From Bacteroidota bacterium (GTDB lineage Bacteria; Bacteroidota; Bacteroidia; Chitinophagales; Chitinophagaceae): a stretch of 64,000 nt of DNA. The position numbers and the translations under genes were made by a program. The stretch covers positions 23,177 to 87,176 of the forward strand of contig CANGUG010000010.1 of NCBI GenBank assembly GCA_947457075.1. The letters are read 5' to 3'. The notes under the pieces were generated by a model. That model was not told the DNA's origin. It saw only the letters and a list, made by a program, of their open reading frames with translations, and searched no databases. Positions 1 to 64,000 of this stretch are shown here, in pieces (positions within the stretch are counted from its first letter, which is position 1; every line of letters begins with the position of its first letter).

Positions 1-1710
1 CAGTGGCCTGAGGAATTGGGATTGGCTGCTACATTTGATCCAGCAATCACAAAACAATTTGGTGATATAGCGTCCAAGGAATATAGGGCTTTAGGAATTA
101 CGACTGCTTTGTCCCCTCAAATTGATCTAGCCACAGAGCCTCGATGGAACAGATTCATTGGTACATTCGGCGAAGACCCGAATTTAGCCACCGACATGGC
201 ACGTGCTTATGTGGACGGTTTTCAAACTGCTTCACAAAAAGTGACTACTTATAATGGTTGGGGAAATAGTAGCGTAAATGCAATGGTCAAGCATTGGCCT
301 AGTGGAGGACCGGAAGAGGGAGGACGAGATGGTCATTTTGCATATGGAAAATTTGCAGTGTATCCAGGTAATAATTTCCAAACACATTTAAAAACATTTA
401 TAGAGGGTGCATTTAAATTAAATGGAGGCACTAAAAAAGCAGCAGCGGTAATGCCTTATTATACTATTTCATATAATCAGGATAAAAAAAATGGTGAGAA
501 CGTAGGCAATGGATTTAGTAAATATATTGTCACCGATTTATTAAGAAATAAATATGGGTATGATGGAGTTGTTTGTACCGACTGGATGATTACGGCTAAT
601 GAAGGACCTACTCCTGATGTATTTATGGGTAAATCATGGGGCGTTGAAAAATTATCTATTGCTGAAAGACACTACAAAGTATTAATGGCGGGAGTGGATC
701 AGTTTGGGGGCAATAATGACGCAAAGCCAGTATTGGAAGCGTATCAAATGGGCGTTAAAGCATTTGGTGAATCCTTTATGCGTAAGCGATTTGAAGAGTC
801 GGCCGTGCGTTTGTTGTTAAATATTTTTAGAGTGGGCTTATTTGAAAATCCTTATTTAGATCCGCAAACATCTAATACCATTGTGGGCAAACCGGAATTT
901 ATGAAAGCCGGTTATGATGCTCAGTTAAAATCGATAGTGTTGTTAAAAAACCAAAACAATACTTTGCCTATTGCTACTGGCAAAACGGTATATATCCCAA
1001 AACGAATTACCCCTGCAGGGATTAACTTTTTTGGCATGCCTTCCCCTGAAAGAATTGAGTATCCTGTTAATTTAGAATTGGTAAAAAAATATTACAATGT
1101 AACGGATGACCCTACTAAAGCTGATTTTGCCATTGTATTTATTAAAAGTCCAATTAGTGGTGGGTATAGCAAAGAGGATCGTGCAGCAGGAGGAAATGGG
1201 TATGTGCCCATTAGTTTACAGTTAAGTGATTATATTGCTGTAGATGCGCGTGAACATAGCATTGCAGCTGGTGATCCTGTGATTGATTCTACCATTACAG
1301 ACAGATCCTATAAAGGGAAAACTTCAAAATCCAATTCTTATCCGGATTTGCAAACTATTGTAACAACTAAAAAAGCAATGAATGGAAAGCCAGTTATTGT
1401 ATCCGTGTCATTGACCAATCCAATGGTATTTTCTGATTTTGAAAATCAAGTGGATGCTATAGTTGGAGAATTTGGTGTACAAGTGGAAGCACAAATGGAT
1501 ATTCTGTCCGGGAAAGTGGAACCCTCTGGTTTACTTCCTATGCAAATGCCCTTAAACATGAGTGAAGTAGAAAAGCAAATGGAAGATGTTCCCCATGATA
1601 TGGTGCCCTATAAAGATGCTAATAATAATGTGTATGATTTTGGATATGGATTAAATTGGAAGGGAATTATTAAAGATGCAAGAACCAATAAATACAAAGT
1701 AAAAAAATAA
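1..1710 (+). CDS. Glycoside hydrolase family 3 (beta-glucosidase/xylosidase-like), 5'-truncated by the window edge
   Basis: The frame is open from base 1 (QWPEELGLAATFDP...). GH3 motifs: PQIDLATEPRWNR, MVKHWP, VMPYY, GVVCTDW (nucleophile Asp), and a C-terminal PSGLLPMQMP...YDFGYGL. Confidence 0.9.
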   Translation, partial: QWPEELGLAATFDPAITKQFGDIASKEYRALGITTALSPQIDLATEPRWNRFIGTFGEDPNLATDMARAYVDGFQTASQKVTTYNGWGNSSVNAMVKHWPSGGPEEGGRDGHFAYGKFAVYPGNNFQTHLKTFIEGAFKLNGGTKKAAAVMPYYTISYNQDKKNGENVGNGFSKYIVTDLLRNKYGYDGVVCTDWMITANEGPTPDVFMGKSWGVEKLSIAERHYKVLMAGVDQFGGNNDAKPVLEAYQMGVKAFGESFMRKRFEESAVRLLLNIFRVGLFENPYLDPQTSNTIVGKPEFMKAGYDAQLKSIVLLKNQNNTLPIATGKTVYIPKRITPAGINFFGMPSPERIEYPVNLELVKKYYNVTDDPTKADFAIVFIKSPISGGYSKEDRAAGGNGYVPISLQLSDYIAVDAREHSIAAGDPVIDSTITDRSYKGKTSKSNSYPDLQTIVTTKKAMNGKPVIVSVSLTNPMVFSDFENQVDAIVGEFGVQVEAQMDILSGKVEPSGLLPMQMPLNMSEVEKQMEDVPHDMVPYKDANNNVYDFGYGLNWKGIIKDARTNKYKVKK

Positions 1711-1757
1711 GCAATGACACATTTGTAAACATGTTGAATTTTTGAAATCATTATGTT

Positions 1758-1765
1758 TACATTTG
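1758..1765 (+). promoter_or_regulatory. Bacteroidota sigma-A -7 element (TACATTTG)
   Basis: Matches TANNTTTG 25 nt upstream of the GNAT ATG, with TTG at 1734-1736 at -33-like spacing. Confidence 0.55.
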
Positions 1766-1789
1766 TGTCACTTTATTTAACGAATATCA

Positions 1790-2308
1790 ATGTCATCCCT
1801 TCACCTTATCCCTGTTGGTATAAATGCGGTTCATCAACTACGTGAAATTAGTTGCAGCACTTTTTTTCAAACTTTTCAGGAGCACAATAAGGCCGAAGAC
1901 ATGGAAGCTTATTTGACCTCTAGCTTTTCCGTTGAAAAATTGACCCAAGAAATAAAAAACCCCAATACTGAATTTTATTTTGCAAAGGAGGGTGATATCA
2001 TTGTGGGTTATTTAAAAGTAAATATAGGGGAAGCACAAACCGAGCAAAAGGATTTAAACGCTTTTGAAATTGAACGTATTTATGTTGATAGGGCGTATTT
2101 AGGAAAAAAAGTAGGACAACTGCTTTTTCAAAAAGCCGTTGATATAGCAAAATCAAAACAGGTTACTTATATATGGCTGGGTGTTTGGGAGGAGAATCAC
2201 CGTGCTTTGGCTTTTTATAAAAAAAACGGATTCATTCCCTTTGACAAACATGTATTTATGCTTGGCAATGATGCGCAAACAGATATTATGATGAAACTAC
2301 TATTGTAA
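1790..2308 (+). CDS. GNAT N-acetyltransferase (PaiA/spermidine acetyltransferase-like)
   Basis: EIERIYV..YLGKKVGQLL, IWLGVWEENHRALAFYKK.GF and QTDIMM are typical of PaiA-like GNATs. Confidence 0.85.
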   Translation: MSSLHLIPVGINAVHQLREISCSTFFQTFQEHNKAEDMEAYLTSSFSVEKLTQEIKNPNTEFYFAKEGDIIVGYLKVNIGEAQTEQKDLNAFEIERIYVDRAYLGKKVGQLLFQKAVDIAKSKQVTYIWLGVWEENHRALAFYKKNGFIPFDKHVFMLGNDAQTDIMMKLLL

Positions 2309-3031
2309 TTAGTTTAATTGCATTGGCACTTCCATTAACAAAATTTCGGCGTCATCGCTTTTTGCAACAAAGTTAATATTTGCTACTCCGCTAATACCCA
2401 TACCATCCCTGGTTTCTGCTAATTCGCCATCAATTAAAAAACTACCTTTTAAAACAAAAGCATACACCCCATTGCCTTCTTTTTTTACTTGGTATTCAAA
2501 TGTTTTTTCATTTTCAAAATTTCCTAAATGGAACCAAGCATCCTGATGTATCCAGACACCTTCATCCTGCGGGTTAGGAGAAAGTACTTGTTGTAACTTA
2601 TTGATACGGTCGTTTAAGTTCATTGTAATTTGATCGTACCTTGGCGTCACATTTTTCTTATTGGGGAATATCCAAATTTGTAAAAACTTAACTATTTCGT
2701 TTTTATTTTTATTGTATTCGCTATGTTGTATTCCAGTGCCTGCACTCATTACTTGAATGTCCCCATTTTTAATTACGGTGGTGTTGCCCATGCTATCCTG
2801 GTGTTGCAAGTCGCCTTGTAAAGGAATACTTATTATTTCCATATTATCATGGGGATGGGTGCCAAAACCCATGCCTCCACTCACTGTATCATCGTTTAAT
2901 ACGCGCAATGCACCAAAATGAATACGCTCAGGATGATAGTATCCAGCAAAACTAAAAGTATGAAAACTTTGTAACCACCCATGATTTGCAGATCCTCTTG
3001 TATCGGCTTTATGAAGTACTACTTGTTTCAT
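2309..3031 (-). CDS. Pirin family protein (YhhW-like, bicupin)
   Basis: RG.ANHGWL.S.HTFSFA.YY, GFGTHPHDNMEI, H.DSMGN, MSAGTGI.HSEYN and LQIWI motifs. Confidence 0.92.
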   Translation of the reverse strand: MKQVVLHKADTRGSANHGWLQSFHTFSFAGYYHPERIHFGALRVLNDDTVSGGMGFGTHPHDNMEIISIPLQGDLQHQDSMGNTTVIKNGDIQVMSAGTGIQHSEYNKNKNEIVKFLQIWIFPNKKNVTPRYDQITMNLNDRINKLQQVLSPNPQDEGVWIHQDAWFHLGNFENEKTFEYQVKKEGNGVYAFVLKGSFLIDGELAETRDGMGISGVANINFVAKSDDAEILLMEVPMQLN

Positions 3032-3182
3032 TGTTCGCTTTTTTGAAATTATATGCGAATATCCATCTTTTTTGCATTCTATTTAGCCTTAAAGGCAATA
3101 ACATAGGGCTTGAACTAGGTTAATAGGGCGTTCATTTAAGTTTCACTACCTTTACATTGATTATTTAGTAAAATTATACAAA

Positions 3183-4373
3183 TTGAAATTTATTGATTTA
3201 GGGCTGGACGAAAGGATTTTGGAAGGAATTGATGCAATGGGTTATGAAACAGCCACGCCTGTGCAACAACAAGTAATGGTTCCAATTTTAGAAGGGAAGG
3301 ATATTATTGCCGCTGCACAAACTGGAACAGGAAAAACTGCCGCCTTTTTATTACCACTTTTACATAGGCTGTTAACCATGCCCCATACAGCAGGGGATAT
3401 TAATGCAATGATCATTGTGCCCACTCGAGAGTTGGCTATTCAAATTGCAGAAAGTATCGAAGGGCTTTCTTATTTTACCGATGTAAGTTCCATTGCGGTA
3501 TATGGTGGTGGCGATGGTAATTCATTTACTGCCGAGAAAAAAGCATTGACAAGTGGAGTGGATATTGTTGTATGTACTCCAGGAAGAATGATTGCGCATT
3601 TAAATATGGGCTATGTAAAATTAAAAGGATTAAAATATTTAGTGTTAGACGAAGCAGACAGAATGTTGGATATGGGCTTTAGCGACGACCTTGCAAAAAT
3701 TACTACTTTCTTACCTAAAGAGCGACAAAATTTACTTTTCTCCGCCACCATGCCTGTGAAGATGAGGGACTTGGCGAAAAAAATATTAAAGGATCCTGTT
3801 GAAATAAACATTGCAATTTCTAAACCACCTGAACAAATCACTCAAAAAGCATTTGTGGTGTATGAAGCACAAAAAGTACCCATTATCAAGGATATGTTGA
3901 GGTCCAAGAAATTTACGAAAGTGATTGTTTTTTGTTCTAAAAAACAAAATGTAAAAGTATTGACCTCGGAATTAAAACGGGCTAAATTAGCTGCGGAAGA
4001 AATTCATTCCGATTTAGATCAAAAAAGCAGAGAGCAATATTTGCAAGACTTTAGAAATCAAAAAACCAATATTTTAGTGGCTACGGATATACTAAGCCGT
4101 GGTATTGATATTGACGACATTGATTTAGTCATTAATTATGATGTACCCAATGACGGAGAGGATTATATTCACCGCATTGGACGCACCGCCCGAGCAGCGA
4201 CCACGGGCACTGCTTTTACCCTAGTGGGTGAAAAAGAGCAGTCTAAATTTGCCACTATTGAAGCATTATTGGGTGCGCCAGTGTTTAAAGGAACCGTTCC
4301 AGCTGAATTTGGCCCGACGCCGGAATACAAGCCCAAAGCTGGAGCTAGAAAAAGTGTTGGAAGACATAGGTAA
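3183..4373 (+). CDS. DEAD-box RNA helicase (RhlE-like)
   Basis: Q motif ATPVQ, AQTGTGKT, PTRELA, TPGR, DEADRMLDMGF, SAT, RGIDI, HRIGRT. TTG start. Confidence 0.95.
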   Translation: MKFIDLGLDERILEGIDAMGYETATPVQQQVMVPILEGKDIIAAAQTGTGKTAAFLLPLLHRLLTMPHTAGDINAMIIVPTRELAIQIAESIEGLSYFTDVSSIAVYGGGDGNSFTAEKKALTSGVDIVVCTPGRMIAHLNMGYVKLKGLKYLVLDEADRMLDMGFSDDLAKITTFLPKERQNLLFSATMPVKMRDLAKKILKDPVEINIAISKPPEQITQKAFVVYEAQKVPIIKDMLRSKKFTKVIVFCSKKQNVKVLTSELKRAKLAAEEIHSDLDQKSREQYLQDFRNQKTNILVATDILSRGIDIDDIDLVINYDVPNDGEDYIHRIGRTARAATTGTAFTLVGEKEQSKFATIEALLGAPVFKGTVPAEFGPTPEYKPKAGARKSVGRHR

Positions 4374-4381
4374 ATTCTTAT

Positions 4382-4389
4382 TACCTTTG
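4382..4389 (+). promoter_or_regulatory. Bacteroidota sigma-A -7 element (TACCTTTG)
   Basis: Exact TANNTTTG ending 4 nt before the GTG start of the HYC_CC_PP gene. Confidence 0.5.
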
Positions 4390-4393
4390 GGGG

Positions 4394-4777
4394 GTGAAAA
4401 AAGCTGTAGTTTTATTGTTATTAGTGTTGTATAGTTTTTCCTCCATTGGGGCCACTATACATATGCATTATTGCATGAACAAATTTGCAGGCTGGTCCTT
4501 TACTAAAACAAAAAAGGATAAGTGTAGCAAATGCGGAATGGTGAAAGCAGGATGTTGTAAGGATAAAAAAAAGCAGGTTAAATTAACACTTGATCAGGAA
4601 AAATCTTCAGCTACCAATGCTTTACTTTTTCAGGTTTTTACGCCAACGAGTCTTCTTCAATTTCAGGAAGTAAATAATTTATGGGTAAATACTAAACCTG
4701 CATTGAATTATTTGCATGGCCCACCTTTACTTTATTATAAAAATCCCCAGGCCTTTTTTGCTACTTTTTTAATTTGA
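4394..4777 (+). CDS. HYC_CC_PP family protein (Cys/His-rich, secreted, putative metal-binding)
   Basis: Signal-like N-terminus followed by MHYCM, KCSKCG...GCCKD and a C-terminal HGPP. It sits directly upstream of a TonB receptor, the usual context for this family. Confidence 0.8.
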   Translation: MKKAVVLLLLVLYSFSSIGATIHMHYCMNKFAGWSFTKTKKDKCSKCGMVKAGCCKDKKKQVKLTLDQEKSSATNALLFQVFTPTSLLQFQEVNNLWVNTKPALNYLHGPPLLYYKNPQAFFATFLI

Positions 4778-4828
4778 TTGATCATACTAAATAGACATGC
4801 TATTTAATTATAGATCAAATCAAAAAAA

Positions 4829-7369
4829 ATGAAATTTATAAAGTTTAGCTTATTGCTATTATTGACATTGAGTCAATTTAGTGTACTAGCGCAGGATACA
4901 AAAAAAACAAATGTAACTACTACCCAATTTAAAGTTTTTGGCGTTTGTGAACAATGCAAGTCAAGAATTGAATTGGCGGTGAAAATAAAAGGAGTTACAA
5001 AGGGTATATGGGATGAAGTGTCAAATATGCTTCAGCTGGAATACGATTCTACAAAGGTTTCCTTAGAGAAAATACAAAACAAAATTTTACTTGTTGGTCA
5101 TGACTTAGAGGGCAAAAAAGCGAAGGATGCTATTTACAATGCACTCCCAGCATGCTGCCATTACAGGGAAATGGAGGAGGAAGAAAACCATGTTGAATTA
5201 ATCAAAGGGGTTGTGTTGCAGGAGGGTAGTAATGGTAAATTCGAACCTTTACCCAATGCTAGTATTTATTGGCTTGGAACAAACAAAGGGGTAGTCACCG
5301 ACAGTTTGGGTGTTTTTGCCATTCCTGAAAATGCAGACAGCAAAAAATTAATCATCAATTATGTTGGATATAAAGCAGATACACTTACCGTTATACATTC
5401 AAATGATTTAAAAGTGATATTAGCCTCCAAGGGGCAATTAAATGAAGTCACTGTTGTGAGTCGTCAACTTGGTAGTTTCATTTCTTATTTAAATCCAGTT
5501 CGAACAGAAGTGATGACAGGTGCGGAATTACTAAAGGCAGCTTGTTGTAATTTAAGTGAGAGTTTTGAAACCAATCCTTCTGTGGATGTTTCTTACAATG
5601 ATGCGGTGACAGGCTCAAAACAAATTCAATTACTAGGTTTAAGTGGCAATTATACTCAGTTAACTATTGAAAATTTGCCCGGTCCACGTGGCTTAGCAAC
5701 ACCATTGGGATTAAATTCCATTGCAGGCCCATGGATTGAAAGTATACAACTCACAAAAGGGGTCGGTTCGGTAGCCAATGGGTTTGAAAGTATTGCTGGA
5801 CAAATTAATGTTGAATTAAAAAAGCCTGAAACAGCTGAAAAGCTTTTGGGTAATATATATGCGAATGGACAAGGTAAAACCGACTTGAATTTAAATTTAG
5901 CCACTAAGCTCAATTCAAAATGGTCGACCGGATTATTGTTACACAATAATTTTCTATACAATGGAGTAGATATGAATAATGACGGCTTTAAAGATCAACC
6001 CACTGGTAATGAAACGAGTATTGTGAATCGATATATGTTTGATAATAGCAATGGAGTTCTTGGCCAAATTGGTGTCAAAGTTTTGAATAGTTCAAGGCTA
6101 GGAGGTCAATTAAATTATGATCCTAGCATGGATAAAAACATGCTTAATAAATATGGGCTTTCTATTAACACTGAACGATATGAGCTATTTGCAAAAATGG
6201 GCTATGTTTTTCCTCAACAAAAATATAAAAGCATTGGTTTACAAATGAATATAGTAGATCATACACAAAATTCCTATTTTGGATTAACCAACTATAATGC
6301 TAAACAGAAAAGTTTTTATGGCAACTTAATTTACCAGTCTATTATAAATTCAACAATACATAAATTTAGAACAGGAATAAGTTTTCAGTATGACAAATAC
6401 AATGAGGACTTAATGAATAATAATTATGCTCGAAAAGAAATAGTGCCAGGCGCCTTTTTTGAATATACATTTACTCCCAATGAAAAATGGACAATGGTAG
6501 CCGGATTAAGAGGGGATGAAAATAATTTATTTGGGGCTTTTATCACGCCTCGCCTTAATATTAGGTATGAGCCAATTGCGGGAACAGTAATAAGATTTAG
6601 TGCAGGTAGGGGACAAAGAACGGCCAATATATTTGCCGAGAATAACAGTGTATTGGTAAGTACAAGGCAGTTGGTTATTGTACCCACTGCCACCACTGCT
6701 GGTTATGGATTATTGCCTGAAATTGCCTGGAATAAAGGGGTTAGTGTAGATCAGAAATTTAATTTATTCGGAAATCCTGCTACTTTAAGCCTCGATTTTT
6801 TTAGAAATGATTTTAGCAATCAAGTCGTTGTAGATTTAGAAAATACAAGAGCCGTTAGTTTTTACAATTTAACAGGTAAATCATTTTCAAATAGTTTTCA
6901 ATCGGAATTAGGGATCAACCCTGTGAAAAGACTAGATATTCGTATCGCGTATCGTTTTTTTGATGTGCAACAAACTTACAGTGGCCAATTATTGGAGCGT
7001 CCATTTATTGCTAAACACCGTGCTTTTCTCAGTATGGATTACAATACGGTTAATGATTGGAAATTTAATTATACCATTAACTATAATGGACGAAAACGCA
7101 TTACCAATACTTCACTCAATCCATCCAATTTTCAATTAGATAGTTATTCTCCAAATTATTTTTTAATGAATGCGCAGATTTCTAAATCTTTTGAAAAAAA
7201 ATACCCAATGGATTTTTATATAGGTGTGGAGAACATCACTAATTTTTTACAACAAACTGCCATCGTATCAGCGTCACAGCCATTTAGTCCTTATTTTGAT
7301 GCATCCATGATTTGGGGACCAACTATGGGAAGCACTTTGTATGTTGGATGGAGAATTAAAATAAATTAA
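4829..7369 (+). CDS. TonB-dependent receptor with N-terminal heavy-metal-associated (HMA) domain
   Basis: Signal peptide, HMA motif FKVFGVCEQC and LPACCHY, carboxypeptidase-regulatory-like domain, plug with KAACCNLSESFETNPSVDV, and beta-barrel C-terminus YVGWRIKIN. Confidence 0.88.
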   Translation: MKFIKFSLLLLLTLSQFSVLAQDTKKTNVTTTQFKVFGVCEQCKSRIELAVKIKGVTKGIWDEVSNMLQLEYDSTKVSLEKIQNKILLVGHDLEGKKAKDAIYNALPACCHYREMEEEENHVELIKGVVLQEGSNGKFEPLPNASIYWLGTNKGVVTDSLGVFAIPENADSKKLIINYVGYKADTLTVIHSNDLKVILASKGQLNEVTVVSRQLGSFISYLNPVRTEVMTGAELLKAACCNLSESFETNPSVDVSYNDAVTGSKQIQLLGLSGNYTQLTIENLPGPRGLATPLGLNSIAGPWIESIQLTKGVGSVANGFESIAGQINVELKKPETAEKLLGNIYANGQGKTDLNLNLATKLNSKWSTGLLLHNNFLYNGVDMNNDGFKDQPTGNETSIVNRYMFDNSNGVLGQIGVKVLNSSRLGGQLNYDPSMDKNMLNKYGLSINTERYELFAKMGYVFPQQKYKSIGLQMNIVDHTQNSYFGLTNYNAKQKSFYGNLIYQSIINSTIHKFRTGISFQYDKYNEDLMNNNYARKEIVPGAFFEYTFTPNEKWTMVAGLRGDENNLFGAFITPRLNIRYEPIAGTVIRFSAGRGQRTANIFAENNSVLVSTRQLVIVPTATTAGYGLLPEIAWNKGVSVDQKFNLFGNPATLSLDFFRNDFSNQVVVDLENTRAVSFYNLTGKSFSNSFQSELGINPVKRLDIRIAYRFFDVQQTYSGQLLERPFIAKHRAFLSMDYNTVNDWKFNYTINYNGRKRITNTSLNPSNFQLDSYSPNYFLMNAQISKSFEKKYPMDFYIGVENITNFLQQTAIVSASQPFSPYFDASMIWGPTMGSTLYVGWRIKIN

Positions 7370-7374
7370 ATATA

Positions 7375-7403
7375 AAAAGCCACTCCTTGTGAGTGGTTTT
7401 TTT
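7375..7403 (+). terminator. Rho-independent terminator
   Basis: AAAAGCCACTC-cttgt-GAGTGGTTTTTTT immediately after the receptor stop codon. Confidence 0.8.
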
Positions 7404-7486
7404 GCGCCTATTTGTCTTTAAAAAATCAAACATTTATTAGGCACAACCGGGTACTTTTAAGATATTTGTTTTATAAAATATTTTTT

Positions 7487-8113
7487 ATGGATGTAGAAAT
7501 GGCATACCGTGATTGGTCTTCACAATATGATACCAATTTGAATAAAACAAGGGACTTAGAAGCCATTGCATTAAAGGAAACACTTGGCAATTATCAATTT
7601 GAACACTGTTTAGAAATAGGTTGTGGTACAGGAAAAAATACAAGCTGGTTGGGAACAATTTGTCAAAACATTACAGCTGTTGATTTGACAAAAGAAATGA
7701 TTGCAATCGCAAAATCAAAAATCAACACTTCAAATATCAATTTCATCATTGCGGATATTAATGAGGATTGGAGTTTTGCAAAAAGGGAATATGATTTAGC
7801 CACTTTTAGTTTAGTATTGGAACATATTCAAGATATAGAAGCAGTTTTTGAGAAATTATCAAAAGTAGTTGTAAAAGACGGATATGTTTATATTGGGGAG
7901 CTTCATCCATTTAAACAGTATGCGGGTTCAAAGGCAAGATTTATGACTGAACATGGGGAACAAGTCGTAAATTGTTACACTCACAATGTATCTGATTTTT
8001 ATACTGCAGCCAAAAAAGCAGGATTTGTCATTGAGCAATTTAATGAGTATTTTGACGATAATGATAGGACAAATATTCCTAGAATTCTGACCATTTTATG
8101 TAAGAAAATATAA
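7487..8113 (+). CDS. Class I SAM-dependent methyltransferase
   Basis: LEIGCGTG motif I, AVDLT.EMI, FSLVLEHI, ELHPFKQY. ATG at 7487 is preferred to the track's TTG at 7412. Confidence 0.85.
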   Translation: MDVEMAYRDWSSQYDTNLNKTRDLEAIALKETLGNYQFEHCLEIGCGTGKNTSWLGTICQNITAVDLTKEMIAIAKSKINTSNINFIIADINEDWSFAKREYDLATFSLVLEHIQDIEAVFEKLSKVVVKDGYVYIGELHPFKQYAGSKARFMTEHGEQVVNCYTHNVSDFYTAAKKAGFVIEQFNEYFDDNDRTNIPRILTILCKKI

Positions 8114-8134
8114 ATTGAAAAAATTATCTATTGT

Positions 8135-9082
8135 ATGAAGATTAAATTAATTAAAAATAGATCTGATATTGGAGCAGGCACCAGAGGGTCCGACATGGGT
8201 ATTGATGCGATTGAAATAGCAGCGATTAATCAAAATAATGATTATTTCAATAGACATTTATTTCAAGATGTAGAGACACATAATGAAACTATCTACAACA
8301 AAAACACCAACACCTTTGCCAAAAGAATTGAACATGTTGTAGAGCAATGTGAAAGGGTGTGTGACGCTGTTTGTGAAAATTTGGAACAAGGTTTTTTCCC
8401 TATAGTTCTTTCAGGAGATCATTCCTCAGCATTAGGTACCATTAGCGGTATAAAAAAAGCATTACCTCATCAACAAATTGGAGTAATTTGGTTAGATGCA
8501 CATGCCGACTTGCACTCTCCTTTCACTTCCCCTTCAGGCAATATACATGGTATGCCATTGGCTGCTACCTTAGGTTTTGATAATTTAGATTGTAAAATTA
8601 ACGAACCAGGTGATTTGACCATTAGTCATTGGGAAAATTTAAAAAGTATAGGTACAGATAGTGCTAAAATAATTCCAGCTCATTTAGTTTATATAGGGGT
8701 GCGTGATTATGAGGAAGCGGAAAAATATACCATTGAAAAAAATAAAATTAAACATATTAAAGTTGAAGAGTTAAGGTTCCGCGGTTTGGCTACTTGTATT
8801 CAAGAAGCAATTCATCAACTTGCTAATTGTGATTTCATTTATATATCATTTGACGTTGACTCAATGGACTGTGACAATATATCTTATGGAACAGGTACGC
8901 CAGTGCCTAGGGGTTTAATGCCTGAAGAAATCTTGCAAATTTTTGATTTGTTTTTAGCAACAAATAAAGTTGGTTGCATTGAGTTTACCGAAATAAATCC
9001 TCTATTAGACAACAAAGGAAATAAAATGGCGGAGACTGCATTTCAGGTGCTAGACCATATTTCCAATCAAATCCCCCATTAG
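8135..9082 (+). CDS. rocF: Arginase
   Basis: LSGDHSSA, DAHADLH, HGMPLA, SFDVDSMD, GTGTP and EFTEINP are ureohydrolase/arginase Mn-binding motifs. Confidence 0.88.
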   Translation: MKIKLIKNRSDIGAGTRGSDMGIDAIEIAAINQNNDYFNRHLFQDVETHNETIYNKNTNTFAKRIEHVVEQCERVCDAVCENLEQGFFPIVLSGDHSSALGTISGIKKALPHQQIGVIWLDAHADLHSPFTSPSGNIHGMPLAATLGFDNLDCKINEPGDLTISHWENLKSIGTDSAKIIPAHLVYIGVRDYEEAEKYTIEKNKIKHIKVEELRFRGLATCIQEAIHQLANCDFIYISFDVDSMDCDNISYGTGTPVPRGLMPEEILQIFDLFLATNKVGCIEFTEINPLLDNKGNKMAETAFQVLDHISNQIPH

Positions 9083-9086
9083 ATTT

Positions 9087-10583
9087 ATGCGCATCCCCCT
9101 TACCTTATTTTTATTTTTTGCAATGATTACCTGCAGTTGCTTAAGTAGTCATGCGCAAAATGAAGTGCGTAAAGACACAAATAATAATGAAAGTTTGTAT
9201 AGGCCAATCATACATTTTTCGCCTAAAAAAGGTTGGATGAATGATCCCAATGGAATGTTTTTTCAAAATGGGGTCTATCATTTATATTATCAATTTTATC
9301 CCAATGCCACAGTATGGGGGCCAATGCATTGGGGACACGCTACTAGCAAGGATCTGATACATTGGGAGCATAAGCCCATTGCAATATATCCCGACAGTTT
9401 AGGCTTAATTTTTTCCGGAAGTGCAGTAGTGGATAAATACAATACATCAGGCTTAGGTACACTAAAAAATCCGCCCATCATTTCCATATTTACACAACAT
9501 TCAATGGAAGGTGAAAAAGCAGGAAAAAATAATTTTCAAAATCAGAGTATTGCTTACAGCAATGACGGTGGGAATACCTGGAAAATGTATCCTGGCAATC
9601 CTGTGATTAAAAATCCAGGTATTAATGATTTTAGAGATCCTAAAGTTATTTGGCATGAACCTACTAAACATTGGATCATGGCGTTGGCAGTAAAAAATAA
9701 AGTTTCATTGTATAGTTCCGAAAATTTAAAGGATTGGAATTTTGAATCGGATTTTGGCGAACTATTGGGTAACCATGAAGGTGTATGGGAATGTCCTGAT
9801 TTATTTTCATTACCCTATAATGGAAAAACTTATTGGGTGCTATCCGTTAGTGTAAATCCAGGAGGCCCCAATAAAGGATCGGCAACACAATATTTTGTGG
9901 GTGATTTTGACGGACATAAATTCAGTACTTCTTCTAGTAAAACAAAATGGGTAGATTATGGTGCTGATAATTATGCTGGGGTAACCTGGTACAATACGGG
10001 TAATAGAAAAATAGCCATTGGATGGATGAGCAATTGGTTGTATGCACAACAAGTGCCTACTGATAAATGGAGAAGCGCCATGACCATTGCAAGAGAGTTG
10101 AATTTACAGGAAGTAGGAGAGGAAATGTATTTAACTTCAATGCCTGTTAAGGAATTGAAATTTTATAAATCAAATTATTTATCGGAGGGGCCAATAACCC
10201 AAAATTTGCCTTATGAAATTAATATACAAGGTTCAAATATCAATAGCTTCACGCTTACTTTAAATAATGAGGAAGGGGAGTCTTTGGATTTTGGATTTGA
10301 TCAATCTACTAATCAATATTTTATTGATCGAAGTTTTGCAGGGGTGCATAGTTTTCATAAGGACTTTGCTGCTTTACATTCGGCCCCAAGAATCAGTACT
10401 AAGTCTAATTTTTCATTTAAAGTTTTAATTGATAAAACTTCCATTGAAATTTTTTCAGACAATGGACTCACGGTAATGACTGATATCTTTTTTCCTACTA
10501 GCCCCTATAATAATATAGCGATCCAGTCTCAAAGTGAGGAGATTCGAAAAAATATAAAAATTAGTTCTTTATTGGCAAAGTAA
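9087..10583 (+). CDS. Glycoside hydrolase family 32 (levanase/fructan beta-fructosidase), secreted
   Basis: WMNDPNG (nucleophile), WGHATS.DL, FSGSAV, FRDPKV and WECPDLF, plus an N-terminal signal peptide. Confidence 0.93.
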   Translation: MRIPLTLFLFFAMITCSCLSSHAQNEVRKDTNNNESLYRPIIHFSPKKGWMNDPNGMFFQNGVYHLYYQFYPNATVWGPMHWGHATSKDLIHWEHKPIAIYPDSLGLIFSGSAVVDKYNTSGLGTLKNPPIISIFTQHSMEGEKAGKNNFQNQSIAYSNDGGNTWKMYPGNPVIKNPGINDFRDPKVIWHEPTKHWIMALAVKNKVSLYSSENLKDWNFESDFGELLGNHEGVWECPDLFSLPYNGKTYWVLSVSVNPGGPNKGSATQYFVGDFDGHKFSTSSSKTKWVDYGADNYAGVTWYNTGNRKIAIGWMSNWLYAQQVPTDKWRSAMTIARELNLQEVGEEMYLTSMPVKELKFYKSNYLSEGPITQNLPYEINIQGSNINSFTLTLNNEEGESLDFGFDQSTNQYFIDRSFAGVHSFHKDFAALHSAPRISTKSNFSFKVLIDKTSIEIFSDNGLTVMTDIFFPTSPYNNIAIQSQSEEIRKNIKISSLLAK

Positions 10584-10653
10584 CGTTAAGTCACTTGCGC
10601 CACTTTAGTTTATTCAATAAATAGTCTTAAATTGAGTACTTAAATTAAAATAT

Positions 10654-10878
10654 ATGTCAACAAAAATTACCATCAACAACAACGGATCCATTAAAGTAGA
10701 GGGCGAATTTACAATTGTAGATAGAGAAGGAAATCAATACGATTTAGCCGGCAGAGAAATTGTTGGACTTTGCCGATGTGGATTGAGTAAAAACAAGCCT
10801 TTTTGCGATGGGGCACATAATGGAAATTTCGAACATGAAGCAAAAGCATTTGCCTTACCTCCAAAAAAAACTTTATAA
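10654..10878 (+). CDS. CDGSH iron-sulfur domain protein
   Basis: LCRCGLSKNKPFCDGAH matches the CDGSH [2Fe-2S] motif. Confidence 0.9.
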   Translation: MSTKITINNNGSIKVEGEFTIVDREGNQYDLAGREIVGLCRCGLSKNKPFCDGAHNGNFEHEAKAFALPPKKTL

Positions 10879-10913
10879 TCATTAATGATTTAAAGTAAAT
10901 AACAATAAGAGCA

Positions 10914-11369
10914 ATGAATAAGCTAAACAGCATTTTAAATAACTTGGAGGAGCAGATTCAGTTTTCTGATTCAACGAATCCCGCCATTTCATCCGTATCG
11001 GTGGGTTGGCATATTGATCATAGCTGTTTGGTGATCATAAAAATTGCCGAAACTATACAAAAAGCGGACCCATTAAAATACAAGCCAACTTTCTCATTTA
11101 TGAAACAGCTTGTATTTTTATTGGGGAAATTTCCAAGGGGTAAAGCGAAGGCACCAACAGTAGTTATGCCTGTTGATTCCTTAAATAGCGAACAATTACT
11201 GCTGCAAATACAAAAAGCAAGAACTGCTGTAAATGAACTTACTAGCAGTTCAAAAAATCAGTTTTTTTCACATCCCATTTTTGGGCAACTTAATGTTGCT
11301 GAAACACAACGCTTTTTTTGCATTCATACAAAGCATCACTTAAGTATCATTCAAGATATTTTGAAGTAA
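10914..11369 (+). CDS. DinB-like / DUF1569 family protein
   Basis: WHIDH, HPIFGQL and HTKHHL form the DinB-type His pattern. Confidence 0.65.
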   Translation: MNKLNSILNNLEEQIQFSDSTNPAISSVSVGWHIDHSCLVIIKIAETIQKADPLKYKPTFSFMKQLVFLLGKFPRGKAKAPTVVMPVDSLNSEQLLLQIQKARTAVNELTSSSKNQFFSHPIFGQLNVAETQRFFCIHTKHHLSIIQDILK

Positions 11370-11372
11370 ATT

Positions 11373-11774
11373 TTACTTTTTTGTATTTTTTCTGTTTTTT
11401 AACATGGCCTTCATTTCATTTTCTTGAATCCTGAACTTTACTATTTCCTGAATTAATTTTATGGGGAAAGCCTTGTCTAATGGTAATTGTATGGCACCTT
11501 TTGAATAATTTAAGCCAAGTTGGTCCAATTGTTTTTTAAATACTTCAATAGGTTTAGCGGTAGGATAAAAACCATAATGATTTTTAGCGGCTGAAAAATA
11601 AACTAATTTGCCCTCTTGAATAAACACCGGCATATGATAGCTAATACCTTCAGTGGCCTTAGGAGCAGCTTTTTTAATGATACTTTTAAGTTTTTTTAAA
11701 CCTGCTTGCTTTTCCTTTTCTTGAAGTAGGATATAATCATCAATTGTGACAACTGGCTTTATTAATTTTTTCAT
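11373..11774 (-). CDS. DUF1801 / YdhG-like (iron chaperone-like) protein
   Basis: IDDYI, APKATEGISYHMP, FSAAKNHYGFYP, SKGAIQLP, IVKFRI. The ATG of MKKLIKP is preferred as start. Confidence 0.75.
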   Translation of the reverse strand: MKKLIKPVVTIDDYILLQEKEKQAGLKKLKSIIKKAAPKATEGISYHMPVFIQEGKLVYFSAAKNHYGFYPTAKPIEVFKKQLDQLGLNYSKGAIQLPLDKAFPIKLIQEIVKFRIQENEMKAMLKNRKNTKK

Positions 11775-11824
11775 ATAAATGCTATTGGCAATTATAGACA
11801 AATTAGCAAAAAAAATTTAGTTTA

Positions 11825-13048
11825 CTACTGCACTAAAAATGGGTTTGACCATTTTTTATCTGTATATATATTAGTGCCTCTAAGTGTTTTGATGAATGCG
11901 ACCAATTGGGTAATTTCTGTTGCCGTTAAATTTAATTTATTACCCACCCCATCCACTCTTAAGCGGTTGTCTAAATTATTATTCGCAGCTATATTGGGGA
12001 TATTATTATAATGTGCTAGCACGCCCTCAATTGTGGTAAATTGACCAGTATGCATCATTCTGGCATTGGATGTTCCATCGGCTTTTACTAAGTCTCTTAA
12101 GGAAGGAGCCCTTGTGTTATTAGTTTCAATAGCATTGCTTCCAATGACGCCAACAATTCCATTATTTCTGCTATTGGGATCAATATCAAATTCAGGCGCA
12201 CGATGACATCCATTACAACCCACTCCTCCTGAAATGCGATTTCCCACTCCATCAAAAACAGGAGGAGCTAAATATAGGTTCTTGCCTGCATTTTCTTGGT
12301 TTGTATAATTGGGAAAAGGATCCCTTTCATTATTCACTAGCGCTCTGCCTGCATCAAACTTGGAGTCAAAGGATTGAATACTTCTAACAAATTGCGCTAA
12401 TGATTCTTGTAATCGTGCTTCAGTTACAATGGTGTCGCCATAAACTGTTTTAAATATTTCCTTATAGTAGTTAATGCCACCTAATTTATTCACTAGGCTA
12501 TTGATATTGCCACGCCCATTTACACCACTGAATCCCATTTCAACATGATCCTGAATGGGTATGGTTGTTTGTACTTCTAAGTTGGCAGCACGCTCGTTCC
12601 AGAAAAACTTTAACTCATTTGAAAAACGGACATTCACTAAACGCATTGAATGTCGAACAGTGACCCCTCCTTCCACCCCCTTACTCACTAAGGCGGTATC
12701 ACTAAATGCAAAAGCTTGTTTATGACAACTACCACAGGAAATTGTATTATTTATACTTAAGTTTTTATCATAAAACAATATTCTTCCTAAGGTTGCTTTT
12801 GGATTGGTGATAGGATTGTTGCCCGAATTATCATTTAAAATGTATGCTGGTTTGGTTTGATTTGCATAATTATTAAGATTGGCAAAGTCAATATTAGTGC
12901 CAAATGTTGCTTTTGTAGCTGCAAAGGGGTCAAAAACAGCATTTTCATTTGGATTCACTATGGTTAAATCAAGTTTTTTACAGCCCCAGGCAACTACTAT
13001 GATTGCGGTTAAAATAGCGGTTAATTTATAAGGAGTAATTTTGCCCAT
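11825..13048 (-). CDS. Di-heme cytochrome c peroxidase / MauG superfamily lipoprotein
   Basis: Lipobox AWGC, LGRILFYD..LS, two heme motifs CGSCH and CNGCH, FFWNER, APSLR and MMHTG. Confidence 0.85.
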   Translation of the reverse strand: MGKITPYKLTAILTAIIVVAWGCKKLDLTIVNPNENAVFDPFAATKATFGTNIDFANLNNYANQTKPAYILNDNSGNNPITNPKATLGRILFYDKNLSINNTISCGSCHKQAFAFSDTALVSKGVEGGVTVRHSMRLVNVRFSNELKFFWNERAANLEVQTTIPIQDHVEMGFSGVNGRGNINSLVNKLGGINYYKEIFKTVYGDTIVTEARLQESLAQFVRSIQSFDSKFDAGRALVNNERDPFPNYTNQENAGKNLYLAPPVFDGVGNRISGGVGCNGCHRAPEFDIDPNSRNNGIVGVIGSNAIETNNTRAPSLRDLVKADGTSNARMMHTGQFTTIEGVLAHYNNIPNIAANNNLDNRLRVDGVGNKLNLTATEITQLVAFIKTLRGTNIYTDKKWSNPFLVQ

Positions 13049-13215
13049 AGTGATTTTTTTTAAAAATAATGTTATTACAAAGGAAAGACAAGTTTAATTG
13101 AATGAAGTTTAATTCGTTAACAATAATTTAGGAACTATTGGCAATTTATATTCACTTTTTGATGATTGCTTAACAATTGATGGCATTTATTTTATATTCT
13201 TTTTTTCCCTTGCTC

Positions 13216-13255
13216 AAAAACAGAGGAGCTCATTTATTAAATGAGCTCCTCTGTT
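13216..13255 (-). terminator. Rho-independent terminator of the rhodanese operon
   Basis: Perfect 17-bp stem AACAGAGGAGCTCATTT-att-AAATGAGCTCCTCTGTT (13219-13255), with a T-run on the minus strand, 25 nt after the DUF6132 stop. Confidence 0.85.
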
Positions 13256-13280
13256 AAACTTATTGATGTGTATGATTCAA

Positions 13281-13475
13281 TTATTTTTCTTTTTTAAACA
13301 TGCCAAATAGCAGAAAACCCATGAGTGCGCCATATAAACTACTGTTTAAGGGTTTTGAGGTAATCATACAGGTTCCATTAGCACATCCTACGAACTTCCA
13401 ATACATGAACCCTGCAATGGCGCCTAGTAAAATACCAATTAGGTCCAGTTTGTATTTTTTGATGATAAAATTCAT
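13281..13475 (-). CDS. DUF6132 family small membrane protein
   Basis: Two hydrophobic segments around YWKFVGCANGTCMITSKP..S.LYGALMG. Confidence 0.75.
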   Translation of the reverse strand: MNFIIKKYKLDLIGILLGAIAGFMYWKFVGCANGTCMITSKPLNSSLYGALMGFLLFGMFKKEK

Positions 13476-13522
13476 GATATATAATTATGGGGTATTGATG
13501 TTTTGGCTTTATTTGTAGCGCA

Positions 13523-13831
13523 TTAATCCAATTTGGACCTTAAACTAACCCAAGACCCTCCATTGTAAACTTCAATGCCGGCGCTTTTTAACACCGATTT
13601 CGCCATACCACTTCTTGCTCCACTTTGACACACGGTAATAATGGGTTGATTCCATTTTTTGATAGCGGTTATTTCCCTTTGAATGATATTTACTGGAATA
13701 TTTTTCGATCCCTTAATATGTCCCCTGTCAAATTCTTGAGGTGAACGCACATCAATAATAATAGCCCCCGCTTGTTGTAATGCTTTGAAATCGGTTCCAG
13801 GACCAAATAGTTTTTTGAAAAAGCTAAACAT
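13523..13831 (-). CDS. Single-domain rhodanese (sulfurtransferase)
   Basis: IIDVRSPQEF..GHIKGSKNIP and active-site loop CQSGARS. Confidence 0.9.
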   Translation of the reverse strand: MFSFFKKLFGPGTDFKALQQAGAIIIDVRSPQEFDRGHIKGSKNIPVNIIQREITAIKKWNQPIITVCQSGARSGMAKSVLKSAGIEVYNGGSWVSLRSKLD

Positions 13832-13832
13832 G

Positions 13833-14120
13833 TTAATTGTTATTTATGATATTATTTAAACTAAAAATGCCACCACCATTATAGGTATCTGTAATGCCAT
13901 TTTGTTGTAGAATTCCAGTAGCAATACCACTTCGGCCACCACTTAAGCAATACACAACAATTGGTTTTGGCATTTCAGCTATTAATTTAATATTTGCTTC
14001 AATGGTATCTAATGGAATATTAATAGCGCCTGGTATATGATTCTCCTCAAATTCCATCACGCTTCTTACATCTAATAAAGTACCTTTTTTTTCCTGAATA
14101 GACTTAATTACATTTTGCAT
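13833..14120 (-). CDS. Single-domain rhodanese (sulfurtransferase)
   Basis: LLDVRSVMEF...HIPGAINIP and active-site loop CLSGGRS. Confidence 0.9.
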   Translation of the reverse strand: MQNVIKSIQEKKGTLLDVRSVMEFEENHIPGAINIPLDTIEANIKLIAEMPKPIVVYCLSGGRSGIATGILQQNGITDTYNGGGIFSLNNIINNN

Positions 14121-14168
14121 AGTATAAATTTTACTTTTACAAAATTGATCAATTTAAACTGCTAATTA

Positions 14169-14184
14169 GGTGATATTTATCACA
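14169..14184. promoter_or_regulatory. CRP/FNR-like operator GGTGA-N6-TCACA upstream of the rhodanese operon
   Basis: GGTGAtatttaTCACA has 9/10 conserved positions of TGTGA-N6-TCACA and lies next to a Crp/Fnr gene. Confidence 0.55.
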
Positions 14185-14205
14185 ATGCAGCGGAAAGCAA
14201 TAAAA

Positions 14206-14841
14206 TTATTTTTTCTTAATCCAATCAAATGAATTTCTATTCATAATAATCCAGCCATTATTTTCCATTTTTTTTAGTAAACGGCTTATTACTTCCCTCG
14301 AGGTATTTAAATCATTGGCAATTTCCTGGTGTGTTAATTTTACAGTATTTCCAAATTGATGTACATGTCTTTCAATATAAAATGCTAAGCGTTCATCCAT
14401 ATTTTTGAATGCAGTTTCATTAATAGTTTTAAGGAGTTCTTCATACCTGCTTCGGTAAGTTTTAATTACAAAGTAGTGCCAACTCTTAAATTCGTTTAAC
14501 CACTTTTCCATAAATTCAATGGGAATAGCTAAATATTTTATGTCAGTCATTGCCTTTGCTAAAACCTGACTTTGTTCATGATGGTAATTGCAAACAAGGG
14601 TTACAGCACATGCCTCCCCTGGGTTTAAATGGTACATAAAATATTCACCACCATCCTCCCCTTCCTGATACAACTTAACAGTACCTTCAATTACCAACAT
14701 GGCAGATTTAATATTTTGACCCATTTTTAGCATAGTGGTACCTGCTTTTGCTTCTTTAAGCACTGCTTCATTTAACACAGCGTCATACAATCCTTCTTCC
14801 CAATTGGGAAATATTTTTTTGAGTGTTTCTTTGGATAGCAT
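14206..14841 (-). CDS. Crp/Fnr family transcriptional regulator
   Basis: cNMP-binding-like N-terminal domain (GTVKLY...YHL.PGEACA) and C-terminal HTH LTHQEIANDLNTSREVISRLLKK. Confidence 0.92.
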   Translation of the reverse strand: MLSKETLKKIFPNWEEGLYDAVLNEAVLKEAKAGTTMLKMGQNIKSAMLVIEGTVKLYQEGEDGGEYFMYHLNPGEACAVTLVCNYHHEQSQVLAKAMTDIKYLAIPIEFMEKWLNEFKSWHYFVIKTYRSRYEELLKTINETAFKNMDERLAFYIERHVHQFGNTVKLTHQEIANDLNTSREVISRLLKKMENNGWIIMNRNSFDWIKKK

Positions 14842-14884
14842 AATGTAATTGACTTCAAATGTAAATATAGATCATTTATTATAA

Positions 14885-14900
14885 TGTAATAAATGTCACT
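14885..14900. promoter_or_regulatory. CRP/FNR-like operator TGTAA-N6-TCACT
   Basis: TGTAAtaaatgTCACT lies in the divergent gap between the Crp/Fnr gene and the small membrane ORF. Confidence 0.45.
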
Positions 14901-14943
14901 AAGTTGGCAGTGATTGATGCGTACTTTTAATCAAATATCAACT

Positions 14944-15126
14944 ATGCGAAAGTTCATATCGAAATTAGATTTAACGTTAATTTTTAGATTAAGCCTTAGT
15001 TTATTTATGTTAGTTGCTGCCTTTAGACAATCCGATTACGTATCTGGCGCATTTGGATTATTTCTTGCTTTTTATGCATTGCTAGCTGCAAAATATAAGG
15101 TAGGATGCGGATACAATAAATGCTAA
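14944..15126 (+). CDS. Small membrane protein (DUF2892/YgaP-like)
   Basis: About 60 aa with two hydrophobic helices and a C-terminal GC...C, divergent from the Crp/Fnr gene. An alternative start is at 14914. Confidence 0.5.
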   Translation: MRKFISKLDLTLIFRLSLSLFMLVAAFRQSDYVSGAFGLFLAFYALLAAKYKVGCGYNKC

Positions 15127-15341
15127 GCCTCTATCATTCTTATATATAAGTCTTCTACTTTTTTTCTTGCCCAAGGTGTTTTGCGTAAAAACTTTAAACT
15201 AGATGATATGCTTGGATTACTATTAAAACAATTAATGGGGATATGTTGACCCAGGTCCTCCCATCCAAAGTAGTTCACTAATTCTGTGACAATATATTCA
15301 AGTGTTTTTCCGTGTAAAGGATCTTTTGAAAATTGCTGCAT
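15123..15341 (-). CDS. VF530 / DUF2132 family DNA-binding protein
   Basis: DPLHGKTLE.IV.ELV..FGWEDL...I.INCF..NPSISSSLKFLRKTPWAR.KVE.LY. The ATG at 15341 is preferred. Confidence 0.88.
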   Translation of the reverse strand: MQQFSKDPLHGKTLEYIVTELVNYFGWEDLGQHIPINCFNSNPSISSSLKFLRKTPWARKKVEDLYIRMIEA

Positions 15342-15370
15342 ATGCAATATTAAGTAATTTGCAATTTGAT

Positions 15371-15970
15371 ATGAGCCCTCATCGCTACTTTTTAGTAAAT
15401 AAACCATTTAACATGGTATCTCAATTTGTGAGTAGCCATGATGTGCGTTTGTTGGGAGATTTACATTTTAACTTTCCTATTGGAACACATGCTATTGGAA
15501 GATTGGATCAAAATTCTGAGGGTTTATTATTATTAACTACGAATAAAAAAATCACTAAACTTCTTTTTCAGGGCCCCATTCCGCATAAACGTACTTATTT
15601 AGTGCAGGTAAAGAATACGATGACCGAAAGTACTGCTAAAAAGCTCGCAGAAGGTATTGAGATTAGTGCAAAAAATGGAACTCGTTTTTCTACTACTCCT
15701 TGTGAAGTGGCCATTGTACAAAAACCAAAAGGACTTTTTGAAATGGGTAAACCTTTGCATGAGAAGGTCGTTACCAGTTGGGTAAAGATTACTTTAACAG
15801 AAGGTAAGTTTCATCAGGTACGAAAAATGGTCGCTGCCGTGAATCACAAATGCATTCGACTTATTCGAATTGCCATTGAAAATGTTCAACTTGGCCAAAT
15901 GCAGCCGGGCGAAGTGATTGAAATAGAAGAGGAAAATTTTTTTCGTGATTTGAAATTAACCTTAGAATAA
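15371..15970 (+). CDS. RNA pseudouridine synthase (RsuA/RluE family)
   Basis: NKPFNMVSQF, GRLDQNSEGLLLLT (catalytic Asp), LTEGKFHQVRKM, RLIRIAI. Confidence 0.9.
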   Translation: MSPHRYFLVNKPFNMVSQFVSSHDVRLLGDLHFNFPIGTHAIGRLDQNSEGLLLLTTNKKITKLLFQGPIPHKRTYLVQVKNTMTESTAKKLAEGIEISAKNGTRFSTTPCEVAIVQKPKGLFEMGKPLHEKVVTSWVKITLTEGKFHQVRKMVAAVNHKCIRLIRIAIENVQLGQMQPGEVIEIEEENFFRDLKLTLE

Positions 15971-15991
15971 TTGATATGGCAGCTAAAAAAA

Positions 15992-16942
15992 TTATTTAAA
16001 CCATTCTCCCAATTTTGCTATATCTACATTGCCCCCTGTTAAAATAATACCCACTTTTTTTCCTTGAAATAAAGCTGGATTTTTTAAAGCTGCCGCGAAT
16101 GGAACAACACAACTTGGCTCTACAATAATTTTCATGCGTTCATAAATTAAGCGCATGGCCGATTTTATTTCCTCGTCTGATACCAATAAAATGTCGGTGA
16201 CATGTTCTTTAATAATGGCCAAAGTTCGATCACTTAAAGTGGTTAAAAGTCCATCAGCAATCGTATTGACAAATGCAGCTTTTTCCACTTTGCCCGTTTG
16301 TAAACTTAACACCGCGTCAGCTGCCCCTTCGGGTTCACCTGCATATACTTTTACAGTTGGTTTAAAATAATGCACTCCTAAACAGGTACCAGATAATAAT
16401 CCACCACCGCCAACAGGGGTAATGACTATTTCCAAATCTGGCACTTCGGCTAATAATTCTTTTACACAAGTGGCTTGCCCTTCAATTACATCATCATTGT
16501 CATAGGGATGTATAAAAGTGGCGCCTGTTTTTTCAACAATCGCATTTAATGTTTCTTCTCTTGCTTGTTGATTGGGGGCACACATAGTTACTTCGGCACC
16601 ATATCCATTTACTGCATTCACTTTTACCTGCGGTGAATTGCTAGGCATGACAATATAGGCTTTGGTGTTTAAAATTTTCCCGGCATAGGCCATTGCTTGT
16701 GCATGATTGCCGGAGGAATGGGTGGCAACGCCTTTGGAAATTTGCTCAGGCGTTAATTTTAAACTTGCGTTCATTCCACCTCGAATTTTAAATGCCCCAA
16801 TTTTCTGAAAATTCTCACATTTAAAATAAAATTCAATACCCGACAGTGCATTGATACTTTGATTGGTAAGTACTGGCGTGTTATGGATATAGGGTTGAAT
16901 GCGTTTATGCGCGTTTTCTATGGAGGCTTTTGTAATATTCAT
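15992..16942 (-). CDS. PLP-dependent fold-type II enzyme: serine racemase / Ser-Thr dehydratase-like, no ACT domain
   Basis: FKCENFQKIGAFKIRG (PLP Lys), THSSGNHAQA, PVGGGGLLSG, TIADGL, ILTGGNVD. Confidence 0.88.
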   Translation of the reverse strand: MNITKASIENAHKRIQPYIHNTPVLTNQSINALSGIEFYFKCENFQKIGAFKIRGGMNASLKLTPEQISKGVATHSSGNHAQAMAYAGKILNTKAYIVMPSNSPQVKVNAVNGYGAEVTMCAPNQQAREETLNAIVEKTGATFIHPYDNDDVIEGQATCVKELLAEVPDLEIVITPVGGGGLLSGTCLGVHYFKPTVKVYAGEPEGAADAVLSLQTGKVEKAAFVNTIADGLLTTLSDRTLAIIKEHVTDILLVSDEEIKSAMRLIYERMKIIVEPSCVVPFAAALKNPALFQGKKVGIILTGGNVDIAKLGEWFK

Positions 16943-17332
16943 ATTACTACATTATGAAGGTCAATTTATAAATTAAATCTGTGAAAGTTTCAATTCAAAA
17001 AAATTAGATATAGATTATTATTAAAACACCATTTTTGAAAATTTAGACAATAAAATGGCCAATTTGAGTCAATTAATGTTGTTTTTCAATTCAAGACCCT
17101 TAAAAAATTAAATTTTCTAATAAAAAAATAAATATGCAATTATTTATAATATGTTTAGAAAAAATTTTACATTGATAATCAATTAGTTAGGTGAAAATAT
17201 TAATACAGTCTATAAAAACTATATAGATAATTAGTCTTTTCATTTTAAATTTATGGAAATATGTTAAGATTTTCTTAATTTAGTTGCTCGTGTTTTACAT
17301 GACAAATCAGTTTAACAAAAATTAAAACAAGT

Positions 17333-20300
17333 ATGAGAAAAAAACTTTTATGGAGCTTACTTGCATCTTGCCTATTTTTTGGTAATGCAATGGCCCAAAA
17401 TTCTACCGTGAATGGTAGAGTAACTGATGATAAGGGAGATCCAATTGTTGGAGCTACTATTCAGGTTAAAGGAACAAATGTGGGAACTACATCAGATAAT
17501 GATGGTGTTTTCAAAATTAAAGCTGCAAATGGTGCTACTTTAACAATACAGGCACTTGGTTTTGAAACCAAAACAGTGGCTGCTACTAATAACCTAGTTG
17601 TTAAACTAGTTACTGATGTGAAAGCATTAAGTGAAGTAGTTGTAACTGGTTTTGGTGGATCACTCATTAAAAAAGAATTAACTGGTAACATTGCACGTGT
17701 TCGTGGAAAGGATATCGAATATATGCCTACACCAAGTGTGGACGCTGCATTACAAGGTAAAGCTGCCGGTGTATTCGTAAATAGCCAATCTGGTAAATTA
17801 GGTCAAGCGGTAACAGTGAGAGTAAGAGGTAACTCTTCAATTTCTGCTTCTAGCCAACCTTTATATGTATTAGATGGTATCCCAGTAACTTCTCAGGATC
17901 AATCTACTTATGGTGGTGATATGAACCCATTAACTGATTTGAACCCTAACGATATTGAATCAATTGAAGTTTTAAAAGACGCCTCTGCAGGTGCGATCTA
18001 TGGATCTCGTGCTGCAAATGGTGTAGTTTTAATCACTACAAAAAGAGGTAAGGCTGGAAGAACACAAATCACTTTTAACTTACAAACTGGTCAGTCAGAA
18101 GCTACCAAAAGAGTTAGAATGTTAAATTCAACTGAGTACAACGAGTTAGCAATGGAAGCTGCTAAGTATTCTGATGATGCGGAAGGTATTCCTTACACTG
18201 ATCCTTCAAGCTATACTCAATACATGAAGGACATTATGAGTTACCATAGTTTTGGACAATGGGATACTGATAAGGCTAAGTCTTACGATTGGCAGGATCA
18301 GGCATTTCAAACAGGCCAATACCGCCAAGCTGATTTACAAATTAGAGGTGGTAATGATAAAACTAAATTCTTCTCTTCTTTCCAACACTTAGACCAAGGT
18401 GGTACAATTGTTGGTAATGATTTAAGCAGAACTACAGGTCGTTTAAATGTGGATCAAAAAGCAAATGATTGGTTAGATTTAGGAGTTTCTTTAAGCTTGT
18501 CTAGAACATACAATCGTCGTTTGCCAGGTGATAATGCGTTTTCTAATCCATTACAATCTGCTGCATTACTTCCAATGACTCCATTTACTGATCCTAACAC
18601 GGGCTTACCAACAGGTACACCTCCAGGTGATGTAAACGTGGGTATATATTTTAACCCAAGAATTCAAATTGATTACGCAAAGTATACACAGGATGTGTAC
18701 AGAACTTTTGGTAATACTTATTTCAAAGTGAAATTATTACCAGGTTTAACATTCCAATCTGAATTTGGTTTAGACTTCTTAAGCCAAAATGAAGAGCGTT
18801 ATTTCCAAACACAAACAGTTAGAAACACAAGTTCTTCAACTGGTGAGGGTACTAACACAGGCGCATTTATCACTAACTATAATACCAATAGCTATTTTAG
18901 CTATAATAAAATAAAGGGTGTGCACAATTTCGCTGCTACTTTAGGTATGCAATACCAACAATCTCAAGCGAAATATAACAGTACTACTGGTATTGGCTTC
19001 CCTTCTGATTCTTATAAAAAAATTGCAAGTGCTGCTACTAAATCTGGTGGTAGTTCTTCTCAAACAGATTTCAGATTTTTATCTTATTTTTTAAGAACTA
19101 ATTACACATTTAACGAAAAGTATATCGTTTCAGCAAGTGGTCGTATAGATGCATCTTCTAGATTTGGTAAGAATTCAAGAACTGGTTTCTTCCCAGCACT
19201 TTCTGCTGGTTGGATCTTGTCTAACGAGAAGTTCTTAAGCAATAACAAATATTTAAGTTTCTTGAAAGCAAGAGCTTCTTATGGTATCGTGGGTAACTCT
19301 GAAATTGGTAACTTCCCTCAAATGGGCTTGTTTACTGGTGACGCTGGTTATGCTGGTGCTGCTGGTCAAAGACCTTCTCAATTAAGAAATGATGACTTGA
19401 GATGGGAATCAACTACTCAAACTGACGTAGGTATCGATTTCGGTTTCTTTAATAATAGAATCTCTGGAGAAATTGACTATTACGTTAAAAATACAGATGG
19501 TTTGTTATTAAACGTAAATATCCCAGCAACAACTGGTTTTTCTAGCATGGTAAAGAATGTTGGTAAATTAGAAAACAAAGGATATGAATTTGTATTAAAT
19601 ACACAAAACTTAGTAGGCGAATTCAAGTGGAACACAAGCTTTAACGTTGCATTGAACCAAAATAAGGTTACCGATATCCAAGGTCAAGTAATTGAAGGCG
19701 GTGTGGGTAATATGAACCGTGTTCAAGAAGGATATGCAATTGGTGTTTACTATACTGCAGAGTGGGCTGGTGTTGATCCTGCGAATGGTAATGCATTATG
19801 GTATAAGAATACAAAAAATGCAGACGGAACAATTGACAGGACTAAAACAAGCGTATTTAGTCAAGCACAAAGAGTGGTTACAGGTAATCCTAACCCAGAT
19901 GTAATTTTAGGTTTCACCAACTCATTCTCTTACAAAGGATTTGACATGTCAATATTCTTCAATGCGGTGTTTGGTAACGAAAATAACATTTACGGTATGG
20001 GTCGTTATTCTTCTGCTAGTATGCGTTATGAGGATAACCAAACATATGATCAAATGGCACGTTGGCAAAAGCCTGGTGATATCACCAATATCCCTCAAGC
20101 AAGATTGTTCTATAACAATGGTGCTCAAATTAGTAGTCGTTACATTGTTGACGGTTCTTACATTCGTTTAAGAACAGCTTCACTTGGATATACTTTTGAT
20201 GCTAAGAAATTAAGAAAGCTTAAGCTTGAAAAATTAAGAGTGTATGTATCAGGACAAAACTTATTAACCTTCACAAAGTATCCTTATTGGGATCCTGAGG

Positions 20301-20401
20301 TTAATGCGGATGATTTTGATTCAAATATTGCAAAGGGCAATGACTTTTATACACCGCCACAACCAAGAACAATATTGTTTGGCGTAAACATTAATTTCTA
20401 A
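17333..20401 (+). CDS. susC: SusC/RagA family TonB-dependent receptor
   Basis: Signal peptide, carboxypeptidase-regulatory-like domain, LSEVVVTGF, ALQGKAAGV, PLYVLDG, LNPNDIESIEVLKDASAGAIYGSRAANGVVLITTKRG, LRWE, and C-terminal PRTILFGVNINF. Confidence 0.96.
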   Translation: MRKKLLWSLLASCLFFGNAMAQNSTVNGRVTDDKGDPIVGATIQVKGTNVGTTSDNDGVFKIKAANGATLTIQALGFETKTVAATNNLVVKLVTDVKALSEVVVTGFGGSLIKKELTGNIARVRGKDIEYMPTPSVDAALQGKAAGVFVNSQSGKLGQAVTVRVRGNSSISASSQPLYVLDGIPVTSQDQSTYGGDMNPLTDLNPNDIESIEVLKDASAGAIYGSRAANGVVLITTKRGKAGRTQITFNLQTGQSEATKRVRMLNSTEYNELAMEAAKYSDDAEGIPYTDPSSYTQYMKDIMSYHSFGQWDTDKAKSYDWQDQAFQTGQYRQADLQIRGGNDKTKFFSSFQHLDQGGTIVGNDLSRTTGRLNVDQKANDWLDLGVSLSLSRTYNRRLPGDNAFSNPLQSAALLPMTPFTDPNTGLPTGTPPGDVNVGIYFNPRIQIDYAKYTQDVYRTFGNTYFKVKLLPGLTFQSEFGLDFLSQNEERYFQTQTVRNTSSSTGEGTNTGAFITNYNTNSYFSYNKIKGVHNFAATLGMQYQQSQAKYNSTTGIGFPSDSYKKIASAATKSGGSSSQTDFRFLSYFLRTNYTFNEKYIVSASGRIDASSRFGKNSRTGFFPALSAGWILSNEKFLSNNKYLSFLKARASYGIVGNSEIGNFPQMGLFTGDAGYAGAAGQRPSQLRNDDLRWESTTQTDVGIDFGFFNNRISGEIDYYVKNTDGLLLNVNIPATTGFSSMVKNVGKLENKGYEFVLNTQNLVGEFKWNTSFNVALNQNKVTDIQGQVIEGGVGNMNRVQEGYAIGVYYTAEWAGVDPANGNALWYKNTKNADGTIDRTKTSVFSQAQRVVTGNPNPDVILGFTNSFSYKGFDMSIFFNAVFGNENNIYGMGRYSSASMRYEDNQTYDQMARWQKPGDITNIPQARLFYNNGAQISSRYIVDGSYIRLRTASLGYTFDAKKLRKLKLEKLRVYVSGQNLLTFTKYPYWDPEVNADDFDSNIAKGNDFYTPPQPRTILFGVNINF

Positions 20402-20420
20402 TTTGTTAATAATGAATTTT

Positions 20421-21809
20421 ATGAAAATATATAAAAAAACAATAAACAAATACTTAACTGCTATTTTGTTTACGAGCGTACTTGCTACGGCTTGCGAAAA
20501 GCGTTTGGACGTATTCCCGTACCAAAGTATTTCCGATAGTAAAGCCTTATTATCTGAGGGTGATGTAAATGTTACGCTTGTTGGAGCTTATGATGGAGCG
20601 CAAGCAGCAACGCTTTACGGTGGAGATATTATGGTATTGAATGAATTAATCGGTAATAGCGATAATATTAATTTCACTGGTACTTTTGCAGGCTTATCTG
20701 ATGCGTACAGAGGGCAAATGGTAGCCAACAACTCCAATGCAACAGGTACTTGGACCGCAGCTTACAGTACGATTAATCGTATCAACAATGTTTTATCAGC
20801 GATTGATAAAGTAACTTCTTCACCAGCTAATAAAGCGCGTGTTGAAGGAGAAGCTCTTTTCTTAAGAGGCTCTCTTTATTTTGAATTGGTAAAATTATTT
20901 GCTAAGCCATTTGGTGATGGCGATTACGCTGCAAATTTGGGTGTGCCAATTGTTTTAACACCAACTGGTAATGTAACTGAAGCGGATTATAAAGCAAGAG
21001 CAACTGTGAAAGCAGTATATGATCAAGTGATCGCTGACTTAAATAGAGCTGAAACTTTATTGCCGTCTTCAAATGGCATCTACGCAACAAAATGGTCAGC
21101 TGCTGCTCAATTATCAAGAGTACATTTAATGTTAAAAAATTATGCTGATGCTGGAGCTGCTGCTAATAGAGTAATTACTGGTAGCGGTAAAACCATTGCG
21201 AATGATATTGACAAAAACTGGTTTACTTTTATTAAAAATGGCGGAACAACACCTGCTGAATATTTATTTTCAATGAAAGTAACTGCTCAGGATGGTACTA
21301 ACGCTTTAAATACTTATTTCGGAAGAACCATCAGTACCATTGCAGGTAGTGCTGGAAGAAGTGATTGTAAAATTAAAACAGCACATTTTGCTCAATACGA
21401 AACAGGGGATAAAAGAAAAGACTATTTTGTTTTATCAGGCGGTAACTACTACACCATGAAGCATTTGGATCGTTTTGGTGATGTGCCAGTTATTCGTTTA
21501 TCTGAAATGCATTTAACAAGAGCTGAAGCAAATGTGAGAGCGGGTACTGCAGTGGGTGCATCAGCACTAACTGATGTGAATGCAATTCGTACACGTGCTG
21601 GTTTAGCTCCTTTAAATACAGTTTCTTTAGCGGATGTATTAAAAGAAAGAAGACTAGAATTAGCTTTCGAAGGACAATTCTTACCAGATGCTAAGAGATT
21701 ACAAATTTCTGTTGGTACTTTGGCTTGGAATTCTCCAAAGTTAATCATGCCTATCCCTCAAAGAGAGATGGATGTAAATAAAAAATTAGTACAAAACGAA
21801 GGTTATTAA
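20421..21809 (+). CDS. susD: SusD/RagB family surface lipoprotein
   Basis: Lipobox LATAC, W...YSTINRIN, GEALFLRG..YFELVKLF, VIRLSEMHL.RAEA, ERRLELAFEG, PIPQRE; directly follows susC. Confidence 0.93.
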   Translation: MKIYKKTINKYLTAILFTSVLATACEKRLDVFPYQSISDSKALLSEGDVNVTLVGAYDGAQAATLYGGDIMVLNELIGNSDNINFTGTFAGLSDAYRGQMVANNSNATGTWTAAYSTINRINNVLSAIDKVTSSPANKARVEGEALFLRGSLYFELVKLFAKPFGDGDYAANLGVPIVLTPTGNVTEADYKARATVKAVYDQVIADLNRAETLLPSSNGIYATKWSAAAQLSRVHLMLKNYADAGAAANRVITGSGKTIANDIDKNWFTFIKNGGTTPAEYLFSMKVTAQDGTNALNTYFGRTISTIAGSAGRSDCKIKTAHFAQYETGDKRKDYFVLSGGNYYTMKHLDRFGDVPVIRLSEMHLTRAEANVRAGTAVGASALTDVNAIRTRAGLAPLNTVSLADVLKERRLELAFEGQFLPDAKRLQISVGTLAWNSPKLIMPIPQREMDVNKKLVQNEGY

Positions 21810-21845
21810 TTCTAACTGAATGATTTAACTAAGTTTAACAACTTA

Positions 21846-21889
21846 AAAAATGCCCTCATGAAGTTTAACTTCTGGGGGCATTTTTATTT
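21846..21889 (+). terminator. Rho-independent terminator after susD
   Basis: AAAAATGCCCTCA(t)GAAGT-tta-ACTTCTGGGGGCATTTTT hairpin followed by a T-rich tail. Confidence 0.8.
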
Positions 21890-21933
21890 CAGGTCCATTT
21901 TTGTTTTTGAAGTACTTTTCCTATCTTAACACT

Positions 21934-23268
21934 ATGCAGGAAACAAAAAAACAATTGGGATTGTGGACGAGTACTTCATTGGTCGTTGGCAATATGATTG
22001 GTGCAGGTGTATTTATGATGCCTGCTACTTTGTCCAGCTTTGGAGGCATAAGTTTAATTGGATGGGTTTGTGCTGCGATTGGGGCATTTTTAATTGCAAA
22101 AGTATTTGCGCATTTATCTAAATTATTGCCCGCTGCCGACGGCGGACCCTATGCGTATTCACAAAAAGGATTAGGTGATTTTGCCGGCTTTCTAGTAGCC
22201 TGGGGTTATTTGGTTTCTGTATGGTGCACCAATGCCGCTATTACGGTTTCCTTTATCAGCGCAATGAGTACTTTTATTCCCAGTTTGGCAACTAATTCCA
22301 TTTTAGCAGTGGCTACAGGACTAGGCACCATTTGGTTTTTATCTTGGATAAATTCCTTAGGTATTTTAACCTCAGGCATCCTTCAATTAGTCACTACCAT
22401 TTTAAAAATTGTCCCCATTGTTTTAATTGGGGTTGTTGGATTATTTTATATTCAATGGAATAATTTTTTACCTTTTAATTCCAGCGGTACTTCCTCCATT
22501 GCTGCTATTACAGCAACAACCACCTTAACGTTTTTCGCTTTCCTTGGCATTGAATGTGCAACCATTCCTTCGGGCAGTGTGGCAAATTCTGCAGCTACTG
22601 TTGCCAAAGCTACTACTTTGGGCACCCTCATTGCAACAGTTGTATATATTTTAAGTACGGTAAGCATTATGGGGATGATCCCAGCTGCTGCTCTAAAACA
22701 AAGTGTCACTCCCTTTGCCGATGCAGCGGTTATTATTTGGGGAGCGAGTGCAAAATATTGGGTAAGTGCAGGGGTAGCTATATCCGCATTTGGTGCCCTC
22801 AACGGGTACATTTTAATCCAAGGACAAATGCCTTATGCCATTGCCAAAGACAAGTTATTTCCCGCTATTTTTACCCGTAAAAATAACAAAGGTGTTCCTG
22901 TATTTGGGATTGTGATTTCTAGCATTTTTGTTTCTGTATTTATGGCCATGAATTATACCAAAGGATTAGTGGCTCAGTTTCAGTTTTTAATTTTATTGAC
23001 AACTTCAACTATTTTAATTCCTTATATATTTTGCACTGCTTCCTATTTATTATTAAGATTAAAGGGATCATTGCCTTCCAACGCAGTATTTAACGGTGCA
23101 ATATTATTAGCAAGTTTGGCATTTGTTTTTTGCATGTGGATCACTATAGGCTTAGGATATGAAACCGTATTCTGGGGCTTTGTACTTACCATGTCCTCGG
23201 TGCCAATTTATGTTTTTGCGGTTTGGAAAAGAGATCAAAAAACCAATAAGGATAATCAACTACTTTAG
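21934..23268 (+). CDS. APC-superfamily amino acid permease (PotE/CadB/ArcD-like)
   Basis: GNMIGAGVFMMP, GGPYAY, FAFLGIECAT and about 12 TM segments. The ATG at 21934 is preferred. Confidence 0.9.
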   Translation: MQETKKQLGLWTSTSLVVGNMIGAGVFMMPATLSSFGGISLIGWVCAAIGAFLIAKVFAHLSKLLPAADGGPYAYSQKGLGDFAGFLVAWGYLVSVWCTNAAITVSFISAMSTFIPSLATNSILAVATGLGTIWFLSWINSLGILTSGILQLVTTILKIVPIVLIGVVGLFYIQWNNFLPFNSSGTSSIAAITATTTLTFFAFLGIECATIPSGSVANSAATVAKATTLGTLIATVVYILSTVSIMGMIPAAALKQSVTPFADAAVIIWGASAKYWVSAGVAISAFGALNGYILIQGQMPYAIAKDKLFPAIFTRKNNKGVPVFGIVISSIFVSVFMAMNYTKGLVAQFQFLILLTTSTILIPYIFCTASYLLLRLKGSLPSNAVFNGAILLASLAFVFCMWITIGLGYETVFWGFVLTMSSVPIYVFAVWKRDQKTNKDNQLL

Positions 23269-23341
23269 ATTTTTGTATTTTAACAGCCGATATATTTTAA
23301 ACACAACTACGAATCAATAATACTAAGTAATATAATCCACC

Positions 23342-24211
23342 ATGAGCGCACATTCTGAATCAGGAAAATTAAAATCGGTTTTTATCAAAAAAGCAGCTGC
23401 TGCATTTATTGATGAGGCACATGTTTCAAAACATTGGGAAGCCCTTAATTATTTGGGTAAACCTGTTATTGAAAAAGCATTGGAAGAGTATGAGGCATTT
23501 GAAAAAATTTTAAAAGACAATGGGGCAGAAGTTTTGTATTTTCCTCAGGAGGATAGTGTAAATATGGATTCAATTTATTGTAGAGATGCAGCTATTGCCA
23601 CCAGTAAAGGAATGATTATTTGCAATATGGGCAAAGCAGGTCGAGTGAATGAACCAGTTGTTCAACAACACGCTTTTGAAGCCAATGGCATTCCTGTACT
23701 AGGGATGATCACTGCACCAGGTACTTTAGAAGGAGGTGATGTAGCCTGGCTAGATGAGAAAACATTGGCAGTGGGCCATACCTATCGAACCAATGAAGAA
23801 GGAATAAGGCAATTAACTGCATTCGTTTCACCATTAGGCGTAACAGTTATATCCGTGCCTATGCCCCATTACAAAGGGCCTTCGGACGTGTTTCATTTAA
23901 TGTCGGTATTGAGTCCAGTAGATAGTAATTTAGCAGTGGTGTATTCTCCCTTAATTCCAATTGTATTTAGAAACGAATTAATTGCACGCGGTTATGAATT
24001 AGTAGAAGTGCCTGATGCGGAGTTTGATAGCATGGGGTGCAATGTTTTAGCATTATCACCGCGAGTATGTTTAATGGTAAAGGGTAATCCAATCACCAAA
24101 GACAGGTTAGAAAAAGCAGGTTGTAAAGTAATTGAATATGAAGGCGAAGAAATTAGCGTTAAAGGAGGAGGAGGACCTACTTGTTTAACAAGACCGCTTA
24201 TGCGTGATTAA
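23342..24211 (+). CDS. Amidinotransferase-fold enzyme (dimethylarginine dimethylaminohydrolase / arginine deiminase family)
   Basis: ESGKLKSV, IYCRD, LEGGDV, catalytic His in FHLMS and catalytic Cys in GGGPTCLTRP. Confidence 0.85.
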   Translation: MSAHSESGKLKSVFIKKAAAAFIDEAHVSKHWEALNYLGKPVIEKALEEYEAFEKILKDNGAEVLYFPQEDSVNMDSIYCRDAAIATSKGMIICNMGKAGRVNEPVVQQHAFEANGIPVLGMITAPGTLEGGDVAWLDEKTLAVGHTYRTNEEGIRQLTAFVSPLGVTVISVPMPHYKGPSDVFHLMSVLSPVDSNLAVVYSPLIPIVFRNELIARGYELVEVPDAEFDSMGCNVLALSPRVCLMVKGNPITKDRLEKAGCKVIEYEGEEISVKGGGGPTCLTRPLMRD

Positions 24212-24239
24212 AATTTAAAATAGTTATCGCCACTTTTAA

Positions 24240-24794
24240 TTATGCATTCCAATCCCATAGGACGATATCCCAGCCAGTTCCTACTTGTTCAATGACACCA
24301 ATAGTTTCAAATCCAATTTTCTGGTGCATTTTAATGGATCTTTTATTGGATTGAGAAATATCCGTTACTAAATAAGTGTATTCTTTTGCATGAAGTTGTT
24401 GATAATAATCATACATAGCAGGTACCCAGCCCTGTCCTCTATGACTTTTAGCAACACAAACCTGACCCACTAAAATATAGGGAACTTCATTTAGCAATAC
24501 TCCCTTATACATGGTTTTGTTTAGGGTATTCAATAAATGATCTACTTCGGGATGTTCGCCGTACACCGCTTTATTGGTAACAATCGTATAACCCACCACT
24601 TCATCTTCTTCCTTAACAATAATAGATGGGTGTATTGCATGCATTTTTTGTAGCAAGGATAATTCATACTCTGAAGTAACAAATCCTTCTTTCATTGCTT
24701 CCTCCTCGCCAATGAGTCGTCTTAAATTATTTGTTTGTAATTGTTTTAACCCAATTATTTCCTGGGTTGTTTCTACTAGTTTTAAAATAGCCAT
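24240..24794 (-). CDS. GNAT family N-acetyltransferase
   Basis: GQVCVAKSHRGQG acetyl-CoA motif and NKRSIKMH.KIGF. Confidence 0.75.
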   Translation of the reverse strand: MAILKLVETTQEIIGLKQLQTNNLRRLIGEEEAMKEGFVTSEYELSLLQKMHAIHPSIIVKEEDEVVGYTIVTNKAVYGEHPEVDHLLNTLNKTMYKGVLLNEVPYILVGQVCVAKSHRGQGWVPAMYDYYQQLHAKEYTYLVTDISQSNKRSIKMHQKIGFETIGVIEQVGTGWDIVLWDWNA

Positions 24795-24802
24795 AAAATG
24801 AT

Positions 24803-26044
24803 TTATAAATTTATTAAACGTTTCAAATAATGGTATAATTTGAATTTTGCTCCTTGTTGTAACTGAGCACTATATATTCCATTAGCACCTGATGCAAAAT
24901 AAGCTACCCCAGTTGCGATACCTATAAATACTCCAGCATTTATTCCAAATAGTTCAATCCCAAGCACGATAGAAGCGATAACACAATGGGTTGCTCCTGC
25001 AAATACCGCTACCAAACCCATACCAGCTAATAAAGCCATTGGCAAAGGAATAAACCAAATTAAAATATTACCCAGTGTAGCACCAATAAAAAACAAGGGA
25101 GTGACTTCCCCTCCTTTAAATCCTGCACTTAAAGTAAATGTGGTAAGTAGTAGCTTAATGAAAAAATCATACTTCCCTATTGGATGATTAAATGATTCAA
25201 TTATAGTAGGGATACCAAGACCAATATGCTTAGTGGTGCCCAACAAACCAATGGCGACTAATAAAATAATTCCGCCAATGAATGGCCTAAAAGGAGGGTA
25301 TTTAATTTTTTTAAATAACCATGACCAAATAAAATTCATTTGAGTGAACAATAATGCAGCTAACCCAAAAATGAACCCTGCTAATAAGGTTGCACTAATA
25401 CTTGTAGTAGTGATACTAGGAATTTCACTAATAATATAAATAGTATGTTGTATGCCTAGCGTCAAACAAGTAAAGTGAGCAATATAAGCTGCAGCAAAAC
25501 TTGAAAGTAGATCCGCTAGCTTAACATTTTTGAAAAGCATAATTTCTAAAGCAAATAGCGCTCCTGCTAATGGAGTGCCAAAAACGGCAGCAAATCCTGC
25601 ACTTATTCCAATTATGATGATTGTTTTACGCTCCTCTTTATTACATTTAAACAGTTTGGTAAATTGATCAGCGATAGCGCCTCCCATTTGAACTGCTGTG
25701 CCTTCTCGGCCTGCTGAACCACCCGCCAAATGTGTTAAAATGGTGCCTATATATACTAAGGGGGCCATTCTAAATGGGATGGTCGCTTGTGGCGAATGGT
25801 ATTGTTCAATTAGTAAATTATTTCCTTTCTTAGCTTCCCCGCCATAATAATGATATAATGCTCCTATGGCAAATCCAATAATCGGCAAGCTATATATAAT
25901 CCATTTATGTGTTTCCCTAAAATTAGTAATCTCTCCTAAACTGTATAAAAAAAATGCAGTAGCTGCACCAGTCAATATGCCAATTATTAAACAAAGTATT
26001 ATCCATTTCAAAAAGCCATTCTTCAGGGCATTGATCTGTTGCAT
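24803..26044 (-). CDS. eriC: CLC family channel/antiporter, fluoride-exporter (CLC-F) type
   Basis: Multi-TM protein with GNNLL, GREGT and GEVTP at the three CLC signature positions. Confidence 0.85.
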   Translation of the reverse strand: MQQINALKNGFLKWIILCLIIGILTGAATAFFLYSLGEITNFRETHKWIIYSLPIIGFAIGALYHYYGGEAKKGNNLLIEQYHSPQATIPFRMAPLVYIGTILTHLAGGSAGREGTAVQMGGAIADQFTKLFKCNKEERKTIIIIGISAGFAAVFGTPLAGALFALEIMLFKNVKLADLLSSFAAAYIAHFTCLTLGIQHTIYIISEIPSITTTSISATLLAGFIFGLAALLFTQMNFIWSWLFKKIKYPPFRPFIGGIILLVAIGLLGTTKHIGLGIPTIIESFNHPIGKYDFFIKLLLTTFTLSAGFKGGEVTPLFFIGATLGNILIWFIPLPMALLAGMGLVAVFAGATHCVIASIVLGIELFGINAGVFIGIATGVAYFASGANGIYSAQLQQGAKFKLYHYLKRLINL

Positions 26045-26047
26045 ACC

Positions 26048-26293
26048 TTATGACTGATTCTTTTTTCTTTTCACTATCATGATAATCGCAATGAATACCC
26101 AAATAGTATTGACCACCATGCTTGGATAAGCCTGGTGAAAATAGGTATTGATTACAAAAAACAATCCTCCAATTATATTGGCCCAAACATACCATTTGCT
26201 TTCGGTAGATAATTTACCTGTGATATTCAAGGCGTAGGATCCTACAATTAATACTGAGGCAATCCAGCCCAGCGTTTCAATGAGTAAATTCAT
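26048..26293 (-). CDS. Small membrane protein (CBU_0592-like)
   Basis: 81 aa with three hydrophobic segments, GWIAS..I..SY and W..NIIG pattern; 3 nt from the CLC start. Confidence 0.6.
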   Translation of the reverse strand: MNLLIETLGWIASVLIVGSYALNITGKLSTESKWYVWANIIGGLFFVINTYFHQAYPSMVVNTIWVFIAIIMIVKRKKNQS

Positions 26294-26437
26294 TATATAA
26301 AATTACAGTAAAACTGCTTAAAATGCTTGTTTTTGTAGAATAAGCCGCACCTAGTATATGTCTAGGAATTAATAAAAAAATTAACTATATTTATAAACAC
26401 AACACTATTACAATTTATTTAAAAATGGCGCGCTAAT

Positions 26438-27070
26438 ATGAAAAACTCATACGAAAAATTACTTGAGAATAATAAAAAATGGGTAGCGGATCAATTAGCA
26501 CTAAACCCTAATTTTTTTAATGAATTGGCGGATAAGCAAAATCCAGCGTATTTATGGATAGGTTGTTCGGATAGTCGCGTCCCTGCAAATCAAATTACAG
26601 GAACAAATCCAGGGGAAGTATTCGTGCATCGTAATATTGCCAATATGGTGGTACACAGTGATATGAATATGCTAAGTGTATTGTCTTATGCAGTGGAGGT
26701 TTTACAGGTAAAACATATTATCGTTTGTGGTCATTATGGTTGTGGTGGAGTCATCGCTGCAATGAACAATAAACAACTAGGTTTAATTGATAATTGGTTA
26801 CGCCATATCAAGGATGTTTATCGTTATCATCATGTTGAGCTGGATGCCATTGCTGATAAAGATCAAAGAGCAAGAAGATTTGTGGAACTAAATGTAATGG
26901 AACAAGTACATGATTTAGGAAAAACTTCCATTGTTCAAAATGCATGGAAAAGGGGGCAAAACCTACACTTGCATGGCTGGGCTTATGACATAAAAGACGG
27001 ACTCATTAATGACTTAGGGGTAAACTTTACCAATACAGACGACCTGCATAATGTTTATCATTTAGATTAG
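26438..27070 (+). CDS. can: Beta-class carbonic anhydrase
   Basis: [18 protein letters not shown] and [10 protein letters not shown] Zn ligands. Confidence 0.95.
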
Positions 27071-27240
27071 TAGCAAATGCATATTGGAGCAGATAAAGTC
27101 ACTAGTCCTGTAAATACAGCTTATTGAATAGCATTTTCATCCATTTTAAGCGTCAACAATTGACTTTGCTTTGGGCTTAAAAACTGCTTTTAAAATACTG
27201 ATTATCAAATACTTATTTTTTTGATTGCATTTGTTACTAA

Positions 27241-27295
27241 GTTAATTTAAAGTTAATATTAAGTTCATATTCAGGTAACAATTTGGTAACATTAG
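27241..27295 (+). repeat. Five 11-bp-phased direct repeats (Pho-box/OmpR-type operator-like)
   Basis: GTTAATTTAAA GTTAATATTAA GTTCATATTCA GGTAACAATTT GGTAACATTAG, contiguous, about 35 nt upstream of the TonB receptor start. Confidence 0.65.
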
Positions 27296-27329
27296 TGTCT
27301 AATATTTGCGGTATAAACAACTCTATATC

Positions 27330-30089
27330 GTGAAAAGGCTATCCATACTATTTACATTCGTTTTATCTGCTTTACTAGTTCAAGCTCAAAAAGCAAAATT
27401 ATCAGGGAAGATTACCAATTCAAAAAATGAAGCACTAATTTCAGTTACAGTTTCTTTGAAAGGGGAAAAAACAATAGTGACTAAATCGGATGTGGAAGGA
27501 AGATATAGTTTCAATATTGATGTCAATAAAAATTACACTTTAGTATTAAGTTATGTAGGATACAAGGAATCAACCATCGCTAATATAAAAGCGACAAGTG
27601 ACAAAGAAGAGATTATAAAAGATGTTTTGTTAGAGGAAGCAGGTAACAAATTAACGGACGTAGTAGTTAGTACCTCAAGAGCAAATAATAAAGGTGAAAC
27701 TGCTAGTGCATTAATTGCTTATCAGAAAAATACCAATACAGTGGCTTCTGTTATTTCAGCTGAAAGTATTAAAAGAAGTCCAGATAGAAATACAGCTGAA
27801 ATTTTAAAAAGAACTCCCGGTGCTTCTATACAAGAAGGTAAATATATTGTTGTAAGAGGATTAGCAGATAGATATAATCAAGCCATGCTGAATGGAATTT
27901 TATTGACAAGTACAGAGCCTGATCGTAAAACTTTTTCTTTTGATTTATTTCCTTCACAAATCATTGATAATATCATTATTAATAAAGCATTTGTTCCTGA
28001 ATTGCCAGGAGAATGGGCTGGTGGTTTAATTCAAGTAAATACCAAAGACATTCCAACAAAAAACTTTTTCAATATTCAATTGTCAACAAGTTATAACGCT
28101 ATTACTACGGGCAAAGATTTTTACAAAGACAAAGGAGGTAAAACAGATTGGTATGGTATTGACGATGGTACAAGATCATTGCCAGCTGGATATACTACTA
28201 AGTCTAATTTTGACACTACTAATATTGCTGCTAAAACTGCCTTGGGTAAAACTATGGCTAATAACTGGGTCCCAGTTAAAACTACAGCAGCCCCCAATTT
28301 TGCATTACAAATGAATGGCGGATTTACGGGTACTTTATTTGGTAAAAAAGTGGGGGGAATGTTAGGTGCTAACTTTGCAAGAAACCAAAGATTTCAAAAT
28401 AATTTAAATCAGCAAAACACGCTTGAAGGAAATACTTTCTCAACTATTTACAAATATGCCGATGAAAAGTACATTCAAGACATTAATATGGGTGCTATTG
28501 CCGGCTTGTCTATGTACTTAAATCCATTGAATAAAATAAGCTATAAAGCCATTTTAAATGTAAAGTCAAGTAACGCCTTTACTTCAAGAACTGGTAATGA
28601 ATATACAAGAGATGATTTGATGAAGGGTAATGAATTTAATTTTACTCAAAATACTTTTTTCACCAATCAACTAAACGGTGAACATAGCTTGTCTCCTAAA
28701 TTGAAGTTTAATTGGTATGGTGCATTTAATATTTTAGACAGCTATAGTCCTGATCAAAGAAGAATTTTATATACTAAATCTACAACTGGTAATGATCCTT
28801 ATGTATTGAATATATCTAATACTTTATCTCAACAATCAGGAAGTAGAATTTTTCAAAACTTGAGCGATTATATCTATACAGCAGGTGGAGACATCTCCTA
28901 TAAAATTGGACAACAAACTATTAAAGCGGGTTATATTTTACAAATCAAGGATCGTTTGTATGATGCCAAATTATTTGCCAATTTCTTACCAAAAGACAAC
29001 CCTGCATTAAGAGCTTTAGCTCCAGATGTGGTTTTTGCTCCTGAAAATTTTGGTAATGGAACAGATAATAAATTTGGATTTGATGCCATTAAAGGAAGAA
29101 ATTTCAGGTACATGGCCAACACCATTTTGAATGGAGGATATGTGCAATTTGACAATAAATTAAGCGAAAAGTTAAGAGCAGTTTGGGGTATACGTGTGGA
29201 GGATTTCGATCAGTTAGTAGGTAGCGCAAATAAATACGATCCAAGACATACTTTATCAAGGGTTACCGACTTTCTACCTGGTTTGAATACAACTTATAAG
29301 ATTACGCAAAATAGTAATTTAAGACTTACCGCATCTCAAACAGTCATTAGACCAGAATTAAGAGAACTCTCTTTCTTGAACATCTTTGATTTTGAATTAA
29401 ATGCTTCTGTACAAGGTAACCCGTCTTTAAAAAGAACAAAAATCACCAATACGGATTTAAGGTATGAATTATATCCAGGTTCTGGTGAAGTATTTACGGT
29501 TGGTGTATTTTATAAGGACTTTGTAAACCCTATCGAACAAATATTTAGTGAAGGCGCAGGTGGATCAAGTACTTTCTCTTTCCAAAATGCCAAGAAAGCC
29601 ACTACCTATGGAATGGAAATTGAAGCAAGAAAAAAATTAAATAAATTTTTCACTTTCCAAGCCAATGCTTCTTTGATTAACAGTAGAATAAAAGACGAAA
29701 GTTTAAACATAAACAGACAATTACAAGGACAGTCCCCTTATTTAATGAACCTTGGCTTACTATATGATATAGTAGATAAAGGGTTCAATGCAACTTTATT
29801 ATTTAATCAAATTGGAGAGCGTATATACTTAGTGGGAGACATGCAAGCAGGTTCAGCCTCCCCCAATATATATGAAGCACCAAGGGCATTGGTTGATTTT
29901 CAAATGAGCAAAAAAATAATGAACAATAAAGCTGAAATTAAACTAACAGCTTCAGACATCTTAAACCAAACACAAGTTTTTTATCAAAACGTATCCACTA
30001 ATCTTAAATATGAAAAAGGAATTGATGCAGTTCGTTTTTCTAGAAGATTCGGTGCTACTTATGGAATATCATTTAATTACGCTTTATAA
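27330..30089 (+). CDS. TonB-dependent receptor (non-SusC type)
   Basis: Signal peptide, carboxypeptidase-regulatory-like domain, plug SAESIKRSPDRNTAEILKR.PG...VVRGLADRYN, FAGEW-like PGEWAGG, GNPSLK, and C-terminal YGISFNYAL. GTG at 27330 is preferred to TTG at 27306. Confidence 0.9.
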   Translation: MKRLSILFTFVLSALLVQAQKAKLSGKITNSKNEALISVTVSLKGEKTIVTKSDVEGRYSFNIDVNKNYTLVLSYVGYKESTIANIKATSDKEEIIKDVLLEEAGNKLTDVVVSTSRANNKGETASALIAYQKNTNTVASVISAESIKRSPDRNTAEILKRTPGASIQEGKYIVVRGLADRYNQAMLNGILLTSTEPDRKTFSFDLFPSQIIDNIIINKAFVPELPGEWAGGLIQVNTKDIPTKNFFNIQLSTSYNAITTGKDFYKDKGGKTDWYGIDDGTRSLPAGYTTKSNFDTTNIAAKTALGKTMANNWVPVKTTAAPNFALQMNGGFTGTLFGKKVGGMLGANFARNQRFQNNLNQQNTLEGNTFSTIYKYADEKYIQDINMGAIAGLSMYLNPLNKISYKAILNVKSSNAFTSRTGNEYTRDDLMKGNEFNFTQNTFFTNQLNGEHSLSPKLKFNWYGAFNILDSYSPDQRRILYTKSTTGNDPYVLNISNTLSQQSGSRIFQNLSDYIYTAGGDISYKIGQQTIKAGYILQIKDRLYDAKLFANFLPKDNPALRALAPDVVFAPENFGNGTDNKFGFDAIKGRNFRYMANTILNGGYVQFDNKLSEKLRAVWGIRVEDFDQLVGSANKYDPRHTLSRVTDFLPGLNTTYKITQNSNLRLTASQTVIRPELRELSFLNIFDFELNASVQGNPSLKRTKITNTDLRYELYPGSGEVFTVGVFYKDFVNPIEQIFSEGAGGSSTFSFQNAKKATTYGMEIEARKKLNKFFTFQANASLINSRIKDESLNINRQLQGQSPYLMNLGLLYDIVDKGFNATLLFNQIGERIYLVGDMQAGSASPNIYEAPRALVDFQMSKKIMNNKAEIKLTASDILNQTQVFYQNVSTNLKYEKGIDAVRFSRRFGATYGISFNYAL

Positions 30090-30127
30090 TATCATTCAAC
30101 AACAAATCTTTTTTAAATACAAAAACA

Positions 30128-31636
30128 ATGAAACAATTATTTATTTTATCATTAGCCTTTTTAGCTGTAACTGGCTGTAGAAAAGTGGAAGCAGACGGTG
30201 AAAAGCAAATCGTTATTATTAATGCCGGTGGTACTGGTAACACAAGTCCAACTGCCAATACAGTGACTTTAAAGGGAAGAATCACAAAAGACACTACGTT
30301 ATTAGCAAAAGATATCAACTTCTTGTCTGGTATTGTGTATATCACTAAAGGAGTTACACTTACTGTTGAAGCTGGTGCCACAGTTAAAGGGCAGTTTTCT
30401 GGTGCGGATGTTTCTGCTTTAGTAATTTGCCGTGGAGCCAAAATTATAGCTAAAGGAACTGTTGACAAGCCAATTATATTTACTTCGGCCTCTGCCAATC
30501 CACAATCAGGCGATTGGGGTGGTATTGTATTGTGCGGAACTGCTCCAATTAATACAACTTTCACAGTGAACGGCGCTGCGGTAAATGGATTATACCAAGT
30601 TGAAGGAGGTGTTGATAATGCAAATGGTGACGGATTAGCGGGTGCAGGTGATGCTGCATTCCCAACTGTTAACCCTGCGGATAATTCGGGAATTTTACAA
30701 TATGTAAGAATTGAATATGCTGGATATGCTTATCAACCAGATAAAGAAATTAATAGTTTAACGATGGCTGCAGTAGGTAGTGGTACAACTATTGAATATG
30801 TTGAAGCTGCTTTTGGTAAAGACGATAGTTTTGAGTGGTTTGGTGGTACAGTGAACTGCAAATATTTAATTTCTTACAAAGGTCAGGATGATGATTTTGA
30901 CTCGGACAATGGCTATAGTGGTAATGTACAATTTGGTATTGTAATCCGTGATTCTGCGATTGCAGATATTTCTAAATCAGAAGCATTTGAATCTGACAAT
31001 AACCCAACTGGTACTACTGCCTCTCCAAAAACAAATGCTGTATTTTCAAATTTTACGCTTATTGGGCCAAGAGCAACATTAACTAATATTGGCAATAGCT
31101 TGTACCTAGCGGGTGCTCAAATTAGAAGAAACTCTGGTATTTCTATTCAAAATTCAATATTCATGGGATGGCCAATTGGTTTGTTAATTGATGCTAGTAC
31201 TGGTACTCCTACTGATTTAAATATAGTAGATAGTACTATTCGATTTAAAAATAATACTTTCGCAGGCAATAACATTAATGTAAAATATACAGTAAGTGCT
31301 AGTGCTCCAACTGGTGCTACTGATGCGAGTATGTTGGCTTGGGTGTCAACTCCGTTTTATAGAAATGCCATTGCATTGAATGCAGTGGATGCAAAGTTGA
31401 TTCAGCCATTTAACTATACCATGTTTGATGCAACTCCTTATGCAGGTTCAGCTGCACCCACTGGTATTAATTTAGTATTAGGAACTGCTGCTAATTTCAA
31501 CTATGCAAGCAATGGCTCTTTTGATGATGCTAAATTACAAAACCCTTACTTCAAGCCAGTTACTTTTAGAGGTGCTATTGGTTTAAATGGGGTGGATGCT
31601 ACTTGGTGGAAAGGTTGGGCTAAATTTAACTACTAA
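30128..31636 (+). CDS. Uncharacterised surface lipoprotein, probable parallel beta-helix, Asp-rich
   Basis: Lipobox VTGC, GDWGGIVLCG, YVRIEYAG, DKEINSLT, DDSFEWFGG, QDDDFDSDNG and AFESDN; cotranscribed with the TonB receptor. Confidence 0.75.
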   Translation: MKQLFILSLAFLAVTGCRKVEADGEKQIVIINAGGTGNTSPTANTVTLKGRITKDTTLLAKDINFLSGIVYITKGVTLTVEAGATVKGQFSGADVSALVICRGAKIIAKGTVDKPIIFTSASANPQSGDWGGIVLCGTAPINTTFTVNGAAVNGLYQVEGGVDNANGDGLAGAGDAAFPTVNPADNSGILQYVRIEYAGYAYQPDKEINSLTMAAVGSGTTIEYVEAAFGKDDSFEWFGGTVNCKYLISYKGQDDDFDSDNGYSGNVQFGIVIRDSAIADISKSEAFESDNNPTGTTASPKTNAVFSNFTLIGPRATLTNIGNSLYLAGAQIRRNSGISIQNSIFMGWPIGLLIDASTGTPTDLNIVDSTIRFKNNTFAGNNINVKYTVSASAPTGATDASMLAWVSTPFYRNAIALNAVDAKLIQPFNYTMFDATPYAGSAAPTGINLVLGTAANFNYASNGSFDDAKLQNPYFKPVTFRGAIGLNGVDATWWKGWAKFNY

Positions 31637-31657
31637 TTTATAAAGTGGCTACTTTAT

Positions 31658-31690
31658 AAAAAAAGAGGTTCATTTTGAACCTCTTTTTTT
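31658..31690 (+). terminator. Rho-independent (bidirectional-looking) terminator
   Basis: AAAAAAAGAGGTTCA-ttt-TGAACCTCTTTTTTT. Confidence 0.85.
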
Positions 31691-31759
31691 ATGCACGCTT
31701 AACAATTTCGTAATATCAACTGAATGTTAAGTCCGAATTTTTTTTATGAATATTTGTAT

Positions 31760-32215
31760 ATGTCATTGAACGATATTTTATATACTTACAGGGAAGCCGA
31801 CAAAGAAGATTGGCCTATTTTTTATGACGCCTATTTGAGTAATGCTGCTATACCAATAAATAAAATAAGATTCAAAGATATATTTGAAAATTACTTGCTT
31901 GATCGTTTAATGTTAGTTTTTATTTTTGAAAAAGAAGCTACTAAAAGTATAGTGGGAGGTACAATACTTAAAAAATCGAATGAATTATTTAATGAAAACA
32001 GTTTTGTTGAAATTCAACATTTGCATATTTTATCAAAGTACAGAAGATTAAATGCAGCAACACAATTGTATGCTTTTATTGAAGAGATTGCCAAAGACAA
32101 TAAGGCTACTAAAATTATGGTTTCCTGTAATCTTAATTCAACTTTAAATCAACGATTTTATTTAAGGAATAAGTTTGTTTTTTCTAAAAAAATATATCAG
32201 AAAAATATAGAGTAA
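31760..32215 (+). CDS. GNAT family N-acetyltransferase
   Basis: YREADKED, EIQHLHILSKYRRLNAATQL and FYLRNKF. The ATG at 31760 is preferred. Confidence 0.7.
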   Translation: MSLNDILYTYREADKEDWPIFYDAYLSNAAIPINKIRFKDIFENYLLDRLMLVFIFEKEATKSIVGGTILKKSNELFNENSFVEIQHLHILSKYRRLNAATQLYAFIEEIAKDNKATKIMVSCNLNSTLNQRFYLRNKFVFSKKIYQKNIE

Positions 32216-32280
32216 CTACAATTGCTCAAATTTATTACAAGCCGCCTTTATTTTTGGAATAGACGCATTTTGATCTTCAT

Positions 32281-33165
32281 CTAAGCTTCCTTAATAACTA
32301 AGTCGTACAAATGATGAATTAATCCATCAGCCAGCCCAATTTTAGGCACTAAAACCTGTTCAACATTACACCACTTAAATATATTTGTATAAATTTCAAG
32401 TGCTGGTGCAATTACTTCTGCCCTATCTTTTTTAATGTTGTATTTTTTCATACGCTCTTCAATATTCAACTGCAGCATATCTCTATACATGTCTTTAACT
32501 GCAGTTGATTGGAGGTATTTATCGTCTTTTGACCTTAGTAGTGAAAAAATTTTATTAATATTCCCCCCTGATCCAATACCAATAATTGGCGCATAATTTT
32601 TAGCAATCATTTTGCAAGTATCTTTCAATTCCTCCCAGGCTTCATTAGTCACTTTATTGGTAAGTAAACGGACTGTGCCTATATTAACTGATTTTTGTAG
32701 TACCAACTCATTATTGCGATAGAGCGTTAGTTCAGTGCTTCCGCCACCCACATCCATATACAAGTAACTATCCTTGTTGTCTAGTAGTTCAGCAATATGA
32801 TTTTCGTAAATTATTTCAGCTTCTAGTTCACCAGAAATAATTTCAATTTCAATGCTAGTTTCGTCCTCTATTTCTTTAATTATTTCTTTGCTATTTTGGG
32901 CATCCCTCATAGCACTTGTGGCACAAGCCATATAATGCTCCACCTCATATACTTTCATTAACTGCTTGTATGCTTTTATAGTGTCAATGAGCATTTTTCG
33001 CTTGCGACTACCTATAAATCCTTTTTCAAACACGTCAAATCCCAATTGTAAAGGAATTCGAACAATATTTATTCGATTGAATGTTACTTCTTTGCCTTTT
33101 TGTTCAACTTCGCTAATTAAAAGCCTTGCTGCGTTACTTCCAATATCGATGGCTGCTAAAATCAA
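32281..33165 (-). CDS. ppx: Exopolyphosphatase (Ppx/GppA family)
   Basis: AAIDIGSNAARL, ATSAMRDA, ISGELEA, DVGGGSTE, GSGGNIN, GLADG. Confidence 0.93.
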   Translation of the reverse strand: MILAAIDIGSNAARLLISEVEQKGKEVTFNRINIVRIPLQLGFDVFEKGFIGSRKRKMLIDTIKAYKQLMKVYEVEHYMACATSAMRDAQNSKEIIKEIEDETSIEIEIISGELEAEIIYENHIAELLDNKDSYLYMDVGGGSTELTLYRNNELVLQKSVNIGTVRLLTNKVTNEAWEELKDTCKMIAKNYAPIIGIGSGGNINKIFSLLRSKDDKYLQSTAVKDMYRDMLQLNIEERMKKYNIKKDRAEVIAPALEIYTNIFKWCNVEQVLVPKIGLADGLIHHLYDLVIKEA

Positions 33166-33169
33166 TTTG

Positions 33170-35233
33170 TTATTTTTTACCTTTTAAGTATAAATAGGTA
33201 GCTTCTTGCGACTTATATTTTTTACCTATCAAAGGTACATATTTATTGGCCAAATCTGAATCAAGGATCCTGGCTTTTTGATTGTCTTTTAATTGAATAT
33301 TAATAATGTCAATTAATTCTTTTTTTATAATAGGGTCGAAAATAGGCGTTGCAACTTCAATTCGATGGTCTAAATTACGCACCATCCAATCGGCACTGGA
33401 AATATACACTTTCTCTTTTCCTTTATTATGGAATATCATTACCCTAGCGTGTTCTAAATATTGATCCACAATACTAATGGCATTTAGTTTTTGATTTCCT
33501 TTTTCATTATTGTATTTCAATGTAAGAATTCCCCTAATAATTAAATGAACTTCTACATTTGCCTTAATTGCTTTGTATAAGTGCTCAATAAGAGTTATAT
33601 CAGTTAAAGCGTTAAGTTTAATAATGATTTTTGCTTGCTTACCCTGCTTTGCGATTTTTATTTCGTTCTCAATTAATTGCATTATTGAATTTCTCATATT
33701 AATCGGCGAAATCAATAAGTGTTGCATTTTGACAATTGGCTTATCCCCTTGCTGCCAGTTTTCTAAATAAGTAAATATCCTAGTAGATTCATTCATTAAT
33801 TGTGCATTGGCAGTAAGCAAACAATGATCTGCATAAACTTTAGCAGTTTTTTCATTTAAATTGCCAGTACTTATAAATCCATATTTAATAATTTTTCCAG
33901 CAACTCTTTTTTGAATAATACAAAGTTTTGCATGTACTTTTTTGTTGGGCACGCCCACTAATACATTAACTCCTTCCTCTTCTAATATCGATTTCCATTC
34001 TAGATTTGCTTCCTCGTCAAAACGTGCTTTTAATTCTAAGAAAACCGTTACCAATTTTCCATTTCTTGCCGCATTAATTAAGGCATTAATTACTTTAGAA
34101 TTGCTTGCTAAACGATAGGCTGTAATTTTTATGCTTATAACATGGTCATCCATTGCAGCTTCTCTTAACATATCAATGATTGGATCATAGGAATGATAAG
34201 GAAAATGTAACATAACGTCCTTTTCAAGCAGTATATCCGAAACAAGCTCCTTTTTTTTAAATGCGGGGTGGATTAAAGGACTAGGTCTTGTATTTTTTAT
34301 AGGGATGATGTTGGGGAAGTCCATAAAATGCCTAAAATTATGTATATGCCCACCAGGGATCATGCTACTTTTCCTAGAAAGCTTTAATTTTTTAATCAAA
34401 AATTCAAGCATCTCAGCATTCATTTCTTTTTCATAGACAAATCGAACAGGTTTACCCTTGCGTCTATTTTTGATACCTTTTGAAATTTTATCTATAAAAT
34501 TGGCACCTACTTCTTGGTCTAAGTCAATTTCTGCGTCTTTTGTTATTTTAAATACATGCGCATCGAATTTATTAAATTTAAAGTGGGAGAATATAATCGG
34601 TAAATTATACCTAATTAAATCTTCTAGTAAAATAATACTTGATGATCCTGGTTTTGAAGGCAATAAAATAAACCGACCAATAGATTTAGAAGGAATTTCT
34701 ATTAAAGAAAATTTTTGATCATAGGCATTTGATTTATTGGCCATTACAATAGCTAAGTATAAACTTTTGTCCCTTAAATAAGGAAGCTCTGGGACATTTT
34801 CAATCATTAAGGGAATAATATAAGGACGTACCACTTCATCAAAGTAATTCTTAATAAAAGTTTTTTGTTCGAGATTCAATTTTTTATCATCAACCAATAA
34901 AATTTTATTTTCCTTTAACTCCTTATTTAAATTTTGCCATATTCTGTTAAATTCATTCTGCTGTCTTAAAACAATTCTTTGAATTTCATCCAAAATAGCC
35001 TGAGGAGTTTCAATTAAATCAATATTTTGAATATGTCCTTTTTTATCTGTGTATTCAGTCATTCTTTTCAAAGTGGCAACGCGCACCCTGAAAAATTCAT
35101 CTAAATTATTTGAAAAAATACCTAAAAACTTAATTCTTTCATTTAATGGAACTGATGGGTCGTTGGCTTCTTGTAAAACGCGCCCATTAAAACTTAACCA
35201 ACTAATATCTCTAGCAATAAATCTGTCTTTCAT
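33170..35233 (-). CDS. ppk1: Polyphosphate kinase 1
   Basis: RDISWLSFNGRVLQEA, SNNLDEFFRVRVA, HFPYHSY, ELKARFDEEAN, KVHAK, STGNLNE.TA..YAD, EHAR, SADWMVRNLDHRIEV. Confidence 0.97.
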   Translation of the reverse strand: MKDRFIARDISWLSFNGRVLQEANDPSVPLNERIKFLGIFSNNLDEFFRVRVATLKRMTEYTDKKGHIQNIDLIETPQAILDEIQRIVLRQQNEFNRIWQNLNKELKENKILLVDDKKLNLEQKTFIKNYFDEVVRPYIIPLMIENVPELPYLRDKSLYLAIVMANKSNAYDQKFSLIEIPSKSIGRFILLPSKPGSSSIILLEDLIRYNLPIIFSHFKFNKFDAHVFKITKDAEIDLDQEVGANFIDKISKGIKNRRKGKPVRFVYEKEMNAEMLEFLIKKLKLSRKSSMIPGGHIHNFRHFMDFPNIIPIKNTRPSPLIHPAFKKKELVSDILLEKDVMLHFPYHSYDPIIDMLREAAMDDHVISIKITAYRLASNSKVINALINAARNGKLVTVFLELKARFDEEANLEWKSILEEEGVNVLVGVPNKKVHAKLCIIQKRVAGKIIKYGFISTGNLNEKTAKVYADHCLLTANAQLMNESTRIFTYLENWQQGDKPIVKMQHLLISPINMRNSIMQLIENEIKIAKQGKQAKIIIKLNALTDITLIEHLYKAIKANVEVHLIIRGILTLKYNNEKGNQKLNAISIVDQYLEHARVMIFHNKGKEKVYISSADWMVRNLDHRIEVATPIFDPIIKKELIDIINIQLKDNQKARILDSDLANKYVPLIGKKYKSQEATYLYLKGKK

Positions 35234-35368
35234 ATATAACTATTTCATCACGAATTTATTATTACTATCATAAGTTACAACAAAGCTATAATAAGTTAAT
35301 AATTTATTAATAATTAGGAAATAATAAGGACATATACATTAACGTATTTTACTAAAACTACTTACCCG

Positions 35369-36211
35369 ATGGAAAAACGTTATATTGAAGTATGCGTAAT
35401 CAGTGACGTTCATTTGGGCACTTTTGGATGTCAAGCAAAAGAGGTTTTGAACTACTTAAGAAGTATTCAGCCTAAAACATTGATTCTTAATGGGGATATT
35501 ATTGATATTTGGCAGTTTAGCAAACGCTTTTTCCCTGCTAGTCACATGGCGGTCATAAAAGAGATTTTTAATATGGCCAGTAAAGGCACTAAAGTGGTTT
35601 ATATTACAGGAAACCATGACGAAGCTTTACGCAAATACGCCGATTTTGAAATGGGCAATATTTTACTTACTGATAAAATTGTATTTGAGATAAATGGTGA
35701 AAAAAATTGGGTTTTTCATGGAGATGTATTTGATAGAACCACAAAGGGAAGTGCTAAAATATTGGCTAAATTAGGTGGTTACGGTTATGATTTACTGATT
35801 ATATTGAATAGCTTATTTAACTGGATTTCAAGGTTGTTTGGACGTGAGAAAATGAGTTTTAGTAAAAAGGTTAAAAATGGGGTAAAACAAGCGGTTTCTT
35901 GGATTGGCAATTTTGAACAAACAGCAGCAGAGTTAGCCATTGAAAACGGCTATCAATATGTTATTTGTGGACATATCCATCAACCTCAGCTGCGCGTTAT
36001 TTCAACAGATAGGGGAACTGTTACTTATTTAAATAGTGGTGATTGGATCGAGAATTCAACTTCTTTAGAATATTATGATAACGCTTGGCATTTATATCAT
36101 TATAATCCAAAACAGTTTGAACATGTTTCAAAAGAAAAAATTAAAGTGGTGCATTTAAATACTGAATTAAATGTCATGACTAGTGAGGTTGCATTTCAGG
36201 TTTCACTATAA
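35369..36211 (+). CDS. plcP: Metallophosphoesterase of the LpxH-like family, most similar in motif pattern to PlcP phospholipase C
   Basis: ISDVHLGTFGCQA, GDIID, GNHDE, HGDVFD, LGGYGYD, KKVK.AV..I..FE, ICGHIH, YLNSGDWIE. Confidence 0.72.
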   Translation: MEKRYIEVCVISDVHLGTFGCQAKEVLNYLRSIQPKTLILNGDIIDIWQFSKRFFPASHMAVIKEIFNMASKGTKVVYITGNHDEALRKYADFEMGNILLTDKIVFEINGEKNWVFHGDVFDRTTKGSAKILAKLGGYGYDLLIILNSLFNWISRLFGREKMSFSKKVKNGVKQAVSWIGNFEQTAAELAIENGYQYVICGHIHQPQLRVISTDRGTVTYLNSGDWIENSTSLEYYDNAWHLYHYNPKQFEHVSKEKIKVVHLNTELNVMTSEVAFQVSL

Positions 36212-36217
36212 GTATAT

Positions 36218-37234
36218 ATGAAAATATTTTATGCAATACAAGGTACAGGGAATGGTCATATTAGTAGGGCTATTGAATTGTATCCGTATTTAAAAAAATA
36301 TGGCCAAGTTGACTTCATGTTAAGTGGGAGTAATGCAAATTTGCCAAGTAGTTTGCCAGTGAAATATAAGAGTAAGGGGCTGAGTTTATTTTATAAACAT
36401 AGTGGGGGACTTGATTATATTAAAATTTTACGCTCATTATCGCTAAGTGTCATTAAAGATGCAAAAAAATTGCCCTTAGAGGAGTATGACTTAGTCATTA
36501 ACGATTTTGATTTTGTTACTTCTTTAGCATGTAAGTTTAAAAAAATACCAAGCATACACTTTGGGCATCAAGCAAGTTTTCAAAGTAAAAAAACACCAAG
36601 ACCCTCTAAAATAGATTTTTTAGGAAATTTGATACTTGAAAAATTTGTTGAAAGCGACAGCCATATAGGACTTCATTTTGAAAATTATGATCATCATATT
36701 TACAATCCTATTATTAAGGAAGATATTATTAAGGCAACCCCTATAAACGACGGTCATATCACCGTATATCTGCCTCAATACTCAATGCAATACTTAGAGC
36801 CACATTTTTTAAAACAAAATAAATTTCATTTTGAAGTTTTTTCAAAAGAAATTGACCGAATTACTTGCAAGAAAAATATCACCTATTTCCCCATTAATAA
36901 TGAACAGTTTACAAGTAGCTTAATTCGGTGCTATGGAATTATCACTGCCGGCGGATTCGAAACACCTGCCGAAGCCATGTATATGAATAAAAAGCTATTA
37001 AGCATTCCTATCTTAAATCATTATGAACAAGCTTGCAATGCACAGGCACTTGAAAAATTGGGGGTTATGGTATTAAAGAAGATAGATGAAAAATTTGAAC
37101 AATATTTTAAAGAGTGGATTAATGAGAAAAAACCTATTAAGTTAAATTTAGCACATAGTACGGCTGATATTGTAGAAATGCTCATGAAAACCAAACAAAC
37201 CAATAAACCCAATAAATATGTATACCATTCTTAA
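36218..37234 (+). CDS. GT-B glycosyltransferase, MJ1255/VC2487-like (GT28 C-terminal-like)
   Basis: MKIFYAIQGTGNGHISRA, INDFDF.T, TAGGFETPAEA...KKLL.IP...HYEQ.CNA.AL. Confidence 0.8.
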   Translation: MKIFYAIQGTGNGHISRAIELYPYLKKYGQVDFMLSGSNANLPSSLPVKYKSKGLSLFYKHSGGLDYIKILRSLSLSVIKDAKKLPLEEYDLVINDFDFVTSLACKFKKIPSIHFGHQASFQSKKTPRPSKIDFLGNLILEKFVESDSHIGLHFENYDHHIYNPIIKEDIIKATPINDGHITVYLPQYSMQYLEPHFLKQNKFHFEVFSKEIDRITCKKNITYFPINNEQFTSSLIRCYGIITAGGFETPAEAMYMNKKLLSIPILNHYEQACNAQALEKLGVMVLKKIDEKFEQYFKEWINEKKPIKLNLAHSTADIVEMLMKTKQTNKPNKYVYHS

Positions 37235-37562
37235 TCAAAAAGGGGAGGCAGTTGCTTATATTCAAAATAGGATGATTGTAGATCTTTCTGGGGAAACAGT
37301 GTTGGGTATTTTAATTGGCGATTGTTTCTTTGGAAGAAAAAATAAAGTTATTGGAAAAATTTTCAATAAAACCGCTTATTTGGTAAATGGAGAAATTGTA
37401 GGTAAAATCATTAATAATGAAACCTATAAAAATGTAGCATTAAAAAAATCCCAAATGCAGGCTGCATGGGACATTTTGACTAATATTAAAGAACATACAA
37501 GTACATGGATTATTGAAACGAATAAATGGGCAGAGAATCCCTTGTTGTTTCACTTACTGTAA
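37218..37562 (+). CDS. Hypothetical protein with repeated short beta/Gly units (4-fold beta-flower-like)
   Basis: Repeating G-x(2-3)-hydrophobic units (KGEAVAYI, SGETVLG, NKVIGKI, NGEIVGKI); overlaps the glycosyltransferase stop by 17 nt. Confidence 0.45.
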   Translation: MYTILNQKGEAVAYIQNRMIVDLSGETVLGILIGDCFFGRKNKVIGKIFNKTAYLVNGEIVGKIINNETYKNVALKKSQMQAAWDILTNIKEHTSTWIIETNKWAENPLLFHLL

Positions 37563-37568
37563 GTATGT

Positions 37569-38000
37569 TTATTGCAGGACTTGATTCAAATCATTTTCTT
37601 TCAAAAATGTTATACAATAACCCTTAATCATTTCTCGAACCTGCTTAAATGATTCCATAATTTCTGCTTCTGAACCAGTTGCTTTAGCAGGGTCGGGAAA
37701 ATTATAATGATATTTTACTGCCTTTGTTGGAAAATAAGGACATCGTTCCTTTGCATTGTCACAAACGGTAATCACATAATCAAAATCAATTGCAAAGTAC
37801 TCGCTAATATTATTAGAAGTGTGGTTGGAAATATCAATACCATCTTCCTTCATGATGTGAATGGCTCTTGGATTTACACCATGCGTTTCCACGCCTGCCG
37901 AATATACATTTGCTATTCCCTTTGTCATTGCTGCTAAATAACCATGTGCTATTTGACTTCGGCAACTATTGCCAGTGCACAATACTAGAATATTTTTCAT
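37569..38000 (-). CDS. arsC: Arsenate reductase, thioredoxin-coupled (LMW-PTP fold)
   Basis: LCTGNSCRSQ P-loop, VCDNAKERCP redox Cys pair, DPA; in an operon with arsR and arsM. Confidence 0.9.
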   Translation of the reverse strand: MKNILVLCTGNSCRSQIAHGYLAAMTKGIANVYSAGVETHGVNPRAIHIMKEDGIDISNHTSNNISEYFAIDFDYVITVCDNAKERCPYFPTKAVKYHYNFPDPAKATGSEAEIMESFKQVREMIKGYCITFLKENDLNQVLQ

Positions 38001-38055
38001 GCCTACAAAATATTTATATCTTTTTTATGTTACTAATTTGTCAGAATAAACATCA

Positions 38056-38895
38056 TTAACAACAACCTCCTCCAGGAGTACAAGTATTTAAAGGTTTTTC
38101 TGCATATACGGTTACTGAAAAAATACCTAAGTCTGATTGGTTAAAATTAATAATATCAGTTTCTGATAAATAGTTTTTCAAAATATCATTCGGGATAACA
38201 ATAGGCTTTTCTTTTTGTAACACCACATTCTTAAATCCACAAGCATTTATTAATTCTAAATAAACTTCTTTTTGTATCGCGCCACTTACACAACCAGCGT
38301 ACATTTCTGCAGCATTGCGTAATTCATTTGGTAAAGTGCCAACTAGTACAACATCAGAAATGCTAAAATGACCACCAGGCTTCAATACACGATAAATATC
38401 AGAGAGAACTGCATGTTTATTGGGTACTAAATTTAAAACACAGTTACTTACAACCACATCCGCTGCATTGTCTGTGATTGGCATATTTTCGATATCACCT
38501 TGTCTAAATTCTACATTATTAAAACCCATTTTTTCGGCATTCGCTCTTGCTTTATCAATCATTGCTGGTGTGAAGTCTATGCCAATTACCTTGCCGCTTG
38601 TGCCGGTGCTTCTTCTTGCCACAAAGCAATCATTGCCTGCTCCCGATCCTAAATCCACCACCACATCACCCTCTTTTATTTTGGCAAATTCAGTGGGTAA
38701 TCCACATCCCAAACCCAAGTCGGCATCTGCCATATATCCATCCATTTTTGTATAATCGTCGGACATGATATTGTAAACCTCGGTACTACATCCACCTGCA
38801 CCACAACAAGAGGACATATTGGTTTCTTTGTCTTGCAATGCAATTTCACTGTATTTTGCTTTTACAATTTCTTTTAATTCTAATTCAGTTTTCAT
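38056..38895 (-). CDS. arsM: Arsenite S-adenosylmethionine methyltransferase
   Basis: SSCCG, LGLGCGLP, VDLGSGAG.DCF, SNCVLNL and YAGCVSGA carry the conserved ArsM cysteines. Confidence 0.92.
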   Translation of the reverse strand: MKTELELKEIVKAKYSEIALQDKETNMSSCCGAGGCSTEVYNIMSDDYTKMDGYMADADLGLGCGLPTEFAKIKEGDVVVDLGSGAGNDCFVARRSTGTSGKVIGIDFTPAMIDKARANAEKMGFNNVEFRQGDIENMPITDNAADVVVSNCVLNLVPNKHAVLSDIYRVLKPGGHFSISDVVLVGTLPNELRNAAEMYAGCVSGAIQKEVYLELINACGFKNVVLQKEKPIVIPNDILKNYLSETDIINFNQSDLGIFSVTVYAEKPLNTCTPGGGCC

Positions 38896-38918
38896 AAATA
38901 TTTATTTTAGTATTTTTA

Positions 38919-39233
38919 TTAACAACATTTTTTTGCAATCATAATTGAGTCAAACATTTTATTAAATAGTACACTCATTTTTGACCAATTAGTTTCATCT
39001 ATACAATAACATGTTTTCACACCGTCAATTTCACCTTTAATTATACCGGCTTCCTTTAATTCTTTTAAATGTTGAGATACAGTACTTTGTGACAGGGGTA
39101 ATTCATCTACAATATCACCACATATGCAAGTTTGCTTCTTTAATAATAAAGAAATAATAGCTACTCTTGCTGGGTGACCTAACGCTTTTGCGAATTGCGC
39201 CAACTGCGCTTCTTTGTTTGTATAAGTAGACAT
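38919..39233 (-). CDS. arsR: ArsR/SmtB family transcriptional repressor
   Basis: [32 protein letters not shown] and C-terminal CC. Confidence 0.92.
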
Positions 39234-39324
39234 ATTGAAAATCTTATTAATCGTAAAATTACGATTAATTTAAATAAAGCCTAAAATCTTTTTTTATTTT
39301 TCCAGAAAATGATCAGAATCATAT

Positions 39325-39355
39325 AAAAAGGCCTAGTTCAAAAGACTAGGCCTTT
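39325..39355 (-). terminator. Rho-independent terminator after ald
   Basis: AAAGGCCTAGT-tcaaaag-ACTAGGCCTTT stem with a T-run on the minus strand. Confidence 0.8.
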
Positions 39356-39378
39356 ACCATATAAAGAAAATTAATTGC

Positions 39379-40467
39379 TTATGCTGCTGTGTAAGCGTCT
39401 GCTACACCTTTATTTAAAATTTTACCTGCTCTAATATTTAATCCTTTTCCTAAAGCAGCGTTTTCCATAATGGCTTTTTCCCAACCTTTATAAGCAATTG
39501 CAATTGCATAAGGCAGGGTGGCTTGTGTCAACGCCCTTGTACTTGTTTGTGGCACTGCACCAGGCATATTTGCTACGCAATAGTGGGTAATATCATTAAT
39601 GGTGAAAACAGGGTTTTCGTGAGTCGTTGGTTTACAAGTTTCAATACAACCCCCTTGATCCACTGCTACATCCACAATGACTGAACCCGCTTCCATTAAT
39701 TTTAAATCGTCTTTCTTTACCAAATGAGGTGCTTTTGCACCATGTAATAAAACAGCACCCACTAATAAATCGGTGGTAGGTAATTTTTCTTTAATCGCTA
39801 AAATGGTGGAATACTGAGTTACCACATTGGCTGGCATCACATCGCTTAAATACCTTAAACGCGCAAGGTTGGTATCCATGATCGTTACATTGGCGCCCAA
39901 ACCTGCAGCCATTTTCGCAGCTTGTGTTCCAACAATTCCTCCACCTATAATTAATACTTCGGCTGGCTTAACCCCTGGCACACCACCTAATAATTTTCCT
40001 TTGCCGCCAAAAGGCTTTCCTAAATAATACGCGCCCACGTTAATGGCCATTCTTCCTGCCACCTCAGACATAGGAACCAATAAAGGCAATGATCCGTCTG
40101 CTAATTCAACCGTTTCATAAGCAATACAAACTGCATGAGATTTAATCATTGCTTCCGTTAATTCCTTAGAAGCAGCAAAATGGAAATAGGTAAATAATAT
40201 TTGTCCCGCTTTAATGAGTGGATATTCAGCCGCCAAAGGTTCTTTCACCTTTACAATCATCTCTGCAATTTCATACACTTCTTTTGCAGAATTTAAAATG
40301 GAAGCACCAACTGCTTTATAAGCTTCGTCTGAAAAGCCAGAACCTACCCCAGCGTTGGTTTCCATAAATACCTCATGACCTTGTCTTACTAGTGCGTCCA
40401 CCCCTTCTGGTGTCAAACCTACTCGGTATTCCTGCACTTTAATTTCTTTTGGGCATCCGATAATCAT
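39379..40467 (-). CDS. ald: Alanine dehydrogenase
   Basis: IGCPKEIK..EYRV, VKVKEP, FTYFHFAA, PMSEVAGR, GGGIVG, DVAVDQGGC, HYCVANMPGAVP. Confidence 0.96.
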   Translation of the reverse strand: MIIGCPKEIKVQEYRVGLTPEGVDALVRQGHEVFMETNAGVGSGFSDEAYKAVGASILNSAKEVYEIAEMIVKVKEPLAAEYPLIKAGQILFTYFHFAASKELTEAMIKSHAVCIAYETVELADGSLPLLVPMSEVAGRMAINVGAYYLGKPFGGKGKLLGGVPGVKPAEVLIIGGGIVGTQAAKMAAGLGANVTIMDTNLARLRYLSDVMPANVVTQYSTILAIKEKLPTTDLLVGAVLLHGAKAPHLVKKDDLKLMEAGSVIVDVAVDQGGCIETCKPTTHENPVFTINDITHYCVANMPGAVPQTSTRALTQATLPYAIAIAYKGWEKAIMENAALGKGLNIRAGKILNKGVADAYTAA

Positions 40468-40638
40468 AAATAATGTTTTTATTACTGCATAAAGTTCATA
40501 GAAAAGAAAATATTCTGAAATAATATTAAAAATTCAGTAAAATATACTGTTATAATAAAATAAATAAGGAAAAAATAGTAATTTTAGATTGAAATTAGCC
40601 CGCTGGCAGAAATAATTCCTTTCTTAAAACTTACAACC

Positions 40639-41097
40639 ATGAGTTTAGATGCTATTGATATGACCATTTTGCGCATTTTGCAACAAAATGCACTTGCCAA
40701 AATTAAAGACATTAGTGCTGCAGTGAATTTGTCCATGAGCCCCACCCATGATAGAATTAAGCGTTTAGAATCAGAAGGGTATATTCAGGCTTATGTTGGC
40801 ATTGTAGATAGAAAAAAAATGGAACTTGGTTTAATCGTACACTGTCATGTGACTTTGGATAAACAAACGAGAAATAATTTTTCTGAGTTTGAGCAAATCA
40901 TTGCCCAATACCCCGAAGTAATTTCATGTAGTTTAGTATCCGGCAACTTTGATTATTTTTTGAAATTAGTATCAAAGGACGTGGAGTCCTATAATAAATT
41001 TTATCAAGAAAAACTTGCAGTACTTCCCATGGTGGCCCATATTAATAGTTTGTTTGTAATGGATGAAATAAAAACGACCACCGCATTACCATTGTAA
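40639..41097 (+). CDS. Lrp/AsnC family regulator (AldR-like), divergent from ald
   Basis: LDAIDMTILRILQ, HTH LSMSPTHDRIKRLE..GYI, and RAM domain VSGNFDY.LK. Confidence 0.9.
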   Translation: MSLDAIDMTILRILQQNALAKIKDISAAVNLSMSPTHDRIKRLESEGYIQAYVGIVDRKKMELGLIVHCHVTLDKQTRNNFSEFEQIIAQYPEVISCSLVSGNFDYFLKLVSKDVESYNKFYQEKLAVLPMVAHINSLFVMDEIKTTTALPL

Positions 41098-41108
41098 ATT
41101 TTATAAGT

Positions 41109-41732
41109 ATGTACGATATACCTCATTTCAAAGCTAACCATCACCAGGAAGTCATTGACTTTATGCAAGCTCATCCATTTGTAACGATTTGCGGGGTTGA
41201 TGCCAATGGCTTGCCTGTTGCTACCCATATTCCAGTGCTCATTAAAATAGAAAACGAAATTATTACCATTCGTGGGCATATCATGCGTAAACAGGATCAT
41301 ACTATTGCTTTTGAAAACAATAACAATGTGTTGGTTATTTTTTCGGCACCCTCCGCTTTTGTGAGTGCAAATTGGTACACCACAAAAAATATGGGAAGCA
41401 CTTGGAATTACCAAACAGTGCATGCCCGAGGCAAAATGGAAATCAAAGATGAACAACATTTACGCAACTTACTTACCGAGCTCACATTACATTTTGAGAA
41501 AGATCCCGATGCACCTACTCAGGTAAAAAATTTATCCAACGAATACATGGAGCAAAATATGAAAGCCATTTATTCCTTTGATATTGTGGTGCAAGATTTA
41601 CAACATGTATTTAAATTAAGTCAAAATAGAGACGAGGCCTCTCATGCGAATATTCAAGCTGAATTAAACAAAGGAGATGCTGCTTGCAAGTATATGGCTG
41701 CTGCTATGAAAAATAGCAATAAAAACAGCTAA
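41109..41732 (+). CDS. paiB: PaiB family FMN-binding protein (split barrel)
   Basis: MYDIPHF, HPFVT, ATHIP, YVS-like FVSANWY, TWNYQTVHARG, FKLSQNR. Confidence 0.82.
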   Translation: MYDIPHFKANHHQEVIDFMQAHPFVTICGVDANGLPVATHIPVLIKIENEIITIRGHIMRKQDHTIAFENNNNVLVIFSAPSAFVSANWYTTKNMGSTWNYQTVHARGKMEIKDEQHLRNLLTELTLHFEKDPDAPTQVKNLSNEYMEQNMKAIYSFDIVVQDLQHVFKLSQNRDEASHANIQAELNKGDAACKYMAAAMKNSNKNS

Positions 41733-41757
41733 ACAATTACTGAAATTATAAAATTCC

Positions 41758-42156
41758 TTATTTTTTTGATGGTTCAATTAAGTCCCATAGGTTTCCATAA
41801 ATATCTTTGAATACTGCAACCGTACCATACGCTTCCACATGAGGAGCAATAGTAAATTCAACGCCTTTAGCGGTGTAGTTTTCATAATCTCTTTGAAAAT
41901 CATCGGTGTATAAAAATAAAAAAACGCGACCTCCTGTTTGATAGCCGATGCATTTTTCTTGCTCAGGGGTTGCAGCTTTCGCTAATAATAAAGTACATCC
42001 ATTTTCAGCACCTGTTGGTTGTACCATTACCCATCGCTTTGTATCAGACAATACAGTGTCTTCAATTAATTTGAAACCTAAAATGTGGGTATAGTATTGT
42101 ATGGCTTCATCGTAATCTCTTACTACTACCGCTATATGTGCTAAATGCTGTTTCAT
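41758..42156 (-). CDS. VOC/glyoxalase family protein
   Basis: HIAVVVRDYDEAI.YY...LGF.LIED, RWV.V, QTGGRVFLFL.TDDF, YGTVAVFKD.YGNLWDLIE. Confidence 0.9.
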   Translation of the reverse strand: MKQHLAHIAVVVRDYDEAIQYYTHILGFKLIEDTVLSDTKRWVMVQPTGAENGCTLLLAKAATPEQEKCIGYQTGGRVFLFLYTDDFQRDYENYTAKGVEFTIAPHVEAYGTVAVFKDIYGNLWDLIEPSKK

Positions 42157-42216
42157 AGTTCAAATGTACAAATATTTAAAAGCTTTGTTTACCTTCACGC
42201 AACTTAAAAAAAAGGT

Positions 42217-42834
42217 ATGCCGGTTGTTAAGAATTTAATTTTTGATTTAGGCAATGTTTTATATGACATTGACTTTGCTAAAATGTATGGGGCTTTTGAA
42301 AAATTGGGAATCCCTCATTTTGAAAATCATTTTACACTTAACAAATCCAATCAACTATTTTTTGATTTAGAAAAAGGCCTAGTGAATGAAACTGAATTTA
42401 TTGAAAGGTTCAATCAATTATACAATTTGAACCTATCTAAGCAACAAATTATTGATGCATGGAATGCATTATTGGTGGGCTATCGAAAAGAAAGTATCGA
42501 ATGGGTAAAAGCACACAATGAAGCCTATCCAACTTTTTTGTTCTCCAATACCAATCAAATTCACTACGACCACTTCATTCCTGAATTTACCAGAACAATC
42601 GGAGGTGATTTTGAAAATTTATTTAAAACACCCTATTATTCCCATAAAATGGGTCAAAGAAAGCCAGATCCGGCAGCATTTATGCATATTTTGGATAAAG
42701 AAGGGCTCCTTGCAGCGGAAACGGTGTTTATAGACGATAATGAACCCAATATTATTGCGGCTGCTTCGGTGGGACTGCGGGTTTTGTATTTACAACCAGG
42801 AATGCGGGTGGAAAAGGACCTTATTATTGGTTAA
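42217..42834 (+). CDS. HAD-superfamily phosphatase (YihX-like)
   Basis: LIFDLGNVL, FSNTN, RKPDP, FIDDN. Confidence 0.88.
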   Translation: MPVVKNLIFDLGNVLYDIDFAKMYGAFEKLGIPHFENHFTLNKSNQLFFDLEKGLVNETEFIERFNQLYNLNLSKQQIIDAWNALLVGYRKESIEWVKAHNEAYPTFLFSNTNQIHYDHFIPEFTRTIGGDFENLFKTPYYSHKMGQRKPDPAAFMHILDKEGLLAAETVFIDDNEPNIIAAASVGLRVLYLQPGMRVEKDLIIG

Positions 42835-42841
42835 TGGGGAC

Positions 42842-43081
42842 TTATTTTTTCTTAATCTCTTCAAAATCAATGTATTCTGCCTCAATTGGTGCTTCTTTTT
42901 TGGGAGGGGTAGCATTTTGAGTAGTGTTTTGCGCCCTTTTAAAGGCCTCCGCCTGCTGCTTTTGCGCCTGTTCCATATTTTGTCTTACTGTTCTCACCCC
43001 TCTACTTACCGGGATAACGATATCAAATATGATTTTGTAAAGCAGGTAAATCAATAGACCATATAAAACTAGCTTCATCAT
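42842..43081 (-). CDS. Small membrane-anchored protein (DUF4834-like)
   Basis: N-terminal TM segment, Gln-rich middle, C-terminal EYIDFEEIK. Confidence 0.6.
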   Translation of the reverse strand: MMKLVLYGLLIYLLYKIIFDIVIPVSRGVRTVRQNMEQAQKQQAEAFKRAQNTTQNATPPKKEAPIEAEYIDFEEIKKK

Positions 43082-43135
43082 GGCACAAAAATAAGCTTAT
43101 AGGCAATATTATTGGGTGATTTCATCCCGTTTTAT

Positions 43136-43143
43136 TACCTTTG
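43136..43143 (+). promoter_or_regulatory. sigma-A -7 element (TACCTTTG) of the rimP-nusA-infB operon
   Basis: Exact TANNTTTG about 60 nt upstream of the rimP ATG. Confidence 0.6.
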
Positions 43144-43164
43144 TTCCAGAATAAGCAGAGAAAT

Positions 43165-43197
43165 GAAGGGAACGAAATCGTTCCCTTCTTCTTTTTT
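43165..43197 (+). promoter_or_regulatory. rimP leader attenuator (terminator-like hairpin in the 5' UTR)
   Basis: GAAGGGAACG-aaat-CGTTCCCTTC followed by TTCTTTTTT, between the promoter element and the rimP ATG. Confidence 0.65.
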
Positions 43198-43201
43198 AAC
43201 T

Positions 43202-43672
43202 ATGGAAGTAAACGATTTAAAGGAAAGGGTACACGGTATTATTGAGCCTCTATTAGTAGAGGATCCAGCCTATTTTTTGGTATGGATTAAGGTGAAACCT
43301 GGCCATATTATAAGAGTCTATTTGGACGGAGACAATGGATTGCCCATACAAAAGTGTATTTACTTTAATCGAAAATTATATAAGGCCATTGAAGAAACAG
43401 GCTGGTTCCCAGAGGGTGATTTTGCTTTAGAAGTTTCTTCGCCTGGTGTGGATGAACCCTTGGTATTAAAAAGACAATACAATAAAAATATTGGTCGTAA
43501 AGTAGAAGTGGAGTTGTTAGATGGCACTAAAAAAGAAGGCATATTAACAACAGTAGCAGAAGACGATATTATGATTGAGTGGACAGAGGGAAAGGGTAAA
43601 AAAGCAACCCAGCAACAATTGCTTATTCCATTTGAGAATATTAAATCAACTATAGTTCAAATTCAATTTTAA
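43202..43672 (+). CDS. rimP: Ribosome maturation factor RimP
   Basis: IRVYLDGDNG, LEVSSPGVDEPL, upstream of nusA. The ATG at 43202 is preferred. Confidence 0.93.
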   Translation: MEVNDLKERVHGIIEPLLVEDPAYFLVWIKVKPGHIIRVYLDGDNGLPIQKCIYFNRKLYKAIEETGWFPEGDFALEVSSPGVDEPLVLKRQYNKNIGRKVEVELLDGTKKEGILTTVAEDDIMIEWTEGKGKKATQQQLLIPFENIKSTIVQIQF

Positions 43673-43710
43673 CAAATCATCAAGCGGATTGCTTGAAAAA
43701 AAATTATGTT

Positions 43711-44961
43711 ATGGCAAGTATAAATTTGATTGAAGCCTTTCAGGAGTTTAAAGACGCAGAAAGCATTGATCGTCCAACCATGATGAAAGTGGTAGAGGAT
43801 GTATTTAAAACTTTATTAAGAAAAAAATACGGTAGCGACGAAAATTTCGACGTAATCGTTAACGCTGAAAAAGGCGATTTGGAAATTATCCGTCGTCGTG
43901 AAATTCGTCCCGACGATGATGTGGACAATCCTTTAGCAGAAGTTTCGTATTCTGATGCAATCAAGATAGAGCCTGACTTTGAGATAGGCGAGGAATTATT
44001 AGAAGAAGTAAATATTTATGATTTTGGACGTCGTGCTATTTTAGCTGCAAAGCAAACTTTAGCTTCACGTATCAATGACTTAAAGAAAAATGCTTTAGTT
44101 AAAAAATATTCAGATCGTATTGGTGAAATCATCAATGCTGAAATTTATCAGGTTTGGAAAAAAGAAGTGTTATTGTTAGATGAAGAAGGTAATGAATTGA
44201 TTCTTCCTAAAACAGAACAAATTCCTCAAGACTTTTTTAAGAAAGGAGAAAACATCAGAGCCGTTATTGCACGTGTAGATATGAAAAATAATACACCTGT
44301 TATCATCTTATCAAGAACCAACCCATTGTTCTTGGCGAAGTTGTTAGAAATTGAAGTACCAGAAATTTTTGACGGATTAATTACCATCAAAAAAATTGTA
44401 CGTGAGCCAGGTGAGCGTGCTAAAGTAGCAGTAGAATCTTTTGATGACCGTATCGATCCAGTGGGTGCATGTGTGGGAATGAAAGGTTCTCGTATCCATG
44501 GAATTGTGCGTGAATTAAAAAATGAAAATATCGACGTAATTAACTTTACGACTAATATACAATTATTAATTCAACGTTCATTGACGCCAGCTAAAATTAG
44601 CTTCATGAATTTGGACAATGACCGCAAACGTGCGGAAGTGTATTTGCAAGCCGATCAGGTTTCTTTAGCCATTGGTCGTCGCGGAGTGAACATTAAGTTG
44701 GCTTCTGAATTAACTGGATATGAATTAGATGTTTACCGTGAGGATGAAGAAATGGTGGACGAATTTGATATTGATATGGATGAATTCACAGACGAAATTG
44801 AACCATGGATTATCGATGAATTTAAGCGTGTAGGTTGTGATACAGGTCGTTCTGTATTGAAATTAAGCGCAGATGAATTAGAAAGAAGAACAGACTTAGA
44901 AAAAGAAACGATTGCTGAAGTGCGTCGTATCTTACAAGAAGAGTTTGACAAAGGTGAATAG
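43711..44961 (+). CDS. nusA: Transcription termination/antitermination factor NusA
   Basis: FGRRAILAAKQ, S1 domain, LSRT, REPGERAKVAV, IDPVGACVGMKGSRI, LAIGRRGVNIKLA. Confidence 0.97.
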   Translation: MASINLIEAFQEFKDAESIDRPTMMKVVEDVFKTLLRKKYGSDENFDVIVNAEKGDLEIIRRREIRPDDDVDNPLAEVSYSDAIKIEPDFEIGEELLEEVNIYDFGRRAILAAKQTLASRINDLKKNALVKKYSDRIGEIINAEIYQVWKKEVLLLDEEGNELILPKTEQIPQDFFKKGENIRAVIARVDMKNNTPVIILSRTNPLFLAKLLEIEVPEIFDGLITIKKIVREPGERAKVAVESFDDRIDPVGACVGMKGSRIHGIVRELKNENIDVINFTTNIQLLIQRSLTPAKISFMNLDNDRKRAEVYLQADQVSLAIGRRGVNIKLASELTGYELDVYREDEEMVDEFDIDMDEFTDEIEPWIIDEFKRVGCDTGRSVLKLSADELERRTDLEKETIAEVRRILQEEFDKGE

Positions 44962-44976
44962 CCTTTGAATTAGAAG

Positions 44977-44984
44977 TATATTTG
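44977..44984 (+). promoter_or_regulatory. Possible internal sigma-A -7 element (TATATTTG) upstream of infB
   Basis: Exact TANNTTTG in the nusA-infB gap. Confidence 0.45.
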
Positions 44985-45042
44985 TATTAGGTGACTCGTT
45001 TCGTGATTTATTAAAAAATGTATCGGAACAAAAAATAATAGA

Positions 45043-47952
45043 ATGTCAGAATTGAAACTACCAAGACTGTTAGCAGCCGCTAAAGAATTTAACGTTGGAC
45101 AAGATACCATCGTTGATTTTTTAGCAAAAAAAGGCTTCCCAAAGGAAGAACTTAAGCCTACAGCTAAATTAACGGAAGCGCAGTATTTTGCTTTGCAGGC
45201 CGAATTCCAAAGCGATAAAGTAGCTAGGGATAAAGCCGATCACGTAGAGCTACCCAAAAATGCTGGTGTAGACAAAGCAAAAAAAGGAGAGGAGGAATCT
45301 GCAAAATCAGTGAATGCTGGAGCAAAAGCAAAAGCAGCTGAAGCGACTGAAAAAGCGAAGGCAACCGAAGCTACTGAAAAGTCAAAAGAAGTAAAGAAAG
45401 AGGATGCGGCAGCTAAACCTGCGAAAGATGCGGCTCAACCTATTAAGGTGGCGACACCTGAAGTAGAAGCCCCAAAAGTGATCAATAAAATTGATCTTTC
45501 TTTAATTGATTCTTCTACTAGACCTAAGAAGTCATCAAAGAAAACAGAAGAGGCAAGTCCTGCTGCAGAAGAAAACGCACCAAAGAAAACTGCTAAAAAA
45601 GCAACTACTAAAAAAATAGAAGAAGCTGCTGAGGAACCAAAACCAACACCTGCAGCATCGGTAGATCATTCTATTTCACCAGAAAATGTGCATGGAGAAA
45701 TCACCAATATTCAGGCAGATAAATTAACCGGACCCAAAATTTTAGGCAAAATTGATTTGCCCGTTAATAGTGATACCAGACCGAAGCCATTAAGCCAGGA
45801 AGAGAAGCGTACGCGCAAGCGTATCCCTGTTCAAGGACAAGGTAACCGACCTCAAGGTCAACAACCCGGTGGTGCAGCTCAAGGTGGTGGTGGCTATCAG
45901 GGAAATCGCCCACAAGGTGGCGGCTACCAGGGCAATCGTCCACAAGGGGCAGGCTACCAAGGCAACCGACCTAATAATAGACCTGGTCAAGGTGGCGGAA
46001 GAAGAAACGCGCCTCAAACAGCGGAACAAAAAGAAATTGATCAAAAAGCAATTCAAGATAAGATTAAGGAAACGCAGGCGAAATTATCTGGTCAGGGAGG
46101 AAGAGGAAAAAGTGTTAAATCTAAATTGCGTCGTGCTAGAAGAGAAGAAGCGGCAGAGAATGAGCAAAATGAAATGACAGATAACAAATTACAAGTAACT
46201 GAATTTGTTACGGTAAGTGAATTATCCTCATTAATGGATGTAAGCTTTGCAGATATCATTAGCAAGTGTATGAACTTGGGTATCATGGTATCCATTAACC
46301 AACGTTTGGATGCAGAAGTGATTGAATTAGTAGCCTCTGAGTTTGGCTTTGAAGTTGAATTCGTTGGATTAGAAGAAGCCGAAGAAATGGATGAGGATGA
46401 AGAGGCAGATGATTTGGCTAACTTAGTAGAGCGTCCACCAATTGTGACCATCATGGGTCACGTGGATCACGGTAAAACTTCTTTACTGGATTATATTCGT
46501 AATGCAAACGTAGTGGCAGGTGAGGCCGGTGGTATCACCCAGCATATTGGTGCTTACGAAGTGACTTTGCCAAATGGTAAAGCAATCACTTTCTTGGATA
46601 CACCGGGACACGAAGCCTTTACAGCGATGCGTGCACGTGGTGCTAAAATCACCGACATCTCTATTATTGTCGTTGCTGCCGATGACGCAGTAATGCCTCA
46701 AACGAAGGAAGCCATTAGTCACTCGCAAGCTGCAAGTGTACCAATGATTTTTGCAGTGAATAAAATAGACAAGGATGGGGCTAATCCGCAAAAAATTTAT
46801 GAGCAATTATCACAAATGAATATTTTAGTAGAAGCTTGGGGTGGTAAATTCCAAAACCAAGAATTATCTGCTAAACAAGGATTGAATGTAGATACTTTAT
46901 TAGAGAAAGTATTATTGGAGTCTGCCATCTTAGACCTTAAAGCAAATCCAAATAGAGAAGCAACTGGTAGCATTATTGAAGCCTCTTTGGATAAAGGGCG
47001 TGGTTATGTTGCTACTATATTAGTTCAAAATGGAACTTTACGTCAAGGTGATTTGATTTTATCTGGACAGTTTTATGGCCGTGTAAAAGCAATGTTCAAT
47101 GAGCGTAATCAACGTATTGAAGAAGCACCTCCATCAACACCAGTAGTGATATTGGGATTAAATGGTGCGCCACAAGCCGGTGAGAAATTCAAAGTGTACC
47201 AGGATGAATCAGAAGCAAAAGAACTTGCAACGAAGCGTGCTCAATTATTAAGAGAGCAAGGCTTAAGAACTAGAAAACATATCACATTAGATGAAATTGG
47301 TCGTCGTTTAGCTTTAGGAAACTTTAAAGAATTAAACATCATCATTAAAGGTGACGTGGATGGTTCTGTGGAGGCTTTGAGCGACTCCTTACAAAAACTA
47401 TCTACCGAAGAAATTGCGGTACGCGTGGTATTAAAAGGAGTGGGGCAAATTTCTGAATCAGATGTATTGTTGTCTGCCGCTTCCGATGCGATTATTATTG
47501 GATTTAACGTTCGTCCTTCAATGCAAGCGAATAAATTAGCTGAAGCGGAAGGAGTGGAAATAAAAATGTATTCAATTATCTATAACGCTATTGATGAAAT
47601 CAAGAGTGCGATGGAAGGAATGTTGGAACCAAAAATCCAAGAAAAAATTGTTGCCAATGTGGAAGTACGAGAAGTGTACAAATTTGATAAGGCAACGGTT
47701 GCGGGTTGTTTCGTATTAGATGGTAAATTAAGTAGGAATAGTAAAATACGCATTATCCGTGACGGTATCGTTGAATTCCCTAGAGGCGAAGGCCAGGCAG
47801 CGGAATTAGGTAGCTTGAAGCGCTTTAAAGACGATGTGAAAGAAGTGGTTTCTAATATGGAATGTGGTTTAACCATTAAAAACTTTAGTGATTTAAAACC
47901 AGGTGATATTGTAGAAGCATTTGAAGAAGAAGAAGTAAAACGTACTTTATAA
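45043..47952 (+). CDS. infB: Translation initiation factor IF-2
   Basis: [69 protein letters not shown]. Confidence 0.98.
45886..45975 (+). repeat. Three tandem 30-bp units in infB encoding G(G/A)GYQGNRP(Q/N)
   Basis: ggtggtggctatcagggaaatcgcccacaa / ggtggcggctaccagggcaatcgtccacaa / ggggcaggctaccaaggcaaccgacctaat. Confidence 0.85.
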
Positions 47953-48021
47953 AATAATTAAGATTTGATAGTTGGGAGATTCGCTCCCCTATCAGATCTT
48001 TACCCCATTAATTCTATTTTG

Positions 48022-49416
48022 ATGAAAATTGTTACAGTATTTTTTTCTCTTTCGCTTTTGACTTTTTCTGTACAAGTAAAAGCACAAAATAAAAAGGTGT
48101 TGGCAGATAAAATTGTTGCCACTGTTGGAGATAAATTTGTATTGAGGTCCGATATTGACAATGCCATTGCCGATTATAAAAGACAAGCGCAAGGCCAAGA
48201 AGGTGTAGTAATTCCCTCGCCTTGTCAAATTATGGAAGGGCAGTTAATTCGTAAAGCATTGGTATTACAAGCTGAAAAGGATTCTATCAATATTACCGAG
48301 GAGGATGTTCAAAATGCAATAGATAGTCGTATAAGACAATTTTTACAACAATTTGGTTCTAAAGAAGTGTTAGAGGAAGTTGCTGGACGTAGTATTTTTC
48401 AATTGAAAGAAGATTTCAGGGTTTTAATTAAGGAGCAGAAATTGGCTGATGAAATGCAGCAAAAAATTGTAGATAAGGTTAAAATTACCCCTACAGAAGT
48501 GCGTACTTATTATAATAAAATTCCAGTGGACAGCCTGCCTTTATATGAAAGTGAAGTTCAGGTATTGGAGTTGGTTATGCATCCCAAAGCCAACAGAGAT
48601 ATTGAAGAGTATGTAATAAAACAATTAATGGATTATCGTCGTCAAGTGGAATCGGGCATGACCAGCTTTGACCAATTGGTTAAATTATATTCAGAAGATC
48701 CTAGTTCAAAAGAAAATTTGGGCCAGTTTAATTTAAATCGCAACGAAAAAAACTTTGATCCTGCGTTTATGTCTGGATCATTCCGCTTAAAAGAAGGTCA
48801 AATATCAGCACCGGTAAAATCAAAATTCGGGTATCATTTAATTCAGCTTATTTCAAGATCGGGCGATGATGCTGTCGTGAAACACATTTTAAGAATTCCT
48901 CCAATTTCAAATGACGAAATTAATGACACTAAAAAGTTTTTAGATAGTATCAGAAAAGATATCCTTGCTGGCAAAACAACATTTGGTGAGCAAGTAAATA
49001 AGCATAGTGATGACGACGGAAGCAAATTTACGGGTGGGGCTATTTCGGGAAGAGACGGTTCAACCTATGTAAATTATGATGAATTGCCAGATAAAGATAT
49101 GGTGGTGGTGTTAAAATCAATGAAAAAAGGGGAGATTTCAGCACCTCAGGTATATGTTGATGATCGAGGCAGAAAAACTGTTCGACTTGTATTTTTCAGG
49201 GATTTGACCGAGCCACATAAAGAAAATATGAAGGAGGACTATAATAGAGTAGCCGCGCGCGCTTTGGAAGTTAAAAAAACTAAGGTTTTAGAGTCCTGGT
49301 TTAAAGAGCATATCACCAATTACTACATTAGTATTGACGAGGAATACCAAGCCTGTATGGAAATTAAGGATTGGACCAAGGTAGCCAATGAGCTTGTGAA
49401 GCAAAAAACCTATTAA
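48022..49416 (+). CDS. surA: SurA-like peptidyl-prolyl isomerase / periplasmic chaperone
   Basis: Signal peptide, ADKIVATVG, KITPTEV, parvulin domains (YSEDP, FDPAF, PVKSKFGYHLIQL, HSDD.GS). The ATG at 48022 is preferred. Confidence 0.8.
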   Translation: MKIVTVFFSLSLLTFSVQVKAQNKKVLADKIVATVGDKFVLRSDIDNAIADYKRQAQGQEGVVIPSPCQIMEGQLIRKALVLQAEKDSINITEEDVQNAIDSRIRQFLQQFGSKEVLEEVAGRSIFQLKEDFRVLIKEQKLADEMQQKIVDKVKITPTEVRTYYNKIPVDSLPLYESEVQVLELVMHPKANRDIEEYVIKQLMDYRRQVESGMTSFDQLVKLYSEDPSSKENLGQFNLNRNEKNFDPAFMSGSFRLKEGQISAPVKSKFGYHLIQLISRSGDDAVVKHILRIPPISNDEINDTKKFLDSIRKDILAGKTTFGEQVNKHSDDDGSKFTGGAISGRDGSTYVNYDELPDKDMVVVLKSMKKGEISAPQVYVDDRGRKTVRLVFFRDLTEPHKENMKEDYNRVAARALEVKKTKVLESWFKEHITNYYISIDEEYQACMEIKDWTKVANELVKQKTY

Positions 49417-49462
49417 TTTATTTTTTTTCGGCTGGTTGCTAGTTCAGTTTGCGGAACTATTG

Positions 49463-49470
49463 TAAATTTG
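49463..49470 (+). promoter_or_regulatory. sigma-A -7 element (TAAATTTG) upstream of purF
   Basis: Exact TANNTTTG 19 nt before the ATG. Confidence 0.5.
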
Positions 49471-49489
49471 TGGCTCCTTAAACACCATC

Positions 49490-51337
49490 ATGAGCGACGA
49501 AATTAAACACGAATGTGGCTTGGCATACATTCGATTAAGAAAACCATTCTCTTATTATTTACAAAAAAGAGGATCGGTTACTTACGGACTCAATAAATTA
49601 TATCTTTTGATGGAAAAGCAGCATAACCGTGGTCAGGACGGTGCTGGTTTAGCAACATTAAAGTTAAATATTGAAGCAGGCAATCCTTTTTTGTATCGCC
49701 AAAGAAGTAATGCACCTCAACCCATTGCAGATTTATTTTATAAAATTGGTATAGAACTACAAGAGCTAGAAAAATTCCAACCAGATATTACCCAACATCC
49801 AGGTTTGATGAAAGGGCACCTTCCTTTTATGGGGGAGATATTACTTGGCCATTTGCGTTATGGTACACAGGGCAAAAACAATGTGGAGTTTTGCCACCCT
49901 TTTTTGAAAAAAGATTTAGTACCAGGAAAGAACATTGCACTTGCCGGAAATTTCAATTTAGTCAATACCGATGAATTATTTCAGCATATTGGGTTTAATC
50001 CAGGTGCTTTTGAAAAACAAAGCGATTTGGCTGCCATGATGGAAGTGATTCATCATTTTTTAGTAAAGGAAGAAGCCTTAAATCCCAATGCACCAAATAT
50101 CGTAAATGTTTTAAAGCAAGCAGCACCTTTATTTGATGGCGGATTTACCATTGGGGGTTTAATTGGGAATGGCTATAGTTTTATTATGCGGGATGCCAAT
50201 GGTATTCGACCAGCATATTATTATATTGATGGGGAAGTTATTGTTGCAGCAAGCGAGCGTGCATCTATTAGAACTACATTTAATGTTGGAGAGAATGAGG
50301 TGTTGGAATTAATGCCCGGAACTGCTTTGATTGTAGATGATAAAGGCGATTATAAAATTGAACAAATTCTCGAACCTAAAGAAAGACGTGCTTGTTCCTT
50401 TGAACGTATTTATTTTTCTAGAGGAAGTGACGAAAAAATTTACAGAGAACGTATAGCCTTAGGGAATCATTTAAGTAAAATTGTTTTAGACCGAATTGAA
50501 AAAGATTTAAAAAATACCATCTTCTCTTATATTCCTAACACAGCCGAAGTGGCATTTTATGGTTTGATAAAAGGGATGGAGCAATACTTGAATAAAATTA
50601 AAGTAGAGCGTATTTTAAGTTGGGGCAAAGAGGTTGATCCTGAGCGATTAGAAGAAATGGTGAATCGAAAAATTCGCCAAGAAAAAATTGCCATAAAGGA
50701 TGTAAAATTAAGAACCTTTATTACAGAGGATGCGAATCGTAATGAAATGGTACAACACGTTTACGATATCACTTATGGTACAGTTAAAAAGGAGGAGGAT
50801 ACTTTGGTAGTGATTGATGACAGTATAGTGCGAGGAACTACTTTAAGAGAAAGCATCATAAGAATGTTATCCCGCTTGTCTCCTAAGAAAATTATTGTTG
50901 TTTCCTCTGCTCCTCAAATCAGGTATCCAGATTGTTATGGAATTGATATGAGCAAGATGGGCGATTTTATTGCCTTTAAAGCAGCCATTGCTTTATTAGA
51001 AGAACGAGGCATGAACAATGTGGTTGACGAAACGTATCAAAAAATAAAATCCTTGGAAGCGAATGGTGCATTGCACACGGAGAATGTGGTTCGTCAATTA
51101 TATAAGCCATTTACGCCAGAAGAAATCTCAGATAAGATTGCGCAGTTAATTACACCAAGTAATGTTACTATTCCTGTGGAAGTGATTTATCAAACCATTG
51201 AGGATTTACATGAATGTTGTCCAACCAATACAGGAGACTGGTATTTTACAGGTAATTATCCTACACCAGGTGGCAATAAGGTTTGTAATAAAGCCTTTGT
51301 GAATTATGTAGAAGGAAACAATGTTCGCGGATACTAA
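49490..51337 (+). CDS. purF: Amidophosphoribosyltransferase
   Basis: MSDEIKHECG, QHNRGQDGAG, GHLRYGT, CSFERIYFSRG, VVIDDSIVRGTT (PRPP motif), YPDCYGIDM. Confidence 0.92.
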   Translation: MSDEIKHECGLAYIRLRKPFSYYLQKRGSVTYGLNKLYLLMEKQHNRGQDGAGLATLKLNIEAGNPFLYRQRSNAPQPIADLFYKIGIELQELEKFQPDITQHPGLMKGHLPFMGEILLGHLRYGTQGKNNVEFCHPFLKKDLVPGKNIALAGNFNLVNTDELFQHIGFNPGAFEKQSDLAAMMEVIHHFLVKEEALNPNAPNIVNVLKQAAPLFDGGFTIGGLIGNGYSFIMRDANGIRPAYYYIDGEVIVAASERASIRTTFNVGENEVLELMPGTALIVDDKGDYKIEQILEPKERRACSFERIYFSRGSDEKIYRERIALGNHLSKIVLDRIEKDLKNTIFSYIPNTAEVAFYGLIKGMEQYLNKIKVERILSWGKEVDPERLEEMVNRKIRQEKIAIKDVKLRTFITEDANRNEMVQHVYDITYGTVKKEEDTLVVIDDSIVRGTTLRESIIRMLSRLSPKKIIVVSSAPQIRYPDCYGIDMSKMGDFIAFKAAIALLEERGMNNVVDETYQKIKSLEANGALHTENVVRQLYKPFTPEEISDKIAQLITPSNVTIPVEVIYQTIEDLHECCPTNTGDWYFTGNYPTPGGNKVCNKAFVNYVEGNNVRGY

Positions 51338-52402
51338 TTACACCCTATAACAAATCGCATTAATATTCATTCCTGCCCCAACAGAGGCAAAAATGACAAT
51401 ATCTCCTTTGTGTAATTCATGTTCTCGATATTTTCCGCGTTTCACCATATCATATAGGGTAGGAATAGTGGCTACTGAACTATTACCTAACTCATGAATA
51501 CTCATTGGCATGATATGTGCTGGCACTTCCCTGGTTCCATATAGCTTATACAATGCTTTTATAAAACCTTCGTCCATTTTTTCATTGGCCTGGTGTAAGA
51601 AAAACTTTTTAACGTCTTTTATATCAACGCCCGCTTTCTCAATACACTCTTTCATGGCAATTGGGACATTTTTAATGGCGTATTCATACACTTTTCGCCC
51701 TTTCATTTTAATATACCTTGTTTCTTCTTCTCCTTCCGGATGGTAGGACTTGCCTAAATATAAATAGTATGCTTCTTCGTTACAATGGCTTTGAACACTT
51801 GCGGCTAAAATACCACTATCGGTGTTGGCATCTCCTTCAACGATACAAGCGCCAGCACCATCGCTAAAAATCATACTGTCCCTATCATGCGGGTCCACTA
51901 CACGACTTAATGTTTCGGCACCAATCACCAAACAACGCTTGGCCATGCCGGATTTAATAAAAGCATCGGCTTGAATAACACCTTGAATCCAACCTGGACA
52001 ACCAAATAAAATATCATAAGCCACACAATTGGGATTGCGAATGCCTAATTGATTCTTTACACGAGAAGCGATGGCTGGAATAGTATCTGTTTGAATTGTA
52101 CCTGGTAATACATTTCCAAAATTATGGGCAACAATAATTTGATCAATTGTTTCGGGATCAATACCAGCATCCTGTATGGCTAATTTGGAAGCGGCTGTGG
52201 CCATATCTGAGGTATTCATGTTTGCGCCTGCATACCTTCTTTCATAAATGCCAGTAATGTCTTTGAATTTATCTACAATCTCTTGATTGGGTGTTGGTAT
52301 CAACAATTCATTCTCCCCATAAAATGTATTCCCAATAAAATCATTATTGGTTTTGATGATTTCAGGCAAGTAACTTCCTGTACCAGTGATAATTGTACCC
52401 AT
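51338..52402 (-). CDS. fabH: 3-oxoacyl-ACP synthase III (FabH family)
   Basis: GTGSYLP, ITGIYERR, FGCPGW (catalytic Cys), FSDGAGA, LHQANE, GNSSVATIP, ASVGAGM. Confidence 0.9.
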   Translation of the reverse strand: MGTIITGTGSYLPEIIKTNNDFIGNTFYGENELLIPTPNQEIVDKFKDITGIYERRYAGANMNTSDMATAASKLAIQDAGIDPETIDQIIVAHNFGNVLPGTIQTDTIPAIASRVKNQLGIRNPNCVAYDILFGCPGWIQGVIQADAFIKSGMAKRCLVIGAETLSRVVDPHDRDSMIFSDGAGACIVEGDANTDSGILAASVQSHCNEEAYYLYLGKSYHPEGEEETRYIKMKGRKVYEYAIKNVPIAMKECIEKAGVDIKDVKKFFLHQANEKMDEGFIKALYKLYGTREVPAHIMPMSIHELGNSSVATIPTLYDMVKRGKYREHELHKGDIVIFASVGAGMNINAICYRV

Positions 52403-52462
52403 AGGGAGAAATCTTAAATATGAAGCAATCGTTGTTGTCCTAAGTTACGAATTAAACCCAAA

Positions 52463-53548
52463 CTAAATGTATTTATCTCCCTTATTCCTTTTTACTTCTG
52501 CAACATATTCTTTAATTGATTGCTCTTTTTCTTTATTACATATTAATAACACATCCTTTGTATCTACAATAATAAAGTCATCTAGTCCTTGCACAACAAC
52601 TAATTTATCTTTAGGAGCGTTAATCATACATTTAGTAGCATCAATTACTACTACATTGTCTGATGCAACTGCATTGCCTAAGTAATCCTTTTCAATATTA
52701 TCGTATGCGCTATTCCAGGTACCAAGGTCGCTCCATCCAAAAGAGGAAGGCAATACATATACATTTTCTGCTTTTTCCATAATGGCAATATCAATGGAGA
52801 TATTGGTGCATAGCGGGTAAATTTTTAAAATAGATTGTCGCTCTTTGTCGGTGTTGAAATTTTCTTTTTCTTGATCGAACAACTCATACATTTCTGGCTG
52901 TAATTTTTCAAAAGCAGCTAAAATAGTAGTTGCTTTCCAAGCAAAAATACCCGCATTCCATAAAAAGTCACCACTGTCTAAAAAGGACTGTGCAATTTCT
53001 AAACTTGGTTTTTCTGTGAAGGTTTTTACTTTATAAACTCCTTTAGTAACTTCTAGTCCTTCATATTGGATATATCCATATCCTGTATTTGGATGAGATG
53101 GCTTTATGCCAAGTGTTACCAATGCTTTAATATTGGCAACAAAATCCAACGCATTCTCTACAATTTTTTGAAAATTATCTTCTTCTAATATTAAATGATC
53201 ACTTGGCGCAACTATGAAAGTGGCTTCAGGATCCTTTTGTGCTAATTTAAATGAAATGTAGGCAATGCAGGCAGCTGTATTTTTACGACTTGGCTCTGCC
53301 AAGATATTTTCAATGGGTAAATGAGGCAATTGTATTTTTACAATGGGAACATATTCTTCGGAAGTGACAATGAATATATTTTCTACTGGAATGAATTTTG
53401 CATAACGCTCAAAGGTCCATTGTATCAATGTTTTCCCGGTGTTCAATACATCTAAGAATTGTTTTGGATAAGCAGTCCTACTCATAGGCCAAAATCTACT
53501 TCCAATTCCCCCTGCCATTATAGCTACATAATGATGTTTATTATTCAT
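52463..53548 (-). CDS. manC: Mannose-1-phosphate guanylyltransferase
   Basis: IMAGGIGSRFWPMSR..PKQF, EP.RKNTA, PSDH, TGYGYI, FTEKP, WNAGIF, ISIDIAIMEK, GWSDLGTW. Confidence 0.92.
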   Translation of the reverse strand: MNNKHHYVAIMAGGIGSRFWPMSRTAYPKQFLDVLNTGKTLIQWTFERYAKFIPVENIFIVTSEEYVPIVKIQLPHLPIENILAEPSRKNTAACIAYISFKLAQKDPEATFIVAPSDHLILEEDNFQKIVENALDFVANIKALVTLGIKPSHPNTGYGYIQYEGLEVTKGVYKVKTFTEKPSLEIAQSFLDSGDFLWNAGIFAWKATTILAAFEKLQPEMYELFDQEKENFNTDKERQSILKIYPLCTNISIDIAIMEKAENVYVLPSSFGWSDLGTWNSAYDNIEKDYLGNAVASDNVVVIDATKCMINAPKDKLVVVQGLDDFIIVDTKDVLLICNKEKEQSIKEYVAEVKRNKGDKYI

Positions 53549-53566
53549 CCCTTTTATTAATTAAAA

Positions 53567-54529
53567 TTATAAAATACCCTCCCTCATTAAATCATGCATA
53601 TGAATCATTCCAACATAATTGGATGAATCAACAACAATAATTTGACTAATATCCTTTTGTTGCATTAACGCTAATGCTTCTACTGCAAGTGCATTGGGGG
53701 AAATGCTTATTGGCGCTTTATGATAGATCGCTTCAGCTGTTAAATCATGTATGCTATTATGTTGTTCTAACATTCTTCGAATATCTCCGTCTGTAATAAT
53801 ACCTACAACTTTGTTTTGTTCATCTATAACTGCAGTTGCCCCTAACCTGTTTTTAGAAATAGTAAGAATCACTTCTTTTAAACTGGTACTTAAAAATACT
53901 GCAGGCTTATTATTGTTATTGGCAATTTGTCCAACCGTTAAGGTTAAGCGCTTTCCTAAATTTCCTCCTGGATGAAATTTGGCAAAATCATTTGCTTTGA
54001 AACTATTTAATTCCATTAAACATACCGCAATTAAATCACCCATCACCATTTGAGCGGTGGTGGAGGAAGTAGGGGCAAGGTTATTTACACAAGCTTCCTT
54101 TGGCACCGTGGTATTGAATATCCATTTTGATTCCTTGGCTAGATAACTATCTATGTTGCCCACCATTCCAATTAAGGTATTCCCAAATTGTTTCACCAAT
54201 TGCACTAAATTTTTAATTTCTGGACTCTCTCCGCTTTTGCTAATGATTAAAACAATGTCATTAGGAGTTATCATTCCAGAATCACCATGAATTGCTTCGG
54301 CTGCGTGTAAAAACAGTGAGGGGGTCCCAGTTGAATTGCAGGTGGCTACTATTTTTTGAGCAATGATGGCGCTTTTTCCAATACCACTTACAATGAACCG
54401 ACCATTAGATTGATGTATCGCAGTTACCGCTTCCTCAAAAGATTTATCGATAAAAATCGACAATCCGTTGATGGCATCTATTTCAATGGCGAGTGTTTGT
54501 TTTGCGATCGCTATTATGTTGTTTGACAT
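53567..54529 (-). CDS. kdsD: KpsF/GutQ arabinose-5-phosphate isomerase (SIS + CBS domains)
   Basis: SGIGKSAII, EAIHGDSG, SKSGES, APTSSTT, FHPGGNLG, GIITDGDIRR. Confidence 0.9.
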   Translation of the reverse strand: MSNNIIAIAKQTLAIEIDAINGLSIFIDKSFEEAVTAIHQSNGRFIVSGIGKSAIIAQKIVATCNSTGTPSLFLHAAEAIHGDSGMITPNDIVLIISKSGESPEIKNLVQLVKQFGNTLIGMVGNIDSYLAKESKWIFNTTVPKEACVNNLAPTSSTTAQMVMGDLIAVCLMELNSFKANDFAKFHPGGNLGKRLTLTVGQIANNNNKPAVFLSTSLKEVILTISKNRLGATAVIDEQNKVVGIITDGDIRRMLEQHNSIHDLTAEAIYHKAPISISPNALAVEALALMQQKDISQIIVVDSSNYVGMIHMHDLMREGIL

Positions 54530-54707
54530 AGGCGTATTAAGGAGTGACAAAGTTAATGTTTCATTATCTTAGATACCCTAATTCTAAGAAAACCTTAAAA
54601 AAAAGGTTTTTAAAAAATACTAGGTAAGAATGAACATTTCTTTAGTTAATTTCGTTAACTTATTAGACCAAATTTTTCAGAAAACATTGATTTTAAGATA
54701 TTTATAA

Positions 54708-56966
54708 ATGCCAAAAGCAAAAAAAATAGCACCCAAAGCGCCCATTTCCAATACGCAGAGTAATACCTTTGATAAAAAGCAGGTTTTACAGGCCTTGGAG
54801 CAGCATTTTGGTTTCAAAGAGTTTAAAGGAACACAGGAAAAGGCCATCATGTCATTATTAAGTGGCAGAGACACTTTTGTGATTATGCCCACTGGTGGTG
54901 GAAAGAGTTTATGTTATCAATTACCTGCTTTAATATTGCCCGGTTGTGCGATTGTGGTTTCTCCATTAATCGCCCTTATGAAAAATCAGGTAGATTTAGT
55001 GAGGGGGTATAGTGAAAAAGACGATGTAGCCCATTTTTTAAATTCTTCATTAAATAAGGGACAAATCAAAGAAGTAAAAGCAGATTTATTGTCCGGCAAA
55101 ACTAAATTACTTTATGTTGCTCCTGAAACTTTAACCAAGCAGGAGAACCTCGATTTTTTTAGTGATTTAAATATTTCCTTTTTTGCAGTAGATGAAGCGC
55201 ATTGTATTTCAGAATGGGGACATGATTTTAGACCAGAATACAGAAGGCTTAAAGAAATGATGGAAGAAATTAATAGTCAGGTTCCCATTATTGCTTTGAC
55301 TGCAACTGCTACACCGAAAGTACAATCTGATATTGTTAAAAACTTAGCATTACGTGAACCAGAAGTTTTAATTTCATCCTTTAACCGTGCTAATTTATAC
55401 TATGAGGTGCAACCTAAAGTAAAAAAAGAATCAACAGTAAAAAGTATTGTAAAATATATTTCAGGTCATAAACGGAAAAGTGGAATTATCTATACTTTAA
55501 ATAGAAAAACGACCGAAGAATTGGCCGACCTTTTAATAGCCAATAACATTAAAGCAGTAGCATATCACGCGGGCTTGGATCAAAAATTAAGGGCCGATAG
55601 ACAGGATCAATTTTTAAACGAAGATGTGCAGGTAATTGTTGCTACCATTGCTTTTGGTATGGGTATTGACAAGCCAGATATTCGATTTGTCATTCATTAT
55701 AATATTCCCAAATCAATTGAAAACTATTATCAAGAAACGGGACGTGCTGGCCGCGATGGGTTGGAAGGAAATTGTATTTTATATTATTCTCATAAAGACG
55801 TTACTAAATTAGAACATTTTTTAAGAGACAAGCCTTTGAGTGAAAGAGAAGTGGGTGCGCAATTAATTGACGAAACGGTCGCCTTCGCTGAAAGTGGTGT
55901 ATGTCGAAGAAGAAGTTTGTTGCATTATTTTGGAGAGCATTGGGAAAATAAAAATTGTGGTAATTGCGACAATTGTTTACAACCCAAAGAAAGTATTGAA
56001 GCTAAAGAACAATTGGTAAGCTTATTAAAAGTGATTCAAGCTTTGGATGAGCGCTTTGTGGCCGATTATGTAGTGCAAATATTAATGGGGGAATACACAC
56101 CTCAAATAGGTTTATATCGCCACGAAAAATTACCTGTATTTGGAATAGGCAAAGCACAGGATGCTTTGTTTTGGAATAGCTTAGTGCGTCAGGCCATGCT
56201 AGAGCAAATTATTCAAAAAGATATTGAAGAGTATGGACTTTTAAAACTCACACCAAAAGGAGAGAAATTCCTTAAAAAGCCAACTAGTTTTAAAATAGTG
56301 TTGAATCAAGTTTTTGATGACGCCAATGCGGATGACGAAGAGGCAGAAGGCGGCGTGAATGCTACGGCCACCACCGACGAACCCTTATTTGAAATGCTAA
56401 AGGAAATTCGTCAACAAGAAGCCAAAAAAAGAAAGCTCCCTCCATTTGTCATTTTCTTAGAAAATTCCCTGCAAGACATGGCTACTTTGTATCCTACCAC
56501 TTTAGAGGAATTAGAAAGATGTCAGGGCGTTAGCAAGGGTAAGGCCATTAAGTATGGCAAACCTTTTGTAGAATTAATTGACAAGTACGTTACTGAAAAT
56601 AATATTGAGAAGCCAGATGATTTTGTCATGAAATCGGTTGCCAATAAGTCCAGCAATAAAATTTACATTATCCAAAATGTAGATAAAAAAATTCCTATTG
56701 AGACCATTGCCAAAAACAAGGATCTTCGTTTAGATGAACTATTGGAGGAAATGGAAACCATCGCAGCAAGTGGCACTAAATTAAATTTGGATTATGCGAT
56801 AGACGAATGGTTGGATGAATATGATCAGGAAGAAATTCTTGAATATTTTAATAATTGTGAAACCTCATCGCTTCAAATTGCGCAACAGGAGTTAAGTGAA
56901 AATGATTATACCTGGGAGCAATTAAAAATTATGCGTATTAAATTTTTAAGTGTAGTTGGCAATTAA
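54708..56966 (+). CDS. recQ: ATP-dependent DNA helicase RecQ
   Basis: MPTGGGKSLCYQLP, VDEAHCISEWGHDFRP, TATAT, ATIAFGMGIDK, QETGRAGRDG, Zn-binding CRR...CGNCDNC, RQC and HRDC domains. Confidence 0.97.
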   Translation: MPKAKKIAPKAPISNTQSNTFDKKQVLQALEQHFGFKEFKGTQEKAIMSLLSGRDTFVIMPTGGGKSLCYQLPALILPGCAIVVSPLIALMKNQVDLVRGYSEKDDVAHFLNSSLNKGQIKEVKADLLSGKTKLLYVAPETLTKQENLDFFSDLNISFFAVDEAHCISEWGHDFRPEYRRLKEMMEEINSQVPIIALTATATPKVQSDIVKNLALREPEVLISSFNRANLYYEVQPKVKKESTVKSIVKYISGHKRKSGIIYTLNRKTTEELADLLIANNIKAVAYHAGLDQKLRADRQDQFLNEDVQVIVATIAFGMGIDKPDIRFVIHYNIPKSIENYYQETGRAGRDGLEGNCILYYSHKDVTKLEHFLRDKPLSEREVGAQLIDETVAFAESGVCRRRSLLHYFGEHWENKNCGNCDNCLQPKESIEAKEQLVSLLKVIQALDERFVADYVVQILMGEYTPQIGLYRHEKLPVFGIGKAQDALFWNSLVRQAMLEQIIQKDIEEYGLLKLTPKGEKFLKKPTSFKIVLNQVFDDANADDEEAEGGVNATATTDEPLFEMLKEIRQQEAKKRKLPPFVIFLENSLQDMATLYPTTLEELERCQGVSKGKAIKYGKPFVELIDKYVTENNIEKPDDFVMKSVANKSSNKIYIIQNVDKKIPIETIAKNKDLRLDELLEEMETIAASGTKLNLDYAIDEWLDEYDQEEILEYFNNCETSSLQIAQQELSENDYTWEQLKIMRIKFLSVVGN

Positions 56967-58009
56967 TGTTCCATGGGCTCGAAAAATTGACCAACCCTTA
57001 ATGCAGCATTTTTACGGATACTCACATAATAAAGATTATAGTCGGCAATATGATAGTTTTGTGTTCTTATCATCACATTGCCAAAAAATTTAGGCTTAGG
57101 TGTCCATAAAACACCATTATGATTAATGGCGCCTGCAACTTTCGGGATCACTTTATTAAAGTTATACAATAGCGATCCTTCATTATTTTTTCTTCCTACT
57201 TCGGGCTTTTCATTACTCCAGGAAAGTGGATTAGTGACAATGGAATTGTATTTTTCTTTTTCAACAAAAGGTGGGATGTAACCTTTTTCAAATGTTCTCC
57301 AAGCGCATATACAGCCTGTTTCATTTGGTTGTTCGCAAGGTTTTATGTTTTGAAAATTGGCCGGATCAATCGCCATGCCAACCACATAAGCAGCGACTAA
57401 TTTTTTACCCAATGGCTTTCCATCAAAATATTCTTTTAACAATCGAATTGCATGAGTCGATCCTTGGCTATGCGATGCTATGATAATTGGCCTTCCATTA
57501 TTATTATTCTTTAAAAAATATTCAAACGCGTTTTTTACATCAGTATAAGCCAGGTCAAATGCAGCCAAAGCTTTTAATGTATCCTCGTGATTAACAGGAT
57601 AGTATGCATTGATATTGGCTTGTCGATATCTTGGCGCATAAATTTTACCTACTTCATTAAATACACTCGCTTGGTATAAAATAGAGGAAAAGTCTGTGTA
57701 AACATTTATTTTATGATCATTTAAGGGCGCATTCCAACCTGCGGGCATTGTTTTGTCTAAATAACTTGTTGGATATACAAAAAACACATCCACCGATTTT
57801 TTTGCAGCAATTGAATAGTCGCCCACTCCATTTGGAATACTATCGGAGGGGTTTTTTTTATTTGGATGAGCAGCCCAGTAAATTAAATTACTATAATCGG
57901 GCAATAAACTTAATTCCTCTTTTTCATAAATAGGCCCGTATTTCGCATAATTGCTTTGACTACAACTGGCAATGATAAGTAGAGAAGAAAAGAAAAAGAG
58001 AATACGCAT
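56963..58009 (-). CDS. DUF3089 family alpha/beta-hydrolase lipoprotein
   Basis: Lipobox IASC, VDVFFVYPT, APRYRQA, nucleophile elbow SHSQGS, YH..DYNLYY. Confidence 0.82.
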   Translation of the reverse strand: MRILFFFSSLLIIASCSQSNYAKYGPIYEKEELSLLPDYSNLIYWAAHPNKKNPSDSIPNGVGDYSIAAKKSVDVFFVYPTSYLDKTMPAGWNAPLNDHKINVYTDFSSILYQASVFNEVGKIYAPRYRQANINAYYPVNHEDTLKALAAFDLAYTDVKNAFEYFLKNNNNGRPIIIASHSQGSTHAIRLLKEYFDGKPLGKKLVAAYVVGMAIDPANFQNIKPCEQPNETGCICAWRTFEKGYIPPFVEKEKYNSIVTNPLSWSNEKPEVGRKNNEGSLLYNFNKVIPKVAGAINHNGVLWTPKPKFFGNVMIRTQNYHIADYNLYYVSIRKNAALRVGQFFEPMEH

Positions 58010-58120
58010 AGGAGGCTTTTTTGATTAGACAAAGTTATCAAAAAAAATGGCGAAGCAGGTCTAAATTGGATAGTTGGTAATTGTGGCCAAAATAATTTAA
58101 TTTTAACCTACTGTTACACT

Positions 58121-59383
58121 ATGAAAATCAAGGCTTATATCTCTTTTTTATTAGATGTTCTACTGCACAGTATAACTTCTTTTGGTGGCCCACAGTCCAA
58201 CTTAGGCTTATTACAAAGCAGATTTGTGGATACTAGAAAGGATATAACAGCCGCGGAGTTAATGGAATACAATGCCCTTTGCCAAATTCTTCCCGGGGCT
58301 TCTTCTACTCAGACTATTGTGTTAATTGGTTATAAACTAGGTGGCTACTCACTTGCAATACTTACTTTGTTATTTTGGATTTTTCCTGCCTGTACTTTAA
58401 TGACATTATTTGCCATTTTATATTCCCAGCAAAATTTATCCAATGGCTTTGGTTTTCTTGAATACTTAAAACCTATGTCCATTGCATTTATCATAAGTGC
58501 CACTTTACACATGTATAAAAATGCAGTGAATAACTTAATAACTAAATGCATTTTTATTGGTGCCTGTCTATTGGTGTTAATTGGATTTAAATCACCTTGG
58601 ACTATTCCTATAGTAATTATCCTTGCAGGCATTGCAACCAATTTTAGTAAAAAAAGAATTCCGCAAACGCCGTTTCAAAAAACAAAAATAAGATGGAGAG
58701 GTCTTTTTATTTTTATAGTTCTTTTTGCATTTGCAGGATTTTTATCTGAAAAAGCAACTCGAAATAATTGGCCTCATCAAAAAGTATTTAACTTATTTGA
58801 AACCAACTATCGTTTTGGCACTTTTGTATTTGGCGGAGGGGATGTTTTAGTGCCTTTAATGTATGAACAGTATGTGACCAGACCCTCCTCAGAAAGAATC
58901 ATCAAAAGCAAAAGAGACGTAATTAAAATTTCAAGTGATGCATTTTTAACAGGTGCAGGAATTGTTCGGGCGGTACCTGGCCCTGTATGGTCAGTCACCA
59001 GTTTTATGGGGGCTATTGCAGTTAATGATAAATCGGTTTATTGGCAAATAATTGGTGCGCTTATTGCATCCTTAGGTGTTTTTTTACCCAGTTTTTTTAT
59101 TGTGTTATTTGCCTTCCCTTTTTGGCAAAATCTAAAAAAATATGCAGTGGTTTTTAGGTCCTTGGAAGGGATAAATGCAGCAGTAGTGGGTATTATGTTG
59201 GGTGCCAGCTTTTATTTATCTAAAGATTTAATTCAGTCCATGAACACCATTTCGGTAGTTAATATTTTCTCCAATCTAGGTATTTTAGTGGCGTGCACCT
59301 ATTTGTTATATACTAGAAAAATGGCTACTCATTGGCTTGTCCTTGGTGTGGTTTGTTTAGGACTTTTGCACTTTTATTTATAG
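58121..59383 (+). CDS. chrA: Chromate ion transporter (long-chain CHR family)
   Basis: SFGGPQ, CQILPGASS and the second repeat FVFGGG..VPGP; multi-TM. Confidence 0.88.
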   Translation: MKIKAYISFLLDVLLHSITSFGGPQSNLGLLQSRFVDTRKDITAAELMEYNALCQILPGASSTQTIVLIGYKLGGYSLAILTLLFWIFPACTLMTLFAILYSQQNLSNGFGFLEYLKPMSIAFIISATLHMYKNAVNNLITKCIFIGACLLVLIGFKSPWTIPIVIILAGIATNFSKKRIPQTPFQKTKIRWRGLFIFIVLFAFAGFLSEKATRNNWPHQKVFNLFETNYRFGTFVFGGGDVLVPLMYEQYVTRPSSERIIKSKRDVIKISSDAFLTGAGIVRAVPGPVWSVTSFMGAIAVNDKSVYWQIIGALIASLGVFLPSFFIVLFAFPFWQNLKKYAVVFRSLEGINAAVVGIMLGASFYLSKDLIQSMNTISVVNIFSNLGILVACTYLLYTRKMATHWLVLGVVCLGLLHFYL

Positions 59384-59500
59384 ACAGTCTTTACAAAAAT
59401 GGGGAGGTAATTTTTAAAGCAGCTTTTAAAGGTAAAAAACCTGTTAATTTATCTTAATTCAACAATACTATTGCAATCCTTTCATAATATTGCATTCGTA

Positions 59501-60232
59501 ATGAATTTTAGTAAATTATTTATCCTGTTTTTTTGTTTAGTGAGTGCTGCACAACTAAGTGGGCAAACATTTACAATTACTGGAACGGTATATGATATAT
59601 CGGGTCGCCGACCTGTTGAATCGGTGTTGGTGAGTAGTGGTCAATTTAATGCAGTTACAGATTCATTGGGCAAGTACCGAATCAAAGCAACCAACAAGGA
59701 TTCTTTATGGTTTTCCTTATTTGGCAAAACCACGCAAAAATTTCCCATTGATACCATTTCAGATAAATCAAATTTCAATGTAATGATTCATGTACTAGGA
59801 TATGATTTGCCAGAAGTAAGGGTTCGAAATAATTACTACAAATTTGATTCCATTCAAAATAGGAATGACTATGCTAAATTTTTTAATTATCAACCGCCTG
59901 GTATTAAATTAAGCAATAATCAACAAATGTTTGGACCTGCAGGTGTATCGGTTGGGTTTGACTTAACTGAAATTATCAACATGTTTCGTTTTCACAGAAA
60001 TAGAAACCTGCAATTTCTTCAAAACAGGTTATTAACCCAAGAAAGGGATAAATATATTGATCGTAGATTCAATAAAAGGTTTGTTCAAAAAATTACCCAC
60101 TTAGAAGGCGAAGCCTTGCAAAAATTCATGGCCTATGGCCGACCCAGCTATGAATTATTGGGACTACTCAATGATTTAGAATTGGGATTATTGATACAAA
60201 ATAGATACAAAGAGTTTAAAAGAGCTAATTAA
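59501..60232 (+). CDS. Secreted hypothetical protein with carboxypeptidase-regulatory-like domain
   Basis: Signal peptide, TITGTVYD, TDSLGKY.I, LPEVRV. Confidence 0.6.
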   Translation: MNFSKLFILFFCLVSAAQLSGQTFTITGTVYDISGRRPVESVLVSSGQFNAVTDSLGKYRIKATNKDSLWFSLFGKTTQKFPIDTISDKSNFNVMIHVLGYDLPEVRVRNNYYKFDSIQNRNDYAKFFNYQPPGIKLSNNQQMFGPAGVSVGFDLTEIINMFRFHRNRNLQFLQNRLLTQERDKYIDRRFNKRFVQKITHLEGEALQKFMAYGRPSYELLGLLNDLELGLLIQNRYKEFKRAN

Positions 60233-60329
60233 TCCTTGGTAAAGGTGCCTAAATTAGGTCTGCCATTCATCTATTTTCTGTGGTTAAAAAGCATTTTTTG
60301 GCTACCTTTAGTCACTAAATCGCTACGTT

Positions 60330-61382
60330 TTGAGAAAATTATCATTTATCGCCTTCGCCGGCCTTTTTGTATTTGCAGGTTGTAAGGAAAAGCAAAAATC
60401 CATTGACAAGTTTGATCCTAATGCTGCCGTTTCAGTAGATATAACAATTGTTGAAAAGCAAGCGGTTCAAAAAGTGGTTGAAGTAAATGGAACCGTTATT
60501 TCCAATGACTTTGTGGAGTTAAGACCCGAAACCAATGGAAGGGTTGTTTTTTTACAAATTCCAGAAGGCAAAGTAGTGAGTGCAGGTACCGTATTAGTGA
60601 AATTGAATGATGCAGATTTACAAGCGCAGCTTGAAAAAATAAAAGCACAACTTGAATTAGCGCAAATCAACGAACAAAGAAATAAACAGCTTTTAAATAT
60701 TAAAGGAATTAATCAAAGTGACTATGACCTTTCATTGCAACAATTAAAAAGCTTGAAAGCGGACATGGCCTATACGCAGTCGCTTATTGAAAAAACAATC
60801 ATTAGAGCGCCTTTTACCGGACAATTAGGATTAAGACAAATAAGTGTGGGTGCATATATCAACACTTCTACTACGGTTGTTACCCTTCAAAAAACCAACG
60901 ATTTGAAAGTGGATTTCACGGTACCTGAATTGTATAAAAATTTAGTTGCTGTTGGCAATAAAGTTTCAATTGAAAGTATTGGTGCTGATAAAAATAAGTT
61001 TGAAGCCACAATTAGTGCAATTGAGCCTCAAATTATTGCTGCCTCTAGAAATTTAAAAGTAAGGGCATCGGTGAATGGAAAATTATTACCTGGCTCTTAT
61101 ACCAAAGTGTATTTAACGGATGAAGATAAAGCAGCGGCATCCATCATGGTTCCCTCTAACGTAATTATACCTGACTCTAAATCAAAACAAATTGTAGTTG
61201 TGAGAGAAGGTAAAGCAAAATTCGTGAGTATTGAAACAGGGTATCGCACACAAACTGCAGTGGAAGTGACCAAAGGATTACAAGTAGGAGACAGTGTTAT
61301 TGTTGCCGGCATGTTGTTTGTCAAAGATGGCTCTAAACTTAAAATTGGGAAAGCCCTCTCCAATATTGATATTACCAAATAG
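60330..61382 (+). CDS. RND efflux periplasmic adaptor (membrane fusion lipoprotein)
   Basis: Lipobox FAGC, GRVVFL...EG..V..G..LVKL lipoyl half, IRAPFTGQLG, LLPG.Y, GLQVGDSVI.AG. Confidence 0.92.
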   Translation: MRKLSFIAFAGLFVFAGCKEKQKSIDKFDPNAAVSVDITIVEKQAVQKVVEVNGTVISNDFVELRPETNGRVVFLQIPEGKVVSAGTVLVKLNDADLQAQLEKIKAQLELAQINEQRNKQLLNIKGINQSDYDLSLQQLKSLKADMAYTQSLIEKTIIRAPFTGQLGLRQISVGAYINTSTTVVTLQKTNDLKVDFTVPELYKNLVAVGNKVSIESIGADKNKFEATISAIEPQIIAASRNLKVRASVNGKLLPGSYTKVYLTDEDKAAASIMVPSNVIIPDSKSKQIVVVREGKAKFVSIETGYRTQTAVEVTKGLQVGDSVIVAGMLFVKDGSKLKIGKALSNIDITK

Positions 61383-61404
61383 GTTTAAAAACTAAGTTAT
61401 TTAG

Positions 61405-64000
61405 ATGAATATATCTGAACTTTCCTTAAAACGTCCGGTGCTTGCAACCGTGATGAATATTGCCATTATCATTTTTGGTTTAGTGGGTTTTTCTTTTCTT
61501 GCATTAAGGGAATATCCCGCCATTGACCCGCCCATTATCATGGTGCAAACCAGTTATACGGGTGCCAATGCCGAAGTGATACAAAGTCAAATTACAGAGC
61601 CATTAGAAAAAGGCATTAACGGTATTCCGGGTATTAGAACCATTAATTCATCTAGTTCGGTGGGCAATTCTAACATTACTGTTGAATTTAATTTGGGGGT
61701 TAATTTAGAAACAGCTGCCAATGATGTACGCGATAAAGTATCTCAGGCTTTAAGGTCTTTGCCACAGGATTTAACAAGTCCGCCAGTAGTATCAAAAGCG
61801 GATGCCAGTGATTTCATTTTAATGTTAACTGTTCGAAGCAAAACAAAAGGTTTGTTAGAGTTAACAGAATACACTGAAAATGTTTTACAACAAAGATTTC
61901 AAACTATTGACGAAGTAAGTAGTGTAGGGGTAAGGGGAAAGCGCCAGTCCATGCGTATCTATCCAGATGCGAATTTATTAAACGCATATGGAATTGCATT
62001 CAATGACATTCAAACTGCCTTGAATAAAGAGAATGTAGAATTACCAGCAGGAGGCATTTATGGGAACAAATCTGAATTCGTTATTAGAACCCTAGGAAGA
62101 CTATCCAAAGAGTCGGACTTTAGAAATATAATTTTAAAAGAGGACGCTAATGGAATAGTGCGCATCGGGGATGTTGCAAAAGTGGAGTTGGGTCCTGAAC
62201 AAGAGGATCAAGGCACTTATTTTAATGGGGTACCCGTTGTGATGTTAACGGTTTCTCCGCAGCCAGGGGCCAATCAAATAAAAATTGCCGATGAATTTTA
62301 TAAAAGATTAGAAGAAATTAAAAAACAAAACAAATCGGATATTGAATTTGCAATACCTATTGACAATACTTTAAATGTACGTCGTGCATTGTCAGAAGTT
62401 AAAGAGACGATTGTAATTTCATTTGTACTTGTTGTTTTGGTAATTTTCTTTTTCTTTAGAAACTGGTTAATTGCGATTCGTCCATTAATTGACATTCCAA
62501 TTTCATTGATTGCCACTTTCTTTATCATGTATTTGGCAGGTTTCTCTATTAATGTATTAACCTTATTGGCGATTGTATTGGCGACCGGCTTGGTGGTGGA
62601 CGACGGTATTGTGGTGACAGAAAATATTTTTAGAAAATTGGAAGAAGGGCTTTCTATAAAAGATGCGGCGCGTGAAGGAAGCAAGGAAATTTTCTTTGCT
62701 GTCATTTCTACCTCTATTACGTTAGCGGTGGTATTTATGCCAGTGATTTTCTTACAAGGATTTGTAGGTTCTTTATTTAAAGAGTTTGGCGTTGTCGTGG
62801 CAGGTGCGGTGCTGGTCTCGGCCTTTGTATCTTTAACCATCACGCCCGTATTAAATGTGTATTTGAATAGAAAAGACGGAGCACATGGTAAATTTTATGA
62901 GCGTACGGAACCTTTCTTTAGAGGAATTGAATTAGGCTATAAAAATTTATTGGATAAATTTTTAAAAGTGCGTTGGGTTGCTTGGTTGATTGTAATTATT
63001 TGTGTTGCAATGATTTTTGTTTTTGGCAAAACGATTCAAAGTGAGTTAGCTCCCTTGGAGGACAAGGGCTCCATTAGAATTACCATGACTGGTGCCGAGG
63101 GAACTAGCTATGAGGATATGAAAGGCGAATTGACAAAAGCCATTAGGATTATGCAGGATTCATTCCCTGAACAAGCGTTTACTTGGGGTAGTGTACCGGG
63201 TTACGGGGGCAATAGTGGCAATAGCTCAGCTAGTGGACGTTTAGGATTGGTGGATAAAGAGGATCGTGAAAGAACACAGTCTCAAATTGCAATTGATTTA
63301 AATAAAAAAATGAAACGTTTTAAAAACGTACGCGTTTTTGCTATTGAGGAACAAACTATTTCTGTAGGGATGATGTCCAGAGGTTCATTGCCTGTTCAGT
63401 TTATTATTCAAAACCTGGATTTTCAAAAAATAAAAACCGTAATTCCTAAATTTTTAGAAGCAGCAAGAAAAAACAAAACTTTCCAAAACGTAGATGTGAA
63501 TTTAAAATTCAATAAACCTGAGTTAGACCTGTCTATTGATCGTATGCGTGTTAGAGATTTGGGTTTAACAACTGCCGATGTAGCACAAGCTTTACAAGCA
63601 GCCTTTAGTGGGGCTCGTTCGGCCTATTTTATTATGAATGACAGACAATACCAGGTGATTACACAAGTCCCAAGGTCTGAAAGAAATGAGCCAACCGATA
63701 TCAATAAAATTTATGTTAGAAATAATAAAGGGGAGAATATTCCTATTTCAAGCGTACTTGTAACCGAAGAAAATAGTAACCCTCCTAACTTGTACCATTA
63801 TAATCGTTTTAATTCTGCAACCGTTTCTGCTTCTCTGGCCGAAGGCAAAACCATTGGTGATGGGGTAGCAGCAATGGAAAGCATTGCCAAAGAACAATTG
63901 GATGAGAGCTTTCAAACTGCTTTAAGTGGAGCTTCACGAGATTTTAAAGAAAGTTCCTCTAATACCTCTCAAGCTTTATTACTTGCATTAATATTAATTT
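61405..64000 (+). CDS. RND efflux permease (AcrB/MdtC/HAE1-like), 3'-truncated by the window edge
   Basis: Not in the ORF track because no stop lies in the window. Translation from ATG 61405 gives MNISELSLKRPVLATVMN...REYPAIDPP...ITEPLEKGINGIPGI, later GLVVDDGIVVTENI and AVISTSITLAVVFMP. Confidence 0.93.
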   Translation, partial: MNISELSLKRPVLATVMNIAIIIFGLVGFSFLALREYPAIDPPIIMVQTSYTGANAEVIQSQITEPLEKGINGIPGIRTINSSSSVGNSNITVEFNLGVNLETAANDVRDKVSQALRSLPQDLTSPPVVSKADASDFILMLTVRSKTKGLLELTEYTENVLQQRFQTIDEVSSVGVRGKRQSMRIYPDANLLNAYGIAFNDIQTALNKENVELPAGGIYGNKSEFVIRTLGRLSKESDFRNIILKEDANGIVRIGDVAKVELGPEQEDQGTYFNGVPVVMLTVSPQPGANQIKIADEFYKRLEEIKKQNKSDIEFAIPIDNTLNVRRALSEVKETIVISFVLVVLVIFFFFRNWLIAIRPLIDIPISLIATFFIMYLAGFSINVLTLLAIVLATGLVVDDGIVVTENIFRKLEEGLSIKDAAREGSKEIFFAVISTSITLAVVFMPVIFLQGFVGSLFKEFGVVVAGAVLVSAFVSLTITPVLNVYLNRKDGAHGKFYERTEPFFRGIELGYKNLLDKFLKVRWVAWLIVIICVAMIFVFGKTIQSELAPLEDKGSIRITMTGAEGTSYEDMKGELTKAIRIMQDSFPEQAFTWGSVPGYGGNSGNSSASGRLGLVDKEDRERTQSQIAIDLNKKMKRFKNVRVFAIEEQTISVGMMSRGSLPVQFIIQNLDFQKIKTVIPKFLEAARKNKTFQNVDVNLKFNKPELDLSIDRMRVRDLGLTTADVAQALQAAFSGARSAYFIMNDRQYQVITQVPRSERNEPTDINKIYVRNNKGENIPISSVLVTEENSNPPNLYHYNRFNSATVSASLAEGKTIGDGVAAMESIAKEQLDESFQTALSGASRDFKESSSNTSQALLLALILI

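Follow-up and report, generated by a model that had tools for sequence, protein, structure and literature searches.

A stand-alone SusC-SusD importer pair that was probably relocated once into an amino-acid gene neighborhood of a freshwater Chitinophagaceae bacterium

The window (the whole 64,000-nucleotide stretch of DNA analysed here) contains a susC-susD gene pair that is followed on the same strand by genes for an APC permease and an amidinotransferase-fold enzyme and is preceded by a divergent gene for a PLP enzyme, all of them where an earlier note on this DNA had placed them. The first gene of the pair (17333-20401, + strand) codes for a SusC/RagA-family TonB-dependent transporter, which scores 845 bits against TIGR04056 (cut-off 368) and 65.5 bits against the TIGR04057 signature (cut-off 46.2). 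Domain searches recovered its plug, barrel and CarboxypepD_reg (NTE) domains and no STN domain, and a signal peptide and a TonB box (...EVVVTG) were recognized by reading the N-terminal part of the protein. The second gene (20403-21809, + strand), directly downstream of susC, codes for a SusD/RagB-family lipoprotein lid and likely has its true start at the ATG at 20412, 10 bp past the susC stop. Its product contains both characteristic domains (PF14322, 100 bits; PF07980, 83 bits) and a lipobox (...LATA-C31) whose Cys31 is invariant across 34 orthologues, and its AF2 model (pLDDT 83, pTM 0.84) matches SusD structures with TM values of 0.75-0.8. The two proteins would constitute a TonB-dependent 'pedal-bin' importer encoded by a unit that has an upstream region and a strong terminator of its own.

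The 390-bp AT-rich region upstream of susC (16943-17332) is presumed to be the promoter region of this unit. It shows DNA similarity only with a relative that shares the gene layout of the window (L037) and none with relatives in which the pair occupies the position that we consider ancestral below; searches of it returned no Rfam family or riboswitch and no exact TAnnTTTG motif. At the other end the unit is closed by an intrinsic terminator (21846-21893, + strand), comprising a hairpin at 21846-21885 and a U-run, with a fold of -28.2 kcal/mol (z = -5.5) that none of 200 shuffles equalled in stability. The earlier note had remarked on this terminator between susD and the permease gene, and a hairpin with a U-run likewise lies 3' of susD in seven relatives whose gene contexts differ. 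The codon bias of the pair, previously judged by eye, holds up on computation: SusC has a CAI of 0.732 (rank 27/1773, 98.5th percentile) and SusD one of 0.680 (rank 75/1773, 95.8th percentile), the codons preferred by the ribosomal-protein genes being GGT, TTC, ATC, AAC and TCT, and also CAC, TAC and CGT. The pair is probably highly expressed, to the extent that CAI, a mere proxy for expression, can indicate this. Furthermore, all eight SusC paralogues of the genome fall between the 91st and the 99.5th percentile, so the bias is a property of the class and nothing peculiar to this pair. The neighboring genes do not share it; their values are low to ordinary, at the 9th (APC), 21st (PLP enzyme) and 67th (hydrolase) percentiles.

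The divergent upstream gene (15992-16942, - strand) encodes a fold-type II PLP enzyme (PALP) of the beta-hydroxyaspartate dehydratase or serine-racemase-like type (PF00291, 248 bits), whose best NCBIfam match, BhcB, scores 417 bits and thus lies under the cut-off of 550. Downstream of the terminator is a two-gene module, the first gene of which (21934-23268, + strand, with its true ATG at 21934) encodes an AdiC-like basic amino acid/polyamine antiporter of the APC/APA family. Its 444-aa product is identical to a public gene call named APA-family antiporter and scores 296 bits with TIGR00905 and 295 bits with the AdiC model NF007929, in both cases under the cut-off. The second gene (23342-24211, + strand) encodes a DDAH/ADI-type guanidino-group-modifying hydrolase (GME) of 289 aa (PF02274, 94 bits; PF19420, 68 bits). 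It reaches 92 and 85 bits with the NCBIfam DDAH models (cut-offs 340 and 450) and 86 bits with ArcA (cut-off 489), and is thus a member of the superfamily whose scores stay under the curated equivalog thresholds of both enzymes. Among solved structures, those of Pseudomonas aeruginosa DDAH (3rhy, 1h70) are nearest to it, and in the alignment with them the hydrolase keeps C281 (in GGPTC), the His of DVFHL and the Glu of GTLEGGD, together with two Arg and an Asp that bind the amino-acid moiety. In this alignment, then, the Cys-His-Glu triad needed for catalysis and the residues that bind substrate in the DDAH/ADI superfamily are conserved.

The hydrolase was also found in 13 of 300 other genomes of the family, and at 10 of these 13 Chitinophagaceae loci an APC gene lies directly upstream of it; SusCD of the present clade was found near the module at none of them. 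The two genes are a conserved module that is independent of SusCD. In the five nearest relatives with SusCD at its ancestral position the hydrolase was not found, and the APC tree leaves it unsettled whether the module arrived by transfer. It most likely imports arginine or a methylated arginine and then hydrolyses the guanidino group, which would release ammonia or methylamine along with citrulline; here, as for the SusCD pair, we infer the direction of transport and the substrates. The module is comparable to arcD-arcA of the arginine deiminase pathway and to P. aeruginosa DDAH in combining an antiporter with a guanidino hydrolase of the same superfamily. In size the hydrolase corresponds to DDAH (ADI has about 410 aa), and unlike in the arc pathway no arcB or arcC is adjacent. 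Hence the suggestion of the earlier note that the permease and the hydrolase act on arginine-type substrates is reasonable, but they do so as a module separate from SusCD. Likewise, the arginase-family gene (8135-9082) and the alanine dehydrogenase gene (39379-40467) to which that note drew attention are present in the window and unlinked to SusCD. A gene for a GNAT acetyltransferase (24240-24794, - strand; PF00583) converges on the hydrolase gene; it accompanies the module in L037 and was not detected in L027, the second relative with the layout of the window, or in L136-L139.

The adjacency of these genes had led to the proposal that a single locus, made up of SusCD, the permease, the amidinotransferase-fold hydrolase and the PLP enzyme, scavenges nitrogen from peptides or (methyl)arginine. 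In this scheme the outer membrane would be crossed through SusCD by peptides, cyanophycin fragments or material containing methylarginine, the permease would move the amino acid over the inner membrane and the enzymes would free its nitrogen. In keeping with this, SusCD, APC and GME lie on the same strand, the arrangement is kept in three species, the hydrolase conserves the catalytic residues for an arginine-type substrate, and it makes biochemical sense in general for imported peptides to feed amino-acid uptake. However, a comparison of 80 orthologous loci recovered the PALP, SusCD, APC-GME layout only in the window and its two close relatives (L027 and L037), whereas radA and/or RNase G flank SusCD at 36 of the 80, among them loci with a SusD 82-88% identical to that of the window and those of the cultured S. 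salmoneum, strain C3 and Flavihumibacter. The linkage is also absent from about 20 other contexts. A linkage that is not conserved is what the earlier note had said would refute its reading, which is thereby largely refuted.

In all three derived genomes SusCD is missing from the radA/RNase G slot, and radA and RNase G abut there with the same 58-bp junction (G000, G014 and G346), which points to a single relocation over about 70 kb, the breakpoints of which were not mappable from DNA-level comparison with relatives. Moreover, PALP and APC are already divergent neighbors in close relatives that retain the ancestral slot, which implies that SusCD entered a locus that was already there; three of the loci compared (L136-L138) have the order PsiS-PALP<>APC-(ClC)-CA-TBDR, without SusCD or the hydrolase. 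PALP is accordingly an old neighbor of the permease gene that lies outside the SusCD unit. We propose that the ancestral position of SusCD in Sediminibacterium and related Chitinophagaceae was between radA and RNase G, and that the unit was excised from this slot, in an ancestor that the present genome shares with its two close relatives, and re-inserted in the short gap between the divergent PALP and APC genes. Its position beside amino-acid genes would then be the by-product of one rearrangement and not a sign of an operon. The strong terminator 3' of susD also speaks against a common locus, as does the CAI, which is at the 96th-98th percentile in the pair and drops to the 9th in the APC gene. 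Moreover, methylarginine and other free amino acids are not expected to need a SusCD-type importer. Given these observations we regard a single nitrogen-scavenging locus as most improbable. We consider it likely instead that the SusCD pair is a self-contained, stand-alone outer-membrane importer that was relocated once, that its link to the flanking genes is incidental and the APC-hydrolase module separate from it, and that peptides are the best guess for its cargo. True orthologues of the pair were present in 7 of 24 same-genus genomes sampled, which makes it accessory rather than core.

Within the window SusCD has no glycoside hydrolase, sulfatase, HTCS or ECF gene as an immediate neighbor, as had been noticed before. 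The nearest CAZyme gene, encoding a GH32 (9087-10583), is situated 6.7 kb upstream and six unrelated genes away. Nor does a dedicated regulator (HTCS, ECF sigma/anti-sigma with an STN on SusC, or SusR) lie beside the pair; a Crp-family gene (14206-14841) three genes away belonged to the region before SusCD was inserted. The unit includes neither dedicated enzymes nor a dedicated regulator. Canonical PULs (Sus, levan BT1762-63 and dextran BT3087-90) contain a homologous transporter pair that presumably operates by the same TonB-dependent pedal-bin mechanism. In contrast to these, the pair lacks a CAZyme, a surface glycan-binding protein, HTCS/ECF/SusR and STN, both here and in about 22 other contexts, and without co-localised CAZymes or a dedicated sensor/regulator the locus is not a PUL. 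Among about 48 Pfam-scanned neighbors from about 22 distinct contexts there was no GH, PL or CE. The earlier note had named orthologous pairs in glycan PULs of relatives as a finding that would tell against its reading, and no CAZyme turned up in any context.

The absence of CAZymes could also reflect a dispersed gene organisation, with SusCD importing a common oligosaccharide and the degrading enzymes being encoded elsewhere. A small streamlined genome (2.2 Mb) may favor such dispersed loci, and the GH32 gene does lie in the window. In addition, the closest solved homologues of SusC are the dextran (8aa4, 417 bits) and levan (5t3r, 356 bits) transporters, and a laminarin binder is among the closest solved SusDs (Foldseek rank 7). 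Yet the score gaps are small, with RagA (6sli) following at 345 bits and ButC (8ypu) at 232 bits. On the SusD side RagB was not among the phmmer hits and emerged as a fold match (TM about 0.71, Foldseek rank 25), while ButD is detected by sequence (E = 8e-7) and has Foldseek rank 12. Sequence and fold comparison do not distinguish a peptide from a glycan importer, and neither in sequence nor in structure is the pair specifically closer to RagA/RagB than to glycan SusCDs, its SusC being slightly nearer by sequence to the dextran and levan transporters. However, in about 22 independent contexts from at least three families no CAZyme adjoins SusCD, which would be atypical of a glycan importer. 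Peptidases recur in the place of CAZymes, and the GH32 gene, separated by six unrelated genes, belongs to a region which the pair has only recently entered. An importer of glycans therefore seems rather unlikely to us.

The best-supported guess, to which we would give somewhat less than even chances, is that the cargo consists of oligopeptides, as for RagAB and ButCD, which after import would be cleaved by exported peptidases whose genes lie elsewhere. A peptidase adjoins SusCD in 6 of the about 22 contexts, belonging to S9 (L038/L053, L075 and G028), C1 (L095), M28 (L096) or M14 (L097), and an M43 peptidase is found farther away in L102; both S9 peptidases that were read (L038 and G028) have Sec signal peptides. 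With peptidases making up 3-4% of genes, an assumed background rate, about 2 such contexts are expected against the 6 observed (Poisson P about 0.01, a rough figure), and the three loci with S9 upstream may descend from one event. These neighbors weakly favor peptide import. As neither the window nor the common radA/RNase G slot has a peptidase adjacent to SusCD, the contexts that favor this reading are a minority. The earlier view of a CAZyme-free SusCD as a peptide importer gains some independent support from the peptidase neighbors in other lineages.

RagAB is reportedly a precedent for a CAZyme-free, peptidase-linked SusCD. This oligopeptide importer of Porphyromonas gingivalis (PDB 6sli, 6sln, 5cx8) is of the SusCD type, sharing the barrel, plug and lipoprotein lid, and resembles the present pair in the absence of CAZymes; it cooperates with exported peptidases whose genes need not lie beside its own. 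It differs in that solved homologues closer to SusC than RagA exist, that RagB goes undetected by sequence and that its host is an asaccharolytic oral pathogen, whereas ours is a Chitinophagaceae bacterium living free in fresh water. A further such precedent is ButCD of Bacteroides fragilis (PDB 8ypt, 8ypu), being a conserved SusCD without polysaccharide-utilisation genes that has a peptidase, a zinc metalloprotease, as an occasional or adjacent neighbor (PMC11467351). It is distant kin of the present pair, and its import of a ubiquitin-like toxin has no counterpart here. ButCD also illustrates that a conserved SusCD can be used for the import of small proteins (PMC11467351), and the pair might accordingly carry another large solute, such as a cofactor, a nucleic-acid fragment or a small protein, or be an abundant surface complex exploited by phages or bacteriocins. 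The commonest context offers no enzyme partner of any kind, and a patchy presence in the genus (7/24 genomes) is what would be expected of a surface protein under conflict. However, the upstream region gave no riboswitch or Rfam match, there is no positive evidence for a particular cargo of this sort and the peptidase neighbors point towards peptides, making these options quite unlikely in our estimate.

The SusCD pair is an ordinary member of the already known stand-alone SusCD type. With regard to oligopeptide import, we tentatively suggest that its clade may be the main constitutive oligopeptide gate of these free-living Bacteroidota, an environmental equivalent of RagAB supplying exported exopeptidases of the S9, M14 and M28 families. 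Were this the case, the abundant 'orphan' SusCDs of freshwater Bacteroidota would be importers of protein nitrogen and not of glycans.

Across Chitinophagaceae the clade has a fixed place in the radA/RNase G slot, and it occurs as well in Saprospiraceae-type and Cytophagales genomes.

The DNA comes from an uncultured freshwater member of the Chitinophagaceae of Sediminibacterium type, with a 2.2-Mb genome (35% GC, 96.5% complete), in which the window corresponds to contig C10:23177-87176. The SusCD pair lies on the plus strand and comprises a SusC (17333-20401; TIGR04056, 845 bits) with a signal peptide, an NTE domain, a TonB box and a plug, lacking the STN domain, and a SusD (20403-21809; lipobox Cys31), whose probable start is the ATG at 20412, 10 bp past the susC stop. 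An AT-rich gap of 390 bp separates susC from a minus-strand gene (15992-16942) for a fold-type II PLP enzyme (PALP), whose best match, below the cut-offs, is to BhcB/threo-3-hydroxyaspartate ammonia-lyase. Downstream of susD are found a strong intrinsic terminator (21846-21893; -28.2 kcal/mol, z = -5.5), a gene for an APA-family antiporter (APC; ATG at 21934), with a 444-aa product identical to public gene calls, a plus-strand gene (23342-24211) for a 289-aa hydrolase of the DDAH/ADI fold and, in order, a convergent GNAT gene, a ClC channel and a carbonic anhydrase. In the window SusCD adjoins neither a CAZyme or sulfatase gene nor one of HTCS or ECF type, the closest CAZyme being a GH32 enzyme encoded six genes upstream. 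A separate feature of the window is the tight packing on one strand (7412-10583) of genes for a methyltransferase, an arginase-family protein and a GH32 fructan hydrolase, the latter two only 4 bp apart, an odd combination that appears to be co-transcribed.

An earlier note had proposed that SusCD, the permease, the amidinotransferase-fold enzyme and the PLP enzyme form one nitrogen-scavenging locus. Comparison of gene neighborhoods across SusD orthologues of 54-93% identity (80 named genome loci with 10-kb flanks, together with same-genus genomes) does not uphold this linkage, as the order PALP<>SusCD-APC-hydrolase is restricted to the window, L027 (from genome G014; SusD 93% identical) and L037 (85%). 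Instead, SusCD has radA and/or RNase G at its flanks in 36 of the 80 loci, among them some with SusDs 82-88% identical to that of the window and representatives from the cultured S. salmoneum NBRC 103935, Sediminibacterium sp. C3 and one Flavihumibacter. The conserved, ancestral order in these loci is PSP1-holB-gpx-comF-radA(-) <> susC-susD(+) <> RNase G(-)-TPR, followed by mutY-ssb-CNNM. In all three genomes with the derived layout radA and RNase G abut with the same 58-bp junction, and in two of them (G000 and G014) SusCD is located about 70 kb from this junction on the same contig. The shared empty slot, taken together with the displaced SusCD, therefore points to one relocation in the common ancestor rather than a duplication. 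The receiving site is also recognizable: L136-L138, from close relatives with SusCD still in the ancestral slot, show PsiS-PALP<>APC-(ClC)-CA-TBDR, with the hydrolase absent, and PALP and APC are direct divergent neighbors about 37 bp apart, so that the SusCD unit was inserted into a pre-existing intergenic gap. The BhcB-like PALP<>APC pairs of these relatives are at L136:7599-9881, L137:4971-7253 and L138:6817-9132. When the breakpoints were sought by blastn of intergenic DNA, alignments were obtained only with the two same-layout genomes, the relatives with the ancestral slot being too diverged. These observations indicate that the adjacency of SusCD to amino-acid genes is the product of one recent relocation. 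This clean history is the most instructive aspect of the case: a suggestive amino-acid setting arose by a single relocation, which shows that gene neighborhood can mislead. True SusCD orthologues occur in only 7 of the 24 same-genus genomes sampled, making the pair accessory.

The transcription signals accord with a self-contained unit. In each of the contexts tested susD is followed by a strong terminator, and this holds even in one with a same-strand gene for the glycine-cleavage T protein downstream; whatever its location, SusCD is terminated as a separate transcription unit. A simple terminator scan, which like a sigma-70 promoter scan performed at chance level, overlooked the real terminator because its stem is bulged. 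An Rfam scan of the window gave no riboswitch in the intergenic regions preceding susC and the permease gene, and neither region contains the exact Bacteroidota -7 motif TAnnTTTG, which genome-wide is no more frequent than in shuffled sequences.

The genes downstream of the terminator have a history of their own. The hydrolase was not found in the five closest relatives with the ancestral slot. Homologues 61-75% identical to it occur in 13 of the 300 other Chitinophagaceae genomes sampled, which represent 8 of 150 other genera. Ten of the 13 loci (within the range L108-L127; several genera) have an APC permease gene directly upstream on the same strand, and none has a SusCD of the window clade or a PALP gene near the hydrolase. 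Hence we read APC and hydrolase (21934-24211) as a conserved, patchily distributed two-gene module independent of SusCD. Alignment with the DDAH of P. aeruginosa shows that the hydrolase has an intact catalytic triad of Cys (C281), His and Glu and also retains the Arg and Asp residues for binding of the amino-acid moiety; its scores are far under the curated DDAH and ArcA cut-offs, and neither equivalog model fits. In our reading the module would mediate uptake and hydrolysis of arginine or methylarginine, making the antiporter-hydrolase pair a small candidate route for nitrogen from these compounds in Chitinophagaceae. The window APC is about 60% identical to congeneric APCs that lack the hydrolase, as against 77-81% for the flanking genes, and in a phylogeny that is otherwise a polytomy its clade (100/100 support) does not group with them; it was possibly replaced through a transferred cassette. 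In the relatives L136-L138, PALP and APC may themselves be a functional pair, older than the SusCD insertion, that takes up a hydroxy or basic amino acid and deaminates it.

As to the cargo of SusCD, about 48 proteins encoded at its flanks, in about 22 distinct contexts, were scanned with Pfam. They include neither a glycoside hydrolase nor a polysaccharide lyase or carbohydrate esterase, and the majority have unrelated housekeeping roles, such as MnmE, MgtE, GcvT, a Na/H exchanger and an E1 dehydrogenase. Peptidases, though, recur. In L038, L053 and L075 susC is directly preceded by a same-strand S9 peptidase gene, the three loci sharing the order S9-susC-susD; in L075 (1395-8000) this prolyl-oligopeptidase-family gene is an insertion separating radA from susC, within the otherwise conserved radA/RNase G slot. 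Further cases are an S9 peptidase directly downstream in the distant G028 (SusC 44% identical), a papain-family C1 peptidase upstream in L095, an M28 peptidase immediately downstream in L096, an M14 peptidase downstream in L097 and a T9SS-tagged M43 peptidase beyond a second SusCD in L102. The two S9 enzymes whose sequences were inspected, those of L038 and G028, have Sec signal peptides. If peptidases are taken as 3-4% of genes, an assumed background rate, about two would be expected in about 50 neighbor slots against six found, and a rough Poisson estimate (P ~0.01) is suggestive rather than rigorous. A second, distant SusC/SusD pair (26-36% identity) is directly downstream of the orthologous susD in L046, L057, L084, L088, L093 and L102.

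Comparison with solved structures is uninformative as to substrate, since glycan and peptide transporters score alike: the window SusC matches the dextran SusC with 417 bits, the levan SusC with 356 and RagA with 345. The slightly lower score of RagA speaks against a specific kinship with RagAB and lends something to a glycan as cargo, which we nevertheless consider rather unlikely given the lack of a CAZyme neighbor in about 22 contexts. RagB is not among the sequence matches of SusD, and a Foldseek search of the PDB with its AF2 model (pLDDT 83) confirms the fold only, the top hits being structural-genomics SusDs without ligand (3kez, 3mcx, 3myv), with ButD 12th and RagB 25th. RagAB is reportedly a peptidase-linked SusCD without CAZymes. 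ButCD provides a further precedent of this kind (PMC11467351). Through RagAB and ButCD, stand-alone systems like the window pair are already known, and current understanding is unchanged, CAZyme-free SusCDs of the peptide type being established. We tentatively favor peptides as the cargo and regard a substrate of some other kind as improbable. While the joint nitrogen locus fails, a lack of conserved linkage being what the earlier note itself had named as refuting it, the more general notion of a non-glycan, possibly peptide, SusCD survives with moderate support. A literature search on SusC/D function in Sediminibacterium turned up neither expression nor fitness data on this clade. SusCD pairs of the stand-alone kind are widespread in environmental Bacteroidota and frequently rank with the most abundant proteins of the outer membrane, and to our knowledge almost all of them are without a known substrate. 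A clade without a CAZyme neighbor in about 22 contexts, repeatedly accompanied by peptidases and present in cultured Sediminibacterium strains, offers a testable lead.

Codon usage was evaluated by the codon adaptation index (CAI) against the S12-to-L15 ribosomal protein and EF-G operon (C9:17496-30976), which prefers GGT, TTC, ATC, AAC, TCT, CAC, TAC and CGT. The preference judged by eye in the earlier note agrees with this set; its observations on gene content hold in full as well, with every gene in place. SusC (CAI 0.732) ranks 27th among 1773 ORFs, inside the ribosomal-protein range, and SusD (0.680) ranks 75th; the flanking genes do not share this bias (PALP 21st percentile, APC 9th, hydrolase 67th, GNAT 22nd and ClC 20th). 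As all eight SusC paralogues detected in the genome by tblastn lie in the 91st-99.5th percentile, the window SusC being second among them, this bias marks the SusC class and not the window pair in particular. ORFs at 45043-47952 and 47965-49416, considered by size alone as a second SusC/SusD pair, were rejected: Pfam identifies them as IF-2 and a SurA-like PPIase, in a rimP-nusA-infB operon, and the 'C10 45043' row of the CAI tables is accordingly not a SusC. This operon and the PPIase gene are followed on the same strand by a 615-aa ORF (49490-51337) without a Pfam match. Another protein without a Pfam match (502 aa; 30128-31636), encoded downstream of a TonB receptor at 27306, has a CAI in the 96.5th percentile, above that of its receptor (88th).

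Follow-up and report, generated by a model that had tools for sequence, protein, structure and literature searches.

A probable composite of separately transcribed Pho regulon units in an uncultured freshwater Chitinophagaceae

Clusters in which a TonB receptor and a lipoprotein sit among phosphate genes have been described in Flavobacterium johnsoniae (Lidbury et al. 2021, PMC8115612). Its PUSIV (Fjoh_0541–0549) comprises a glycosyltransferase, OprP, PhoR, PhoB, a TonB receptor and lipoprotein FII; the receptor Fjoh_0545 and the pectin-lyase-fold lipoprotein Fjoh_0546 adjoin phoBR, OprP and the glycosyltransferase (PMC8115612). PUSIII extends from the PPK-like Fjoh_3851 to lipoprotein FI (Fjoh_3856) and the receptor Fjoh_3857, and Fjoh_0545/0546, the PPK gene in the receptor–lipoprotein cluster and PlcP are all strongly induced by Pi depletion (PMC8115612). 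Phosphate starvation induces ElpS in Caulobacter; for Caulobacter crescentus, induction of elpS (CC_0170) alone is reported, with constitutive expression of the receptor CC_0171 (PMC2996285). In the BT4055/BT4056 receptor–lid family, proximity is conserved across 621 genera (Price 2023 preprint, 10.1101/2023.03.17.533168), the 'lid' role of the lipoprotein being putative in every such system. PlcP–glycosyltransferase operons are known from Sinorhizobium (SMc00171), Phaeobacter MED193, SAR11 HTCC7211 (plcP-agt) and Dokdonia MED134, and in the flavobacterium Dokdonia the plcP gene is P-induced (Sebastian et al. 2016, PMC4796936).

The window analysed here is a 64-kb stretch of DNA from an uncultured freshwater Chitinophagaceae, and its block 27241–37562 closely resembles the Flavobacterium clusters known to respond to low phosphate. 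It is a Bacteroidota Pho-regulon cluster of an already known, 'PUS-like' kind. All of the genes named in a preliminary description (TonB receptor, lipoprotein, ppk1, ppx, PlcP-like, glycosyltransferase and small protein) are present, and its placement of the DNA in Bacteroidota was right. The block divides into no fewer than three or four transcription units, and we consider it probable that the locus is a composite of separately transcribed Pho regulon units, neither one operon nor one island. Regulation of its genes in the host organism is a prediction from sequence. The first unit consists of the following features:

27240–27294, + strand: Pho-box-like array of five direct 11-bp units, AGTTAATTTAA AGTTAATATTA AGTTCATATTC AGGTAACAATT TGGTAACATTA
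27300–27308, + strand: predicted Bacteroidota-type −7 promoter element, TAATATTTG, immediately 3' of the array, read from sequence
27330–30089, + strand: TonB-dependent receptor, not SusC-type; GTG start, signal peptide MKRLSILFTFVLSALLVQA/Q
30128–31636, + strand: ElpS/FII/BT4056-type beta-helix lipoprotein, 502 aa; PF28492 Beta_helix_4, lipobox LAVTG/C17
31655–31693, + strand: intrinsic terminator ending the receptor–lipoprotein operon; −20.6 kcal/mol, z −8.7

The receptor and lipoprotein genes form a bicistronic operon that is closed by this strong terminator and transcribed in situ. Its sequence is present in 13 metatranscriptome runs; one contig begins at 27332, near the predicted −7 element, and RNA contigs stop at about 31614–31650, by the terminator. 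The mechanical receptor ORF spans 27306–30089, and the likely start is the GTG at 27330, which yields the signal peptide. The receptor is 94.5% identical to its ortholog in the closest genome (L003) and 86% to that in L001. It carries CarbopepD_reg_2, Plug and OMP_b-brl_3 domains and is followed by a pectin-lyase-fold lipoprotein, as in PUSIV and PUSIII (PMC8115612), a likeness of domains and gene order.

The lipoprotein belongs to a family found across Bacteroidota and Proteobacteria, and in 79 of 82 loci its gene is paired with that of a TonB receptor. It had been called Asp-rich, which does not hold overall (6.0% D), but an invariant acidic cluster (DDxFEWFGG, DDDFDxDNGY, ExFESDN) does exist. 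It shares 33% identity (E 1e-31) with a Sphingomonas protein in the elpS position of an elpS–TBDR–T2SS arrangement, and may serve the receptor as a surface 'lid' or binding partner. As in ElpS (CC_0170)/CC_0171 and BT4055/BT4056, the lipoprotein gene adjoins a TonB receptor gene on the same strand (BT4056 and CC_0170 were set alongside by description), and ElpS and the window lipoprotein are both linked to phosphate starvation, the latter by prediction. The window differs in that the receptor comes first, whereas the lipoprotein does so in Alphaproteobacteria, and in that no type II secretion system is adjacent.

The 11-bp-phased repeats reported in the preliminary description are real. The array runs AAGTTAATTTA / AAGTTAATATT / AAGTTCATATT and then, in phase, cAGGTAACAAT / tTGGTAACATT, with the unit consensus aGKTAAYATT. 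Individual units score 4.8–12.3 bits. The top four-unit chain reaches 45.4, whereas the highest value among 30 Markov-shuffled versions of the window is 15.4; AAGTTAA-N4-AAGTTMA occurs twice, against 0.01 matches expected. The block TAATATTTGCGGTATAAATA...ATCGTGAAAAGG is kept across close relatives. Of 73 related Chitinophagaceae loci, 67 have an array of 4–7 units in front of the orthologous TonB receptor gene (median four-unit score 39.4), and weaker arrays also stand before plcP-like genes, which lends comparative support to the earlier reading of the repeats as a Pho box. They look like a PhoB/PhoP-type Pho box. Bacillus subtilis PhoP boxes are TT(A/T/C)ACA repeats spaced 11 bp. In Riemerella anatipestifer, PhoP is phosphate-starvation-induced, has a DAP-seq motif with the core TTTAACA and binds a TonB-receptor promoter in EMSA (PMC9603813). 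Like both, the window has direct repeats built on the hexamer core [G/T]TAACA, at least four of them with a period of 11 bp, directly upstream of the promoter, whereas the Chitinophagaceae arrays, with up to seven units, are long and are predicted sites only. The core of the window motif agrees with the Riemerella TTTAACA.

Across 1.39 Mb of related loci, 100 sites score at least 18: 44 are assigned to the receptor, 10 to plcP, 2 to PhoU and 1 to the GNAT gene described below, and 43 are unlabelled, mostly lying upstream of the receptor by position, with others just 3' of the lipoprotein gene or near P-related genes. In relatives the motif also precedes PhoU–Pit, a porin O/P-like gene, a phosphoesterase and a phosphonate-catabolism operon. 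The upstream regions of plcP-like genes have a median best score of 17.3, against −17.2 for 610 other genes, and 79% of them exceed the 95th percentile of those controls; in Panacibacter, a six-unit array before plcP–GT is the sole site within 20.9 kb. No array in its own orientation was found for ppk1 (median score −3.0). Comparison across relatives thus leaves the phosphate theme and the predicted Pho boxes well supported.

Between the lipoprotein gene and ppx, the preliminary description had omitted both the terminator and a second unit:

31697–31718, + strand: two Pho-box-like units before the GNAT gene, GCTTAACAATT TCGTAATATCA; three-unit score 14.9
31724–32215, + strand: GNAT acetyltransferase; probable actual start ATG 31760

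The Pho-box-like units here are weak candidates; similar sites score 17.3 in L007 and 18.8 in L009. The top NCBIfam match of the GNAT protein is the PhnO aminoalkylphosphonate N-acetyltransferase, far under cutoff. In L011 and L012, its homolog is the last gene of a four-gene phosphonate-catabolism operon that lies 3' of the lipoprotein gene, has its own array and encodes TIGR03364, Phn-HD and PhnX-like proteins. The third unit is a five-gene cassette, ppx–ppk1 plus plcP–GT–small, in a variable genomic slot:

32281–33165, − strand: short Ppx/GppA-family exopolyphosphatase (ppx), 294 aa; PF02541 6.6e-34; 4 nt downstream of ppk1
33170–35233, − strand: polyphosphate kinase 1 (ppk1); all four PPK1 domains; TIGR03705 688 bits, above the cutoff of 466
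35294–35337, + strand: weaker Pho-box-like array of four units facing plcP; score 20.6; ends 32 nt before the plcP ATG
35369–36211, + strand: PlcP-like (LpxH-related) metallophosphoesterase; metallophosphoesterase motifs intact
36218–37234, + strand: GT-B glycosyltransferase; PF13528, MJ1255/VC2487 family
37218–37562, + strand: 114-aa ORF; overlaps the glycosyltransferase gene by 17 nt, translationally coupled

The Ppx protein scores 216 bits against TIGR03706, under the cutoff of 307. The two arms diverge from one 135-bp intergenic region, in which the plcP array lies 61–104 nt upstream of the divergent ppk1 start. This array ranks second in the window; it is weak, and TTAAT-like words abound in the AT-rich intergenic stretch around it. 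It is nonetheless credible because the site is kept in relatives (both clades and Panacibacter). Shared phosphate-regulator sites are predicted in front of at least two units of the locus. As in the described PlcP operons (PMC4796936), an LpxH-like metallophosphoesterase gene stands directly 5' of a glycosyltransferase gene with a predicted Pho box upstream, the validated PlcPs having been set alongside by description. The window differs from them in its glycosyltransferase, which belongs to the MJ1255/VC2487 family and is not an Agt homolog, and in adding the coupled 114-aa gene and the divergent ppk1–ppx pair. Like PUSIV and PUSIII, the neighbourhood includes a PPK1 gene and a glycosyltransferase, here with a putative role in lipid remodelling; unlike the F. 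johnsoniae clusters, which come from another family and habitat, the window, known from its genes, has plcP and the glycosyltransferase in one operon divergent from ppk1–ppx. It also has no linked phoBR, porin gene or Pit–PhoU. The earlier statement that the window holds neither pstSCAB nor phoBR is borne out for the ORFs scanned, three ORFs of at least 120 aa (60330–61382, 62298–62843 and the overlapping 41004–41459) lying outside that scan; no Pho regulator gene was found within the window.

On a strict reading, the preliminary description would make the entire block a single island, co-inherited and switched on as one module of about 10 kb. The block is indeed kept gene for gene in L003 and largely in L004, L011, L012 and L047, DNA contigs of four metagenomes cover it whole at near identity, and the motif is common to two of its promoters. 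However, the receptor–lipoprotein pair stands without a cassette at this position in L001, whose lipoprotein is 88% identical, and in most of the Sediminibacterium-like clade; other relatives carry the cassette at the opposite flank of the receptor, and in L025, L048, L050, L051 and L082, plcP–GT–small instead lies upstream of a carbonic anhydrase gene (with divergent ppk1 beside it in L025, L051 and L082); and in L011 and L012 the phosphonate operon splits the two parts. The position of the cassette thus varies. Within the cassette, the glycosyltransferase gene always accompanies the plcP-like gene, and the 114-aa gene is kept with plcP–GT only in the Sediminibacterium-like clade (11 loci). 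The orientations are also opposed, with ppk1–ppx on the minus strand, and RNA coverage is very uneven. Only one metatranscriptome contains the cassette, and there the depth of near-identical contigs is 8–25 for receptor–lipoprotein, 1.3–2.7 for ppx and ppk1 and 0–0.8 for plcP–GT, which does not show equal co-expression; contig depth is, however, a poor measure of expression, and strains in the sample may differ in cassette carriage. Taken together with the terminator and the lack of an array in ppk1's own orientation, these data keep the phosphate theme and make a single module very unlikely; synteny has already largely refuted it.

A second alternative concerns the cassette, in which the 'PlcP-like' gene might be the housekeeping lipid A enzyme LpxH and the glycosyltransferase might act on an envelope glycan, leaving no lipid-remodelling arm. 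Public databases do name close homologs LpxH or UDP-2,3-diacylglucosamine diphosphatase, and the sole solved relatives are LpxH enzymes; those structures are, however, only remotely similar (E 6e-9, 38.6 bits), and the protein scores 55 and 50.6 bits against the LpxH equivalog models, far under their cutoffs of 134 and 190. PlcP enzymes, too, are metallophosphoesterases of the LpxH-like type; that of F. johnsoniae is P-induced and contains PF12850 (PMC8115612). The gene is moreover dispensable at this locus, its partner is always a GT-B transferase and not lpx genes, and Pho-box arrays precede it in both clades. We therefore regard LpxH as a very improbable identity.

TonB receptors are classically iron-regulated. 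The repeats might thus serve another OmpR-family regulator (responding, for example, to iron, oxygen or envelope stress), with phosphate genes nearby by coincidence, an explanation to which we give very little weight: OmpR-family sites are generally 10–11-bp direct repeats, the Riemerella PhoP motif resembles the E. coli ArcA motif according to its authors (PMC9603813) and the relatives' response regulators fall under the PhoB equivalog cutoffs (237 versus 296, 218 versus 270), but the remaining motif targets are phosphate-specific (plcP, PhoU–Pit, porin O/P-like, PF04185 phosphoesterase, phosphonate operon), the adjacent two-component pair matches PhoB and PhoR best and the F. johnsoniae counterparts are most strongly induced by Pi depletion (PMC8115612). 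Fjoh_0545/0546 also rise under Fe limitation (log2 4.9 and 6.5, with the supplement columns taken as Pi, N, Fe; PMC8115612), and their induction is therefore not Pi-exclusive. The two-component pair, with PhoB and PhoR as its top family matches, comes from the Ferruginibacter-like clade, where receptor–lipoprotein sits amid PhoU_div–Pit, a porin O/P-like gene, plcP–GT and a PF04185 phosphoesterase; these relatives resemble PUSIV in the adjacent porin O/P-like gene and PhoB/PhoR-like pair. At least one phosphate-linked gene of this neighbourhood type occurs in 24 of 40 full-length loci.

In the composite that we favour, a response regulator of the PhoB/PhoP family, with its gene elsewhere in the genome, would bind the five head-to-tail 11-bp units (core [G/T]TAA[C/T]A) before the unit 1 promoter as tandem dimers when phosphate is scarce, activating transcription of unit 1. 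The receptor and lipoprotein would then capture a phosphorus-containing substrate and import it across the outer membrane. The PhnO-like GNAT gene would form unit 2 behind its own weak box. The divergent ppk1–ppx pair would handle polyphosphate and may belong to the same regulon. Behind its weaker four-unit array, plcP–GT–small would replace phospholipids by glycolipids: the plcP product, acting as a phospholipase C, would free diacylglycerol, which the glycosyltransferase, a candidate glycolipid synthase, would glycosylate.

The region from 27240 to 37562 is a phosphate-starvation cluster of Bacteroidota that belongs to the PUSIII/PUSIV type, named after low-phosphate clusters of Flavobacterium johnsoniae. 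Its units are transcribed separately, and at least two of them (the receptor–lipoprotein pair and the plcP–glycosyltransferase–small ORF group) are predicted to share a PhoB-type operator. The preliminary description had interpreted this stretch as one co-regulated module for scavenging and sparing phosphorus; its observation is confirmed and its phosphate theme was right, but a single module proved too strong a claim for units that are separate and variably placed. All of the genes that it named are present between 27240 and 37562, although it overlooked the GNAT gene and an intrinsic terminator, both of which are included here.

Features of the cluster
27240–27294, + strand: Pho-box-like array of five units (motif matrix, pattern match)
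27330–30089, + strand: TonB-dependent receptor, GTG start (CarbopepD_reg_2, Plug and OMP_b-brl_3 domains)
30128–31636, + strand: lipoprotein, 502 aa (lipobox)
31655–31693, + strand: intrinsic terminator (-20.6 kcal/mol, z -8.7)
31724–32215, + strand: GNAT gene (profile match)
32281–33165, - strand: ppx (Ppx/GppA profile)
33170–35233, - strand: ppk1 (PPK1 profiles)
35294–35337, + strand: weak four-unit array toward plcP (score 20.6)
35369–36211, + strand: plcP-like metallophosphoesterase, divergent from ppk1 (PF00149, PF12850)
36218–37234, + strand: GT-B glycosyltransferase (profile match)
37218–37562, + strand: 114-aa ORF, overlapping the glycosyltransferase gene

The window (G+C content of about 35%) is chromosomal DNA of an uncultured freshwater member of the Chitinophagaceae. 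The nearest genome is the lake MAG 'Bacteroidetes bacterium ZE-13may13-93' (locus L003; lipoprotein 92% identical), and further relatives are labelled Chitinophagaceae, Sediminibacterium or Ferruginibacter. The block is flanked on its 5' side by genes for a beta-carbonic anhydrase and a CLC channel, and on its 3' side by an arsR/methyltransferase/arsC operon on the minus strand followed by alanine dehydrogenase. As the preliminary description had stated, pst and phoBR genes were absent, here among the scanned window ORFs (three ORFs of at least 120 aa, at 60330–61382, 62298–62843 and, overlapping, 41004–41459, were outside the scan). An Rfam scan of the window gave no match, and a sigma-70 promoter scan returned a count no better than that in shuffles; its companion terminator scan missed the terminator at 31655–31693. 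Elsewhere in the window, the product of 11825–13048 (minus strand) is a MauG-like di-haem cytochrome c peroxidase. A gene of this kind is found with phoX in F. johnsoniae, and near the window gene there was neither a PhoX-like ORF nor a Pho-like array (13049–14205 has only ORFs of up to 102 aa). A further stretch, 17333–24211, carries a SusC/SusD-like pair (17333–21809) followed by genes for an amino-acid permease and a member of the DDAH/arginine-deiminase family, and is conserved in the related locus L001; its best motif match (20534–20577, minus strand, score 14.6) lies within the SusD gene and looks like chance.

The 11-bp-phased repeats of the preliminary description are real. Five units lie head to tail at 27240–27294 (AGTTAATTTAA AGTTAATATTA AGTTCATATTC AGGTAACAATT TGGTAACATTA), and a Bacteroidota-type -7-like element, TAATATTTG, begins 5 nt past the end of the array; this geometry is the same across relatives, and the promoter is predicted from sequence. 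A two-unit pattern matched twice in the window, against 0.01 matches expected. We built a weight matrix (consensus aGKTAAYATTn) from the sequences that precede the orthologous receptor gene in 73 related loci, with which the receptor array reached a four-unit score of 45.4, compared with a maximum of 15.4 in 30 Markov shuffles. Family-wide, arrays of 4–7 units (median score 39.4) precede the receptor in 67 of these 73 loci.

Because the training set comprised receptor promoters only, matches at other genes are independent evidence. Across 1.39 Mb of related loci, 100 sites scored at least 18, and their labels were receptor (44), plcP (10), PhoU (2), GNAT (1) and none (43). By position, the majority of the unlabelled sites are also 5' of the receptor, and the remainder lie either directly after the lipoprotein gene and before the gene that follows, or close to phosphorus-related genes. 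In relatives, arrays also precede PhoU_div–Pit, a porin O/P-like gene, a PF04185 phosphoesterase gene, a phosphonate operon and plcP, and a second TonB receptor is likewise among the genes flagged by the motif. Within 150 nt upstream of 19 plcP-like genes, best scores had a median of 17.3, compared with -17.2 for 610 unlabelled genes, and 79% of the plcP-like upstream regions exceeded the 95th percentile of these controls. The sole site in 20.9 kb of the cultured Panacibacter ginsenosidivorans is a six-unit array directly 5' of plcP–GT. Several features of a Pho box are present: direct repeats with a period of about 11 bp, an array abutting a predicted promoter element and, in relatives, the motif at independent phosphate genes. 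The [G/T]TAACA core at 11-bp spacing matches the Bacillus PhoP box. It also matches 'TTTAACA', the DAP-seq motif of PhoP from Riemerella, which likewise belongs to the Bacteroidota; this regulator is induced by phosphate starvation and, in EMSA, shifts the promoter of a TonB receptor (PMC9603813). Given the motif hits at phosphorus genes in relatives and the match to known PhoP motifs, the arrays are very probably PhoB/PhoP-type sites. A separate observation is that locus L004 encodes, at 17281–20169, directly after its copy of the ppx–ppk1 and plcP–GT–small genes, a second TonB receptor of 929 aa with its own four-unit Pho-like array (score 24.7).

The receptor and its partner point to a known class of importer. 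The lipoprotein gene adjoins a same-strand TonB receptor gene in 79 of 82 related loci, and replicons of Pseudoalteromonas and Sphingomonas carry this pairing as well. In Sphingomonas the lipoprotein gene comes first, followed by the receptor and type II secretion genes, this being the elpS–TBDR–T2SS arrangement reported for Caulobacter elpS (PMC2996285), and the window lipoprotein is 33% identical to the protein in the elpS position (299 residues, E 1e-31), in an alignment spanning the conserved acidic motifs. Through that Sphingomonas protein, the lipoprotein can be assigned by homology to the ElpS/FII/BT4056 type. A preprint by Price (10.1101/2023.03.17.533168) describes the family as BT4055/BT4056, counts Fjoh_0546 (lipoprotein FII) and ElpS among its members, and proposes that the lipoprotein is a surface 'lid'. 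In F. johnsoniae, the genes with the strongest induction on Pi depletion include Fjoh_0545 and Fjoh_0546; the Fjoh_0545 receptor has the same CarbopepD_reg_2, Plug and OMP_b-brl_3 domains as the window receptor and has phoBR, OprP and a glycosyltransferase as neighbours (PMC8115612). Both genes are also up, less strongly, under Fe limitation, if the columns of the supplement row are taken as Pi, N and Fe (PMC8115612). The pair does not fit a SusCD-like PusCD phosphate utilisation system: the partner lacks a SusD domain, and the NCBIfam matches of the receptor, led by TIGR01782 (TonB-Xanth-Caul), include no SusC-family model. In how it works, the cluster resembles PUSIII/PUSIV and differs from PusCD.

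The lipoprotein begins with MKQLFILSLAFLAVTG followed by C17, a lipobox whose cysteine is invariant in 16 homologs. It had been called Asp-rich, which does not hold at 6.0% D overall, although an invariant acidic cluster is present. Local Pfam and NCBIfam copies gave no match to it, and its precomputed label in a newer Pfam is PF28492 (Beta_helix_4). Its relatives fall into 9,840 clusters at 50% identity (E <=1e-3), and some members of the family are fusion proteins that carry the module several times. Among P0241–P0390, many relatives are fusions of 1,000–2,400 aa with 2–5 tandem module copies; one relative reaches 4,910 aa with 14 matched stretches, and at least one cluster member is labelled with a type IX secretion C-terminal sorting domain. 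Looking up cluster members of distant homologs returned only 'hypothetical protein' labels and no tie to Fjoh_0546, BT4056 or ElpS, and a PDB sequence search found nothing. Modelling with AlphaFold from 16 close homologs gave a poor structure (pLDDT 57), and the top Foldseek matches of this poor model were nearly all right-handed beta-helix enzymes, none reaching E 1e-3. We had also considered fast evolution of the receptor relative to the lipoprotein; this was dropped, because proper alignment gave receptor identities of 94.5% (L003 ortholog) and 86% (L001 ortholog), no anomaly beside the 88% of the lipoprotein against L001.

The second part of the block is a cassette of ppk1–ppx and the divergent plcP–GT–small genes. 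The ppk1 product is clearly a PPK1 by its profile matches: TIGR03705 scored 688.3 bits (cutoff 465.85), and the N-terminal, middle, C1 and C2 Pfam domains all match. The ppx product is a short, 294-aa Ppx/GppA form with PF02541 above the cutoff (118 bits) and TIGR03706 below it (216 bits, cutoff 307). The phosphoesterase matches PF00149 and PF12850 and retains the metal motifs DVH, GDIID, GNHDE and GHIH. Databases name it LpxH; its scores miss both LpxH equivalog cutoffs by a wide margin, and its resemblance to solved LpxH structures is remote (E 6e-9). It is always partnered by a GT-B transferase and has a predicted Pho array upstream. Such plcP–glycosyltransferase operons have been published, with plcP induced by phosphorus limitation in the flavobacterium Dokdonia (PMC4796936), and PlcP and a glycosyltransferase are so induced in F. 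johnsoniae (PMC8115612). We favour a PlcP-type role in lipid remodelling because of this constant partnership, the Pho arrays and the published operons. The array at 35294–35337, oriented toward plcP, is weak (20.6), but only one site in the 64 kb scores higher. No array oriented toward ppk1 was found, and the median score upstream of ppk1 genes was -3.0; we infer regulation of ppk1 solely from two facts: the two gene groups share the 135-bp intergenic region, and Fjoh_3851, the PPK gene of F. johnsoniae, is induced.

Environmental transcripts cover these units unequally. Thirteen public metatranscriptome runs hold the receptor–lipoprotein sequence, which lake metatranscriptomes show readily, and a single run contains any of the genes from ppx to the small ORF. 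Transcript contigs in four runs cover 27332–31650 and end near the terminator. In one metatranscriptome run (X25), at >=97% identity, contig depth, which is a crude gauge, was 8–25 over the receptor and lipoprotein, 1.3–2.7 over GNAT, ppx and ppk1, and 0–0.8 over plcP–GT. These data show strong and independent expression of the receptor operon; they do not demonstrate phosphate control.

Gene order among relatives shows recurrent linkage in a composite block. In the Sediminibacterium-like clade, the backbone comprises CLC, carbonic anhydrase, receptor, lipoprotein, in some cases GNAT, a variable slot and alanine dehydrogenase. Most of these genomes have nothing in the slot, and some have arsC or arsR–arsM–arsC there. 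The slot contains ppx–ppk1 with divergent plcP–GT–small in the window and in L003, L004, L011, L012 and L047, and at least ppx in L080, where the contig ends. L001 has no cassette at this slot. In L025, L048, L050, L051 and L082, plcP–GT–small is found instead about 3.5 kb upstream of the carbonic anhydrase gene, with divergent ppk1 detected beside it in L025, L051 and L082; in L056, GT–small lies at a contig end. In the Ferruginibacter-like clade, the receptor–lipoprotein pair is flanked by Pit and PhoU_div, a porin O/P-like gene, a convergent plcP–GT pair, a PF04185 phosphoesterase, DUF5690 and a two-component pair with PhoB and PhoR as best matches. At least one such phosphate gene was present in 24 of 40 full-length loci, plcP in 14, and ppk1 and plcP together in 6. 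Linkage to phosphate genes recurs in differing arrangements, which argues for functional coupling and also shows the 10-kb block to be units placed side by side rather than one module inherited as a whole. DNA contigs from four metagenomes span the whole block, and such contigs gave no clean joint for a population-level deletion of the cassette; the only variant was one contig that skips 38009–39345 and so lacks arsM and arsR.

The neighbouring genes bring in phosphonate and arsenic. In L011 and L012, the operon after the lipoprotein gene encodes DUF5690, a TIGR03364 FAD oxidoreductase (405 bits, above the cutoff), a Phn-HD oxygenase and a PhnX-like hydrolase (both just below the cutoff) and GNAT, and is, as judged from these profile matches, a phosphonate-catabolism set. 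The best NCBIfam match of the window GNAT (31697–32215 region) is PhnO, far below threshold, and in L011 (11939–16145) and L012 the GNAT homolog is the last gene of this Pho-array-preceded operon; the window gene may be a remnant of such an operon. DUF5690 proteins of about 430 aa lie beside phosphate genes (L062 14163–18298; L011 12062–13336), either after a PF04185 phosphoesterase/beta-propeller fusion or heading the phosphonate operon, and may be inner-membrane transporters of a phosphorus compound. The operon that adjoins the cassette at 37569–39233 (minus strand) comprises arsR, an ArsM-like SAM-methyltransferase gene and a thioredoxin-type arsC, and relatives have none, arsC only or all three of these genes in the slot. 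Arsenate is a phosphate analogue, and no Pho-like array was found at the arsR/arsM/arsC operon.

We consider it unlikely, although worth stating, that the invariant acidic stripe of the lipoprotein binds a phosphorus polyanion through divalent cations and passes it to the receptor, with importer and a mobile cassette coupled in these freshwater Chitinophagaceae under one regulator acting on graded arrays. Candidate polymers would be polyphosphate, teichoic-acid-like polymers or nucleic-acid fragments; an aminophosphonate conjugate is a further candidate substrate, from the link to the phosphonate operon in relatives. If so, phosphorus import, storage and membrane sparing would be tuned by arrays of differing strength.

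In conclusion, the cluster departs from published Bacteroidota phosphate-starvation loci only as would be expected and involves no new mechanism, and its receptor–lipoprotein pair belongs to a very large family. The additions made here are modest: a phosphonate operon to which this receptor family is linked in some relatives, evidence for a ppk1–ppx/plcP–GT–small cassette that is variably placed and recurrently lands beside the importer, and a family-wide, high-information Pho-box model for the Chitinophagaceae, which could predict Pho regulons in uncultured freshwater Bacteroidota.

Follow-up and report, generated by a model that had tools for sequence, protein, structure and literature searches.

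A conserved plcP-glycosyltransferase operon in Bacteroidota with a possible role in exchanging phospholipids for sugar lipids under phosphate scarcity

Bacteroidota play a major part in degradation in soil, in lakes and oceans and in the gut, and their membrane phosphorus economy is known only in outline. The closest described system is the PlcP-Agt pathway, represented by S. meliloti SMc00171, Phaeobacter MED193, SAR11 HTCC7211 and P. aeruginosa PA3219/PA3218/PA0842. In Proteobacteria, plcP is followed by agt, which encodes a GT4 glycosyltransferase (PMC8528852, PMC4796936). Sebastián et al. (2016, ISME J) recorded a different arrangement: in their Suppl. Table S2, plcP adjoins an ‘uncharacterised glycosyltransferase’ in some 45 strains, most of them Bacteroidetes (PMC4796936). 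One of these organisms, Dokdonia MED134, was found by RT-PCR to induce plcP under P starvation, the paper leaving unstated which of two listed copies was meant (PMC4796936). In Flavobacterium johnsoniae, Lidbury et al. (2020) grouped a glycosyl transferase with a PlcP under the heading ‘lipid remodelling’, and the PlcP homolog Fjoh_4577 was induced under P starvation with a log2FC of 8.6 (PMC8115612). The pairing of plcP with an uncharacterised glycosyltransferase (GT) had thus been noted in Bacteroidetes in 2016; a sequence-only reading of the locus described here overestimated its novelty, and the new content is modest.

The stretch of DNA analysed (the window, 64 kb) contains two same-strand ORFs, a plcP-like gene (35369..36211, + strand) encoding a 280-aa cytoplasmic metallophosphoesterase and predicted intracellular phospholipase C, and a GT-B glycosyltransferase gene (36218..37234, + strand) encoding a 338-aa predicted inverting UDP-sugar:lipid glycosyltransferase. 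The ORF list confirms the adjacency and 6-nt spacing claimed earlier, the gap (36212-36217) lying between the esterase stop and the GT ATG. The host is a freshwater Chitinophagaceae bacterium. A 114-aa ORF (37218..37562, + strand), which overlaps the GT stop by 17 nt and gives weak, sub-threshold Bflower Pfam matches, is possibly a third, lineage-specific operon member; homologs lying directly 3' of the GT gene are confined to the closest relatives, where 11 of the 12 loci L012-L023 have one, and locus L064 has one upstream on the opposite strand. Divergent from plcP, and outside the operon, are ppk1 (polyphosphate kinase 1; 33170..35233, - strand; NCBIfam TIGR03705, 688 bits) and, downstream of it, ppx (exopolyphosphatase; 32281..33165, - strand; Pfam Ppx-GppA), which scores 216 bits against TIGR03706, under the 307-bit cutoff.

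The esterase and the GT form a conserved operon across Bacteroidota. The GT was found at loci of 80 Bacteroidota species, and in 69 of them a full-length PlcP-type gene lies directly upstream on the same strand; the remaining flanking genes vary from locus to locus, and the pairing is far beyond chance. In these 69 of 80 species, the slot of the proteobacterial agt is taken by a PF13528 GT. The pair spans Chitinophagia, Flavobacteriia, Sphingobacteriia and Saprospiria, and also occurs in Parabacteroides and Aureibacter. In four species no esterase adjoins the GT, and in two more the esterase survives only as remnants, indicating that the GT is able to function with no plcP next to it. The ppk1 gene adjoins the pair or lies close to it in 16 of the 80 loci, and in Mitsuaria ppk1 also adjoins a PlcP-type gene.

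The esterase belongs to the PlcP clade of the LpxH-like superfamily. Its metal-binding set is complete (D13/H15, D43, N82-H83, H117, H202/H204), distributed over the metallophosphoesterase blocks DxH (13-15), GD (42-43), GNHD (81-84), HGD (117-119) and GHIH (201-204), and its Pfam matches are Metallophos and Metallophos_2; neither a transmembrane segment nor a signal peptide was found in it. The motifs from which it had been called PlcP-like were located in the ORF: SDVHLGTFGCQA (aa 12-23), LGGYGYD (aa 135-141), CGHIH (aa 200-204) and NSGDWIE (aa 222-228). A further motif, given as KVK.AV..I..FE, was recovered at aa 172-183 as VK.AV..I..FE (KKVKNGVKQAVSWIGNFE), lacking the leading K; the literal KVK.AV form is that of PA3219 (KVKTAVNFISDFE). 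The blocks L-A-x-LG-xx-Y, SFS..VK.AV..I..FE and GDW(V/I)E are common to the esterase and PlcP and absent in LpxH-type sequences. The exchange of GNRD for GNHD is unusable as a discriminator of LpxH and PlcP, the Bacteroidota LpxH-type proteins also having GNHD.

Sequence comparison supports the same assignment. The esterase is 38-39% identical to PA3219, 33-36% to S. meliloti PlcP and 20-25% to LpxH-type proteins; tblastn gave 155 bits for PA3219 and 135 bits for S. meliloti PlcP, and the solved LpxH structures scored 28-39 bits (32 bits for P. aeruginosa LpxH, 5B49). Scores against the LpxH equivalog models fall well under their cutoffs (NF003743, 55.0 bits, cutoff 134; TIGR01854, 50.6 bits, cutoff 190.35). 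In an NJ tree (253 columns, 200 bootstraps), the esterase shares a clade of 100% bootstrap support with the experimentally proven PlcP proteins P. aeruginosa PA3219 and S. meliloti SMc00171, and LpxH of E. coli and Ralstonia as well as the Bacteroidota LpxH-type proteins fall outside it, so that the earlier call of PlcP-like rather than LpxH held against reference sequences. The two references L001 and L002 are 47% identical, matching the published 46% between PA3219 and S. meliloti PlcP (PMC8528852). The AF2 model of the esterase has a confident core and a poorly modelled cap domain, and its top Foldseek matches are LpxH folds.

Related genomes contain a separate LpxH-type gene. In Sediminibacterium salmoneum, of the same family, an LpxH-type protein (WP_216593231.1) is encoded on the same 3.25-Mb scaffold as the gene pair, in housekeeping surroundings close to ftsH and rsfS, and the Parabacteroides distasonis genome, which also carries the pair, has the LpxH-type UNS60_RS12415 besides UNS60_RS17625. 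The esterase is hence not the sole LpxH-like gene in these two pair-carrying relatives; within the 64-kb window, no second LpxH-like gene was found. The LpxH-type paralog is the more LpxH-like of the two (92 bits in B. finegoldii); the records of B. finegoldii and Phocaeicola have the LpxH-type gene, and no PlcP-type gene was found in them. Taken with the tree and the HMM scores, these paralogs identify the esterase as PlcP-type, not LpxH-type. PGAP gives proteins of this kind the product name UDP-2,3-diacylglucosamine diphosphatase.

The GT is a member of PF13528 (Glyco_trans_1_3; 89.1 bits over residues 1-288, gathering score 25). It had been described as an MJ1255/VC2487-type enzyme, which stands in so far as it is TIGR00661-like: it aligns to model positions 1-311 of 321 with 155.9 bits, under the NCBIfam cutoff of 195.9, and is thus a relative of TIGR00661 and not a member by the curated threshold. 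The motif QGTGNGHISRA lies at aa 8-18, as read earlier, and the accompanying GT-B call agrees with Foldseek. The AF2 model (pLDDT 88.5, pTM 0.87) has as its top matches GT1 UGTs (YojK, YjiC, GtfD, OleD) and MurG, all with probability 1.0 and TM-scores of 0.5-0.64, and macrolide GTs and a sterol GT are also among its closest folds. GT-B features are present in the form of two Rossmann-like domains, an N-terminal Gly-rich loop with a His and a C-terminal nucleotide-sugar motif, and in an hhalign comparison the C-terminal GGFETPAEA...HYEQACNA pairs with the MurG block SGALTVSEI...DRQQYWNA. On the strength of the model, the fold class is GT-B, GT1/GT28-like, and an inverting mechanism is predicted from family resemblance. 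A PDB sequence search with the single GT query returned nothing significant, and a PDB profile search gave weak UGT matches confined to the C-terminal region (best E 7.6e-4). No transmembrane segment was found in the GT.

The GT was also compared with glycosyltransferases of known lipid pathways. It has no GT4 Pfam match, and BLASTP against P. aeruginosa Agt1 gave an E of 4.2; a relationship to Agt was rejected on these grounds, which bear out the suggestion that the GT is of a family different from the GT4 Agt. Identity with the GT of the F. johnsoniae PhoBR operon (Fjoh_0541) is now unlikely, as a response regulator or kinase gene adjoins the PF13528 GT at none of its loci. The PF13528 GT of F. 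frigoris stands alone, beside genes for a TPR protein and an Mpo1-like protein. Literature searches found no functional study of TIGR00661, PF13528, MJ1255 or VC2487, and no biochemical or lipidomic data on any member of the GT family.

The 135-bp divergent intergenic region between ppk1 and plcP contains a direct repeat, TTAAT-N6-TTAAT (35296..35311), with an 11-bp period, a candidate binding site of an OmpR/PhoB-type regulator. The repeat is kept in close relatives, and of 68 upstream regions, 23 contain a TTAAT pair at period 11, compared with 2-14 for other periods. A similar triple repeat (27242-27268) lies upstream of the TonB receptor; window-wide, TTAAT-N6-TTAAT is not enriched (48 found, 43 expected). 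AT-rich promoters may show phasing of about 11 bp without a regulator. Closer to the gene is a conserved box, CGTATTTTAC (35343..35352, + strand), which starts 26 nt and ends 17 nt before the ATG and may be a promoter (-7-like) element. The form CGTwwTTTAC is kept in most of 12 aligned upstream regions, those of L021 and L022 being one base off, and the pattern of CGTwwTTTAC with upstream TTAAY/TWAY boxes matches 7 related loci. Inspection of the upstream region revealed no evident E. coli-type Pho box (CTGTCAT-N4-CTGTCAT). The operon also has in its vicinity a cluster of TonB receptor and lipoprotein genes that is similar to PUSIII, which Pi starvation induces in F. johnsoniae. The sole metatranscriptome containing window sequence did so in low-depth contigs only, with zero depth over the esterase.

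We propose that the operon swaps phospholipids for sugar lipids under phosphate scarcity, a reading whose chance of being right we judge to be about even. The PlcP-type esterase, cytoplasmic and membrane-peripheral, would cut the phosphodiester of glycerophospholipids, in Bacteroidota mainly phosphatidylethanolamine, yielding diacylglycerol (DAG) and a phospho-headgroup, the phosphorus of which would be recycled. The co-translated GT-B enzyme would then move a sugar from a UDP-sugar to DAG, giving a phosphorus-free glycolipid, predicted to be a beta-glycoside because the GT fold is GT1/GT28-like (inverting). Expression would probably be raised under phosphate limitation, from a promoter region common to the operon and ppk1-ppx. 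This role of the GT is plausible by analogous gene displacement and the phosphate-related context; the substrates, product, anomeric configuration and regulation of the pair are inferred.

More tentatively, and with the balance somewhat against it, a PF13528/TIGR00661-like inverting lipid GT may have replaced the retaining GT4 Agt throughout Bacteroidota, making a beta-linked P-free glycolipid (on DAG or another backbone) that targeted lipidomics has missed. It would define a Bacteroidota-specific branch of lipid renovation under phosphate stress, possibly regulated through TTAAT-N6-TTAAT together with ppk1-ppx and the PUSIII-like uptake cluster. A counter-indication to a glycolipid role comes from Dokdonia MED134, in which plcP stands beside an uncharacterised GT, presumed to be of PF13528, and P starvation enriched aminolipids, with no glycolipid reported (PMC4796936). 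If the GT is indeed a glycolipid synthase acting after PlcP, a widespread uncharacterised GT family would gain a (first) function, the predicted new class of beta-glycolipids could be used as a biomarker for P stress, and the database name ‘UDP-2,3-diacylglucosamine diphosphatase / lipid A biosynthesis’, now attached to both paralogs, could be corrected.

The most probable of the alternatives, though rather unlikely, is that the pair remodels a lipid other than a DAG lipid. The esterase would strip the headgroup from a phosphosphingolipid (ceramide phosphoethanolamine or phosphoinositol) for the GT to form a glycosylceramide, or the GT would glycosylate some other hydrophobic acceptor (such as a carotenoid, a polyprenol-linked compound or the hydroxyl of an aminolipid) for which the esterase supplies or recycles a precursor. 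Many Bacteroidota make sphingolipids and aminolipids, the closest folds of the GT (UGTs, macrolide GTs, the sterol GT and MurG) take very diverse hydrophobic aglycones, and some species have the GT without the esterase. The pair is nevertheless present in lineages not known for sphingolipids, and genes for sphingolipids or carotenoids are not among its recurrent neighbours in the 80 loci. Published work points both ways, since Dokdonia lacks reported DAG glycolipids despite its plcP and neighbouring GT (PMC4796936), whereas all characterised PlcP act on glycerophospholipids, with DAG passing to an adjacent lipid synthase (PMC4796936, PMC8528852).

It is less probable still that the substrate of the esterase is a lipid or sugar that is nucleotide-activated or linked through pyrophosphate (for instance CDP-diacylglycerol, or, as for LpxH, a UDP-acylsugar), and that the GT uses the product in an envelope pathway apart from the phosphate economy. 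The identity of the esterase to PlcP is about 15 points above that to any LpxH, it bears the PlcP-specific cap motifs, and a link to phosphate economy is indicated by the phosphate-related neighbours as well as by the published induction of flavobacterial homologs under P starvation, even though the only solved relatives are LpxH pyrophosphatases, the PGAP name agrees with such a substrate and the poorly modelled cap is the domain that would define it. Finally, that the esterase is the housekeeping LpxH for lipid A and the GT an unrelated envelope glycosyltransferase, as the database product name and weak LpxH-model matches (E about 1e-14) would have it, is very improbable and was dismissed given the scores under both LpxH cutoffs, the tree topology, the coexistence of a more LpxH-like paralog with the pair in S. 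salmoneum and P. distasonis, the B. finegoldii and Phocaeicola records with the LpxH-type gene alone, and the degraded or absent esterase beside the GT in 6 species.

The preferred reading, the exchange of phospholipids for sugar lipids, has its nearest counterpart in the PlcP-Agt pathway. The window esterase is homologous to its PlcP (33-39% identity, same catalytic and cap motifs), and is likewise followed in an operon by the gene for a cytoplasmic GT-B enzyme, in a phosphate-related context. Unlike Agt, a retaining GT4 enzyme (PF13439/PF00534) with alpha-linked products, the window GT belongs to PF13528, is GT1/GT28-like and predicted inverting, and its product is predicted to be beta; the window operon also differs in having no evident E. 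coli-type Pho box upstream. LpxH belongs to the same superfamily as the esterase and has the same fold, in which a calcineurin-like core bears a helical cap, and is the only structurally solved relative, but the esterase differs from it in its low identity, its sub-cutoff equivalog scores, a length greater by some 30-40 residues and a C-terminal tail. With MurG/GT28 and the GT1 UGTs (YojK, YjiC, OleD, GtfA/D) the window GT shares the GT-B fold, the Gly-rich loop ending in His (GTGNGH) and a MurG-alignable donor block, and a lipophilic acceptor is expected for it as for these relatives; it differs in its length of 338 aa (about 390-410 aa in the UGTs, 355 aa in MurG) and its marginal sequence similarity. 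B. fragilis BF9343_3149 (alpha-galactosylceramide synthase) is likewise a Bacteroidota cytoplasmic GT-B enzyme and a glycolipid synthase, but is a retaining, ceramide-specific GT4 (PMC9692976) of an unrelated family, not reported to be linked to plcP.

Among Bacteroidota, the Pi-starvation regulon of F. johnsoniae includes the ‘PlcP’ Fjoh_4577, the MurG-like GT Fjoh_0541 (pf04101) and the PUSIII/FI cluster with ppk (PMC8115612). Pi starvation strongly induces its cluster of ppk, TonB receptor and lipoprotein genes, and the same kinds of genes stand side by side in the window; unlike in the window pair, the PlcP of F. johnsoniae is an ‘orphan’, and the GT that is induced there, which has a different Pfam domain, lies in the phoBR operon, a comparison made by description only. 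The arrangement in the window is apparently the same as the ‘types 3 and 5’ of Sebastián et al., in which plcP is immediately upstream of a non-Agt GT, with examples in Dokdonia, Polaribacter, Cytophaga, Pedobacter, Algoriphagus and Rhodothermus. That paper gives no family for its GT, which we infer to be PF13528, and to its set the window adds a freshwater Chitinophagaceae case with adjacent ppk1-ppx.

The plcP-like esterase ORF (35369-36211, + strand, 280 aa, Pfam Metallophos and Metallophos_2) is separated by a gap of 6 nt from the glycosyltransferase (GT) ORF on the same strand (36218-37234, +, 338 aa, PF13528 Glyco_trans_1_3), and close homologs of both proteins are found in genomes of freshwater Chitinophagaceae and in Sediminibacterium-like ones. 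This confirms the pair described in the sequence-only reading, together with its quoted motifs, bar one: 'KVK.AV..I..FE' lacks its leading K in the window, where the esterase has VK.AV..I..FE at aa 172-183 (VKQAVSWIGNFE), and the literal form is that of PA3219, the Pseudomonas aeruginosa PlcP.

The esterase falls well below the cutoffs of two NCBIfam LpxH equivalogs (55.0 and 50.6 bits, cutoffs 134 and 190.35). The Bacteroidota LpxH-type group also lies under the NCBIfam LpxH cutoffs (92 vs 190 bits), and carries GNHD where the proteobacterial form has GNRD. PlcP-type genes were retrieved by tblastn of PLSDB, a collection that includes mislabelled chromosomes: CP090106.1, labelled 'S. meliloti pSymB', is a 3.72 Mb record with sinI/sinR and plcP that looks chromosomal, and several other 'plasmid' records used are also chromosomal contigs. 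The matches included P. aeruginosa WP_003091510 (39% identity, 155 bits), with a GT4 'family 1' glycosyltransferase directly 3', which corresponds to the published PA3219-PA3218 plcP-agt1 operon (PMC8528852), and an S. meliloti gene adjoining sinR/sinI (36% identity). The S. meliloti and Pseudomonas PlcP-type proteins are 47% identical, in agreement with the 46% published for PA3219 and S. meliloti PlcP. Enterobacterial lpxH was not retrieved from PLSDB by the esterase query. A second, shorter Bacteroidales paralog (Bacteroides finegoldii WP_237923683, 254 aa, 92 bits on TIGR01854), used as query, pulls out the genuine lpxH of E. coli, Klebsiella, Neisseria and others.

The claim that the esterase is PlcP-like rather than LpxH was borne out by phylogeny with references of both types (MAFFT alignment, neighbor joining, 253 columns, 200 bootstraps). 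The esterase, seven GT-adjacent Bacteroidota esterases, PA3219, S. meliloti PlcP and the Mitsuaria and Thiodictyon homologs form a clade with 100% support that excludes both the Bacteroidota LpxH-type group and the LpxH proteins of E. coli and Ralstonia. The esterase is 33-39% identical to PlcP-type and 20-25% identical to LpxH-type proteins, retains all metal ligands, and shares blocks conserved across the PlcP-type proteins that have no LpxH-type counterpart in the alignment: SD(V/L)HLG..(C/S)., GDI(I/V)D.W, L-A-.-LG...Y, S(F/L)S..VK.AV..I..FE, CGHIH and GDW(V/I)E. In its AlphaFold2 model the catalytic core is confident and the helical cap (residues 123-180) is poorly defined; LpxH structures are the only close structural matches, and no PlcP structure is among them.

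An LpxH role for the esterase is further disfavored by the presence of a separate LpxH-type gene in two pair-carrying relatives, a check that the sequence-only reading had proposed, although no second LpxH-like gene occurs within the 64-kb window. Parabacteroides distasonis TSDC17.2-1.1 contains LpxH-type UNS60_RS12415 in addition to PlcP-type UNS60_RS17625 and the PF13528 GT UNS60_RS17620. Sediminibacterium salmoneum NBRC 103935, from the same family as the window, contains the pair (locus L025) and the LpxH-type WP_216593231.1, both recorded on a 3,246,830-bp contig, the size of scaffold00001. WP_216593231.1 shares 39% identity with the LpxH-type protein of B. finegoldii and 25% with the window esterase, and has housekeeping surroundings (ftsH, rsfS). 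Reassignment of the esterase from 'LpxH' to the PlcP type is therefore well supported, and we hold it with high confidence. PGAP names both paralogs identically, as UDP-2,3-diacylglucosamine diphosphatase, and assigns both to 'lipid A biosynthetic process' (GO), as seen for the two P. distasonis paralogs (L003 5992-6762 and L008 3998-4777) and at a further locus (L004 5992-6756).

The GT matches PF13528 with 89 bits (cutoff 25) and TIGR00661 (MJ1255/VC2487) with 155.9 bits, under its cutoff of 195.9. The family is of modest size (2112 representative clusters at E<=1e-3, 240 at E<=1e-30). A relationship to the GT4 enzyme Agt was ruled out on sequence comparison. The GT sequence has no significant match in the PDB. 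Its AlphaFold2 model (33 homologs) is confident (pLDDT 88.5, pTM 0.87), and Foldseek matches it to GT-B enzymes of the GT1 family (YojK, YjiC, SnogD, SpnP, GtfA/D, OleD, plant UGTs, sterol glucosyltransferase) and to MurG (GT28), with E values of ~1e-8 and TM-scores of 0.5-0.64. The family profile matches solely the C-terminal nucleotide-sugar motif of UGTs. By hhalign, the GT segment GGFETPAEA...HYEQACNA aligns with the MurG block SGALTVSEI...DRQQYWNA, a block that carries UDP-GlcNAc-binding residues. The N-terminal GTGNGH presumably resembles the MurG G-loop. Because GT1 and GT28 are families of inverting enzymes, the GT product is predicted from the modeled fold to be beta-linked.

Searching one genome per species with an alignment of the GT gave 80 loci, 79 of them titled Bacteroidota (Chitinophagia, Flavobacterium, Sphingobacteriia, Saprospiria); the other, L058, has a Flavobacterium-like pair on a 6-kb MAG contig that bears the title Klebsiella pneumoniae. 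Directly upstream of the GT, on the same strand, 69 of the 80 loci have a full-length esterase homolog and three have one truncated by the contig end. The esterase is frameshifted at L091 (7132-7936), reduced to an N-terminal remnant at L062 (7679-7911) and L063 (7726-7932), and absent at L043, L046, L076 and L086, so the GT can be retained where the esterase is lost; at L047 the GT lies at a contig edge and its upstream gene is not judgeable. Clustering of the four genes on each side of the GT identified the esterase as the sole conserved neighbor (70/78 loci), the others being lineage-specific. Aureibacter (Cytophagia) has the pair as well. So does P. distasonis, with a 4-nt overlap between the two genes and a GT that shares 23% identity with the window GT. 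A 114-aa ORF (37218-37562), with a 17-nt overlap with the GT stop codon and only sub-threshold 'beta-flower' Pfam matches, is kept 3' of the GT in the closest relatives alone (11 of the 12 loci L012-L023). Genes for Mpo1-like proteins (PF06127, 2-hydroxy fatty acid dioxygenase-like) directly follow the stand-alone GT of Flavobacterium frigoris (L043 9236-9697) and lie near P. aeruginosa plcP-agt1 (L002 8435-8752), and may be another lipid-related association. Synteny makes it likely, with good support, that the esterase and GT are coupled in one lipid pathway.

The pair and ppk1-ppx are divergently oriented, with 135 bp between them, and ppk1 is present in the same locus in 16/80 cases, adjacent in the closest relatives. 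In the betaproteobacterium Mitsuaria sp. 7 (L006 3896-8679), a PlcP-type gene directly adjoins ppk1 and ppx, echoing the arrangement of the window in an unrelated phylum. The ppk1/plcP intergenic region contains two elements that close relatives share, TTAAT-N6-TTAAT (35296-35311) and a CGTwwTTTAC box (35343-35352). TTAAT pairs favor an 11-bp period (23 of 68 upstream regions, compared with 2-14 at other periods) and are not enriched window-wide in the TTAAT-N6-TTAAT form. Direct repeats of 11 bp are targets of OmpR/PhoB-type regulators, and the repeat is a candidate site of this type, as a lead only; phasing of AT-rich sequence could also explain it.

Further upstream lie a TonB-dependent receptor (27306-30089, CarbopepD_reg_2 and Plug), with a triple repeat of 11-bp period in front of it (TTAAT/TTAAT/TTCAT, 27242-27268), a 502-aa lipoprotein without Pfam match (30128-31636) and, 3' of it, a GNAT protein with a weak PhnO-like match (31724-32215). 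Together with ppx and ppk1, these resemble the PUSIII/'FI cluster' of F. johnsoniae (TBDT, FI lipoprotein, ppk), among the loci most strongly induced by Pi starvation, and the same study reported an 8.6 log2FC increase for Fjoh_4577 'PlcP' (PMC8115612). On the other side of the pair is an arsenic-resistance-like operon (37569-39233, -), encoding an ArsR-family regulator (38919-39233, -), an ArsM-like SAM methyltransferase with Cys-rich termini (38056-38895, -) and an LMW-phosphatase-type ArsC (37569-38000, -).

Our best hypothesis, held with about even confidence, is that under Pi limitation the esterase would convert PE to DAG, and the GT would convert DAG to beta-glycosyl-DAG. In P-starved Dokdonia MED134, plcP is induced and one third of the phospholipid P is lost (Sebastián et al. 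2016, PMC4796936). The lipidome in that study describes aminolipids and reports no glycolipid, which is the chief observation against MGDG/GADG as a simple product of the GT.

The plcP-GT association was already published in that study: its Supplementary Table S2 lists ~45 strains whose plcP has an 'Uncharacterised glycosyltransferase' nearby, mostly Bacteroidetes (Dokdonia, Polaribacter, Cytophaga hutchinsonii, Pedobacter, Algoriphagus and others) with a few non-Bacteroidetes such as Rhodothermus, and its 'types 3 and 5' arrangements have putative glycosyltransferases immediately downstream of plcP (PMC4796936). We infer that the listed enzyme is the PF13528 GT; no later paper characterizing the PF13528-type GT was found in the literature. 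The window pair adds a freshwater Chitinophagaceae example to the arrangement noted in 2016. The slot 3' of plcP is occupied by the GT4 enzyme Agt in Proteobacteria and by a PF13528-type GT in Bacteroidota. This textbook non-orthologous displacement is the chief argument that the GT shares the role of Agt. Agt forms alpha-linked products, whereas a beta-linked product is predicted for the window GT. The glycolipid synthase known from Bacteroides, which makes alpha-GalCer, belongs to GT4 (PMC9692976) and is unrelated to the PF13528 GT family.
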